NCBI GenBank assembly: GCA_001179505.1
Contig: CDMY01000488.1
Span: forward strand, 124,001 to 188,000
Origin: Vitrella brassicaformis CCMP3155
Taxonomy: Eukaryota > Protista > Chromerida
Length of the DNA stretch: 64,000 nucleotides
Reading direction: 5' to 3'
Shown: positions 1-64,000 of the stretch, in pieces
Position numbering within the stretch: position 1 is the first letter of the stretch
Layout of the letters: every line of letters begins with the position of its first letter
The notes under the pieces: generated by a model
What the model saw: the letters and a program-made list of their open reading frames with translations, nothing else
What the model was told of the DNA's origin: nothing
Database searches by the model: none
Position numbers and translations under genes: made by a program

Positions 1-656
1 ACGCTACGAGGCAATTCATCTGAACGCATTGCTCTCTGGGGTCAGCAGCTGGGCTGGATGACAGAAGCTCTGGAGCTCACCGGCCGGGGATGAGTGGCTT
101 GAAGCAAGGCAGCTGCAAGTTAACACGTCGCTCAGGCCGACAGACCACCACGACACACGCGAATACACCTGGACTGGACGTGCTTGCCTGCCTGCAGCCC
201 AGCCTGTAGTGCACACCAACCAGCGACGCGCACGACGACAATGAATGAGTCCGCCCAGAGATCTGGCGGATGGTGGGCGAGGCCGTGCATGCTGCCAGTC
301 ATGGAGGCCACGGCAAGGGGAAAAGCTCTGGAGCCGATCGGGCGTGCGAGCTTGAAGCCAAAGATCTTGCGAGGCTGTCTGCCTTGTGTTGGGTGTAAAA
401 CGATGGGTGGCGCCCTTCCAAGTGGCCAAAAGATCACTCATCCTTGATCTCTGTAGCTGAGAGCGTGTGAGCAGACCTTCCCGTTTGTCTGCCTGCCTGC
501 CGTGGCAGGGCCGTGCAATCATGGGGGTACTCGCACTGAGGACACTGGTCTGTAAGCAGACATGAACATGAAACAGAGTTGGATGATAACGCTCTTCGTG
601 AGTGTGGTGTTTGTGTTGTTTTGTGTTGCTGCAGCGTTGTTTGCTCATCTACGCAG

Positions 657-1761
657 ATGACCCCATGAACGCAGGATGCATCGCCCTCCGCCGCAGCCGC
701 GTGGACGACATCATTGACAAACTCCACTCACACGGCCTGCCAGGTCGGCCAGCCAGGAGTCTGCCCTGACAGACAGACAGACAGACAGACAGATGGCTGT
801 CACGGTCTGGTTCTTCAGTCGACTCGTGGGACGCTGCGGCTCTCAATCTGCCGAGGGGGCTGCTTAGAGGCAACTATGACGCTGTGCTGCTGTGGACAGG
901 TGAGGGGACGAAATGCAGTGAATTGAGGGTGAATGAGCCCAATCTATCGTATGTTTCATCAGCTGACGACACTTTCTGTGATCGCAAGCGGCTCGGTGAC
1001 GAGCTGGCCGACTATGTCGATGCAGGAGGGTGCGCAACACCCCCAGCCACACACACACAGAGACAGAGGAACAATCCTGTTCGTTCTGCTCTCCTGTTGG
1101 TTGCTGGTATGGGTGCATGGGATGACTGCAGTGGTGTGGTGTGCATGTACGTGGAGCCGGGCACGCAGCCGTCCGGCAGGTGGCTGCGGGAGGAGTATCA
1201 TCCCCTCGAGCACGTATCCATCACCACTGGGCGGCACCTCGGCATCGGCAAGATACACAGAGGCCAACACCCAATACTGAGCGGTGGGTGCGGTGAGCAC
1301 CCATATATCCATCTGCCTACGAGATTGATGAGATGGATTGAATGCACTGCCTGTGAGTAGGTGTGGGCGACTTTCGTGGCGGCCGTCAGTCGTGGCACAA
1401 CGTGGGAGTCTTGAGGCCTTCAGCGAGAAGGATAGCAGACTGGACAGATGGGGTGCCGGTGAGTGAGCTACACATGCCATGCAGGTGGCCGCATGTTGCA
1501 CATCACATCCCTCTCTGCCTCTTCAGTTCCTCGCCGAATCACGGGACACACGGGTCGTCTTCCTCAACTTCTACCCCTGTAAGTACGGCACACAAAAGAC
1601 GGGATCAGCAGCTTGAGTGACAATGATCCGCCCGTGTGTGTGGTGTGTTGTATGCAGGTTCCTCCGACCTGCATCCTGGCTACTGGGACTCGTCGGGCGA
1701 CGGGACGCGTCTGATAGCCAACGCGCTGTGCTACGCCGCCAGGCGGACACACCTCATATGA
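657..1761 (+). CDS. Multi-exon gene (3' part) encoding a class I glutamine-amidotransferase-like / ThuA-like alpha/beta domain; 5' end not resolved
   Basis: Manual GT-AG splicing of about 7 exons (approx. 657-742, 817-900, 963-1028, 1131-1283, 1361-1458, 1527-1578, 1659-1761) gives ...RVDDIIDKLHSHGL-VDSWDAA..NYDAVLLWT-ADDTFCDRKRLGDELADYVDAGG-GVVCM..GRWLREEYHPL..LGIGKIHRGQHPILSG-VGDFRGGRQSWH..ARRIADWTDGVP-FLAESRDTRVVFLNFYP-SSDLHPGYWDSSGDGTRLIANALCYAARRTHLI*. The YDAV.. and L.DYV..GG.VV motifs are typical of GATase1-like folds. Confidence 0.65.
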
Positions 1762-2190
1762 GTGTGTTTGACGATGAGAATGGCTTTTTGCCTCCGTGAG
1801 TGTACATTAGGGCGGTCTCTTTGTCTGTGAGTGGTGTGGTGCCATCTTGAGCGTAGTTGTGGCTATGTGGATGGACACGATTGACCCGATCAACAACTGT
1901 TGGTAGATGCGATTGATGTGTGTGGTCTGTCACTCAATGCATGCATCGCATCGCTAGCCGCCCCGCCCGTGCAGTCAGTGCACGACAGATGGATGACGGC
2001 TTAGACACTGACACATATGAGTCCTGTCAGTCAGCTAGTCTACAGCACCACCCGTGCCTGTGAATTAGCGGTATGCATATGCCAGTCTAATTGGCTACGG
2101 AAGGGTCTATCTGTCGTGGCTGCTGGTCGTGTGACTCCTCAGTCACTCGCCACACCTGACCTGAAGGGGGGGAGAGACACAGTCCAATCG

Positions 2191-4822
2191 TCATTCATCG
2201 GCAACAAAGGCCTCAAGTGATGAGGTGTCCTCCATGCAATCCTTTACTTGACTTGCCTGCCAAACTTCAAGCGCATCCAGCACCACGCTATCGTCTCCAG
2301 CTGGCAGTCCACTGCCATCTTGGTCGTCGTTGCCCTTGTACCTGCACACACAACACCCACACACAACACGCACATTCACACATCCACCGTGTGCTAGGTG
2401 AGTGGATGACACACATCCATCCATCCATCCATTGATCCATCCTCACCCGGCAGGTATCTCGGTCTTGTCGATCCAGTGGTGGCACTGGGACAGGTCGGGG
2501 ACGGCGTGTGCATCCGCCGCTGGAAAGCGGTACCCCAGCCAGAGTCGGCCGTTGCCGAACGCCAGTTTGCCTGTGTGCTCGTGTTCGTCGTTCTCAATCC
2601 ATCCCGCACGGCCGGCCACCTCCACCTGCTGCAGATTCTCGGCGATGGTGATCTTCTTGGGCTCGTCGAAGCAACCCGACACTGACAACGGCATGGAATC
2701 GCGTGGCATGGCAGTCACCAAACAAACACTGCGTATGTGTCGGTGGGTGTGTACCTGAGAAGAAGAAGATGGGACAGTCGAAGTAGTTGGTGCTCCTGGG
2801 GCCGGGTGGGAGGGCCAACTTGCCGTCCATGTGGACGCCGAAGATGTACTTTTTGTGTCGCAGGACGAACAGGAGGCCCTCCTTGTCGCCCACCTTGTCA
2901 GGCAGCTTGGTGTAGGTGAAGCCATAGGCAGCGGACCTGACGATGGCCAGCAGGTGGTCTCATTCCACTGCCTGTGTGCTCGTGTCGGCGGGCTGGGGCT
3001 GCTTACTTGAAGACCAGCTCGCGTCGGCGGACCGGTTTGCCAATCATGCCCAGCACTTTGTTCATCTCCTCAAGGGTCAGCAGCGACATGTACATGTCCT
3101 GTCCAGGACAAGCAACCAACAATTGATTGAACCGCGCACACACGGGAATGCGCGATGTCTCCCCGGCCTGACTGACCATGTCGGGCAGCCCGAAGCTTCT
3201 GAAGTCCTTCATAAGCTGCTCCTGATCGTACGCGTGAGGGATACTGACCACACTTCCACGAGGGGAGATGCGCTGCCGCCTGGCGAAGTCAACTACCTGT
3301 TCACTCAGACACACACACACACAGCCGACTTCAAGCCAAGCCAGCGAGAAGGACACCCACCTACCTTCATAAAGTTGGACGATGAAGTCTCGTTACCTAC
3401 AGCGGCATTGTCGCCGCCCTCAGACCCCCTGGCAGACAGGCAAGGTGGGGCGGATCACACCACACCCTTATTGTCTGTGTATGTGTCGGTGTGGGTGTGT
3501 CTGTATCTCCCTCACTTGGTGAAACACTTTGCTAGGGCATTGTCCTGTCCGAGTAGCAGCAAAGTGGCCTCTGTGGTGCTCACAGTGGTCCCAAGCACTG
3601 TGGCGCTCATCACAGGCGTGCCGCCCTCGGGCTTCACCAGCTGCATGAAAGGGTCCATTACCCGATAGAAACGCTCGAGCTCATCCTTGGTCGCCTGCAC
3701 ACACAGACAGACACACGGACAGACAGACGGACGGACAGACAGGAGAAATGGACCACTGTGTGTTGCCTGAGCGTCGTGCGGCCTGCTGTTCTGCCTGCGT
3801 TGCCAACCCACCTCCATCTCGGTGATAGCAGTCTGCAGCGATCGCATCTTGTTGTCGAGTGTTCGGTGTTGTTCCTCGCCCTCGCCCTCGGCTTGGCCTT
3901 GGCCAGCCATGTGGGCGTCCTCCTCCTCCTCCTGCTGCTGCTGTTCGTCGGGCAGCTCAATCTTGAGTGTGGTTTTGTCGAAGAGCAGGCCGTGGTAGGT
4001 CCTGAAGGAGGCATCCTTCTTGTGGTGGTCCTCCCGCAGCGCTATCTCGTGGTGATGCTGCTGGTCGCGATGCATGATCACCATCTCGCCAACCAACCTA
4101 CACGCAATACAGATCAACACATCAACACATCAACAAGGCCACAAACGATGACCTTGACCCATTTGGTTGTGTCCTGCCGGTGTGTGCCTGTCTGTCTGTC
4201 TGTCTGTCTGTCTGTCCTTGTGTGTTTGTGTGTGTGTGTGTGTGTACCATTCTGCGTATAGGGGATCGATGTCGAGGAATCGGCGGTCCTTGTCGTCTAC
4301 GGGGATGGCGTTTTCATAGTGCAGCAGCACCTGGGCGAGCATCGTATCGCGCACCGCTGGCAGCAACAGCAGCTTGCGGCGGACGGGGATGACGCGACCG
4401 CCGAACTGACCAACACACCACACACAAACACAGATCAGATCCCATGACCCTCAACCTAATCTGACACAGTCCTTTCCCTCCCCTTGGCTGGCAATGCTCA
4501 CATTGATCTCGATCTGGCCGTCAGCTCCCTGCAGCTGCAGCTTGCCTCGTCGGTTGAGGATCATCTGGCGAATGTTAGTCGCGTAGCTCTCGAGCTCCTT
4601 CCCAATCGAAGTGAGTGGGTCGAGGGCACTTTGGTACAGCTTGTCGAGGGACATGCGCCCGATGCGCGGCGCCTTGCGCGCAATGGCATCTCCCGCATCG
4701 CCGTTCCTGCTCCTCTTCTGCTGTGGAGTGGCCGCGACAGCAGCTGCTGATGCCGCTGCGGCAGATCCCTCGGCTTCAGTCGTTCGTCTCTTCCTGCCGG
4801 AGCTTGTTGTGCCGGAGCTCAT
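2191..4822 (-). CDS. BTB/POZ-like + coiled-coil + TLDc-like domain protein (paralog 1)
   Basis: ATG at 4822 (MSSGTTSSGRKRR). Exons give FGGRVIPVRRKLLL..VLLHYENAIPVDDKDRRFLDIDP (BTB T1-like), then MKVVDFARRQ, then LVFK/SAAYGFTY..VGDKEGLLFVLRHKKYIFGVHMDG..DALEVWQ (TLDc-like). Stop TGA at 2191. Confidence 0.8.
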
Positions 4823-5317
4823 AGTCGCTTTCTGTTGAGAAGCCAAAGAGGCTTCTCAACACATCATTTTTCCCTTTCGCATTCGCGAGCTGTGCAGATT
4901 CTGGCCGCGGCCGCTTCGGCCAGCATTTCCAGCCGTGCAACCGGAAAACTTCAGGCAGTCCAGCTGGACGTGCGTCATTGAGTCGAGTGACTGTCCACCC
5001 ATCCATCCATCCATACATCCATCCATGACACACAGGCACCGCAGCTGACTGACGATTGACGGAGGCACCCATCCATCCCTGTCGCACGCACACAATCGAT
5101 GTGCACACCACACACAACGCAACTACATGCCATCCATCACCATTGCATTGCATTGCACGGAGAAACAGACCAAGTGTGCAGAGCACCACCTTCCTCTGTT
5201 CACACCTTACTGCCCACCCGACCTTCACCAGCAATTACTACCTTCGCCCGACATCCACACAAATAAATACGATAGGACGGGCACGCATGCGCGGACGCAC
5301 CTGGCTGGGCTGCCCCA

Positions 5318-7388
5318 TCACCCCCAGGGGTCCGGCTCCACCTGCAGCCGCACCCCCCACCCGTACCTCGGCCCCATGTCCTCCTGCGGTAGATCCATCA
5401 CACGAAAATACTCTGCCTGCTCCTCCTGCACCACACAAAGACACACAGAGGCCAGTGTGTGCCATGGGTGGGCGGCTCTCGGCGGTGTGTGGGCATGTCA
5501 GCTCACCTGCGGCCTGCTGATGAGCACGATCCGCATGGCGTCTTTGGTCAGCGGGGCGATGTAGCGGTTCAGCAGCTGCTGCAGGGTCGTCTCCATGGCA
5601 TGCCGGACGTACTTGACGTGATGACCATAACGCAGCTCCACCAGCACGGTGTCAGGCACCTTGCTGCTCCTGCACTCTCCCTCGGGTGTCGGCAAATGTG
5701 AGTGGGAGAGGGACGAGTCGAGGGACACGGTGGGGGTGGGGCGAGGGGCGGCCATGTCGATGTCTGTCTGGGGGGCCTCTGATGGTGCGCCTGGGTCGGC
5801 TCGTTGGGTCTCACAAGCGGGAGGGGGCGGGGGCGGGGGGTGCTGGTGGCCATCGATGAGAATGGGAGGTTGGGGCTCCTCGCTGGTCTGCTGCTCCTCT
5901 GCATGTGTGTGGTACTGCTGCTCCTCCTCCTCCTCTCCCGCGTACACCTCGCCCTCCCCAGCGGCCTCGCCAGCAGCCTCCTCCATCTCCTGGTTCTCGG
6001 GCGGCACGGCACTCTCGTCAATGGTGCCGTTGAGCTGCCCTTGGTCGACCTCGTCAACCACATCGCCGGCTTCGCCCTGGCCCTCCTGATAGTGGTTGGC
6101 GTCGTAGAAGCCCTGCTCGCCCTCAGCTTCACCTTCAGCTTCCTGGTGCTGCTGCTGTTGATAAGTCTCGTCTGCCCCTTGTGGGTGCTCGTGGTCTCTG
6201 TCGTCCTCGTCGTCGTCGTGCTGGTCTGTGGGCGGGGGGCCGCTGTGCTCATGCGCTTCGGAGGCAGAGTGCTCATGCCTGGTGGACAGACAGAAAGGAG
6301 AGTGACGTCGTGGACGGGCTTGTGCCTCGGTGCGCACCCATTCATGTCGGCGTGGTCGTAGGCACCGTCTTGTGGGATGGCACCGTCCCCCCGGTCACGC
6401 GAGAGGGAGCGCGAGAGCGATCGACGGCCGCCGTTGTGGTTCACTGGCGGCTGGCCATTCACCTGACGGACGGAACGGACAGAGAAGCAGGGGAATAAGG
6501 TGTCGTTAATGCGCGTGCGTGCCACCTCACGCACCATTTGCTCATCGTTCTGGTCTGCCTGCTGCTGCTGGTGGTGCTGCTGCTGCACCTCAGCAGCGGG
6601 GGTCAACTGACACAGAACAACAGGACAGGCAGACAAGGCAAGGCAACACGTGACGACCGACATTCTCCCCTCCCTCCTGACTCCCCGCCCGCCCGCCGCA
6701 TCATACTTACGGTCATCTTTCGTGTCCGGCCATCCCTGTCCCGCTTCCGCCAACCCCGGTTCGCCTCGTCCGGCCGCTTCTTCCGCTTCCGCCACTTACC
6801 ACGCGGGCCACCATTGCCACCATTGCCGCCATTGCCGCCACCACCACCACCAGCACCTTTCCCACCCGGCGTCGGCCGCCAGCCAAAGTCCTGGTCGCCC
6901 ATTTTCCTCTTGGCCCGCGGCGACCGCCGGTTATCGTCCCTGTGGTGCTCGGGCTCTCTGTCACGGTCTCGGTCGTGTGGTGGGAACCTCGGCGGGTCGA
7001 AGCGGCCACGGGGTGGTGAGCGGGGGGGAGGGGCACGGTAGAGCGGGTCATACTCATCGCCACGGGGAGGGCCGGCCCTGCTCAGACAGACATCGTACAC
7101 ACACACACACACATGTATGCGTCTATCGTCTGATGATGTGAATGAAAACTGGGTGGGTGATGGACTGACTGTACGTGTGACTGACCTTCTGGGCGATGGC
7201 GACCGCCTCCTCTGTCTCAGAGGGGGCGGCGATCGGCTGCTGGGCCGGCTACTCGGCCGCTTCCTCGTGTGCGGGGGCGGCATGGTCATCTCGTCCCGCC
7301 GATGCCGCCGATGCCGCTCATTGCCATGTGAAGGAGGGGAACCTCGAAGGCCTCGAGAGTCGCGCTCACGGGGAGGCACGTCAGCCAT
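5318..7388 (-). CDS. RS/Arg-rich and acidic disordered protein with an unnamed ~85-aa C-terminal domain (possibly ubiquitin/SUMO-like); paralog of 29070-30875
   Basis: ATG at 7388 (MADVPPRERDSR..RRRSPSPRRS), Gly-rich NLS-like exon, Glu/Gln-rich exon, then VLVELRYGHHVKYVRHAMETTLQQLLNRYIAP..RIVLISRPQ | EEQAEYFRVMDLP..WGVRLQVEPDPWG* with TGA at 5318. Confidence 0.75.
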
Positions 7389-7980
7389 TGCCGATGGGCA
7401 GCCCGCCGCACGAACAGAGCTCTGTCAGCAACAAGGACAGACAAGACGGCACAACACACGGCAGTGCGCTTGACCTGGTTCTCCTCTCTGTGTGTGTGGT
7501 GATGCTCACTTGACAGAATGGAGGGAGGAATCTCACACACGACAACCGATTGGTCAGCTGCTCACTTTCTGCAGACAGGTCAAGGAAGAGCACATGCATC
7601 ACGCCAGGCCATCCGTACCCACTGCCTGTAGTCATCTTACCTGCGACCGTTGTTCCAAGGGTTGTTCAGTTTGTTTGTGGCAATGATGAGGCCAAAAGGT
7701 ATCACAATCCGATGCTACCTGAGTGTGTGTGTGGTGGACCTCTTTTGCTCTCCTTGACTTCCGCGGCAGCGGTTTCCTACCTGCGAGCTTTGGGTCGACG
7801 GCCCTATTCGGTGAAAATGAGGACTCAGCAGCTCTCACTCTGCTGTCCATATCCCCTGCCGCAGCTTTGATCTCGCCCTCATGCCCGGATGCAGTTGGAA
7901 GATCTGCATGCCGTCATCACGACACTGCAGCCGCTGGTGTGCGGCCGGCAGCGCAGGGAGTGGTGCCAGAGAAGCAGGGC

Positions 7981-9094
7981 ATGGACTGGAGCCGGTATCC
8001 TAATGTAGATAGATAGGGACTTCCCTGGGCTGGGCTGCGGATGCTGAACGAGGAGCCGCCTGTTATGCTTGTCTGTCGACCGCTTTCTAGGCGACGGTGA
8101 ATGCGACGGCATAGTGGCGGCTGTCCATGAGGGGAAGCTGAACCGAATCGCGTGAGGAATGGAACGAAAACGTTGGAGGCGGTCTGTCTGTTCAGTGTAT
8201 GTCTGCTTGTTGTCAGGGGCAGGCTGATGCACATTGGTTGTTGCCCATCATTTTCATCAGTGAGTGGGCGAATGACATCGCCGTCGTTCGTTTGTGCAGG
8301 CACCCTTCCCGTACTTGCTCACCAGTTCGATCTGTCATCCCTTTCCTTCGCCCCCCTCCCCCTGCTATCTTTCTTATGCGGTTGGCTCTCCCTCATGGCG
8401 CTCTCCAGGACCCTCGTCAGCGCCCTGCTCACTGCCACCATCGGCGTGGTCAACCACCTCTATCGCGGCCGCACCTTCACGGGCGCCAAATACCCCCGGT
8501 AACTGGTGCAAGCGGACAGAGCAAGCCAGCTGCTGATAGGCTCATTCGTGGCTCGAGGACAGCGGCTGTTTCGCAGCTAACGGGGGCAAGAGCTGTGTGT
8601 GAGTCGGTTCGAGCCGGTGACTGTGACGCGGTATCTCGATGGCTGGCGAGTACCAGGCGCCCCATGAGGACGCGAGGGGTGACCTGCAGGAGTGGGGGAG
8701 GGAGGGGGGAGGCGGCCAGCGGCTCGTGCAGCTCATTTGCTACCTGAACTCGCTGCACGAGCACCAAGGCGGGGAGACCGCTTTCCTTCACTCTGCTTTG
8801 GGTGGGCAAGGACAGGACACCATGGATGGATCGCTAGATGGGTGCCTGTGTGTGTGTGTGTGTGTGTGTGCAGGGAGCGCACTGGTTTTCTTCCCGACGT
8901 TTCGTGACGGCAAGATGGACCCCCGGATGCGCCACTGTGGCCAAAAGGTCTGCGGCGGGGTGGAGAAGTGGATAGTCGGCACGTGGCTGTGCGAGCAGCC
9001 CATCACCAGCGACACTCACCGAGGAGATGCCACGCGGCCAAGCCGGGCCGATTCTTTCGGCTGTGGTGCAATCGTCAAGGGCAGCATAGAATAG
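7981..9094 (+). pseudogene. Prolyl-4-hydroxylase-like 2OG-Fe(II) dioxygenase, disrupted by frameshifts and in-frame stops; 5' end uncertain (about 7800)
   Basis: Motifs PPVMLV/DRFLGDGEC, FEPVTVTRY, GEYQAPHED (HxD at 8663-8671), QRLVQLICYLN..GGETAF, GSALVFFP..DPRMRHCG..V.GG.EKWIVGTW lie in different frames. The frames are separated by 4-5 bp tandem duplications, with in-frame stops at 8014 (TAG), 8500 and 8578 (TAA). Confidence 0.75.
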
Positions 9095-10149
9095 CATAGC
9101 ACGGCCGGTCTGGTCGCTTTTTTTGGTTTGTTTTGTTTTGTTTTTTTCCTTCGTCGGCCTGTCATCCTGTCTGCCTGTCATCCTGTCTGCCTGTCTGCCT
9201 GCCTGCCTGCCTGCCATCTACCCTTGTACATAGAAAGATAGCCCCTTCCTGACACCGTCCCCCCCACTCCACCAATTCTCTGGTGCTGCTGCTGCTGCTG
9301 CTGAGGATGCTCACAGTTTTGCCTGGCTCTTTCGCTGACTGACTGACTGACTGCTGTAGGGAGAGGGAGGAGATTAGAGGAGATGGGATGAGAGGAGGGA
9401 CACACGGGCCACATCGCAGCATCGCAGAGAGAGAGAGGGGGGGGAGAGGGAGGGAGAGAGGATTTCCGCCAACCCACGTACCACTTGGTTGCCACTGTCT
9501 GTCTGTCTGTCTGTCTAGCTGGACCTGCCTTGGTTCTCCGCTGCCTACCAGCCAGCCTGCGTGCCTGTTTGCAAACATACGCGAGAGAGAGAGGGCCTAA
9601 GGGTTCAGTGCTGAGTACTGGATGGATGGATGGATGGGTGTGATTGTTCGACTGAGTTGAGGGATCCGTTTGGTTCATCAGTCAGTATTTGTGGACGCAT
9701 GCAGTGCACGCCCCTGTGAGGTGCTGTGCTCTCGGCGCGCCAACGACACGCATCAGTCTTTCGGGCAAGTTTCGGAAGCAAGGGCCTGTATGCAATGCAT
9801 GTCTGTGTGTCTGCCTAAATCCTATGGTCCTCCTCTCTTTCGCTCTCTTTCGATCGGCAATGAGCGTCTCGCCCCAACGGTTGACCGACACGCACCACAA
9901 GAGAGGTCCATTCATTCACAAATCCACATCATCCGCCGACCCATCCACCATCCCATCCCATCATCGTGTCTACATGGCACGTTCCGATTCTACATACGGA
10001 CCTGTTATCAACATCAAGTCCATGGACATGCAGCAGCAGAGTTGACTCATTCACCAAACAAACACGTCCACACACCATCCGCACGCACGCGCACACACTC
10101 ACACCCACAGATTACGGGAAAGGCCGCCCCCTGAGTGCTTTTTTTGCGC

Positions 10150-13100
10150 TCAGGGGAGCACACATACACCGTTACACCGTTCACACACACGGACACACGC
10201 AGACTGGGCCCTCCGCTCTTTTCCGCCCCCCTCCAGTCCGTCTGGTCTGCTCGATCGATAAACGATGCCGAATCTGGCCTGCTCGAGGCATCCCCATTGG
10301 TGTTGGTGGGGGCAGTGGAGGGCGGGGAGGGTGTGAATGCGTGTGGACGGGGTCGACATGGCCGGCGTCGACGGGGTGGGCGGGGGCTTATCCAGGGGGT
10401 GGGCTTTGATGCGCTCCGTCAGGGCCTTGACGATCGACGCTGCACGACTCGCAACTTGACAGACAGACAGACAGACAGACCACGACATCACACGACACAT
10501 GGCTGCGGGCGCGAGAATGTCCTGTTGCCATGCGTACGTACCTGTGGGTTTGGCGATTTGCTGAGGTGTTGGCCGAGCGTGGGTCCCAGCTTGGACGTCT
10601 GCAGAGGGCGGATGACCAGGTCAGCGTCAAAGTGGCCGCATAGAGACTCCACCTCGCCCAACACCGACAGACACTCGTCGTACGACTGACACAACCAACA
10701 CCGAGCGTATGGACGGATGTGTGGGTTCGTGTGTCTGGCTGATGTAGGTCCCTACCTCAGCGCCATGCAGTTGGGTGAGTCGCTCCCTGTATGTCCTCAT
10801 CCGCTCCAAGGCGGCTGCCTCGCCCCATGAGGCGGGGGGAGGTGCCACCGTCACGGCCACAGACGGGCTGCCCTCGTCCTTGCCGCCGATGTCTGTCGGT
10901 GTGGGCTCCTCCTTAACGGCAGCCGCATGATGAGACACCAACAGTCCGGTCCTCGACAGATGCCCCAGCTGTCCCCACTCGAACTCGCAGTCCTGATCGC
11001 CCAGGTGCTCATTGAAGCCCTTGATCACCCCCACCACACCGTGCTGGGCCGCCTCATCCAGCCGGGCCTTGTGCACCACCTCACGCAGACCCACACGACC
11101 AGCAGTGTGCACCGCATGAGAAGGACGGCTGTCGACACCTTCGAGAGCGAAGCACTGCAGCGGCGGCACGGTCACCTTGACGCGCCTGTCGCCCTGCTGC
11201 TCGTATCTCGTCCCGCCCACCACCTCCCTGTTGCTGCTCGTCTGTGTGGCCGCCGACTTGACGAAGTGGCCGACGGCCGCACACACGCGGCGCCTCAGCA
11301 GCGACTCGCCGATGAGGTACTCGTTGATGGCGGCCACAGCAGTGAGGGGCTCGTGCAGGAAGGCGCCGATCTTCCATGCGATGGCCTCTGCCTCGTGTGG
11401 GCCGAATGACATCTTGGATGGGGAGGGGTGGGGGTGGGCGCCGTCGTGGTGGGGGGTCAGGGGCAGCAGATGGGCGAGAAGCATCGAGTGGTTACGCTGG
11501 GGGGCGAGGGCGGCGTTGATGGCCGACATGACGGCGGCGCGCAGCTCATTCAGCAGTGTGGCGTACTCGGCCAGCACCAGCTGGCGGCGGCGGCGGCTCA
11601 CCTCGACGGCGGTGAGCATGCGGGCGATGGATGGGGCAGCCCCGCCCCGCAGCAGCACACCGATGGTGGTCTTGAACTCTGCGATCCATCTTTGGCGCCG
11701 CTCCTCCTGCCCGTCCTCGTGTTGCTCCTGCTCTTGGTACTCGTCCAGCTTGTCGGCAGCGATGGCGACTGGTGGCTTGTTGGGCTGGCTGCCTCTGTTG
11801 ACGTCGTCGGCTGTGAGCTGGCGGCACAGCCAATGAGCCACACAGGGGGAGCCAAACAATGCCGCCCGCTCCAATGGCGTCATGCCCAGGGTGTCCATCA
11901 ATTTGGTGTCCGTTGCCCTTATGTCGACTCGGTGGCTGGTAATGAGGGAGAGGTACTGGTCGATGAACAGCTGGGAGAAGAGGCCAGTAGAGCTCCTGGC
12001 TGCCGAATTGACCAGATTCTCTCCATAAGCGGTCCGTTCGGTTGCGAGGGTGCTGTCGTGTTGGGCAAGTCGGCGATAGATGTCCATGAGAGTGTCCTCG
12101 TACTCACGAGTGGCGGAAGGGGCAGCATCGGGGAAGAAGGGAAGATCCATCACCCAAATTCCCCGCAAGTCGGCCTGACCCGCCAAGAGGGCCTCCACTG
12201 CCGTCAGATTGCCCGCACGAATCGCCACCTTGATGGGCCGCTCCACCATACATCCCCCTAAGCCCCCATTGACGTCCGCCCCGCCGTCGATGAGTGCATT
12301 GATGACCTCACGCTGCAGCTGACGGGAGGGCCACTGCGACGTGACGACGGGCACGTCGATGAGAAAATTTGCGCCGGTCGCGACGAGAGATGGTGTGCCT
12401 GTTGGGCTGTCGATGGCGAAAGACAGGCAACTGTATTGCCAGATCGGGGATCCTGTTGTGGTGCCGCGGGGACGAAGGCAGCCGATGGCTCTCAGATCAG
12501 CTCCTTGACGGATCAGCCATGTGACCTGCGCCCCACTCTTGATGGTTCGGCGGATGCAGCCCTCCAGCAGCTGCCGACTCAGAGGAGTGACGCCCGCATC
12601 AGGGACGATGTGGACGTCATCCAGCCCCTTACAGCCGGGCGGCACAGCAGCAGGAGGTGCTTGCGGCCCTCCCCGCCTGCCTGAGCCATCCCTCTTAGTC
12701 GACCGCGGGATGACATCATCGTCACTGTCCTGCTGCTGTTGCGTCACAGGCTTGGCTGTCCCACCACTGCCATTGCCGCTGCTGGTGCGTGTCGCAGCGG
12801 CCGCTCTGTCCTTGTCGCCTTTGACGCGCTTCCTGACGCCAATCGTGTGGTCAGCCTTGGACTTGGCCCGCCGCGGCGCGTGGGGCGATGACGGGGGCTG
12901 GGGGTTCTCCTGCTTGATGGGCTGGCCGCTCGGCGCACTCTGGGGCGACTTGTCCTCGCTGTTGACCTTGCCAGCTGACCTGGGCGGGGCTGAGGTGTGT
13001 CCACCGGCCTGGGTGTCCATGGGGGCGGGCTGGGTGGCGGGTGGCGTCACGGATGGCGCGGTGGCCACGGACGGTCCAAACACCTCCCCCCACCCGCCAC

Positions 13101-15030
13101 CAGGCCGGGAAAGCGACCCATCTGCCTGCTCCGCGACCTCAGACACCATCTGCATGGCCTCGTCGGGGTGGATGGGAGGGACGATGTTGTCCCTCTCCTC
13201 ATGGTGGTGCGGCGCAGACATGTGCACAGGTAGTGGCAGCAGTGGCTGGGACGGGTCAGAGGGAATGCGGGTCAGCTGGTGGGGGGCATTGGTGCCGAGA
13301 CAGCTCCGGTTGGGAAGCTTGATGTCGCTGGGCTGGCAGGGCAGCGGGGTACTGTGGGTGAAGAAGGGGTGCTCCAGAGCTGCACTCGCCGTGACCCGAC
13401 ACTCTGAAGGAAGGAACCGACGAGTCGGAAATAAGGGAAGGCAGTGCTTTCTTTGTCCATGTGTCGGTGTGTGTGTGTGTCTGTGTGTGTCTGTGTGTGT
13501 GTCTGTGTCTTGCCTGGGTCGAGTGTGAGCATCTTGTCCAGCAGATCGACGGCAGTCTTATCCCATCTGCATGATCAGACACAAACCATACACACACACG
13601 CACACATACACATTTGCGTCTGATGTGATGTGCCTGGATGGATGGGTTTGTGGTGCTGGAGTCCCTCTCCCCCACTCTCTGCTCTGCGTCCTTACTCTCT
13701 TCTGAATCGGTAGCGTATGTTGCGTGGTAAGATACTCTCCGGCCTGTGTTTCTCCCACTCGGGCAGCCGCACCGCCTCGCTCCATGTCATGCTGTTAGGA
13801 CTCCCGCACAACTGCAGAATGAATGTATTGGCATCCCATTAATGCACACATGAAACATACACCCACCACACCAGCCCACCGACGCACGGCAGTGCGGTCG
13901 ATCGGTCAGCCTCACCCAGAATATCATATCGACCAAGTCCTCCTCGCTCTCGCCGTTGAAGAGAGGCTTCCCCGTCATCAGCTCAGCCAAGATGCACCTT
14001 GAAACAAACAAGGGCAAGAATACTCACAAGTCGGTGCGCGCATTCTGCCCATCTCAGATGTCCATGTGTGTGTGTATGCCGGGTGTGTGCTTGAACATCC
14101 ACCCACCCGGCGGCCCAGATGTCGACAGCGGTGCCGTAATTGACCGAACCAAGCAGCAGCTCCGGCGGTCTGTACCACAGTGTCATGACCCGGTTGGTGT
14201 CGTGCGCCTGCTGGGACGACTTGACATGCGGCCTGATGAGGCCAAAGATGACCACAAAGAATGAATGCATGGACCAGACCAGGCCCTTGGCTCACCTGGC
14301 AAGGCCGAAATCGCCCAATTTGAGCTCGCCTTCCTTGGTCAGCAGCAGGTTGGAACCTGCACAAAGAACACACCAGAGCACAGCACGGCCGCTTCTGCAC
14401 TGCACGTGTGTTGAGGGGGCAGGGGAGGCGCGAGTGAGTACTTCTGATATCTCCGTGTACGATGAGGTGCTGGTGGCAGTGCTGCAGCCCCTCCAGCAGC
14501 TGACGCATCAGGCACTTGATCTCACGCAAATCAAACTGCACATACAACCACACAACCACACAAATAACCAACCACAGTCATATCCATCCATCCATCCACC
14601 ATCTTCGCATCTCATCTGCACGCGCCACCCACCTACCTTTCCGTGCCGCCACTCTGAAAGGCCAAGAAGGTCATGGTACATGGCGGGAGAGTCCTCCTCA
14701 TCAAGTAGAGTCGTCTGACGCATATAGAGGTCGGGTTGCTGCGCACACACGCACAACTCACCCACACACATCCACAGCCAATTCAATTCCTTTATGTGGG
14801 GTGCGTGTGTACGAGTGTTCATGTGTGCGCACACGTGTGTGTCCGCACCTTCGAGACCTTCTGCAGGGCCTTGACGATCGACGCTGCCCGATTCGCAACA
14901 TGACACTGGTCAACAAACGAGGCTGTGCCCTCTGCCCACCTTACCTGACGGTGCGTGAGGACCAGCACCGAGCCCCACCGATGAACACGGTGCTGCGACG
15001 ATCTGCGATGGGCTGTCACTGATGCGCTGA
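10150..15030 (-). CDS. Chimeric gene: CDK9/12-like kinase (C-lobe) + low-complexity linker + ankyrin-type repeat region + TFIIS N-terminal-like domain; 5' end uncertain
   Basis: Spliced: [12 protein letters not shown]|[32 protein letters not shown]|[20 protein letters not shown]|..[28 protein letters not shown]|[13 protein letters not shown]..|LCGSP..|[13 protein letters not shown]|[15 protein letters not shown]. This reads in frame into the 10627-13227 ORF ([40 protein letters not shown]), followed by exons [21 protein letters not shown] / [17 protein letters not shown]. Confidence 0.75.
10420..14899. repeat. Dispersed 36-bp direct repeat (10420-10455 and 14864-14899) encoding VA(S/N)RAASIVKAL
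   Basis: cagggccttgacgatcgacgctgc-acgactcgcaac versus cagggccttgacgatcgacgctgc-ccgattcgcaac, 34/36 identical. Confidence 0.9.
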
Positions 15031-15499
15031 GCCGAAGGAAGGCAATCACACCGGGCAGCAGACGACAAGAGAAAGAGAAACAAAGAGGAAAGGGCTGCAG
15101 AACACCGACGAAACGAGATCTATCTTCGGTTCAGAACGACGGATGTCAGCGTCACTCTTGACGAGCCACAATGACGCGCCGTCGCGAGCTTACGTGCGAA
15201 GTCTCGTAAACACAATATGCAAGCCGCTCCTGTGGTTGCAGCCGTCCTCCTGTGACTGATCCAATGTTATCACTGACCATTGCTAAATGCGCAGCCCCGC
15301 TTTGGTCCTCTCTTTTGATTCGTCTTAGGGCTTGCTTGTCCATCGGAACGAGCGTCTGAGACGAGGCGGCCGGTCCGTCGCGGTCGACAAGCAAGCCCAT
15401 CAGGACGACGCACACCAGTGGGGCTTGCTGAACACGCGCAAAAACGCCCTGACGTGCCCTTCTGTCTGTCCATCAGTGAAATGCACTCATGAATGCGAC

Positions 15500-18400
15500 G
15501 AGTCACGACAAGAACAACACAGCCCCCGTCGCTCGCTATGCACCCCCAATGGTGAGGGACGTACTCACGGCACTCGCCAGGGCGGACACATCGTCAGGCT
15601 GGTGTTGGTGTGATTGCGTGACAGACACCCGGAGGGAGAGAGGTCTGTGTGTCTGTCTGTTTGTCTGTCGTAGTATATAGTAGGGGAGGGAGACGCCACG
15701 ATACATACGATGTTTGTTTGTGTAGGAAGTGAGGTGAGAGAGTGTATTTCTGTTGTGTGAGTGCTCTACAGCCGACATGTGTCCATCCAATCCAATCTAG
15801 ACGCGCGCAGAATGGCAGTCAGTCGAGAGAGTGCTTTGTGTGTAATGTAGTCTTAGGTGTGTGGATACCAGGGGGAGACAGGGAGGGAGGGAGGGATGGA
15901 GGGAGGGAGACACTTGACGCTTGTCGACGATGGATGGATGGATGCCTCACTTTGGTTGCTGATCTTCGTGTCGTCGTGTCGACAGACCAATCTGGATCGA
16001 TCAACGGTTAGTTAGTTAATTGGAGCCAGCATGCAATTCGCACGCAGTCCTTGATTCACGCAGCATCCAATCCATCCGCCCGTACGCATCTATACGTAGT
16101 ACCTACTGCCAACCGACAACCAACAAGACGTCATCAACACACTCACACACACACACACACACACAGAGGCACAGAGGCACTCGCCATGCCACACGCGCAC
16201 ACGCATACAGCTCTCAGCATTCCAACGTCTTCTTCCTTTCCTTCTCTGTCTGCCTGTTGTCCTTTCTTCTCTCTTGTCGTGTGTCTGCAGCCACTCATCC
16301 ATCCATCCACTCATCCAGTCGCCCGTCCAGCCAGTCAGTCAGGCACGCCAGCCAGCCATGCAGCCCAACAAATGAAATAAATGAAAGCCACTGCGCAGCG
16401 ACCGTTCAAGCAAGCGAGGCGGGCGGGCGGGCAGGAAGGGCGAGAATCCAATCCAACGTCAACCGCAATCCCTCCCTCAGCCCCTCCGGCAAAAAGATAC
16501 ACCGACGAGGGGTACAATCAGTCAATCAATCAAGCAAGCCATGCAAAATCGATTCAGACACGTTTGTTGTTGTCAAAAGTGCGAAGCCATCAATCACGGC
16601 AGGCAGGCAGGGAGACATCGGCGTCAGAGAGGTGAGGTGGACGGATGGAAAGAATCAATGAGTGCGAAACGCTTAGCAAGAATCACAGACAGAGCCACAG
16701 CCAGCCAGCCGTCCAGAGAGAGTGTGGGGCGGGTGGATGAGAGACAGATGGTGGATCAGATGGATGGCACCCGTAGCATGACAGCTAGCTAGCTAGCACA
16801 AGACAGCTTGCAAGCCCTCATGCACACACGATCTACCTAGGAAAAGATAAGGGCCCCCCTGCCCAAGAGGAGCCGTTTAATTGCCGCATGCGGGCGCACC
16901 CACCCCAACCCCCCCACGCACTCTCACACCCACCCACCCACGCATGCCATGCCATGCAGACAGGATGGTTAATTGATTCCATCACCATCACCACCACCAC
17001 CACCATCAGATTCAGATTCCATCCATAGCACCAATTCCATCCACGAATTGCCAGCCGGTCGCCCGCCTGACCCCGCCGACATGAGGCGGGCCGCTCCTAA
17101 AAAAGAACCGGCCAAGTATCGACCAGGCAGCGGTCGCCAAATGGAGGCAGGCAGGCAGGCAGGCTGGCTGGCGAACAGTCAGTGTGTCAGTGTCAGTGTG
17201 TCATCGGTCACTGTTGTCACTGTTGTCGTGTGCAGGTGTGCAGGTGTGCAGGTGGGTCGGTACCAATGTGTGTATGTATGTAATTGTACAAAAGAGTGAG
17301 GCGGACTGGACTGAGGAGGCAAAAAAACTGTGCGTGGTATTGTGTTATGTTGTGTTGTGACTTAGATAGCGAAACAGACAGACAGACAGACAGGCCCTGT
17401 CCACTCTCGAGCGCCTCCCTCCCTCCCTGTGTCGTGTTTCCACAAACAAACGTATGGTATGTGAGACTTACTGATGTGTGTACATGTAGATACAGACAGA
17501 CAGAGATAGGGTGTACATCAGGGCGGACCCGCCCGCCCGCCCGCCCATCAAGCCAGACAGCATTCATTCAGCCAGACAGACAGAGACTGAAGTCACTCAC
17601 TCGCCAACGCATTCATTCACTCGGCCACTCACTCACTCCCGGGACAAATAGATAAGACAGGTATATGGTATGGTCGTCATCAGGGAAGAAGAAACAAAGG
17701 CAGGCAGGCAGGGAGGCACGCACCCACGCCACAGCACGGCACAGCACGGCAAAAGCTCTCTCCATCCCTACACACAGCCGCACCCACACACGCCACCAAC
17801 ACCCACCTACATGCACATGCACACGGACGGACGCACGCCGCAACACGCGAAAAAGGAAGCCCGTCCGTGCACTGAGTGAGTGAGCGCATCTAGCTGGGGA
17901 TACAGGGGTTGGCTATACTCGTGAACATACATCAGTCCAAAAGTACCTGGCGGCAAAACACTTCTGCAGCCGTGCCCTGCAGTCGCCCGCCCCTCTCACT
18001 CCCTCCCTCNNNNNNNNNNNNNNNNNNNNNNNNNNNNNNNNNNNNNNNNNNNNNNNNNNNNNNNNNNNNNNNNNNNNNNNNNNNNNNNNNNNNNNNNNNN
18101 NNNNNNNNNNNNNNNNNNNNNNNNNNNNNNNNNNNNNNNNNNNNNNNNNNNNNNNNNNNNNNNNNNNNNNNNNNNNNNNNNNNNNNNNNNNNNNNNNNNN
18201 NNNNNNNNNNNNNNNNNNNNNNNNNNNNNNNNNNNNNNNNNNNNNNNNNNNNNNNNNNNNNNNNNNNNNNNNNNNNNNNNNNNNNNNNNNNNNNNNNNNN
18301 NNNNNNNNNGCGTCATGAGTCAATTAACAGGTCGCCAGCGGTGTTAACGAACGAACAAAGGCAACCGACCGAGAAATAGTAATAAGAATATGGTATATAT

Positions 18401-20250
18401 ATATATGTCTTTCTGTGTATTAGTGCCTACAAAAAGTGGATTGAGCCAGCCAGCCAGCCAACCAAAGAAGTGTCCGTCCACACATCTCACCTCATCCACA
18501 CGGAAGGCAAGGCACACACCGCACGGTGGCCGTGGTTGGTTGATAAATAAAAAGAGAGGCGGGCTGTGCCGGGCCCGGCCCGCCTGTGTGTGTATGTATG
18601 TATGTATGTGTGTACGCAATGGCTGTAGTCAGTCAGTCGTCGGCAAAAAAGTGATATGATAGATAGGCAGCACGGCACAGGACGGCAGCCGGACACAGCA
18701 CACAAGACATGACATGACATCACATGACAAGACTGCACAATTGAAATACGGACCAGCCACCACACGACAGACAGACAGACACAGTAGACAAAAAGCAACC
18801 ACCGAACACCCCCACACACACACACGACCACCTCCCCCTCCGCCTCCCCCTCCACTCTCTCCTGACTGACTGACTGGCTGACTGACTGACGTACTTGCAA
18901 ACTTGTTGTGCCGACCACCCCCTGGCCGGCCTCATACTAGACTCCGCCCCGCCCCGCCCCCATTACAAAGCCACACTAGCCCCCCCCACACACACGGCAC
19001 GCACTCATCGACACCCTCACAGGGACAGCACGCAATCAACGAACGAGAAGAAATGTAAAACTTGGCCCGGCTCATCCTGGCTCCCTCACCGATCATCGAT
19101 ACGCATGGAGAGCCACACATCACAGTCACACCCACAGGGTAGATAGATAAACGGCTGGCTCCTCTCTCGCGCCCTCTCTCACTGCTCGCCCGCTCGCTGG
19201 CTCATCTATCGTGTTTAAATAAGTCTGTCTCTTCTCTTCTCTTTTCGTTTCTTCATGTCGTGGGTGGGTGTGAGTGACGCGCCTGCGATTAGCTAACTAC
19301 GATCCGATCCACACTTATGTCCTGTCCTCCGGGTATCCCATCCCCCAGCCCCTCCCCATCCACACACGCAGGCGACCTTACAGAACTAGACACGTGTAGT
19401 CTACAGAAAAACAGCGGACGGGACGGGACGGGAGGCTGCACACAGTGAATGAATGACCTCACCACAGACAGACACACATGAATGCAGCTACAGATACATC
19501 CTACAGACACAAGACAGATAGCACACGACTGCACAAGACGACGACACGGCCAGCATACAGGATAGAGTGGCGGACACACAGTAAGGAGTACCTAGCATAG
19601 CAAGAAGAGCATAGCAGAGTCAGGCAGTAAGTAGTGAGTAGGCCATAGCTGACAGACAGACAGACAGACAGACAGGCGGCAGGAGGGAGCGAGGGAGGGA
19701 GAAAATATGCGCACACGCACTGCACTCGGACCACCCACACCCACACATCCACACACGCATCACCAGGCATCAACACGAAGCCAACCGTGCCCATGCCCGC
19801 ACGCGCACACGATAAACAGACAGACAGATAAATCAAACCAACGGCCAAAGCCATCCATGCATCCATCCGTCCATGTGCACACACGGGGGGTGGGCGGGGC
19901 GGTTTCACGCATGCAATCATTGCAGCCCGTCCACACATAGCAAGGGAGAGGAGGGAGCGAGCGAGCGAGTGGAGGGAGGGAGGGAGGGGGAAAAATCGAG
20001 AAGTGCACGCATCATGTCATGATGTGCAGCTCCCGGTCACTCACTAGTTGCTCAATCAGTCCGTCGCTCCATAGCTCACTCACGCGCGCACACTCTCAGG
20101 CTCCCATCACCCACCCACCCCGCCATACAGACAGACAGACGGCCAGCCAGCCAGTCAGAAAGTAGGCCACAGCAGGACAGGAAGGAAGATACAATACAGC
20201 CAGCCAAAAGAGACAGACAAGGGAGAGACAAGGGGAGACAGGCAGAGGCA
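15500..20250. repeat. Microsatellite-dense intergenic region: (CA)n, (GACA)n, (GGCA)n, (CCAG)n, (ACC)n, (TCAG)n
   Basis: The repeats are visible directly; the ORFs here are translations of simple repeats and show no recognisable motif. Confidence 0.75.
18010..18309. other. Assembly gap (300 N)
   Basis: Run of N; all three gaps are exactly 300 nt, so probably placeholder sizes. Confidence 0.99.
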
Positions 20251-20370
20251 GAATCAGTCGTGTGTATACGGGTGCATATGTCAGTCAGTCTGTCAATCAG
20301 TCAGTCAGTACTAAGTGTCTGTCTGTGTGTGTGGAAGGGCCGGCCCCTGTGTGTCACGTCGCGTCATGCC

Positions 20371-22408
20371 TCATGCGGTGTGGTCGGCCTGTCTCGTGGC
20401 GTTGTGTGCGTGTGCCGCGCCCGTCGTTCCCGTGCCGCCCTTCCTGAAAAGCGACGGGATGTAGGGCTGCAGTGATCGGGGCTGTACAAGAGTGGGCAGC
20501 AGCCCTGCTAACCGCTTGCTGCCACTGGTGGTACCAGTGACGGCGCCACAGGACACAGAGACAGCAGCAGCGGATGGCAGTGGCGCGCGAGAAAGACCGT
20601 GACCGTCGTCAGCTCCCCCCTTCGCCGCCACGCGCCTCGCCGCCCTCTCCCTCTCCCTGGCCCCCTCCCTCTCCCGCTGCCGCTCATCTGCTGCTGCACT
20701 CTCCTTGCTGTGCTGCTCCCACACCGAGTTGAGCGAACACGGCTCCGCAGTGGGCGTGTCGGGGGCACGCATGAGTGCTGCGTCATGAAGTGGTGGCGGG
20801 CGGTGGTACGGCGTGCTGTGTGTGCGCGGTAGGGCCTCCCTCTCGCTCGCCGGATGGTGGTGCTGCTGCTTGAAACTTTCGTCGGATTCGAGAGCGGGCG
20901 ATGCCGTCATGGGCGATGGATGGCACGTGGACGGGGGCGTGCGGCAGCCCCCGCCCACGGATGAAGAGCTGCTCGATGGCGCGTGGGTCTCGGTGTCGTG
21001 CTCCTCCTCGATGGGCTCGATTGACGGCTCCAGTCGCAGCGGGTGTGGGTGTGTCAGCGGGTGTGGGCGGTGTGTGGGGGGCGGGGGAGGCGGCATGGCC
21101 GGTGGGGGTGGCGGGACGGGGGGAGGGGGCACGGTGGGCGGCAGGGGCGGGGGAGGGGTCTCATTGCTGTACCCGTGGGCTATCAGATTGGGCCTGCACA
21201 CAAACACACACACACACACACACAGATAGACATGTGTGTGTCTGTGTCGTGTCAGTGTTTGGTTTGGTGGTGGTGCGGGGGGCGTACCTGGCGGATCCCC
21301 TCATACGTCGTTTTGATTTGCTGTCTTTGCGCCTGGGGTGGTACAGGTGGCAGAATGGGCAGTTGGCGCCGTTGCGGCACCCCTTGGTCCAATAAAAGAC
21401 GCAGGGCTGGCAGCAACCCAACTCGTGATACGCACTCCCTGACACGAGCGACACACAGCATATCAATCACACCATAAGTGTGGGCATGCCCTGAAACTCC
21501 CCTTGTCAGTCAGGTCACATAGCATAGCATACATACCAGGGTTGACGACTCGCAGCTCGTCATAGTCTGGGCACTCGAACCTGCCGATGTCGTCCTCGAG
21601 CTCCTCCAGCCACATGGATGTGACGATGGCGTCCGAGTCGCTGCCGCTGTACCCCCGCAGCCGCATCTCCCGCCGCCTGCTCCTGCCGCCCCACGGCCAG
21701 CTGTCGCGATCGTGGCCCCGGGACGACCGTGACCGACGGGTAATGAGGGAGGGGAGGTCGGAGAGGGTGAAGGGGAGAGGGGGGAGGGACGACGCCGTCC
21801 AGCTGCGCTCGCTGGACGCTATCTCTGACACAGACACTGACACAGACATTGACACAGGCAGGGGAATGTGCAACGAATGGCGATTGATTGTCGCAGTGGA
21901 GGGACGTCCGTACACGTCCGTACGTACCGTCGTCATGTGAATGGTTTGATCTGTGATGATTGTGGTTCTCGTCGTCGCCCACGCCCAATCCCTCAGATGA
22001 GGTAGACGCGGCCGTCTCGGCGTCGGCCAGCGATGGCGGCATCGAGCCGCGCCTGCTGCCCCCTCCGCCCTTGCCACGCACCGCCAGTACGGTCATGAGA
22101 TCCTCGCTCCTCATCCTGTATAGGCCCCTCTGCCGCACGCACTGCTTGCGGGGGAGGGTGCTGGTGCTGGTGAATGGGGGAGGGGAGCTGAGGGGTGCGA
22201 CGGAGTAGAAGAGGGTGCGTACAATGCGCGGAAAGTGGGAGTCGTCCCGGACGAGGCCGTTGCGCGTGGCGGGGAGGGAGCGGCTGCGCTTCCTGGCGGC
22301 ATTGGGCTTGGGGTCTCTGAAGTGGATGAAGCCGTGCCGGATGCCGCCCTTGAGCCAGCTGGTCTCGGCGTCGATGACGCGCGCCTCGTCGGCGGTCAGG
22401 AAATACAT
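20371..22408 (-). CDS. C3H1-type zinc finger protein with Pro-rich C-terminal region
   Basis: MYFLTADE..GIRHGFIHF..RKRSRSLP; exon near 21285-21420 reads GSAYHELGCCQPCVFYWTKGCRNGANCPFCHLYH; poly-Pro exon; TGA at 20371. The start could extend upstream. Confidence 0.7.
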
Positions 22409-22956
22409 GACAACAGATCTCGGCCTGCTGCTGGTGCCGTCACGCTCCGCAACATGCCATCATCGCCTGAGTGAGTCAAGTCTGGGTCTGCGCCAAACCC
22501 TTCAAACTTAACGGTCTGGTGTACGCGATCGCTGTCAAAAAATCGCCGTCTCTTGATCAGATCTTCGTGCAGATGCCCATGCTTGGCCTCAAGGTGCTTC
22601 TGTGCCTACGGAGAAACACGCCGCCCCAGCGAATTCCTGTGCGAGCTCAGCATTTTTTCCCCCTCTAAGCTCGCAGTTCGAGGACCGTCTTCTCGAGGCG
22701 GTGAACTTGCCCATGACGACTGCCACACGTCGCCTCTGTTGGATGTGTGTCTATTGGTGACGAGAATTCGCGTTTTTGGGTGTTTCGATCCAGAGGGTTT
22801 CCTCTCCCTTGTCTCCCTCTTCTACCTCCCCCCCCCCCCTGTCGCCCTCCATCTTGCCTCTGTTGATTCTCTATTGGCGTTTCCCCGCGATATCCTGACA
22901 GATCAGCTCGTGTCGTTGTTGTCGCAGCGTTGTCGTGACTTCGTCTCCTAGCAACC

Positions 22957-24971
22957 ATGGCGCTTGCCAGCCAGTGTCCTGACCCTCCCGCCCTGCAGCC
23001 GTCATCGAGTAGAGACACCAATGCGGGGTCTTCGTCAGGTGCCCGCGGCTCCGGACACGTCATCCTGTTCTCGGCCTCGGCGCTGCACCACTGGAATCTC
23101 GCGACAGAGGAGCTCAACTCTCGGAGCAGCCGCACGACGGCCGCCGGACCCACGAGCAACTTCTCCATGCCGACCAAGAGCACTGTGAGGGCGAGGGAGC
23201 ACTTCAGCGTGGCTGAGAAGACCATCCACTTCAGGAGGAACCGAAGACAGGACAACACCTGGCGGCCTGGCACGGGTGGCAACGGCAGCGGCAATGGCAA
23301 TGGCAACCAGCACCCGCCCTCCACCGACCTGCTGCTCTACCCCCGTGTGCACAGCAGCTTCCCGGTGCTGTGCTGGTCGTGCGGCGAGTGTGCGGCCTGC
23401 ATGGACGACGGCGGGCAGTGGCGGGGGCGACTCAACTGCGAAAACCGCCGACTGTACGCGAATTCGCTGGTGGAGGCGGCCGTGTTTCCGGTGGAGCCGA
23501 ATGGGCTGGGGAGGGCGCACGTGTACAGAGCTGTGTGCCTCTGTGGACACTCATGTGGTAAGTGAGAGAGAGAGGGAGAGACACACACAGAGACACACAC
23601 ACACACACCGGGGTGGAAAGATGAGATGAGACGAGACGACAATGGTTGGGTGGGTGTTCGGTTGGTTCAGACGACAGTTCGTTCTTCGGTCACCTCGCGA
23701 GGCACCACTGCCACCACGACAGACACAACGTCACCCACATGGGTACGCACACACACAGGCCACGCCATCCGTTGTCTGCCTTCATCTCCGCACCGTGTCT
23801 GGTGTCTGTGTGTGCAGGTCTGCTGCAGTCTCGCGCAGGCTGCGGGATGGACTGCGAGGGCCAGGCTGGTAGTGCGGCGGATGCCGTGGCGGCGTTGAGT
23901 GACAAGGCCCGGTGTTTGCTGATAGAGCCATACCACCCCGCCATCCCATACACCACACACCCCGGTACGTCACCCTACCCTGCACCACAGACAGACAGAT
24001 GCCAATGGTTGGCTCTCATCTTTCTGCCTTTCCTGCATCAGACCATGACTTGGTGCTGGAGCCTGCCACTTACCAGGAGATCGTCTTCGTGCCCGACAGC
24101 ACCCTCGCCACCGACCTGCCCCCCCTCCCCCTCCTGCCAGGCCTCTCACAGTCGCCCAAGGCCTCGCACAGTGCCAAGCCTTCCGTCCTGCTCTCACCAC
24201 GCACGCCAGCCTCCCCTCCCCTGTCCACCGTCAGCGCACCTTCCCGACTCGCACGCACAGGCGTCCGCAACAGGACAGCCACAGCCCCGCAGCCCAGCGG
24301 TGTGGCCGACGTGATGGTGCCGAGGCCTCCACTGACGGAGTTTCAGCTGCGGTTGCGCGAGCTGCCGGGGAAGGAGGGCGGCCCAGCCAGTGCCGCTGCT
24401 TGTGCTGCCGAGGCGGAGCCTTGCGAGGAGCACATCAGGAAGAGAGCCCGCACGTGCAATGGTGACGGGGAGGCGTCGGTGTCGGAGGACAACGCGGGGG
24501 AGGTGACCCCTGGCCCTGCTGAGGTCGACAACATGGTCCTGCTGCCCTGGTACGGAGGGACGGTGGGACACAATGGCACACCTCACAGACAGTACAGTGG
24601 GACACGATACACCACTTCTCGCGATACACCCCACAAGCATGACGCCTCTTGCAATCAATCGTGTCTCTCTCGTGTCGTGTGTGTATGGTATGGTCAGGAT
24701 CCACGCAATGATGGACCTGAACCGCCAGCTGCGTGCCGAGGGTACGGTGTCCCACTCAGCTCCCCTCCCTCCCATGCCCATGGCTTCGCCATCCGCGGAT
24801 ACCGGCACTCCAGCAATGCCCCCGTTCCTGCCGTTGGCTGACCAGGACATGACAGCGCCTTCGATGCAGCTGGACGGGGGCCCGTGTGAGGCGGCTGGGG
24901 GGCTGCCGAATGAGAGCGCACCGGTGGACGAGGGGTCGCCATGGGACTTTCTCCTTGGGGGGTCGATGTGA
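22957..24971 (+). CDS. Uncharacterised Cys/His-rich protein (putative zinc-binding) with disordered C-terminus
   Basis: ATG at 22957. Exon 1 ends CWSCGECAACMDDGG..CENRR..CLCGHSC; next exons SSFFGHLARHHCHH and GLLQSRAGCGMDC; last exon ends GSPWDFLLGGSM* at 24971. Confidence 0.65.
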
Positions 24972-25180
24972 TGTGATCTAATCAATCAACGGGGTGGTGT
25001 GGTGTGGTGGATGGCAGTGAATGTGTGAAAACAGTGACATGACATGGGATGACATGACATGCGTGACCTGACTGGCTCGGCTCTGCTCTGCGTGTTGGTG
25101 GTCCGATTTTTGTCAGTGAGTGAGAGCTCTTTTCATGCGTCCATCCATGCGTCGGTCGCTTCAACCCCCCCCCCCCCCCC

Positions 25181-25480
25181 NNNNNNNNNNNNNNNNNNNN
25201 NNNNNNNNNNNNNNNNNNNNNNNNNNNNNNNNNNNNNNNNNNNNNNNNNNNNNNNNNNNNNNNNNNNNNNNNNNNNNNNNNNNNNNNNNNNNNNNNNNNN
25301 NNNNNNNNNNNNNNNNNNNNNNNNNNNNNNNNNNNNNNNNNNNNNNNNNNNNNNNNNNNNNNNNNNNNNNNNNNNNNNNNNNNNNNNNNNNNNNNNNNNN
25401 NNNNNNNNNNNNNNNNNNNNNNNNNNNNNNNNNNNNNNNNNNNNNNNNNNNNNNNNNNNNNNNNNNNNNNNNNNNNNNNN
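25181..25480. other. Assembly gap (300 N) flanked by poly-C
   Basis: Run of N with C homopolymers on both sides. Confidence 0.99.
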
Positions 25481-27206
25481 CCCCCCCCCCCCCCCCCACA
25501 TACCCCACCCTCCACCCCGCTCGCCTTGCCTGCCTTGTTTTCTGTGGTGGTCTGTCTGCATTGATTGACCTTTTGTCGGCCGACAAGGATGGGAAACATT
25601 GTGGATAGCCGCAGAGACAGGAGGGAGGATGATAGGGACGAAGGACGACAGCATGCGCGTCAAGGGAACGCGCATTTTTCTTGCTTCATCCATCAATGGA
25701 TGGATGGATGCATGGACCTGTGAATGTGGGAATGTGCGGTTGGTTGATTGATTGATTGCATGCCGTGTTCTGTTCGTTGTCATTGTTGGTCCTCTCGCTC
25801 GCTCGATCGCCTGTCGCGTCGCTTGTGGCTGCCCTGCCCATCAGCCAGTGATCATGCCAGGCCACGACGTATATCGCGTCACGTGCCCAGAGCGGTCGAG
25901 CGAGGGCAGAGGACTGTGTACAGTAAGTATGATGCTCTTGTGTTTCTTCCTCGGTAGTCCTACTCACACACACGGACAGGCTGTGTAACAGTAACCATTG
26001 GGGGGGAGAGGGAGAGAGAGAGAGAGAGAGGGGGGTTGCATTGGATTGTATTGGATGTGCAGAGCAGGGAACCGTCCGCAGCATGCACGCGCAGTACGTG
26101 AGGCTGTCTGTCTGGCTGCATATGTGCGTACATGCCATGCCGGGGTAGGGTGAGTGAGCCATGCTGCTGAGCGCCTTCTTTTCCAATCAACACTCACTCT
26201 ATGCCTGCCTGCCACCCGCTCACCAAATCCATGGTCACGAGCGGAATGGCACCCCTGCCTGCCTGCCTGCCTGCCTGTGTCTCTGACTGTGTTGGTCATG
26301 CATACGTGAAGCTAGATTAAGTGAGCTGTTGCTACCTGCCTGCCTCCCTGCTGTCTTATGCTGTCTGTCTGTCTGGGTTGTCTGTCAGTCAGTCATGAGA
26401 AGCTGATAATTACATGGACTAACACGTGGTGCCCACCCCTACCATACCATACACACCCTGTGCTAATTCATTCGTTCTTCACCCACCCTTTTTGGCATGT
26501 ATGTGAATTTTTCGGCTGATGATGCCGTGCCTCCCTACGATAGACTGTATATTATTTTGCTGTACGTGTTGTCTTGTGTTCAGTTGTGTTGTGTTGTGCC
26601 ACCCGGTCGTGTCGTGTGCTGTGGTGTTGTTGATAGGTGTCTGTCTCGTATCGCCCGCTGAGGTCGGTCTGCCTGTACATACACACATTGACTGCCATGC
26701 TCTCTCTCTTGTGCTGTCAAGAAGGGTGGGCAGGGCAGCCACGTGTTTTAATCCAAGGGGTGCCGGGGGAGGGTGGGTGGAAAGGGGTGGCGGAATGGTG
26801 TCACGTGTACGGCTGTATCGTATCTACTAGCTGCTTGTCTTTCCTTCCCGCTCTCCCTCCCCATCACCGTGGCGTGTCTGACGGCATCTTCTGCATCATT
26901 CGATGATGGAAGATGGCCTGAGACATGTGTTGGTGACGTGGAGGGTGAGGGGGAAAACGGATGTTTGCAATTGCGTGCGGATTGCAGATACATCACATCA
27001 TCGATGACAGCATGATGACCACAAAGCATCCGGATGCAAAAAAAGTGACCGCATCAGAGAACTACAACAATATACACACACCCTTCCGTCCTTCCCGACA
27101 CCCAACATCTAGTCTGTGACGTCACGTCTCTCTGCTCAAGTGGACAAATGCTAACCCACACACATGTCAATCCATCCATCCATCCAACCATCCGTTCATT
27201 GCGAAC

Positions 27207-28670
27207 TCATCCACCGTCCCGCAGCTGTCTCAGATAGTCGTTCATAAAGAGCTGCTTGGGGTCCAGCTCACGCTGCAGCGACCAGAAATCGTCCCATCGC
27301 GGATACAGACGACCCAGGTCATTCCCAAACATCGTGTTGATTTTGCCCCAGTGCGGCTTGGCCCCATATCGCTCGCTCAGGTCTCGCTGCACCCTCTCCG
27401 CCACATCCATGAAGACACCCCTCTTCCACGAGAGCGACAGCAGCACCGACACACACTTCCGCTGGTAGCAGGGCGACAGCCAGATGTCGTCAGCTGCCGC
27501 GTAGCGCATGTAGAGGACGGAATTCCACCGAGAGTTGAACGCAGTGGGGTGGCTGAGCAGGGCCAGCATCTCGGGGTAGACCTCCGTGCCGGCCTCGGAG
27601 GGCATGTGCATCTCGATCTCGCTGTCGATCCACGGCAGGATGGGCACCGGGAACAGCCGGAGGCTGTCATGCCACTCGAGAGTGTCGCCCTGGTCACCCG
27701 CGAGAATCACCTTAGTGGCGGCCCACATCTGGAGGTGCTCGAACCACCCCGGCACGTACGGCTGCAGCTGGTTGACCAGGGAGGTCAGCCGACGGAGTGC
27801 CGACAGGATGATCGCCTCAAGCGCATTGTGGCTGCGGACAGGCCCGTCCACGGCGTTCCATGTCGTCACGAGAACGTGGGAAGAGTTGCCACCAGGAAAT
27901 GCCGAGACCGTCACACGGCCCTCAGACGCACTCGCAATCATAGCAGGCAGCCGCGCCATGGCCTCGTCGACGTGAAGGAAGGTCTTCTGCCTCTTCATGG
28001 CGGGGGGGTTCTTGCGGCACTGCAGCGTCGCAGACGTGATGATGCCGAGAGCACCCAGCCCCACACGACCAGCAGCAAAGCAGTCGGGGTTCTCATCCTT
28101 TGAGCAGGAGATAACGGTGCCGTTGCCAATCACCATGCGCAGCTCCAAGACCGCCATGGACAGAATGGGCACGTCCAGCCCCGTGCCGCGCGTGCCGGTC
28201 GAGAGCGCACCGCCAACTGACTGTGCCGTGATGACTCCTGTGTTGGGCAGCGCCATGTTCATCTTGGTCAGGTACTTGGTCAGGTCGGTGATCTTCGCCC
28301 CAGCCTCTACCGTGACCGTTCCCGCCGCCTCATCCACGCCGAGCACCCGATCCAGCTGATCCAGCGACACCAGCGTGTCGTTAGTGTGACACAACGGGCT
28401 CCAGGAAAGCCCTGTGCCGACCGCGCGGATGGAGGCATAGCCGTCCTGCTCGTAGCGATGGCGCACATAGTCGGCGAGCTCCTCTTCGCTGTGTGGCGTC
28501 AGATAGACCAGAGGGCGGAAAGTGACTTCCCCATCCCAGTTGCTGAAGGTGCCACGCTTCTCGTCGTAGCCGTGGAGGTCTCTGACGACGAAGCGGACCA
28601 GCAGGGCGAAGAGGAGCACAGAGCCGCTCAGAACAAACCGCCAGCGAGCGAAGAGGCCAGAAGATGACAT
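27207..28670 (-). CDS. Intronless FAD-linked aldonolactone oxidoreductase (L-gulonolactone oxidase / ALO / galactonolactone dehydrogenase family) with N-terminal membrane anchor
   Basis: ATG at 28670; hydrophobic VLSGSVLLFALLVRFVV; FSNW; RAVGTGLSWS; VTVEAGAKI; QSVGGALSTGTRG; GRVGLGALGII; C-terminal IWLSPCY and YGAKPHWGK. Confidence 0.9.
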   Translation of the reverse strand: MSSSGLFARWRFVLSGSVLLFALLVRFVVRDLHGYDEKRGTFSNWDGEVTFRPLVYLTPHSEEELADYVRHRYEQDGYASIRAVGTGLSWSPLCHTNDTLVSLDQLDRVLGVDEAAGTVTVEAGAKITDLTKYLTKMNMALPNTGVITAQSVGGALSTGTRGTGLDVPILSMAVLELRMVIGNGTVISCSKDENPDCFAAGRVGLGALGIITSATLQCRKNPPAMKRQKTFLHVDEAMARLPAMIASASEGRVTVSAFPGGNSSHVLVTTWNAVDGPVRSHNALEAIILSALRRLTSLVNQLQPYVPGWFEHLQMWAATKVILAGDQGDTLEWHDSLRLFPVPILPWIDSEIEMHMPSEAGTEVYPEMLALLSHPTAFNSRWNSVLYMRYAAADDIWLSPCYQRKCVSVLLSLSWKRGVFMDVAERVQRDLSERYGAKPHWGKINTMFGNDLGRLYPRWDDFWSLQRELDPKQLFMNDYLRQLRDGG

Positions 28671-29069
28671 GTATCTCACACAAATGGTTCGGATCTCAAG
28701 TCCTGCATGCACGTCCTTCGCTCGCTTTCAACCTCTCAACGTGAGAGGAGAGAGATGGATCTGTTTGCTCTCAGCTCGCTCCTTGTGCGTAGGGTTGCCT
28801 GAAACCGGTGCCAACTCCTCAGAAACTGGGCAAAGCGTCCGTCCTCTCTGTACGCGATTGAGACGTATCGAGCAGTCCACCAAACTATTTGGCTGCCCAT
28901 TTCTTCGCTACTCACTGGATGTGAGTCACTTGGCGCTCTGACCTTGGGTGTACGTACGGCCGTCGAACCGGGTGAGTAGACGAACATCGCCGCGACGATA
29001 CACCCATTCTGGCGGCTGATTGAGGACCTAAATGTGCAACGTGGTTGCTGATGGTGTTGATCTGCGGCA

Positions 29070-30875
29070 ATGACCAAGCAGAAGAAGGGCAGCAGACAAG
29101 GCAACAAGCGCAAAAGGGATGGCAACAGGAACCAACGCTCACAGGTGTGGTGAGCGTGACAGCTAGGAATCAAGCAACAAGCATGAAGGTGCATGCTGAG
29201 ATACACTCTGTGGTGTGTGGTGTGTGGTATGGTCTGGCTGTATGTAAGGGTCAGCAGCAGGAGGGCGGATTCAGCTACTATGCCCCGCCGCTGCATAGCA
29301 ACGATGCTGCCGACGACTCGCAAGACGACAAGTAAGCTGAGATGCGCACAGCACACCACACACCGCAAGGCCGCCCACCATACCATCTGGTGTGGATCTT
29401 CCTTTCACTGTCAGCAAGAAGCCCAGGCTGTCCCTCATCCCCAACTCGGAGGTCATGAAGCAGCAAGCCCGAGGGCAGCGTTTCGGCACCGGCCCCGCCG
29501 CTAGTGCTTTCCCATCGGTGCCCTCCCCACACCAAGGAGACCGTCGCCGCATCTTCTACGATTCGCCGAGGAAGCGAATCGTCACAACGGAGGACGACCT
29601 CCGCGCGCAGCTCAGTCACCGGCCGGGGATGCGGCGCGGGGGCTCCAACGAGGGCGTGAGTGAGGCGGTGGACGGTGCGGGTGAGCGGTACGGACATATG
29701 GACATGTTGCCGGGTCAGCAGCCGTCGCCTCTCGTCAACAAGGACGGGGTGCTGCGGCACATGGGCATCTCGGAGAGGGGGCGGGACAGGCCGGCAGCAG
29801 CTTGGGCCGCGTCGTCACAGTCGAGACGCGGCAGCCATGAGTGGCCGAGCCAGGACACGCCGAGGGGGGCGTCACCCGCACAAACGACAGCGGAACCTGC
29901 CGCTCCTCCTCCCCCTGCCGAGGCCGCTTCCCTGGATGAGCAGCCCGCCGCGGCTCGTGAGGCTGACCAGCCTGACCACGTGGCTGCGCAGCCTTCCCAG
30001 GCCAGCGATGAAGACGCCGGGGGAGAGGAGGAGCAGGAGACCATGCAGGACGACGCGACGGCAGAAGAAGCAGAAGAGGATGAACAAGACGGCCCTCAGG
30101 CGGCTGATGAGGCGGCCGCTGAGGCCAGCGCTGATGAGCATGGCGCGCCATCAGGGGCCGCTGAGGAGGGCATGGATGGCCAGACGGACGGCAATGACGG
30201 TCCACTGGACCGGGATACGGCGACAGGAGAGCCGCCACGGCAACACCAGCAGGCGATGCAAAACGGCGATTCGCCCGTTGGCAAGGCTGATGATGGCTCT
30301 CGCGTGCCCGCAGGTCCGCCTGACGTCAACGGTGTGCATCACGTGACCGATGCACCCCGCCAAGGCCCGAGCGGCGACTCACCCACTTCTCTCCCCCGCC
30401 CCCCTATATTGGAGCACCGGGCGCCCTCTGCTGACAAAGGAATGGCTGAGGGCGACACCAGTCCCGCGTCGCAGCGTGACGGCGTGCTGCTATCTGTGCG
30501 TACGTCTGTGCGGGCGCCTGAGGGTGCGGTGGCGACGGTGCCTGTGGTGATGGAGTTCCAGGCCCTTAAGGGCCAGAAGATAGTGCGGCAGAGCCCCGGG
30601 ATGACGCTGGAGGCCCTTATCGAGCGGTACCTGCGGCCCCGCGTCACCACGCAACCCATCCGCGTGTTCCTGGCGCAGTCGCACCCACATGTAAGGGCGC
30701 AGGCGGACAGATGGAGGGTGCAGTGATTGTCGGCTGTGTGTGTGTGTGTGTGTGTGTACAGGTGGAGGAGGCGCTGTATTTCAGGCTAGGAGACCTTCCC
30801 CGTGTGCGCGTCGACGAGCTGGGGGGCGAGTGGGGCATCAGGCTGAAATTCGAGATAGACCCGTGGTACACATGA
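29070..30875 (+). CDS. Acidic disordered protein with the same unnamed C-terminal domain as 5318-7388
   Basis: Likely ATG at 29070 (MTKQKKGSRQGNKRKR). Exons join in frame to the 29392-30726 ORF. C-terminus is VPVVMEFQALKGQKIVRQSPGMTLEALIERYLRP..IRVFLAQSHPH | VEEALYFRLGDLP..WGIRLKFEIDPWYT*. Confidence 0.75.
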
Positions 30876-32114
30876 GGCACTGCATGGATGGTGTGTAGAG
30901 CGATAGCATTGGTTAAAAGGGTTCGTGCGTCCGGCTGGGTTGCCTGTTGGTGCGTGGGCGGTGTTTGCACACTTCGTCAGTCGGTGTGATGTGGATTAGC
31001 TTCTGTTTTGAGTGCGTGTCCGAGGCGGCTGCGTGAGTGTGAAGGTGCCAGTGTCCGTCTCAGTGGACAGATGAGTACATGATGGATCAGGTGAACGTTC
31101 ATGCCATGCAACAAATGCACGATGCGACACGACTCACGCACATGGTACATGCCCCACGTCACACATGCATCGAAAACAGCACGAGTGTCATTCGATAGAT
31201 GGCTTGACACAGAGAGCTACCATTATATATTCGGAAGCTGTAGTCGACCGCCTACTCGCTCCCCGGCTGGCACGAATGGCACACCGACCTGACCCACGGA
31301 CAGACATACCACACGAGAAAAACACGAGACAAATTTTAAAACAGCATCAAGGTGCATTCTCCTTGACGGTGCGTGTCTCGGACCCAATGCGTGTGTGTCA
31401 ATGACGGCTGGCAACAAAGATGCTTTATCTCCACACACACACACACACACACATCCAACACGTCACCTCACATGACAGGCATGATGACTTTCTCAACGTG
31501 ATGGTGTGTGGACCGGTGGTGTGTGTGTCTTTTTATACACGGCCGACCAGTGAGTGAATGGTTCTCTACCCCTGACTACATACCAGCTGGTGAGTGTGGT
31601 TGTGACGACGGTGGGTGCTTCATTATGTGAGGCGCCGTGTATCGGAACCAGCCAATCTACGTCCACGCAATGCATCTGTGTCGACACGGCAGATGTTCGC
31701 CTTGCGCTGCGACGAGTCAGGAAGCGACGTGCTCTTGGAGGAGCGTCTCGCTCTCCTGGGTTGGCGCAGCCGTAGGTGACATCTGCTGTGACGAGAGCGT
31801 GCTTCGATTGATGACCGATGGGTCGGATGGATGGATGGACCTCTCTACCTATCTGTGTGAGTAAGAGTGATTGCGGCTCAGGGCGACTAATTCACTCACA
31901 TGGCATGCAAGAGGTCGGTCAACCACCACCACCACAGACAGACGATACAATACATGGATCATCCACGAGGAGTGGCGATCGTGAGGTACAAGCCATCATC
32001 CATCAGACCGATCCACACACCAGACCTAACACACACAACGGAGCACCTACGATGCGTATCAGTGCCACACACTCTCCCCTCCGCAGGTCGCCTGCCTCAC
32101 CGTTTTTGGATGTC

Positions 32115-34070
32115 TCATTGCGCGAGTCCCCACACCTCAATCTCGCTCGCGGTGAAGAAGAAGTCGCCCGCCAAAGTGCCCTTGCCGCCCGCAACCACCC
32201 GCCCTTGGTAGCCCACTTGCAAGTGGTCCTTGCTGACGCACATGGCGCAGCTACTGAGGTCGGCTGCCGGGCCGGGGTCCGCATACCCCAGCCACAGCAC
32301 GGCTGTATCCCGCACATCAATGGCCAGCTTACCGACTGGCTCCCCATCCTTGCTCGTCACCGCTCCCTGCCGCCCAGCGACTATCACACCCCGCCTCCGC
32401 TCGACCGGCATGTTGAGCTTCGTGGGTGCGTCATATGCCCCGCTGATGCTGTAGTAGGTCACGGGGCACGAAGTGGCCTTCTCCTGTGTGGGGTCGGCGG
32501 GCTGTGCCAGGGGGCCGGCCACGAAGGCTGCGAATCGGTGTGTGTCGCTGTGCTGCACGAGGAACAGCAGACCGCTGGCGTCGCCGACACAGTCGAGGAG
32601 ACTGCCGTAGCCAAAACCGTCGCGGCTCGACCTGTCGTAAACAAAACATCCATAGCAGCGTAGCAGAGACATTCACACGTGCCTTCCTGTGCCTCCTCAC
32701 TTGTAGAGGAGAGATGGCGTCTTGCCCGTCCGCCCCGTGAACTCCACTACCGACGCCAGCTGGTCCTCCGATGTGATGATGAGGCCGCCACCCGCGCCCC
32801 ATCGGTAGAAGGGCTGGTCCTTGAGGCCGTACTGACACACACAATATCGACACAGGCCAGATAACACCCACCCACCCGAAAAGCACCCACCCAAACTCAC
32901 CATCTGCAAGTCCTCTACAAACAGCTCCCTCTCGCCGTCCTCCACTGCGGGCGGGCCGACCCTCTGGCCGGCGGCCATGACAGCCTGGCGCCTCGCAAAA
33001 TCCACAATACACTGCAGGTGCTCGGCGGACGTCTGACGCACACTGCGATCGATCCAATACGTCCTGCAGCAATAACACAGAGGAGCACACCCTGGCCACG
33101 CCCGTTGTCGTGCCTTCCCCCTGTTTCGATGCTTACGGTGAGAATCTACTGTATAGTGTGTTGTTGGGGCCGAGAGGCGACAGTGTGCGGCGCATGACCG
33201 ACACCCTGTCCCCGTGGATGGTGACGCTGAGCACCTCGTCCTCCTCGCTATCGTCCGTCTTCATGAACGGCTCCATCGCACGCAGGAACGCCGCCATGCG
33301 CTCCTTCTCCGCCTTGAGGGCCTCGTACACACGCTCGTACGCACGACGGCTCTCGTCAAACGCCTTGAACAGGTCCGCAACATCCCCCTGCCCCTGCCCC
33401 TCCCCTTCTCCCATCTGCACATCGCCACCGCCACCGCCGTTGCTGTCGTCATCACTGCTGCTGCCGACCTCGCGCGTGAAGAGGGCGTGGTACTCGGCAT
33501 ACGATGGGTCGTCGGCCTTGATGCCCGTCAGCTCGACGGTCTCCTTGCGGCCCCGCTCGACGAAGGTGAGTTCGTTAAGGAGCCAGCGGAAGTATGCCGG
33601 GCAGCTCTCGAGGTATGGGAGCTTCTCTGCGTCGCGGGGCAGGGCGGCGTCGAAGCGCAGCAGCAGTACAGACAGGTACTTGCGCACTATCGACGGACGC
33701 ATCAGTGCCGCACGGGACACCTCGAAGACGGTGCCACCGACGTTGAGAATGAGTGTGCCGCTGGTGTGCTGAGGCTCGGAAGTGCCGCCCTTCTCGCTAA
33801 TCATCTGCTGCATTTCCTCTGCTATCGCCTTGATCTTGCCCTCTGCTGCCGTCCGCGCCGCCAGAGCCCCTCGCACACTGTCCTCAAGTGCCGATTGCGC
33901 ATTGCAGACCAGCTGGTTGGCTTCGATGCGGCCAGTGGTGACGCCGTCGAGTATGGAGGAGGGAAGGGGCTGCTCGTCATCCAAGGGCACGCCGAAAGCA
34001 CCCTTTCGCTTCTTTGTGGATGCGCCGGCCGCTGCGGCCGCCGCAATTGCTGAATGAAGTGATGGGGCGC
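32115..34070 (-). CDS. BTB/POZ-like + TLDc-like domain protein (paralog 2); start codon unresolved
   Basis: LILNVGGTVFEVSRAAL..YLSVLLLRFDAALPRD..YLESCPAYFRWLL; MEPFMK..VLSVTIHG; CIVDFARRQ; LLYK|SSRDGFGYGSLLDCVGDASGLLFLVQH..FAAF..FTASEIEVW; TGA at 32115. Confidence 0.85.
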
Positions 34071-35553
34071 TGCTCAGGGAAGGTGAGAGTCTGCAGACTC
34101 ACATCCTGCGGCGGAAGCTCTTGATCGAAACTGATGGCACTCGTTTGTCTCGGCGCCAATCAGTTCCTAGACCTTGATGGAGTCAGATAGCCCCAGAGCC
34201 GGCGGGCTGATTGGGGGAATCGATTGCGAGCTTCAAGCGCACCCGGAAGGCAGATCTCGAGTAGGAAGATGAGTTCTCTCTCTTCGAACTGCCATTGCAC
34301 GCTCAACCTATGGCCATTGCACGGTCAAGCTAGGCAGTTCTTCACATGAGCTGCACCTTGGTTGTTACACGGGCACCCAGCCATCCTTCAGTCAACAACT
34401 GACTGACACGATTGAAGAAAAAAGTTAGCTCCAACCACTGGCTGGCAGCTGAGAGCTCTGGCAAAAAGGGCCCCCCACAGAGTGAATGAATGCACACAGA
34501 CAGACAGACAGACACAGGACAAGAACGAGGACAGGGCAACATGGGCAGGTAGGTGGCAGGCACTAGACAAGGGCCCTCCACACATGTATGTAATGTACAC
34601 AGACATACATGCATCACATCCACACGGACGTCGGTACGTAAGTGCCTCAGTCGGCGCTTGTCCGTGCACAAATGTGTTCTTAAGACAGACAGACAGACAG
34701 ACAGGTGGGTGGGTGGGTGGGTGAGTAGGCGAGCACAGCGTTAGGTCATCTTGCCGGTGACAGACAGTCAGTGAGTCAGGCAGTAAGTCAGTAGTGGGTG
34801 GCTGTGTGGGAGGGTGGCCCTCAAGCCACGAGCAACCAGCCCCTTTGGCTCTTCTCGGCATGACACGTCACGACACGACACCACACGACACGACATGAGC
34901 GCATTAAGAATGCCAAGTAAGCACATGTACACACACACTGCAAACTTCGTCCCTTTCCCTACCTGACCTGCCGTACCATAAACATCTCAAGCAAACGTAG
35001 CGAGCGATCCGATCCACACGGGTCCTTCCTCTCTCTCTCTGGCCCTCCCTCCCTCCCTCCCTCTCTCTGCGATTGACAGTTGCATCATCAGGCCAAACAG
35101 ACTCCACGATTGACATGCGCAGGAATGAAAGGAAGAGTGGATGATTCCTTCGATAAAGCAAACCACGGCCCACAACAGGGGGGCTGCCGCCCGATGAGAC
35201 AAAGAGACCCGGGTACGCAGGACACCCACCCACCCACATCGACACGCCGACAGACAGGAAAACAAGATAGATCAACACGACTGACTGACTGGACGGACCG
35301 TTTCCTCTTCCTTGGTCGATCTGTACGTACGTATACCTACCGACACGCATCGCTATCACTCACTCACTCATCTAGCTCACAAACAAAACAAAAAACACAC
35401 CGGAAAAACAAAGTTTAGACACCACAGCTACCTAGGGAGACTGACACACACGGACACGAACGAGTTCACGACCTACAGGCAGACAGACAGGCAAGCATGT
35501 AAGAAAGAGGCTGAGAGAGAGATTGGGCGAGGGGATGGATGATGGTCAGTCAG

Positions 35554-38500
35554 TCAGACGGCCTTCATGTCGGTGGTCTCATCCGACGGCGAGCCGTCCT
35601 CATCGTCGTCGCTTTTTTTGGGCAGCGGCAGCGTCAGCTGGTCCCGCAGCTGCATGGCCGCGCAGGGGTAGACGAACATGGCGAAGTAGTCGCTGACCAT
35701 GTCGCCCCCAATCCCGTAAAACTCCCGCACCTTCGCCCGCCACACCGCACCAAACAGACCGGTGCAGCACATGATGGCCTACACACACACAGCGAGAGAC
35801 AGAGATGAAGATGACAGCACAGAGGCGAGTATGGATCCACGCGTCCCCTCACTCACTGACCCATGCGATGGTGTGGAGGTTGGGCACACCAGCGGCCGCC
35901 TGTATGATGAGCAGAGCGAAGCACCCATAAAAAGTTGCGGCCAGGCCGATGAGGCACAGGTTTGCCGTGAGGCGGGACTGTGTGCGGTGGGCGATGGGGG
36001 AGAAGGCGCCCACGGGGTTGACGAGGTAGACGAGGAATGTCGACAGCATCCCCCATGTCGGCCTGTAAAAAAGCTGCAACAGCGAGGAAGGAGGCGGTGT
36101 GGTCTGGTGTGCAGGTCGATCTGTGTCTGTGTTGTGTGGTGGGGTGCTGCCTGACCGTCGTGAGGCCGTGTTTCCACTGCTGCCATGGGTACTGTCTGAC
36201 GTCGCCCTTGTCGTAGGCACACACCCACCTGAGCACACAGACACACTCATAGAAGTACTCTGATGGATGTTTGCTTGCGAGTGTGAGGCGCCTCATGCAC
36301 TCAACTCACTCACTCACTCACCACATGGATGCGCACATGTAGCACACGATGATGGTGAACAGGAGGCCCGTCACTATGCTGCCCGTCTGCAGGGCGCTCA
36401 GCGCCTTTTCGCCACCAGCCACCAACAGCGCTGCGACACACAGACAGAAGGAGGGGACATGCCGTCCATCCATCCATCCATCCACCGGTCTGTTGATGGA
36501 TGCACCTGTGGCTGTCGCTCCCTCTGTCAGTGACCAGAACACTCGTGTGAGTGTGGTGGTCTCCTGGCTGCCGTTGTCACTGATAGAGTCCACCACGAGG
36601 GAGCCAGAGTCGCTCGTCGTGATGAAGTAGATCGTCAGCGCCACCAGGCTGACGCCCGACAAGAATCGGCCCACACCGGCCTGCAGACAGACAGACAGAC
36701 AGACAGAGGAGAGAGCCGCATCTACAGCTGAACGGCTGAACGCATTGCAGCGCGTGTATGTCTTACGTAGTGGTCTGAAGCATCGCCAAGGTGACCGATC
36801 GACAAAATATACACACACACAAGCAAGGATATGCATCACACGCTCCCTCCCTGTGTGTGTGTCCGTCGTGTGTCAGTCAGCCCAGCCGTACCCATGACGT
36901 CGAACCACATGTCATTCGTCCCCCTGCACGTCAGCCGCACATAATCGTCTGGCCCAGGCACCTGCACCCGAGACATCCACACACACGCAGACAGACAGAC
37001 AGAGTCGATCTCCACTGCTGGGTGGGATGGGATGGGATGCACTCTCACTCACCGCAGGGAATTCCGTCGAGCAGTCGACGCCATTCCGGGCCGCCTCGCG
37101 CTCCATCCGCAGACCCGCCCCGCCAAAAATTGAAAACCTGCAGCCAGCGATTGATAATCAATCACGTGTGTGCAGCGATCGATGCCTCAAGTGCAGTGCG
37201 CATCTATCGTGATAGCTGTGCTGACTGACCAGAAGAAAGTGTACAAGACGGGGGCGGACATGGTTCCGTTCAGCACCTGCCGGATGGTCCTGCCGCGGGA
37301 GATCTTTGCGATGAAGAGGCCGACGAAGGGACAAAAGGCGATCCACCAGCCCCAGTAGAAGATCGTCCACGAGTTCATCCAGCCCTGGGGCGCGCCGGTG
37401 CCGTCGGGCGATGATTTGGCCTCCTGCTCAAATGCATCGGACCATGACCCGAGCTTCAGGATCTGCACACACATCGGACAGGCAGACGTCGGCCGCTTGT
37501 TTTGGGCTTGTGTGAGTGTCTGGGCGGGTGTGTGGCTGACGCACTCACTCACCCATTGGAAGTAGACGCCGACGGACTGCGTGTAGAGGTTGAGGAGGTA
37601 CCAGGTGTTGTCCGAAAACATAACGACGACCAGCAGCAGGTTGCCCAACAGAAAGCAGAATTGGGACAGAAACTTAATGCCGGCCTTCAGACCTGCAGTC
37701 ACGAACGTCACACCCACGCGGCATGTGTGTGGAGATGTGTGTGTGTGTGTGGGACGTACCCGACACGCATGAGGCGAGCGATATCACAGTGATGACCCAC
37801 AGGACGATCACGTTATTCTGTAGGGTGCCGGGAAAATTGGGCTCGTACCTGCACACACAACACACGTGCATCCATCCATCCATCTACGAGGGGGGCAGAC
37901 AGAACCCATCGTGAGCCACTGTGTGTATTTGTTTACCGGGCCAGCCCCTGGTTGAGTTGCATGACCCCCAGACCCAAGGAAGTGCACACGCCGAAGATGG
38001 TGCAGATGATCGAGATGATATCCTGAAGACACACACACACACACACATACACAATTGTTGTGTGGCAGTGTGTGTGTCTGTGCCACTGACCACAAAGTCC
38101 CCGACAGGCCCGAAGATGTGTTCGCCGATCAGCGGGTAGAATGCCGACTTCATGGCCAGAGGGAGGCCGAAGCGGTAACACAACAGGCCCAAGAGAAGCC
38201 CAACGATAGCGTAAACCACATACCCGTGCAGCCCCTGTCCATCCACACCACGCCACACCGACATCGAATGTCTAATGCCTGCCATGTGAGCCCGCCCCCT
38301 CCGCAGTACCCAGTGGAAAAGTGTGATGAGCATGGACCACTGCGCCCGCTCGTTGTCTTCCATCTCTGCCCAGCGCGAGCCGTGGCACTGGCCCGTACCG
38401 GGCACAACGCTGCCGTCAGCGTTGTGTCGCACCGCCCCGGCGAAGGGGTTTCCATAACACGGCTCATAGTGAAAGATCGGCTCAGCCTACATCGAGTTGC

Positions 38501-39382
38501 GGTAGACGGCAAACTTGGCGTACTACACCGCTTTTCTTCCTGTGCCTACCACGCCAAAGTAGAACATTCCGACGCCCACACCGCAGCAGAAGAGCATGCT
38601 GAACTGCATGGACGCACACACGCAACCAAGGGGGGAGGGAAAAGACAACGGCGAGAGCAGAGCATGTTTGTCTGTCGCCAGCAGCTTCCATCCTAAAAAA
38701 AACGAACCCACGAGACGGTTGAGAACTCGGGCTTCTCGTCGTCCTTGCCCAACTTGATGTCGCCATACTTGCTGAAGTAGCTGCACACAACAAGGCCGAC
38801 ACGCACTCAGATGGGCAATGGTGTGGTGTGAGTGTGTGTGTGTGTGTGTGCCTGTTTGTCACACCACATACATGTAGAGTAGGAAGAAGACCCACACGGC
38901 CTGCGTGCCCATGTACAGCCAGGTGAAGGTCGCGGTGATCCACGCCTTGGCCGCTGACAGGTACCTGCACACACACACACCAACACAACGACACCACAAC
39001 CTCCCTCCCATGGTCGTCCTCCTCTCGATAGTATCAAGGCGGCACTCACTGGTTGGCTGGACACTCGCCCCCTTCCTCAATGCCGGCGCAGCTTATCATC
39101 GCCCACGCCACAAAGCTGCACAACACACCACGCCTGTCGCTCACTTCTTTGTCTCATTCTTTTCCCCCTCCTCACTGACCCCCAGATGAGCAGGATTGAG
39201 GTGAAAGTGATCACAGGGTTGAACCGCACCATCCACAGACCCGAGCCAAACTGCCACGAGATGCTCTTGCCGGTGGTTGATGTCGAGTCAAACGAGGCGG
39301 TCTCGGCCTCCGCTTCAGCTTTCCGGCTGGTTGTTGTCGTGGCATCCATGGCGCTCGGCGTCGAGTCAGCTACCTTCATCAT
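35554..39382 (-). CDS. BCCT-family (betaine/choline/carnitine) transporter with a PLAC8-like C-terminal extension
   Basis: ATG at 39382; W.SMLFCCGVGVGMFYF; TLFHW|GLHG; LPLAMKSAFYPLIG; GVCTSLGLG; WTIFYWGWWIAFCPFVGLFIAKISRGRTIRQ; YFITTSDSGSLV; ALQTGSIVTGL. Tail is RAKVREFYGIGGDMVSD..VYPCAAMQ; TGA at 35554. Confidence 0.92.
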
Positions 39383-39869
39383 GATGTGGGAAGGAAACTC
39401 ACTGATCTGAGAGCGATGGAGAAACCGCACAGCATTCGAATCGAACAAAGGACATGGAGGGAGAGAGGGCGTTGAGGAGGGAGGGAGAGAGGGCATGCGG
39501 CGGTTGGTTCTCCCGCCACCATCGGGTGCAGATGTGTGTGTTGGCCCTCACCTGCTTCCCAAATTGCCAGATCAGCGGCGTTTTCCCTTTCCTGAGATCT
39601 GCTCGCCAAAAAGCTCGCAGCTCGCAAGTAGTTCCGCATTTTCCCTTCGCCCCGGGTGCACGAAGAGGACTTGGTCCCTCTCGCAGCCAGATCCACTCAA
39701 GGGGCGGCGACCACGGCGTGCTTTCGTCGACGCACATACCTGAGCGATCGGAACCAATCGTCTGGAGAAACCACCGACGCTAGTTCCCTGAGGGCCGAGG
39801 AGGAGCCTCAGCAGACCATTCTACGTCATACCAGCGGCTGACAGCTTTTTTCGCACTCTGTGATTTTCG

Positions 39870-42800
39870 ATGGCGACTCGTCACGGCCGGGCGGCGCGCG
39901 ACGACGGCCCTGAGATACCCCTGCCTAGTGAACGCATCCGCGACCCGCTGCCTGACAGAAACCCCGGCGACAAAGAGCAGCTTCGGAGATCGCCGAATGA
40001 GAAGGCCATCGTGGTGCAGGAGAACTGGCTCAAGAAGCTGGCGGAGGAGATGGCCAAGAGCGGTGCGGCTGTGCAGCCGTACACGTCGCCGCTGCTGCAG
40101 AGCTTCATAATGGCGTCTCTGGGGCTGCGCGCCAAAGACAGCAAAGACAAACACACACGCGACATGCGCCAAGAGGTAGGACAGCCTGTGTGTGTTCATC
40201 GGTGGGGTGGGAGGAGGGGAAGGGGGGTTCAGCGGTATGATGGTGCCGTGTGTGTGATGCTTTCGGACCGTCTGTGTCTGTGTCGGTGTGTGTGTGTGTA
40301 GGAGTACAAGTATATGCGCAATGGTTATTTGGCCAACCACGTGGAGATGAGGCTCAGGTCCATGAACCTGTCGGCGGGCAAGAAGGTACGCATGTCGAGG
40401 CAGACAGCACTGTGTCTGTCCATCGACGGCCAATGTGTCCATGATGCTCTGTGTGTGTGTGTTGGTGTGTGTGTGTGTGTGTGTGTGTAGTATCAGGTTG
40501 GTCGTGAGAGTCAGCGTCAGTACTGTAGCAAGAAGAAAAAGAGGACCGTCGGCATGGCAGACAGGTCACTCACTCACACGCAGCCACACGGATGGATGTG
40601 TAGATCTGTCTGTGTGTGTGTTGTGTTGCGTCGTGTGTTTAGGTATTGGGTGATCAAGGGGCGTGAGTTGTGGGTGTACCGCGAGGCGTTTGAAAAGGAA
40701 GGAGAAGCAAGCCCAAAGGTGCACAGCTGACGAACTTACATGTCGATACTCAACGAGTGAGTGCATGTCTGTGTCTGTGTGTGTGTCGTGCGGTCAGGTG
40801 TACACTTTGGCGGGAGCACAGCACACTTTCCTCCAATACGAGGAGCGACCCGCCATCTTCCCCAACACCATACCTCACGTGAGCACACACACGCGCGGGC
40901 GCACGCTCACTCTGTCTGTGTGCCTCTACCTCTGTCTGTCTCTGTGTGTGTGTGTGTGTGTGGGTGGTGTGTGTGATGATTTAGATTGACGAGAATGGCA
41001 AGCTGGTGCGGAAGAAGCCCTTCGGCCGCGTGGAGATCAGGCCCAAAGACAGGACGGACAACGGCAGAGAAGGCAGACCCCTGCTCCTCTACTGCGACAA
41101 TGAACAGGTAAATACACACACTTGTCTACTATGACACACACACACACGGAGGTGGGATGGATGTGTCTAGTGCGTGTGTGTGTGTGTCTGTGTGTGTATT
41201 ATGCGCAGGAGTTCAAGGACCTGAAGACGCTGGTTGAGTCGTCGCGCTTCTTCGAAGACGCCAAAACGTTCGAGCTCATCAGGTCAACCCCCACTCCCAC
41301 ACGACATCCATCCATCTATCCATCGGCTTGTCTGTCCTGTCTACATGCCTGCAGGAAGTGTGTGAATCGCATGGTGTTCAAGGACACGCAGTTCGCCATG
41401 GATAGGCTCAAGGCCGAGTTTGAGCAGAGGAAGAAGGACAAGGAGCTCGTCGACTCGTTCACCAAGAAGCTCCTCCACCTCGAGGCCAACAAGGCATTCT
41501 CCAAGTGGAAGGCCACGTACTTGCGCAAGTCGCTCAGCCTCAACGCCCATGTCCAATCCCTCACACGGTCAGTCAGTGACACTCAACCCCCCACCACTCA
41601 CACCCCTCTCTCGCTCCACAACACACACAGAGAGAGACTTGTTCTCTGCCTGTCTGTCTGTGTGTGGTGTCCACCGCCCACAGGTCGCTGTACGACACGT
41701 TCAAGCGTCGGCACAAGAAGCAGTACATGAGCATCGAGGAGCTGACGACAGCGTCGGTCGAGATGGTGCAGGAGGCCTACCGCCGCGGCATCGCACAGCG
41801 CCACGCCAACGAGACCCGGCGCCTCATGCACATGCGCTTCCACCCCCAGGCGGCGGGCGGTGGGATGACCACCACCAGCACCATGATGAGCTCCACATTC
41901 AGCCCCATCACCTTCACACCAGGGGCTGCCACCGCACCCGCCGGCCTGGGCGGCTCGCTCAACTTCTCGACTCCGTACGTGTGTGTGTGTGTCCATTTGC
42001 CGAGTGTCTGCACACGCATACACGCGATGGTGTGTCTGTGTGTGTGTGTGTGTGTGCAGGTCTTCTGCCGGGCTGCCTGGTGGTACGACACGTTCTGCGC
42101 CGGGTGCGTTGGGGTCAGGGGAGGGTGAGGTCAAGCGTTTCGTGAAGAACCGTCTGAAGGTGGGCAAGCTGGGGCGGGAGTTCGCCGTGGCCTACGACGT
42201 CCACCCCACACTGAGAGAGTGGTTCCAGACACCACACGTAAGCCCCCCTCCCCCCCCCCGACACACACACACAGAGAGAGAGAGGGAGAGAGAGATGCAT
42301 GCCCACGTGCAAATGTGTGTGTCGATGTGTTTGTGAGTGCATGCAGGCGGAGAACAACTGTAGCAGCGACTCGATGGGCTTGGAGCGTGCGTGGGTGATG
42401 CTGGCCGACGACCTGTCGCGTCTGCTCTGGATTCCCGACAGCATCGGCGAGAACGACCGGCAGCGCATCAACGCCGCCATGCGGTACTTCGTCCCCATGG
42501 ACGGCATCTCGGCCATCATCGTCAACACACCCAGACCCAAAGACTTCTCCGTCTTCAACGTCTTCGGCGCACAGGTGCGTGTGTACACCCCTGCGCCCTT
42601 CACGTGTGTGGCACTCTCTCTCTCCCCCTTCCCCTCTCTGTGTGCTGTGCTGTGCTGTGCTGTGTGTCAGGAGCCTGAGTTTGTCAAGAGGATGCAGCTG
42701 GGGGTCAAGTCGTTCATGAAGACCAGCCAGTTCGCCCAGGACGTCTCGTCGTCGGTGGTGTCGGGCGCTGCGCGCAAGATCACCCGGCCCGTGGAGACCC

Positions 42801-45800
42801 GGTCCGGCAGCTGGTTCACCATCTGCGGGCCCAAGATCGGCCTCCCATTCTCAATACCGGGTGCGTCTCGCGTGTTATTCGTGTGTGTGAGTCGTGTGTC
42901 ACACCAGTGTACGTGTGGCGTGTGGGCGTGTCTTTTGGTGGGTTCAGAGTTGTTCCAGACCGATGCCGAGAGGGTGACGCTGCTCAAGCTGAACTTCGAG
43001 ATCGACGTAGGCAGAAGACGGATGACTACCGACAGTCTGCAAGTCCCTGTCTGTGTGTGTGTGTGTGTGTGTGGTGTAGTCTGCAAGTCTGAACCACGCG
43101 TTGCTGGAGGAGGTCAAGCGGCTCGACGGCAATTTCATGGCACGCACCATGGGCCAGGCGGGCAACACCGTCGGCTCGCTCTTCAGCACCTCCAAAAAGC
43201 AAACAGGTGCAGTGCGCACACACACACACACAGACAAGCCCCCTACACACAGGTCGATCCATCCATCCATCCATCCGTGTGTGTGCAGACAAGACGGACG
43301 ACACTCTGCTGAGGACGTACGCCACCTTCAGCACCCTCTACCAGCGGTACCGTACGGCCACCAAGCCGGGCCTCACCCCGGTGTACGGCTGCCGATTCGT
43401 GCTGGAGATCCCCATCAACGCCGAGAATGGACACAAGCACAGAGACAACTACCCCAACTACCAAGACGCCAGACGCAAGTTCATGCAGGGTAGCTTCCTA
43501 CCTAATTGCCTGCCCTCGTGCTGCTGTGCTCGGCTCGGTCGTCCTCTCATTTGATTTGTGTGTGTTGTGTGTGTTGGGTCTGTCTGTCTGTCTGTGTTTA
43601 GCGGTGGAGGGGACGTTGGACATCTGGGCCAAGCACCCCGACGAGACGAGAGAAGACGCCGACTTCATCGTCGGCACCGGCACTGTCAGCCTCGCGCCGC
43701 TCGGCACTTCAGACGTCCTGCCCGCCGACCAGGCACGCACTCTTTACAGCCAGACACACAGAGAGGTTGACTGACAAGATGCGATGCTTTCCCTCGCTCC
43801 TTTTCGTCTGGTCTGCACACAGATCAACTTGGTGTCCGTTGTCGACAGCGAGAATCCCTTCACGGTAGACAACCACCCATCCACCACACGGCCCCTCACA
43901 TGCCCTGCCTGCCTGCCTGCCTGCCTTTGCTGCATTGTGCAGGAGTCTCAGCGGACTGCGTTGGGGAGTGTGGAGGCTCCGGCGGGTCTGGCCCCCGAGG
44001 GTGCGGGTGAGGCCACCCCGGCCCCCTCGCGTGTGCGCAAGGTGGGCCAGGTGAAGCTCAAGTGCAACGTGGCCAGGGTGGTGGAGCCCGTCGCCAACCG
44101 GCCCCTCTCGCCAGACCTACTCGGACTCAGCCAACTGCAGGTACGTGTGTGTGGCGGGAGTGTGGGAATCTGTTGTGGTGCATGCTTCATCTGTTGTGCA
44201 TCGGTTTGTCAGGGTGTGACGTCCATGAGCAAGATGATCGACCCCGATGACGAGCCAGCAGAGGGGCAGCCACCCAAATTGCTGGTCAGTGGCAGAACTG
44301 CAATACGCAGCAGAAAAAAGGACAATGGCGGTCCTCCGGCCTGTGTTGGCGAGTCATCATCCCTGCGTGTGTGTGTGTGTGTGTGTGCAGGATTCGGTGG
44401 AGAAGCGCGAGGGCAGCGTGATGGAGTTCTTCATCAAGAAGCTCGAACTCACCGACACAACTGCAGACAGAGACCAAAACCCGGCGTACTTCATCCGTAC
44501 GCACACGCGCATCCACCGACCCCCACCGCCCAATCGCCCCAATGACCATCTCGCTGCCTTGTTGTCGCCTGCGATTGTGTCGTCGTCCATTCGTGTGTGC
44601 AGATATGACAAGTGGTGACGTGAGCTGCGTGACGGGCGTGGCTTCGCAAAGCGGCGGCGGCACGGGGTGCGAGTACAATGGCAAGTACTACCTGAGCCTC
44701 TACGACAACACCCCGTTCGAGCGGGTGAGGTTCGTGAAGCTGACGGTATTCAAGGTCAACGCCGGCTACACCTCAACCTCAGATCTCGAGCAGGCCGCTG
44801 TACGGGTAGGTAACCCAAACTGACTGACGGGCAGGCAGTGAGAGAGATGGGGGGAGAGGGGGGGAGGGGGGGAGGGGCGAAGTGTTGTTCCATCCATCCA
44901 TCCATCCATTGGTCAGTTTGGTCTGGCGACGGCGCCCAACTTCACGGATTCCACGAAGGTGGGCGAGCTGGTGTTCGACACGTGGGCAATGGAGCCCAAC
45001 AGCGCACATGACAGCGGGCAGACCTACGCACTCTTCAAGCCAGGTCTGGCTGTCTGTCTGGGTGTGGAGTGTGGGGCCCAGGTGACGGCACCCGTGTGGG
45101 CATTGCGTGTGCGTGTGCGTGTGTGTATGTGTATGTGTGTGCAGGTCTGGCGAGCCAGCTGATGGGCAAGAGTGCCGACCTCGCTGCCAGGCAGCATCTC
45201 GCCAACGCCTTCGGACCAACGGAACGAGGGGTCAGTCATCTTTCTGTCTGCCTGCCTGCCTACCGGGATGGATGGATCTCTCTCTGTGTTTCTGTGTGTG
45301 TGTGCAGTTGGCGCCTGACGTGCAGAAAGAGCAGTTGGTGGCTGACGTGCAGCTGCACATGCGTGTGTCCCTCCGCAACCGCGACGCCGTGCAGCTTGAG
45401 AGGCAACGCAACGGCGAACCGCTCATTCTCGTCGGTGACAAGGTACGTGACCCACCCACCGACTCAGTCACCCCACCTCTGCACACACACTCATATGGCT
45501 CTGTGTGTGTGTGTGTGTGTGTGTGTGCAGGTGTTGTTGATGCTGGAGGAGCCGTTCAAGTATCCGGAGACGCAGCTGGAGTACAGGCAGCGTTTCTGCC
45601 ACCCTTGCCCTGCCAGAGAACTCACCGAAGAGGAACACAGGAAACTGAGGGAACAAACGCCATTCGAGCCAGGGAGGGCGGGCAAGTTGGGGTGTCCACT
45701 CAGGCGGATATGCAACCGGTGCGTACACACGTGGGGCGGGCAGCCAGGCACAAACACGACGATAGAGCCAGCGAGTGGCCACAGTAAATGCTGGATCGGC

Positions 45801-48800
45801 TGTGTCCGTCCGGTGTGTGGGCGTCCCCCCATGTCCACCACACATACATGTGTGTAGGGCTGAGCACCAGGCCTCTGGCATACTGACGGAGTACGACCCC
45901 AAGTCGGGGATGTGGAAGCTCAAGGAGTACGACCCCAAGAAGGTCCACCCGCTACCTCTCTACGTCAAAGACCCGGTCCCTCATGTGGTCAGTCGACACA
46001 CCCACACCACACCACACTCGTTTCAATCACGGTGTCTGTGTCTGTCTGTCTGTCTGTCTGCACATGCAGTTCCGTCTGCCCGACAACGAGAAGCTGTTCC
46101 TGGACAAGAAGCTGCCCGGCGTGTGGAAGCGCATCATCGCCGACGGCTTCAAACCAGGAGACATCGTCGACAGACTCACACACAGGTCAGCACAATCAAC
46201 ACAGCAGCACACCAACACGGCCCGGCCGACGCTTGCTGATGTGTGACGTGTGCATGGTTTGTGTTGCTTGTGCAGGGTGCGTTATGTGCCCGCGACGGTT
46301 TTGGCGGTTTACCGGAATAACACGGCGGCTCTCCAGTGGTCCAAAGAAGAGAATGAGCGAAGAACGTTCGAACAAGTGAAGCTGCCCGGTCAGCGAAGAG
46401 TGACCCACACAACCACACAAACCACACAAACCACACCCACACACACATGGGGCGTGCGTGCGTGCGTGTTGGTGCTGTGCTGCCTGGATGGCTGGATGGA
46501 TGTGCGTGTGCAGCGTCGATCATGGCGTTCAAGGACCAGCGGATTCTCGCCGGCGTGCCGCTGGCACTGCTCAAGTCGCCACACCAGGCGGGATGCTCCA
46601 TCTACGACTGCGGCGTCGTCAAAACACACAACGGTCGGCTCGCAACACACCACCCCACACCACACCACACCACACTCACCGAGACAAAGACAAAGACACC
46701 TGCGTCGGCTGCAGGTTTGACGGTGCCCGAGCGGTCGTATGGCGGCATCCTGCCGATCGACGCCAACCCGGCCTTCTCGCAGTACGAGTGGACAGTCACC
46801 GTCAGATGCCAATCAGAGAAGGTGCCAATGTCTTGACACATACACACACACACAAACAGAGAGAGAGCAAGAAAGACCTCAGTGTGCTGTGCTGTGCTGT
46901 GCTGTGTGGCGTGCAGGAGATGTTGGATTGGGTGACGATAGTGCGCAACGGGGTGCGTGAGCACGCCTACAAGGTCGGCCAGGCGTACCAGAAGGTGCTC
47001 GATGACGAGGAGCGGCGCCGAAATGTCCAGCTCGCCAGATACGCCGCCGGGGTGGACATCCAACGCGCCGCCCCGCAGAAGGGCAAGCTTGACCTGGTGC
47101 TCGTTGAGGCCAACATCCGGGTGCAGCAGCCATCCACCAAACTCAACAGGTCGGTGCGTTTTCAACACGCCAAGGCCATGAACAACACACACACACACAT
47201 CATGGGTGTACCCATGTGTGTCGTTCATTCCTTCAGGATGTTTGAGGACAGCGAGCGTCAGTTGAGTGGCCGGGCCGCCGGCACCCTCGACCTCTACGCC
47301 ACCTTCCAGTACGGCAACCTGCCCCAGCAGCTCTACGAGTCCATCGTGGCCGAGCAGCAGCCCACCCTCCAGATGCAGGCCCGGGAGGCGGTGCGCAAGT
47401 ACATCGTCGAGACCCTGCTGCAGTTCACTCCGCCCAAGATCACCATCGGGGAGGTCTCCCGGCCCAGCCCACCGCCCAGGGAGATGGTCGACAAGTTCGC
47501 CAACCAGGTCAACTTCCAAGCGGCGCCAGGAAGGACAACCGAACAGGCCAAAGCCGACAGGTATCGATCACAGACAAGCGTCTTCGTGTTGTGGTGTTGA
47601 TGTGTATCGTGTCTGTCCACCAGGCGTCGGTTTGCGGGTCAGTTGCACAGGGTGACGTGGTCTCGCCTGCAGACGGCAGCGACCCTCGAGGACGTGCCGC
47701 CGCTGATCAAGGACTACGACGTCAAGCCCACCAACGTCATCGACAACGTGGCCGGGCTGCTCGTGCAGAGGAGAGACGCCGTCGGACACCAGCAGTTCTA
47801 CCGCGCCTCATGGGCTGACCACACACAACTCAAGGTAAGTCCGCCTGGGTTGGCCAGCTGGCGGAAAGAAGGGCACGACGCACAATGGCGTGTTGTTGGG
47901 GCTGTCAGGCGTCTGGCGGTTTCATGTTTCGCACTGGGCTCATCTCGGTGCCTGACGACGTGCCGGTGCTGGTGGTCAAGGTGCTGACGCCCGCCAACTG
48001 GGGCGCCGTGCAGAAGGACACCGTCATCGGCACTGTCACCATCTCCACCCACGAGCTCATGGACGCGAAGAAACCGTTCCAAGTCGTGTGGAAAGCCCTG
48101 CAGGTGACACCTGACCACACACACACAGTGCAGGTATCGACGACATTCCGTTGTCCGTTTCTCTCTGTCCATTCCGTCCATCCCATATATCAGCCAGTGC
48201 AGAAGTACCGGGTGACGGTGCCCGGCGTCAAGAGGGCGACAATCTTCGAGAGCTACGCGGCCATGAGTGCGTTTGTGCTGAAGCATGACAAGACCGTCAA
48301 GGACCCCCAGCTGTACCAGGCTATCGCCAACCACAACATAGACGCGGATGAGCCCATCAAGTTCCCGCCCCCAAGGGGCCACAAGGAGGGCACCACCATA
48401 CGGGTGGGCGCCTGGGTGGGAGGGACAGACAGCACTCGCCGAATGGCAAATGACGGAACACAAGACACACAGACACACATGACATGCCTGGCTCGCTGCC
48501 GTGTGCAGGTGTTTGAGGACAGCCGCTACAGCGGTGAGGTGTGCTTCATGGTACGGTACGCCCCCACCAGCCGCCACCTGCTTCTGCACGACCTCCCATC
48601 CCCCATCGCATACCGAGTAGGAGACAAGGCATATCTGCCCCCATCCATCCGTCTGTCATGCGTCTGCTACACTGTGTGTGCAGGATTTTGAGATGGATCA
48701 CAGCCGTCGTGTGTTTGACGAGGCGGGTGCCCCCATCCGGCTGGGATGCTACGACCCCAACCTCAACTCATGCAAGTGAGTACACTCACACACACGCACA

Positions 48801-51800
48801 CATGCAGCCAAATGGCTTCGCCTCGGCCACTTACCTGCACACGTATGTGCGTCAGGTTGCTGGCCCTCAAGGACACATCATCGCACGAGCCGTCATCCGA
48901 TCAAGGTCGGTCACCACTCTCTCTCACTTAGCCACGCGCACCACACGCATCTGCCCGTCCGTCTGCCGCCTGCGTGTGTGTGCAGTGTCGACTCAGGGCG
49001 GTGCGGCGAGCGAGGTGTCGACCACGCCATCAGTGGAGGGCGCCGAGGGCACCCTGGCACACGTGAGGCCGCCGGAGAAATGGGCCTTCGAAAGACGGCA
49101 GTACAACAAGTGAGCGGCTACCACACACTCACACACACGCTCAAATACACAGGAGGGAGTAGTGTCCTCGGTGGACTGACGGACGCCTGTGTATGTGTGT
49201 GTGTGTGTGTGTGGTGCAGGTACCAGATGTGCGAGCCTCTGGGCGGCATATGGGGGCAGCGTGCCAAGAAGCAGTGGCAGCAGTGGATCATGAGCATCGG
49301 GAAGGACCCCGAGAAACAGGAGAAGTCTCCCGGGGAGAAGCAGTGGGAGGCACTGCAGACCTACTGGACATTCGCATCAAAGGTGTGGCCGCACCCAACA
49401 CACACCTCATGTGCTTGTCATGTCCATCTGTCCACCGCTGGCACCCATCTGTGTGTGTGCAGTCGTCGGATCAGCGTGACTTGGACGAGAACTGGGAGAG
49501 CAAGGTCAATGCGGCCATCAAAGAAGGCGGAGAGAAGTCGATCGCCCCGCACTACCTGCTGGAGGTAGGTACATCCATCCATCCATCCATCGGCCACATC
49601 ACCACCACACACAACATAGCACAACACAACACAACACAACACAAACACTCCTGTGTGTGTGTGTGTGTGTGTCACATAAAATCACCGAAACACATGTGAC
49701 AGGTGTGGAGCGGCAAGGATGGCACGGATGGCAAGGATGACGAGACGCCTCAGTTCCTGGGCGAGATGTTGCTCAACGTCGCTGAGGCCAGCAGGATGCC
49801 ACGTCCCTACCCACTGAGGGCCGAGACGCCGCTCGGCAGAGTTCCTGATCTAGTGCCGAAGAAGGACACGCGAACGGGCCAGATTATTCTCGACAAGGAC
49901 GGCGAGCTGGAGATGGAAAACCCCAAGGCAACGGCTAAGGCCACTGGGACGGCCATCATCTACCTCGAGGCCTCCTGGAAGCTCACCAACCCACACTCGG
50001 GCAAATTCACCATCAGGTACAAAGACGTTGCAGGGAGATCGGAGGACATCTGTCTGTGTGTGTATGGGTGGTTGGTGGCTGGCTGTTTGTTGTGCCTGCG
50101 TGTAGGTTGAAGGAGTTGCGCAACGCCCCGTCGAGCGAGATGAAGCCCTACGTCGAGATCTGGGAGGGCGACCGCACCACCGGCGAGTGGCGCAACACTG
50201 GCATCAGGTCAGTCACTCGAGATGCCAACAGACCAAACAGACAACAGCTGAGGCCAACGTGGGTGGCGGTTTGGTGCGTGCCTGTGTGTGCAGGTCATTC
50301 GCCAAACCAACCAAAGCCAAGGCTGCGATGAAGTGGGAGTGGACCAGCACACAGGACCCAGAGCCCAGATACGTCAACTACTACACCTGGATGGACGATA
50401 CGGTCAGTGGGTAGATCAGACAGATCACACACATCCATTGGATGGATGGATGGGCTCGCGTATGTGTTGTGTGTCATTCAGCACCACAAGGACGGCGTTG
50501 AGCATGAGATCCATGTGCCCATCGCCAGGCATGCCCCCGGAGTGCCGCACGAGATCCCCTTCCACAGACTAACAGGCGACAGCAGCGATCCGGGTACGTT
50601 CGCCTCAAAGGCGACACACACACGCGCACTTACAGAAAGACACAAGGGAGCGGGCCGACCTCCTGTGTGGTGCTTGCGTTCATGTTGTCATTGCAGAGAG
50701 CGCAGAGGGCATCAAGCGTCAGGTCTGGGACATGTGCCGCAACGGCATCCCGCCACTGCTGCGGCCCTACCTCTGGCTCCAGCTGTCAGGTACACATACA
50801 AACACACACACACACACACACACAGACTCGCTGGCCTTGTGCATGTGTCCGTCTGCCCGTCTATGTGTCTGTGTGTGCGTCATGCAGGTGCCCAGAAGAT
50901 CCGCAATGACTGCACGCAGTACCTGCAGCAGATTCGGGTGGCTGATGCACCCTACGCGTTCCTGCGCGGGAAGTACCAGGACCGCAGCAGCGCCGTGTAC
51001 AGCCAGATCGCCGAGGACATCGGCGACATGCAGCCCGTATACACCACCGACTTCAGCACCGCCGGCCAGGCCAAGCAGGCACAGTTCTGGGTGAGCCTGC
51101 GGGAGGTGCTTGAGGGTTTGGTGATGTTTTCGTCCACACCGCGATACTGCGAGTTGACGTATCGGTTGCCGCCGACCGACCCCCGTTCGGCCCACACGGA
51201 GGCCCACGCCATAGGCAACCCCGTCAACTACTGCAAGGGCCTCGCACTCATTGCGTACTACCTCATGCTGGACCATGGAGGTCAGCAAGGCGGGGCGGGA
51301 GGGGCCACGCAGGACACACGTCGGGCAATGCATTGATTGCAGTGTGCGTCGTCCTTTACCTACAGGTCTGACCTTGTCTGAGGAGGATGTCTTCTTCCTC
51401 CTCTATGCCATCGCCGCTGGCAAAAAGTGAGTGACAGGGCCGACACGCCGACTTACTTCACTTACACCAACCCTTGGCATCCGTGTGCTTGTGTGCTCCG
51501 TCCGCTTCCACCACACAATGTGTCAGGTTGACGTCGTCGAATGCCGAGGGTCCGTTTGTGGACTACTTCAGTGCCAACACGCCCGAGGAGGAGTACAAGA
51601 CGGACTTCAGCGACGGGAAACGGAGGCCGCTCACCGCCACCATCCCTGCCGCCGCCAGAGACGGACTCTTCCTAGACTGTGCCATCCAGGTCAGGGTGGG
51701 TGGGTGGGTGCGGACATGAATGCACGGTCAAGAATGGCGTGTGGTGTGGTGTGGTGTGTTGGTGCAGTTGATCCATCCCCGCGAGTCAGCGTTGCTCAAG

Positions 51801-54800
51801 ACGATGGGTTTCCATCTGGAGGAAGCCTTCTTCCCCTGCTTCATGAGCCTCTTCGCCGGATGGCTGCCATCGCAGGTCAGTGCTGCCTGCACGTGGGTGG
51901 GCAGTTCGTGACACAAACGACGTGACACCGTTGTGTGTGGATGGCGTGGCGTGGCATGGCATGGCATGGCATGCAGACGTTGTATCGGCTGTGGGATCTG
52001 TGCTTCTGCGCCCTCTTCGCACCGAGCATGCCAACAGCTGCCGTCCCACCGCCGCAGCAACCAGCTGACGGCACACCGACAGCCGTGAGTGGGCGATATC
52101 CACACACATCGACAGCCAGCCAGCAAAGGAGCACAACCCTGTGTACATGTTGTTTCGTTACAGGTGGTGTCGGCGATGCCCATGGAGACGCTGAGCCGCG
52201 GGCGGCGTGTGCTGATTAGCCTGGCGTACTCGGTCATCTCACACGCCTTCACTGACCTCAACGCTGAGGTGGGCGAGCGACAGACACAGGGAGGGAGAGG
52301 AGAGATGGCAGATGACGTGTGGCGGGTTATTCTCTCTCTCTCCCTTTCTCTCTCTCTGTGTGTGTGAATGCAGACGACGTGTGTGCAGTTTCACAACAGC
52401 CTGAAGGACATCATGACGGGTCTGCGAGACCCCGCACTGCTGAAGCAATGGGTACGAAACATACAGGCATCGGCAGGCAACGGCTCTCCATCTGCCTGTC
52501 CTGTGATTTATCCATCCATTCCTTCAGATTAATCAGGGTGAGTTTGTCTTGTTCGACAACACGGTGCACTTCAGCTACATCGCCCGACTCCAGTCGGCGT
52601 ACATCGCGGTCAGCCAACACTGTCGCACTTACTCACAAACCCGGATCGACGAGGCATCCACCATCTCTGTCCTTGTGTCTATGTCTTTGTCGCAGGAGCA
52701 AACACGTCAGCTGCACTTCCACCGGGAGCAGAATCGCCTGCTGCAGGAGATGGTCCTCCCCTACTACGAGTACCACGCATCCTTCGACACCAGCAAGACC
52801 GCCAAAGACTCCACTGGCCTCGCCGTCGCGCCCAGCTTCATCATTGACACCCGGACCAGGGACGGCAAGGGCAAGCCACAGATCACGAGCCTCAAGTACC
52901 CGGGCGTGAGCGTGTTCGACCTCCAGACACTCGTTTACCCCCTGCTCAAGCTGCACGCGCTGCATCTCTCGGCAGACATGAGGGAGCCGCCGCCAGACGC
53001 CATAGGATACCTCATCGTCAGGTCAGACAGACACGTCTTTGTGATGTCTTGGTGCGTGTTGGAATGACGGGCGGTTGGTGGTTCCTGCATGTATAGGGTT
53101 GATGAGATCGCCAATTTCGCGACGTCCCAGGAAAAGGCGCGTCCGCTGGTGGCCGTCACCTTCAATAAGCGCATAGAGTCCACAGCGCCCGCAGATACCC
53201 GTGGCTTCGACAAGGTGAGAAGCGGCATACATGGCCCTCCAAACCCACCCAGCCAGAATCCACTCATTCGTGCCTGCTGTGTCTGTCGTGTGTGTCATGC
53301 ACGTGTCGTACGATGCAGTATGTGTGGTCCAGTGGCAACGTCCTGCACTTTCCAATCACCAGCAGCACCAGCACCCCCTACTCATTCCAGGTGGAGGCCA
53401 AGGACCACGACCGGCGGGGAGGGGGCGTGGGCGACGCCATGAATATCGACCGCCTGGGGCTCCTCAACGTCAACGGCCGCACCGGCGTGCAGCTGCCCAC
53501 CAACCCCGTGTCGACGGCCTGGCTCTTCAACTACAAATTCCCGCCCCTGCAGCAGGGCCGCACAAACAAGGCAACACTCACCCTCTCGTATTTCCTCTAC
53601 CTCCCACGAAATGACAAGAAGCTCGAGGAATACCAGCTGCAGCAGCCCATCCAGCGGACAGTGGCGCAGCCGGCACCGCCACAGCAGCAGCCGGCAGTCG
53701 CGGACGCAGCTTTGGCGGGCCAGCCACAGGCTGCGCAACAGCCACGGTCGGTGGAGGGGCGGGCCCCTTTGGGGCAGGGGACGGCGGGTGCGACGCCAGG
53801 TGGCGCTGCTGCTGTCGGTGGTGCGGGGGAGTTTACCCCAGCTGCAGCAGCGCCAGTGAGGCCTGCGCCGATGATGGAGCCGGTGGGGGAGCCGATGGAC
53901 CTGGGCAAAGGACAGGTATGTATGTGTGGCAACAGCAGTCAGCGGTCTTCATCTCATCCGTGGCTGTCGTCTTTGTGTGTCAGTGGGGTGACATGAGCCC
54001 GTTCCATCCTCTGTGGGTGGAGATGGACCTCACGCAGATGACGCCCAGGCTCCAGATGGACCTCTCCTTCACAGGACAGCAGGCCAAGAAGGTCAGCAAG
54101 CCCCAACCAACACACATATGGCGGAAGATCTTCATCGCATGGCTGGTGGGTGGCCCTGCTGCCCGTGTGCGTATGTGTGTTCCGTGCAGTTCTTTGACGT
54201 GGTGCGGCAGCGTGTGCAGCGGGCGATGCAGATATCGCCCGCCATGATTGACGCATTCATGCCTCCCATCGTCCCAAACCCCATCGTGGGAAGCAGCTCT
54301 TACTGGTCAGTACTTATCGAATACGATATACACACACCCACATGCGGACAAACACATCCGGTCCGTCTGTCTGTCTGTCTGTCAGGTCGTTGCTGAGCGA
54401 TTCCCCGGCTTACTCGGCCACCGGCGCCGAACAGCTGGCCATTGTGAAGCCTGTGGCACAGGTAGAGCGACGCAGCAATGCATGGATGAATGCCCCCCTC
54501 CCCCGTGTGTCTCCGTGCATTCGTCCTTGTGTTTTGTCCGTATGTGCACGGTGCAGGAGGGCATCAACCGAGCTCAGCTGGTGAATTTGCTCTTCAACTC
54601 CGTCCCCTCCTGGGGCGCCTACACCAACGAGATCATCCGCCTCTTCGGCAGGATCGTCACCCCCCCATCCCAGCAGCAGTCACAAAACATCTATACCGAC
54701 CCCCGGCTGTACCGACACACAATCTGTTTGCGAGAGTTCATCGCTGCCATCATCACTACAGCACGGTACTGGCTGACCACAGAGAAACGAGAAGCCCAAG

Positions 54801-57800
54801 TCGTCAAAATGTGTGTGTGTGTGTGTGTGTGTGTGTTCTGTGGTTTTGCAGCGGCACTGTGTCGCAGAAGGCGGAGTTGCTGTTTGACCTGTTTGGGTAT
54901 CACGACCCCGCCCGCAAGGATGACGCCTCCACCCACTGCTTCCACCTCACGGACGAGCCCGGCGCATCGGCCTACAAGGTCGGCATCCAGAAGACCCCAT
55001 TCACACTGCCCAAATCCGCTGCAAGGGTGAGAGATGGACAACCACACACAAGTGGAATGGATGCACTCGCAATCGTTGGGCTTTGTTTGTGCAGGACAAG
55101 ATCCCCAACGCCATCACGCTGACAGCCGTGACGTCCATCGTGCAGGCGGTGCTGCTCCGCTGCCTCGTCTACGTCGACAAGCTCGCTGCCCACCAGATCG
55201 CCGCTGCCATTTTCGAGGTACACGCACACACACAACACACACAACACACCCACACTTTCATGACACCCACCAGCGCGACACGGTCTCTCCCTCTGTCTCT
55301 CTGTCTCTCTGTCTCTCTGTCTCTCTGTCTCTCAGCACACTGGTCTGGTGCCGCGTGTGGTGTCCGCCAAGCTGGCGCCTCGCGACGGGTCGGCCCCGAT
55401 CGACGTCAGCCCGGCTGTGTGCAAGTACATCGGGAGTCGAGCTGGCGACACGGGTAGCGTCGGGATCGACTTTGGCATGTGCAAGTCGCTGGTGGAGCTG
55501 ACCATATCGGACCCCTTCCCCGGTGCCTCCAAGGACCTCCTCATTACCATCGCACTCCCAAAGGGCGTCACCAAGAAAATCACACTCGAGGTGCATTGGA
55601 AGAGGGGAACAACGGGCCAGGGGGAAGAAGGGCGTTGGCGATTTTTCCCCTTATGTGTGGGTCGCAGGTGGGTATGAGCGGCATCTTTGTGACCGGCGAG
55701 GGCGGGAACATGCCGAGGGCTCCCAATGCGCCGACCATGGCGGCCTCCAATGCGTCGTTTACACTCACGTACGTCAGAAACAAAGGGAATGGGGAATGGG
55801 ACAAGGTGGTCAACGAGAAGCGCAATCTTGATGTGTCTGTCAGATCGGATGAGGTGGCGATTGACAAGCTCTCGTTCGTGGGTCTCTTCACAGGCTCGGC
55901 ATTCCTCAGCGAAGTCAGCCACACACACAAAGGGCCGCACCGACCACTGTCTTATCCCATGTTATGGTGTGTTGCCGCCCCCTCGCCCCTTGATGCAGCC
56001 GCTGCGTCAGCTGACGTCATCTGTGGACCGCACCTTCCTCCCCAACTTCCCCTTGTCGTGTGAAGTCACCATCGACCACACCATCGAGGAAGAAGACAGC
56101 GAAGTCACGGACATATTGGGCGCCGGCGTCACCAAGTCCGCCGAACAAAAAGAACGGGGTCAGGCAACCAGGGATTGACAGACAGCCTTGAGGCGGCGGG
56201 AAGGAGGCCTGTCGATGCCTTACATATGGATGTGTGTGTTGGCAGAGGCCAAAGAGACCGCGTGGCAGAGGGCGACTGGCCAGACAGCGGCGCAGAAGGA
56301 GGCCAGACAACAGAAACAGGAGCAAAAGTAATGGACAGCCGGAGAGCGCCGCGGCCCACTTCAGGCTCGAGCAATGTGTGCAATGTATGTGGTCAATCTG
56401 TGTCAGGAAGGAGAAAAAGCTGAAGAAGGTTGAGTTGACTGTGTCGTTCCGCCCCGCGCACGTGCCGGGCCGCGGCCGGGTCTCCGCCACCCGTGCCACA
56501 AAAGTGTACAAGGGCGCCAAGGCCACACTGCTCGGCAAAGCCAAGTGGGTGTCCGTGCTGCTGCAGCCATCATGAGTGGACAGCCGTGTGGGCTGTATGC
56601 TTGCTTGTCATGTTTATGGGTGCGTGCGTGCAGCCCCGAGGACCACAAGGTGCGGGCGTACCTCTCGGACACCGTCGGCGAGTTCAAATCAAAGGTCAGC
56701 CAGCGCACTCCCGCCTGCACGATCTCCTTCTTTCCTGTCTGTCTGCCTGCCTGCCTCCGATTACTGGCTATGCCATCTTGTGTGGCTCGGCTCGTGCAGG
56801 TGATGCAAGCGTGTCGGGAGCTCGCCCCCAAGGTCTCTGACAGCAAGGGGAAATTCCTCTACCAACACGCAGTGGTGGACGAATCACATGAGGTAAGTGA
56901 ATGAGTGAGCGATGGGGGGCGGGAGCCGGCATGCGTCGACGTCAAGAAAGGTGACCCAGCCACACGCCGCTATGATATGTTTGCAGGTTTTGCTTGACGT
57001 CGTCGGCGGTCGGCTGACGTTGGAGGACCACCTGACGTTCCTCGACTACGCAGACGAGGGGTTCACACCCGGCAGCGAGACAGTCTTCAAGTTCACAATA
57101 CAGGTACAAACACACTCACAATCACACGTACATGGCATGACCGCCCCCTCTCGAGTGGTGTCCACCCACTTCTATCCTCAGGAGCGCCAGGGTGGCGCCG
57201 GTGCCCAGCCCACCAGCAGCAAGAAGGCCGCCAGAGCCCAGCCGGCCTCCCCCCGACTCGACGACTTCACCCTCAGCAACACCCTGTCCAACGGGGAGGA
57301 AGCCACGCCGGGCGAGGTCGTGCTGCGATACCCCCTCGCACAATCCGTGTGGAAGCTCGAGGCCGGTGCGGGCAGGGCCGGCAAGAGGGTCATCGAGTAC
57401 AGGGCGGGCGAGACGGCGCCTGCGAACGGCCTGGCGTACGTCAAGACGGTGAGTGACGGCAAGGTGGCCTGGCGGCCCGCGGTGGTGCTCAGCCAGGCGG
57501 GCAGGAAGACGGCTGCGCAGACACAGACACAGACACAGCCTCCCGTTAGTGCTGCAGCAACTGAACAGGTGACAGCACACATACACACACCATGCCGATT
57601 CACGAAAGGGCGTCTGTGTGTGTGTTCAGATGCATTACCGCGTAGCATTGTTGGACCCGTATGAGTTTGTCCCCCTCAGGGGCGCGGGCACGACGCCGAC
57701 AGCATCCCCCACGGCCGGCGCCGGCGGGCAGGGCGATGGCACGATGGTGCTGCCCGAGAGCGACATCCTATTCTGCTTTAGCGAACCTACCATCAAGGTC

Positions 57801-58151
57801 AGCCGGGGAGGCTGCCTGTCCTCTGGTGGGTGTGGTGTGCTTGAGGTTGTGGGTGTGTTTGCTGTCCACACGACACACAGGCTGGGGAGTCGACTGAGGA
57901 GCTGGCTGATGAGGAGAAGAAGCAGATAGAGGAACTCGCCGGCCGCCGGCTCGACAGCAAGAGAATAGCACAGCAACTCACCAAGGTCAGCCTGCCCGCC
58001 ACACATGGATGCCATCGATGGCATCTGAACCCCTTTGTTTGTGTGTCTGCAGGACCGGCAGGCAGCCAAGAAGGCAAAGACGCGTGTGCCTGTCCGGCTG
58101 GTAGAGGATTACCTCCAGACGATCAAGAACTCAGACAAGGGGAACAAGTGA
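39870..58151 (+). CDS. Giant multi-exon protein: PH-like, multiple C2-like, Tudor/SH3-like, degenerate TBC (RabGAP), EF-hand-like, ubiquitin-like and C-terminal HTH-like domains
   Basis: ATG at 39870. I followed dozens of GT-AG exons to TGA at 58149-58151 and saw no intergenic break, though not every junction was frame-checked. PH: RYWVIKGRELWVY; TVRCQSE|EMLDWVTIVR. C2: TLDIWAKH..IVGTGTVSLAPL; VLVVKVL..KDTVIGTVTI. TBC: NGIPPLLRPYLWLQLS, SEEDVFFLL, FMSLFAGWLP..LYRLWD. EF-like: ICLREFIAAI..GTVSQKAELLFDLFG. UBL: LSDTVGEFKSKV..RLTLEDHLTFLDY. Confidence 0.8.
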
Positions 58152-58246
58152 ATAGTCAGTGAGTGAGTGAGTAAATCGACTGCGTGACATGAAGGGTGCC
58201 GGGCTTTTTATCGGGTGAGTCTTGTGTGTGTGTGGGGGGGGGGGGG

Positions 58247-58546
58247 NNNNNNNNNNNNNNNNNNNNNNNNNNNNNNNNNNNNNNNNNNNNNNNNNNNNNN
58301 NNNNNNNNNNNNNNNNNNNNNNNNNNNNNNNNNNNNNNNNNNNNNNNNNNNNNNNNNNNNNNNNNNNNNNNNNNNNNNNNNNNNNNNNNNNNNNNNNNNN
58401 NNNNNNNNNNNNNNNNNNNNNNNNNNNNNNNNNNNNNNNNNNNNNNNNNNNNNNNNNNNNNNNNNNNNNNNNNNNNNNNNNNNNNNNNNNNNNNNNNNNN
58501 NNNNNNNNNNNNNNNNNNNNNNNNNNNNNNNNNNNNNNNNNNNNNN
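58247..58546. other. Assembly gap (300 N) flanked by poly-G
   Basis: Run of N with G homopolymers on both sides. Confidence 0.99.
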
Positions 58547-59502
58547 GGGGGGAGGGTATGATTAGTTCATGCTGTATGAGGTCGGTGCCCTGTGTGCCTT
58601 AGCTCGCTTCCTGCCTGCCTGCCTGCCTGCCTGGCCGTACGTGTGTGTCTCCAGATGGCTGGATGCATGGCTGGATGGATGGAGTGGGTGAGCCATTGGA
58701 CAGAGCCGCACTTACGCACATGCACACGGCATCCGGAGGAATGATTGGTGTGGGTGGGAGGGTGGGTCACACTCTATCCGTTTTCTCCTTGGTTCCTCTT
58801 GGTTCGTCTGATTGGGTAGGAAAGGGTCCGGGACACCACCCATCCACACACCCACACAGCAATGGGGACGGGACCATTCGCTGTTTGGTTATGTACAGAC
58901 AGACAGACAGGGCGGGCACATCCATTGCTCACGTGTATGTGTGTGTGTACATATGTAACCATTTAGACACCGCAGATGGCGCCCCCTGCCGACCGGCAGG
59001 CGGGCAGGCACATCTGCTCGTGTGGGTACCCTCTTCTCGCCAGTCGTCTCTTCGCCTTCTACCTCTTTCCCGCGTTATTGTCTTCTTCGCTCTCTCTCTC
59101 TCTCTCTCGTCGGCTTCCTTCTGCTGCCCTTTTGTGTTGTGCTGGCTGCCCTTGTCGCCTCTCTCTTGTCCATAGACAGGCAGCTCAGCTCCTCCACACT
59201 TTTGTGCCTGTACAGTGGGCCGGGTGGCTCGATGACTGCGGCACCTTGGCCGGCGCTTTCTGTCTCTCGACTGGATGGAGGGGTGTGTAGGGGTGTGTGG
59301 GGGTATAATCATCATGCGGGCATCAAGTGGTTTTAACATGTTGGCCCGGCTCGGCTCGGCTGCACACGTGACGGCTGCCTGGTTGCATTCATGTGAGTGC
59401 TTCACACACACACGGGCACGGCGCGTTAGTTAGGCTCTGTGTGTGGTAAGAGAAGACGACAGGTCAGACAGACACAGGGTGTTTGCTGAAGTTGAGCTCA
59501 AG

Positions 59503-59540
59503 CATTCATTGATCTCACAAAACATTCATTGATCTCACAA
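59503..59540. repeat. Two-copy 20-bp-period tandem repeat (cattcattgatctcacaa)
   Basis: Direct reading: agcattcattgatctcacaa aacattcattgatctcacaa. Confidence 0.9.
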
Positions 59541-59580
59541 CACGTCCGACGTATCGTCGTACCGCACAAACACTTCACGT

Positions 59581-59852
59581 AGGCCACCACGTCAGTTGCA
59601 TCGTCAGTGACACACAGTGCACAAACACGAAGTTAGCTTTTACCAAAAACGAGTTGGTCCATCTTCCGACAAAACGATATGGTACAGCCGAGTGAAAAAC
59701 GGGCCAATACGTGTAAAGGTATTCAGGCCACCACGTCGGCTGCATCGTCAGAGACACAGAGAGCACAAACAAACATGAAGTCGGCTTTTGCAAAAAACGA
59801 CTTGCCAATGGTCCATCTTGCGACAAAACGGTATGGTACAGCCGGGTCAAAA
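59581..59852. repeat. Two-copy diverged tandem repeat, period 144 bp, downstream of TLDc paralog 3
   Basis: Units start aggccaccacgtc at 59581 and 59725; both contain gcatcgtcag, gcacaaaca, tggtccatctt, cgacaaaacg and atggtacagccg. Confidence 0.85.
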
Positions 59853-59859
59853 AAGGTAC

Positions 59860-61808
59860 TCACGCGCTCGTGGCACCGCCGCCATGAACATGCCATACCT
59901 CGATTTCCTTGGCCGTCAAATGCCAGTCCGCCGCCAGTGTGCCGTTGCCATTGGAGTTGAATTGGCCGAGGTAGCCGTCGGGCAGGTCGTCCCTCGCCAC
60001 CCACTGATGCATGCTGCGCACGTCATCTGCCGGGCCCGGGCTGGCCCAGGCCAACCACAGATACCCACGGCCAATGCTCATCTGCACGCAGACATGTGAC
60101 AATCAGTCAGTTGGTTCAGTGCCATTCACTGCACTGACACCAAGTGCGTATACCTCCACCGACCTTGCCGCGGTAGTCCATATTGTTGGCATTGAGGGAG
60201 GCGTGGCGGCCGGCGACCTCGACCACCTGTTGAGCCTCGGGGATGGGTATCTTGGTGATCTTGGGGTATGCACCGCTGATGGAAATGAGGAACTGCTGCA
60301 CCTTGTAGTTGCCGCTGGTCTGGTCTGTGTCGGCGGGCGGCTTGAGTTGGCCGTCGACGAAGGCGCCGAATCGGTGTGTGTCGTTGTGGTTGATGAGGAA
60401 CATCAGACCGCTGGCGTCGCCCACCTTGTCGAGCAGCGTGTCCCAGTCGCCACCGTCTCGGCTAGACCTGACAAACCAGCGAGAAGCCGCTTCCATTCGA
60501 CGCCATGGAGCGTTCGTGAGTGCCCTGCTCACTTGTACAAGAGCGACACGCTGCTTTGTTGCTTTTCTGTGAGGTCCAGCACACTGCCCCACTCTTCTCC
60601 CGACTTGACGATGAAATCGCCGCCAGGTGGCAGATGGCAGATCGGTGCGTAGGCGATGCCATACATCTCCATGTCCTCGATGCACAGCCGTCGCTCGCTG
60701 TCGTCGAGCAGTGGGGGGTGGATGAGTTGTCCCTTGGGCATGGTGGCGATGCGCCTGGCAAACTCCACTGTGGTAATGAAATGCTTGGCGGGGGTCTGTC
60801 GGATGTGTCGGTCCGGCCAGTTCGGCGGGGTGCTGCCGACACAAATGCACAGAGGAATCCATAGCTCGTAATCGCTTCTGTGGCCCCTCCTTACTCGGAG
60901 AATCGCGTGAGCAGCGGATGGTTGGCGCCCAGTCGACACAGCGTGCTCTTCATGATCACCACCTGCCGGCCGAGGATGGTCACACTCAGCAGGGCATTGT
61001 CGCCATCGTCTGGTGTCTTCATGAAGTGCTCCATGGCCGCCAGGAATGCCTTGATGTCCTCTTTGAGCCGCCACAGTGTCTTGAGAGGCTTTGAAAGGGC
61101 ACGCATCCACCGCTCAGCAGCGTCGATGTACTGCTGGGTGGCCTCGTCCAGAGCCGCAGCTGAATCCCATGGCTGGTCGTCTCCAGTGTTGGCCATTACG
61201 GCATCGGGCCTTTTCTGCTGCTGGTATTCTGATGGGGAGAAGACCCCGACCTCGCGCATGAAGAGGGAGTCGTACTCGGCGCATGCGGGGTCGGCTGCCT
61301 TGGATGTGTGGAGGGTCACCGTGTTCGCACGGCCGGTCTCGTAGAGGGTCAGCGCGTCCAGGAAGGCGTCGAAGTAGGCACTGGACACCTCCAGATAGAC
61401 GTGGCCGCTGGAGTCTCTGGGCAGGCCGTCAGCGAAATGCATGAGCAGTACCGAGATGTACCGCTTGCGCATGAGAGGCATCAGCAGGCCTCGGCGGCTC
61501 ACCGGAAAGACCACCCCGCCTGCATTGCACACACGACAACAGGACACATCGGTGCACACATCAACGCACGACTGAGGTCGTCTTGCGTGTGTTGACCTAC
61601 CTGCGTTGACGAGCACCTCGCCTGTGGTCTCGGGAGGCTGCCACACGCCGCCCTTGGCTGCCACTGAAGCCATGATGTCCTCTGCCAGCTGCTTGGCGCC
61701 ATCTCTGGCCCTGGTCTCTTGCTCACGAAGCGCGTCGAGTGATGCGTCGCAGTCGCTGATGAGTCGCGCGACAGATGGGCAGTCTGAAAGCGACGCTGGC
61801 ATCGTCAT
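59860..61808 (-). CDS. BTB/POZ-like + TLDc-like domain protein (paralog 3)
   Basis: ATG at 61808 (MTMPASL); NAGGVVFPVSRRGLL..YISVLLMHFADGLPRDSSGHVYLEVSSAYFDAF; TTVEFARR; RSSRDGGDWDTLLDKVGDASGLMFLINH..FGAF; HLTAKEIEVW; TGA at 59860. Confidence 0.85.
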
Positions 61809-61925
61809 TGTCACCACAGAAGCACAGATCTGCAGAAATTCGCAGGAAGAACTGCTCAAACACCAGGCTTAGCTCGCAGCGATTGCGAGCCGAAAGATCC
61901 ATCGGACAAGCGCCATCTCCGTGTT

Positions 61926-63898
61926 ATGGCGTCGCCAACTTGCGGCATGCACGGCCTCGCCCGCCTTCCGTCAGATCTCTGGGTGCTCAACCTCTCAGGC
62001 ACTCTCACCGACGAGGAGACCATGCGTCTGTCTGTCCTGGACGAGAGCTGCTTCGAGGCCATCTGCTCGTCCACCCTCGTCATCGGCCCGGCCGTCCCTC
62101 GGCTTCGGCGCGTCCTTCTGTGCTCCCATGGGCCGAGAAGATCATCCTCGCAGTCGCCAAGGGCAAGACCAGCCTTGCGGCGGATGTGCTGCAGTTCTTC
62201 ATCGACGCAATGAGGCAGCACGGCGACAAGATCAAGACCATCAAGTCGGTCCAGTCGGCATTTGACGAGAGGTCCAATTACTGGGACGCTGGGAGGGCGG
62301 GCCTGCGGGGCGCGCCGCGGACGTTTCCGGCACTCACCGACATCGACGTGGGGCTCGTGCCTGTGGTGCAGACATTTCTGCATTTCGACTGGAAGACACC
62401 CAACCTCAAGACACTCACGGCCAGGGTGCGCTGGCAGTGGCAGCCACTGCTGGACCTGGCCAGAGGTGGGTGGGTGGGCGGTTTCGAAGACGCGCTGATC
62501 CATCTGGTGGCCCACTCGCCCCTCATCCGCCACATTGGCGCATTCCCTCTGGCCACACGGGTCTTCAGGGCGGCACTCGAGGCACGTGCAGACAGCCTGG
62601 AGGCGATGGGCGACATGGTCTTCATCACACACGATCAGGAGATGGAGGGGGTCGTGGCGGGCCTGCCGAGCGTCCAGCCGCCGGCCACAAGCAAGCGCAT
62701 CGGCATCTTCGACCGGAACCTGGCCTTTGAGTCGACCCTGCCGGCCTCATATAACCCGGCCGGACGGACATTCTTGCAGCTGCTGGTCGAACTGCAAAAT
62801 CGCGGTACACACAGACACACACTACGGATGGAGGGGTGGACCATGATATGGCTGTGTTGTTGTTGCTGCCTTGATGTCAGGTTACTGCGCGCTGCCGAAA
62901 GGGCGGGTTGTCGAGCTCAAGGGGGTCCCAGCATCTGCTGACACGTGCCCCCCAGAGGTGGAGGGCTGCATCCGCGACACCGTCAAGCGCGCCATCTGCC
63001 AGACCGAGACCGTCGTGATGAGCTACGGTGAAGGGTCGCAGCCCTGGGACGACTCCTGGGAGCTCACCGACTCGAGTGGCCGACTGATCGTGTTCGACAA
63101 GACCAAGCATCTCATCATCGAGTGCCTCGACACACTCCGTGGCTACGTCGGTCATGAAGCGGTGAGTAAGGGCAGGGGGATAGACACGCATGCTTCCATC
63201 CATCCATCCATCCATCCATCGTGCATTCCTCTCCCTCTCCCTTGCTATCCGTCCCGTCTTGTATCTAGATTGCCGGTTGGACGGCTGGGGGCTGGACGAG
63301 GGTCGAGGTGCTCACCCTCGAGAGGGTCGAGCTGCAGAGCGTCAAGGACCACGTCTCTTTCCACAGCCACCGGTTCACGGCTGAGGGCATCTACGAGAAG
63401 CCCCTCCCTCCTCAGCTCCCCATGACGCAGCAGCAGGCGGCAGAGCAGGCGGCATACGCAGCTACGGGTGTTCCCACGCCGGTGCGCCCTCCACCTCCCA
63501 CGAACCACTACGTGCTGTCGGACCCCCTGCAGCGGCTGCTCAAGACCATGCACCCACACTCCACACCGTCCGACTCATCGACGTGCCCTGGTGAGTGAGT
63601 GGGTGGGCGCACACCTTGAGTCACCGTGAGACTTGTGTGGGTGTATGTGGCGCATTCATTCAGGTGGGCGGCCTTTGACGCGTTTGTGTGTCTGTCTGAG
63701 GGCACGGTGGCTCAGCCAGGGGAGGGGGGCGACAAGCGTGTGTGTCTGGACGAGCTGGAGGTGCGGACAGAAGTGCAGGACAGCCCCCTGGTGGTGCCTG
63801 AGAAGGGCGGCGCCTTGTGGAGTGCCATGCAAGAGCGCCTCTCGGTCGACCAACTCAGCATGGACGTCAAGACAGAGGTGCGCTGGCTGCACTCATAA
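61926..63898 (+). CDS. Uncharacterised protein with an F-box-like N-terminus (lineage-expanded type); apparent frameshift near 62095
   Basis: ATG at 61926: LARLPSDLWVLNLSGTLTDEETMRLS. It continues in another frame as PWAEKIIL..TFPALTDI..WKTPNLKTL, and later exons lead to TAA at 63898. Confidence 0.6.
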
Positions 63899-64000
63899 TT
63901 AACATTTTCCTCTGCCTTCTTGACCAAGTGTGTCCTTGTACTTTCACTTTTTCGAGCCTCTCACCCGTGGCTTCCCTTCCTACACGCCCGACCACTTTCG

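What the first reader, a model, noticed from the sequence alone, without database searches (positions are those of the whole stretch)
39870..58151. Giant PH/multi-C2/TBC protein whose RabGAP domain has lost both catalytic fingers
The TBC fold motifs are strong, but the Arg finger IxxDxxR reads IAEDIGD (Asp at 51025-51027) and the Gln finger YxQ reads YCK (51235-51237). That is a charge-swapped pseudo-GAP, likely a Rab-binding scaffold. It sits among about three PH-like and five or more C2-like domains plus an EF-hand-like pair, as in TBC1D8/9, in an estimated >3,500-aa protein. This design suggests a Ca2+/lipid-responsive membrane tether. In a relative of apicomplexans it is a candidate ancestral component of regulated secretion or alveolar membrane trafficking. 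I do not recognise this architecture from any named protein.
Basis: partly seen in the sequence, partly recalled or inferred. Interest (0 to 1): 0.75.

Follow-up and report, generated by a model that had tools for sequence, protein, structure and literature searches.

The report
Giant protein with dead Rab-GAP domain
A roughly 3,600-residue, 86-exon gene of the alga Vitrella brassicaformis contains a very divergent Rab-GAP (TBC) domain in which both catalytic residues are replaced; this is a new example of a known kind of inactive GAP, and the other claimed domains could not be confirmed.

Summary
The window is Vitrella brassicaformis CCMP3155, contig C488.

An ab initio splice model links ATG 39870 to TGA 58149-58151. 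It has 86 GT-AG exons, about 3,622 codons, and no intron over 165 nt.

The TBC assignment holds, but the motifs are not "strong". Pfam PF00566 misses this locus while finding about 20 other Vitrella TBC loci exon by exon. Support comes from:
- profiles of Vitrella's own TBC exons (hhalign P 0.0025, 0.0031 and 0.0077 for three exons, colinear);
- a chain score reached by 0 of 20,000 random sets;
- ESM-Atlas neighbours of two exons.

Lys aligns with the Gln finger. No Arg lies where the Arg finger should be.

PH, C2 and EF-hand models find nothing at this locus, so the Ca2+/lipid-tether idea has no support.

Giant TBC proteins without fingers are already known in Toxoplasma (TgTBC5, 6 and 16). 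The scan noted this gene before (s1-235892), almost certainly the same locus, and reported seven relatives that I could not retrieve.

The parts
39870..58151 (+). Ab initio gene model: 86 GT-AG exons, about 3,622 codons, ATG at 39870, TGA at 58149-58151. Median intron 85 nt (range 45-165). Tiny or weak exons at 40233-40385, 42060-42237, 45704-45718, 53778-53787, 54785-54799 and 57846-57848 are unreliable.
   Evidence: Self-trained dynamic-programming splice model. The hand-checked junctions of exons 51-59 agree with it.
50697..50789 (+). Exon 51, start of the TBC-like domain. It carries motif A, GIPPLLRPYLWLQL (50744-50784; the RxxxW motif).
   Evidence: The DNA pattern for GIPxxxRxxxWxxL matches once in the window and in 0 of 100 shuffles. 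PF00566 is the only Pfam family among the exon's 30 ESM-Atlas neighbours; recognition 2529.
50888..51280 (+). Exon 52 (130 full codons). It holds the positions equivalent to the Arg finger and the Gln finger.
   Evidence: Ranks 1 of 1,500 peptides against a profile of Vitrella TBC exons: 10.2 bits, next best 5.9. hhalign against alignment A2 gives P=0.0025. 27 of 30 ESM-Atlas neighbours are PF00566 clusters.
51007..51027 (+). IAEDIGD, the equivalent of IxxDxxR. Ile and Asp are kept; the Arg finger is replaced by Asp (51025-51027). MQP follows where RTxP is usual.
   Evidence: Read directly from the sequence. Placement is by spacing and pattern, so it is an inference. There is no Arg in the 38 residues before the LREVL helix, whereas canonical Vitrella fragments have the finger Arg 11-13 residues before it.
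51145..51228 (+). 28-residue insertion between the LxxVL helix and the YxQ position. Canonical TBC domains lack it.
   Evidence: hmmsearch alignment of exon 52 to the Vitrella TBC profile.
51229..51237 (+). YCK, the equivalent of YxQ. The Gln finger is replaced by Lys (51235-51237).
   Evidence: Lys aligns with the profile Gln in both hmmsearch and hhalign.
51366..51689 (+). Exons 53 (51366-51426) and 54 (51527-51689). These form the middle of the TBC-like domain (LSEEDVFFLL...).
   Evidence: The top two phmmer hits of exon 53 among 1,612 peptides are TBC fragments covering the matching Pfam region, positions 92-138. Junctions were checked by hand.
51768..51875 (+). Exon 55: ...FHLEEAFFPCFMSLFAGWLPSQ, equivalent to the W..tLF...LP helix.
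   Evidence: hhalign against alignment A3 gives P=0.0031, profile columns 93-121.
51977..52084 (+). Exon 56: TLYRLWDLCFCA, equivalent to v.rvWD.ff.eG, followed by a Pro-rich insertion (52019-52084).
   Evidence: hhalign against A3 gives P=0.0077, profile columns 124-134, directly following those matched by exon 55.
52164..52451 (+). Exons 57 (52164-52268) and 58 (52374-52451), the presumed C-terminal helices of the domain.
   Evidence: Based on splice phases only. No significant profile match.
47909..48103 (+). Exon 39, a weak C2-like stretch (VLVVKVLTPANWGAVQKDTVIGTVTISTHEL).
   Evidence: 8.5 bits against a Vitrella C2 profile, rank 1 of 1,208, but background reaches 7.5. Pfam C2 finds nothing.
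50106..50207 (+). Exon 48, a weak C2-like stretch (SSEMKPYVEIWEGD).
   Evidence: 6.8 bits, rank 4 of 1,208, within the background range.

Best explanation
The locus is most likely one very large, intron-rich Vitrella brassicaformis gene of about 86 exons, 3,620 residues and 400 kDa.

Residues about 2,100-2,470 of its product form a highly divergent TBC (Rab-GAP) domain. The scaffold motifs are retained: GIPxxxRxxxW, IxxD, the LxxVL helix, Y-x-[Q position]-G, the W..tLF..LP helix and rvWD. Both residues that a TBC domain inserts into the Rab active site are replaced: the Arg finger by Asp and the Gln finger by Lys. Two insertions are also present.

The dual-finger mechanism needs both residues. 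The domain is therefore predicted to be GAP-dead and to act as a non-catalytic Rab-binding or scaffolding module within a large protein, as other finger-less TBC proteins do.

Shown here: the motif positions, the exon structure of the TBC region, and statistically supported similarity to canonical TBC exons. Inferred: a single transcript, loss of catalysis, and a Rab-binding or scaffold role. Nothing here shows Ca2+ or lipid sensing.
For: Gene: exon borders and phases of nine consecutive exons were read from the DNA. An ab initio chain runs from ATG 39870 to TGA 58149-58151 with 85 introns of 45-165 nt, so no gap is long enough to be intergenic. An earlier scan note reports a 3,620-residue protein with the same features. 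Exon 52 has only one copy in the genome, so that note must describe this locus.

TBC homology, exon by exon:
- hhalign against alignments of canonical Vitrella TBC exons gives P=0.0025 (exon 52), 0.0031 (exon 55) and 0.0077 (exon 56). Exons 55 and 56 match adjacent columns of profile A3 (93-121, then 124-134).
- In a single local profile, exons 52, 55 and 56 fall in colinear order.
- Exon 52 ranks 1 of 1,500 peptides against that profile.
- The colinear chain scores 11.5 bits. It was reached by 0 of 20,000 random sets and 0 of 1,411 sliding background windows.
- TBC fragments of the matching region are enriched at the top of phmmer lists for exons 52 and 53.
- ESM-Atlas neighbours of two separate exons are TBC clusters.

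Fingers: Lys aligns with the Gln finger, and there is no Arg in the 38 residues before the LREVL helix.

Precedent: both fingers are needed for TgTBC9 function, and 8 of 18 T. gondii TBC proteins lack one or both (PMC11101121).
Against: - Pfam PF00566 does not detect any exon or the locus in the genome scan.
- Neither phmmer against the PDB nor phmmer against 1.84 billion representatives finds a TBC protein with exon 52.
- hhalign against one TBC subfamily (A1) finds nothing.
- Each exon-level P value is only about 1e-2 to 1e-3.
- The AlphaFold model of exon 52 alone is unusable at pLDDT 42, so the fold itself was not shown here.
- No transcript evidence was available.
- Several tiny exons in the model are doubtful.
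- A 300-N assembly gap starts 96 nt after the stop codon.
- The Arg-finger placement rests on motif spacing, not on a scored alignment.
Confidence: 0.7

Rival explanations
1. The domain is a real TBC domain that still accelerates GTP hydrolysis in a non-canonical way, for example with Lys or another residue substituting for the fingers.
For: The scaffold motifs are retained. A basic residue (Lys) sits at the Gln-finger position.
Against: No Arg is available near the finger position, and an acidic residue sits there. Mutating the dual-finger residues abolished TgTBC9's ability to rescue its lethal knockdown (PMC11101121). No precedent was found here.
Confidence: 0.08
2. The region is not homologous to TBC domains. 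It is a lineage-specific helical region that happens to carry TBC-like short motifs.
For: All curated or large searches are blank: Pfam, the PDB and 1.84 billion representatives. The GIPxxxRxxxW pattern alone occurs 38 times in the genome, against 14 for its reversed control, and mostly away from TBC loci. Atlas recognition for exon 52 is low, 2008.
Against: Three exons each match the correct, colinear part of the TBC profiles, at P<0.01 each. The chain score is unmatched in more than 21,000 null sets. Two independent exons have TBC neighbours in the Atlas. An earlier scan note reports a TBC fold for this protein (not checked by me).
Confidence: 0.08
3. The 18-kb locus is not one gene. It is two or more adjacent genes, or a model mis-joined across weak exons, so the 'giant multi-domain' architecture is partly an artefact.
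For: The splice model is forced to form one chain. It needs several tiny or low-scoring exons at 40233-40385, 45704-45718, 53778-53787, 54785-54799 and 57846-57848. No transcript data were available. The library searches returned no protein from this locus.
Against: No non-coding gap exceeds 165 nt. The chain arrives in frame at a good terminal exon and stop.
Confidence: 0.12

Closest known systems
TBC/Rab-GAP domain family (Pfam PF00566; dual-finger mechanism)
   Same: Same order of motifs: GIPxxxRxxxW, IxxD, the LxxVL helix, Y-x-x-G, W..tLF..LP and rvWD. There is colinear profile similarity to canonical Vitrella TBC exons.
   Different: It scores below Pfam's detection limit. The Arg finger is Asp and the Gln finger is Lys. 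There is a 28-residue insertion before the YxQ position and a Pro-rich insertion after the WD helix.
Toxoplasma gondii giant and finger-less TBC proteins (TgTBC5, TgTBC6, TgTBC16; PMC11101121)
   Same: They come from a related lineage (Myzozoa), are very large (207-324 kDa, with others up to 426 kDa), and lack both the IxxDxxR and YxQ sites.
   Different: Orthology was not tested, because no Toxoplasma sequence could be retrieved with single exons. TgTBC16 also carries a Sec7 domain, and none was seen here.
Human non-catalytic TBC proteins such as TBC1D23 and TBC1D7 (from my own knowledge, not tested here)
   Same: A TBC fold without catalytic fingers, used as an adaptor or scaffold rather than as a GAP.
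   Different: They are much smaller and have different partner domains. No sequence relationship was shown.
   Same: Only that a TBC domain sits inside a multi-domain protein.
   Different: GRAM/PH and EF-hand domains were not detected here. No support for this comparison was found.

Membership tests
TBC/Rab-GAP (PF00566) | Score above the Pfam gathering cut-off (25.2 bits) | tested here: not met
   There is no hit on any exon, even at E<=10. The six-frame scan of the genome gives 41 matches, none in C488. This was tested exon by exon only; the joined domain was not scanned.
TBC/Rab-GAP (PF00566) | Colinear similarity to bona fide TBC domains across the domain | tested here: met
   hhalign gives P=0.0025, 0.0031 and 0.0077 for exons 52, 55 and 56. 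Exons 55 and 56 match adjacent columns of profile A3. The colinear chain of 11.5 bits was reached by 0 of 20,000 random sets.
TBC/Rab-GAP (PF00566) | Motif A (RxxxW) | tested here: met
   GIPPLLRPYLW lies at 50744-50776.
TBC/Rab-GAP (PF00566) | Arg finger (IxxDxxR) | tested here: not met
   The motif reads IAEDIGD, with Asp at 51025-51027. There is no Arg within the 38 residues before the LREVL helix.
TBC/Rab-GAP (PF00566) | Gln finger (YxQ) | tested here: not met
   The motif reads YCK. Lys at 51235-51237 aligns with the profile Gln.
TBC/Rab-GAP (PF00566) | All-helical TBC fold | tested here: inconclusive
   AlphaFold on exon 52 alone, without an alignment, gave pLDDT 42.
C2 domain (PF00168) | Match to the family model | tested here: not met
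   No Pfam hit on about 50 segments. The genome scan gave 50 matches, none in C488. A Vitrella C2 profile gave 8.5 and 6.8 bits for exons 39 and 48 against a background maximum of 7.5.
PH domain (PF00169) | Match to the family model | tested here: not met
   No Pfam hit. The genome scan gave 12 matches, none in C488.
EF-hand pair (PF13499) | Match to the family model | tested here: not met
   No Pfam hit. None of the 150 genome-scan matches that were listed lies in C488; 5 further matches were not listed.

The most novel reading that the evidence does not exclude
The gene founds, or belongs to, a myzozoan-specific family of roughly 400-kDa proteins. In this family a permanently finger-less TBC domain, with the D/K substitutions conserved, is embedded among very divergent C2/PH-like beta-sandwich modules. 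The protein would work as a Rab-recognising membrane tether in alveolar or regulated-secretion trafficking.
Probability: 0.12. Interest if true: 0.6.

Novelty: new member of a known kind. Interest (0 to 1): 0.3.

Why it matters
Rab regulators of chromerids and apicomplexans are poorly known, and many of their TBC proteins are giant and lack catalytic fingers. This locus is a free-living relative's example with both fingers replaced, and it adds to the case that non-catalytic TBC modules are a regular part of myzozoan trafficking machinery. It also shows that such domains can fall below Pfam detection in intron-rich genomes. It is not a new kind of system. The more exciting part of the claim, a Ca2+/lipid-sensing tether, has no support at present.

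Tried and rejected
- Pfam on about 50 stop-free + strand segments, and on the trimmed TBC exons at E<=10: nothing relevant.
- phmmer of exon 52 against the PDB: nothing at E<=10.
- phmmer of exon 52 against 1.84 billion representatives: one hit. It was a spurious sum of a 20-residue chance match repeated in a VWA-repeat protein. The gene's own product did not appear.
- Own-genome protein search with exon 52: self only, so no paralogue.
- Metagenome loci with exon 52: none.
- Word search with the 398-residue open segment 46404-47597: nothing among proteins of 219-696 residues.
- Reaching the locus annotation through the neighbouring TLDc gene (P0104): the look-up of encoding contigs withholds this genome.
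- hhalign against one TBC subfamily (A1, the TgTBC9-like small TBCs): nothing.
- A first mixed profile built from A1 plus TBC fragments: too noisy.
- AlphaFold of exon 52 alone: pLDDT 42.
- Genome-wide count of GIPxxxRxxxW: not specific to TBC loci.
- All-against-all comparison of exons: no internal repeats.
- Intron-position comparison: one paralogue (C340) shares the phase-0 intron two codons after the LP/FP dipeptide, while others differ, so it is not informative.
Full report
Origin and setting. The window is contig C488, bases 124001-188000, of a 72.7-Mb genome in 1,064 contigs. Proteins from this genome are named Vitrella brassicaformis CCMP3155 in public sources. The sequence is about 60% G+C. 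The finding lies on the + strand. Upstream is a minus-strand gene ending near 39.4 kb. Downstream is a TLDc-domain gene on the minus strand at 59863-61808 (P0104).

Observation. ATC GCC GAG GAC ATC GGC GAC at 51007-51027 reads IAEDIGD. TAC TGC AAG at 51229-51237 reads YCK. Both lie in one 393-nt exon, 50888-51280. I read its borders, and those of eight neighbouring exons, directly from the DNA. All have GT-AG introns of 76-105 nt and compatible phases.

Together, exons 50697-52451 read in the order expected of a TBC domain:
- ...GIPPLLRPYLWLQLSG...
- ...IAEDIGDMQP...
- ...LREVLEGL..[insertion]..NYCKGLALIAYYLML...
- ...EEDVFFLL...
- ...FFPCFMSLFAGWLPSQ|TLYRLWDLCF...

Gene model. I wrote a self-trained dynamic-programming splice model using codon log-odds and splice-site matrices. 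It links ATG 39870 to the TGA at 58149-58151 through 86 exons. That gives about 3,622 codons, a median exon of 108 nt and a median intron of 85 nt (range 45-165). It reproduces my hand-curated junctions. No non-coding gap is long enough to be intergenic.

The weak points are a handful of tiny or low-scoring exons, listed under parts. A 300-N assembly gap also begins 96 nt after the stop. No transcript data were available to me. Exon 52 has only one copy in the genome, so that note must concern this same locus.

Is it a TBC domain? Curated and large-scale searches do not see it:
- Pfam gives nothing on any exon, even at E<=10.
- The PF00566 six-frame scan of the whole genome finds 41 exon-level matches in about 20 other loci, at 13-121 bits, but none in C488.
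- phmmer against the PDB is blank.
- phmmer of exon 52 against 1.84 billion representatives gives one hit, which is spurious.

So 'strong TBC motifs' is an overstatement.

Three independent lines nevertheless support homology.

(i) I built alignments of canonical TBC exon fragments from Vitrella's own paralogues (A2, A3). hhalign against these gives:
- P=0.0025 for exon 52, aligned at the YxQG-helix;
- P=0.0031 for exon 55, profile columns 93-121, the W..tLF..LP helix;
- P=0.0077 for exon 56, columns 124-134, rvWD.

Exons 55 and 56 match adjacent columns of the same profile (A3). In the single local profile of line (ii), all three exons fall in order.

(ii) In a local hmmsearch with a profile of 26 such fragments, exon 52 ranks first of 1,500 peptides, which were all the model's exons plus all open segments of the window. 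It scores 10.2 bits against 5.9 for the next best. The colinear chain of exons 52, 55 and 56 scores 11.5 bits. None of 20,000 random seven-peptide sets reached this (maximum 8.4). Nor did any of 1,411 sliding background windows (maximum 6.0), or any of 61 other windows of this gene (maximum 1.8). In phmmer lists, TBC fragments from the matching Pfam region take 3 of the top 6 places for exon 52 and the top 2 for exon 53. They make up only 1.7% of that database.

(iii) In the ESM Atlas, 27 of the 30 nearest clusters of exon 52 are PF00566 clusters. For the separate 30-residue exon 51, PF00566 is the only family present. By the tool's own calibration these are leads rather than proof.

An AlphaFold run on exon 52 alone was useless, with pLDDT 42. 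No search, scan or fold of the joined protein was run.

The fingers. Both hmmsearch and hhalign put Lys 51235-51237 on the profile's Gln. In the canonical Vitrella fragments the finger Arg lies 11-13 residues before the LxxVL helix. In this gene the 38 residues before LREVL contain no Arg at all. The only IxxD pattern there is IAEDIGD followed by MQP, where the canonical motif is IxxDxxRTxP. Assigning Asp to the finger position is an inference from spacing. The absence of an Arg finger is robust under any reasonable alignment. The domain also has a 28-residue insertion before YCK and a Pro-rich insertion after the WD helix.

Other domains. No support was found for PH, C2 or EF-hand domains:
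- Pfam found none on about 50 open segments.
- Genome scans with PF00168, PF00169 and PF13499 gave 50, 12 and 155 matches elsewhere. None of the matches listed is in C488; 5 of the 155 EF-hand matches were not listed.
- There are no internal repeats between exons.
- A Vitrella C2 profile gives 8.5 bits to exon 39 and 6.8 bits to exon 48, against a background maximum of 7.5. That is suggestive at best.

By eye several exons do look like C2 strands. Because the domains are cut into small exons, the exon-wise tests have little power. The claim is therefore unconfirmed rather than refuted.

Relatives. I found none with exon 52, either among 1.84 billion representatives or in metagenome contigs. 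The 398-residue segment 46404-47597 also found none among proteins of 219-696 residues. There is no paralogue in the genome. These are single-exon searches. Conservation of D/K is therefore untested here.

Mechanism. TBC GAPs act by inserting an Arg and a Gln into the Rab active site. In T. gondii, TgTBC9 with its dual-finger residues mutated could not rescue the lethal knockdown, and the R74A mutant binds its Rab more stably (PMC11101121). With Asp and Lys at these positions, the Vitrella domain should be catalytically dead. It most likely serves as a Rab-binding or scaffolding module. This is an inference.

Comparison and novelty. T. gondii has 18 TBC proteins. Nine exceed 200 kDa (maximum 426 kDa), only 10 have both fingers, and TgTBC5, 6 and 16 lack both. 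A roughly 400-kDa finger-less TBC protein in a chromerid is therefore a new member of a known kind. It is notable mainly for its extreme divergence. The idea of a Ca2+/lipid tether is unsupported.

Noticed in passing
window 59863-61808 (-) and 32130-33966 (-): Two paralogous genes with an N-terminal BTB/KCTD-like part and a TLDc domain flank the giant gene. P0104 is the downstream one, and P0105 and P0106 are further paralogues on the same contig. The family has at least 11 members in Vitrella.
   Followed up: partly
window 36318-38432 (-): The upstream minus-strand neighbour looks like a BCCT-type (betaine/choline/carnitine) transporter by eye. It would share a divergent intergenic region of about 470 nt with the giant gene.
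   Followed up: no
window 58247-58546 (also 18010-18309 and 25181-25480): There are 300-N assembly gaps. One starts only 96 nt after the giant gene's stop codon, so the 3' end cannot be fully verified.
   Followed up: partly
window 39870-58151, introns: 43 of the 85 modelled introns contain (CA)n or (TG)n runs of four or more units, often at their ends. Introns are 56.6% G+C against 61.6% for exons.
   Followed up: partly
window 27207-28712 (-): A 501-codon intron-less ORF that looks like an FAD-linked sugar-lactone oxidase (GULO/ALO type) by eye. I used it only to train the codon model.
   Followed up: no
window 50890-51279 (search behaviour): The exhaustive representative search did not return the gene's own product for exon 52, although other Vitrella proteins are in the sister database (P0002, P0104). 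Either the public model lacks this exon or the protein is missing from that library.
   Followed up: partly
L015 (G000:C340:57759-58145, -) compared with window 51875/51977: One canonical Vitrella TBC paralogue has a phase-0 intron at the same place as the exon 55/56 junction, two codons after the LP/FP dipeptide and before v.rvWD. Other paralogues have it 2-6 codons away.
   Followed up: partly
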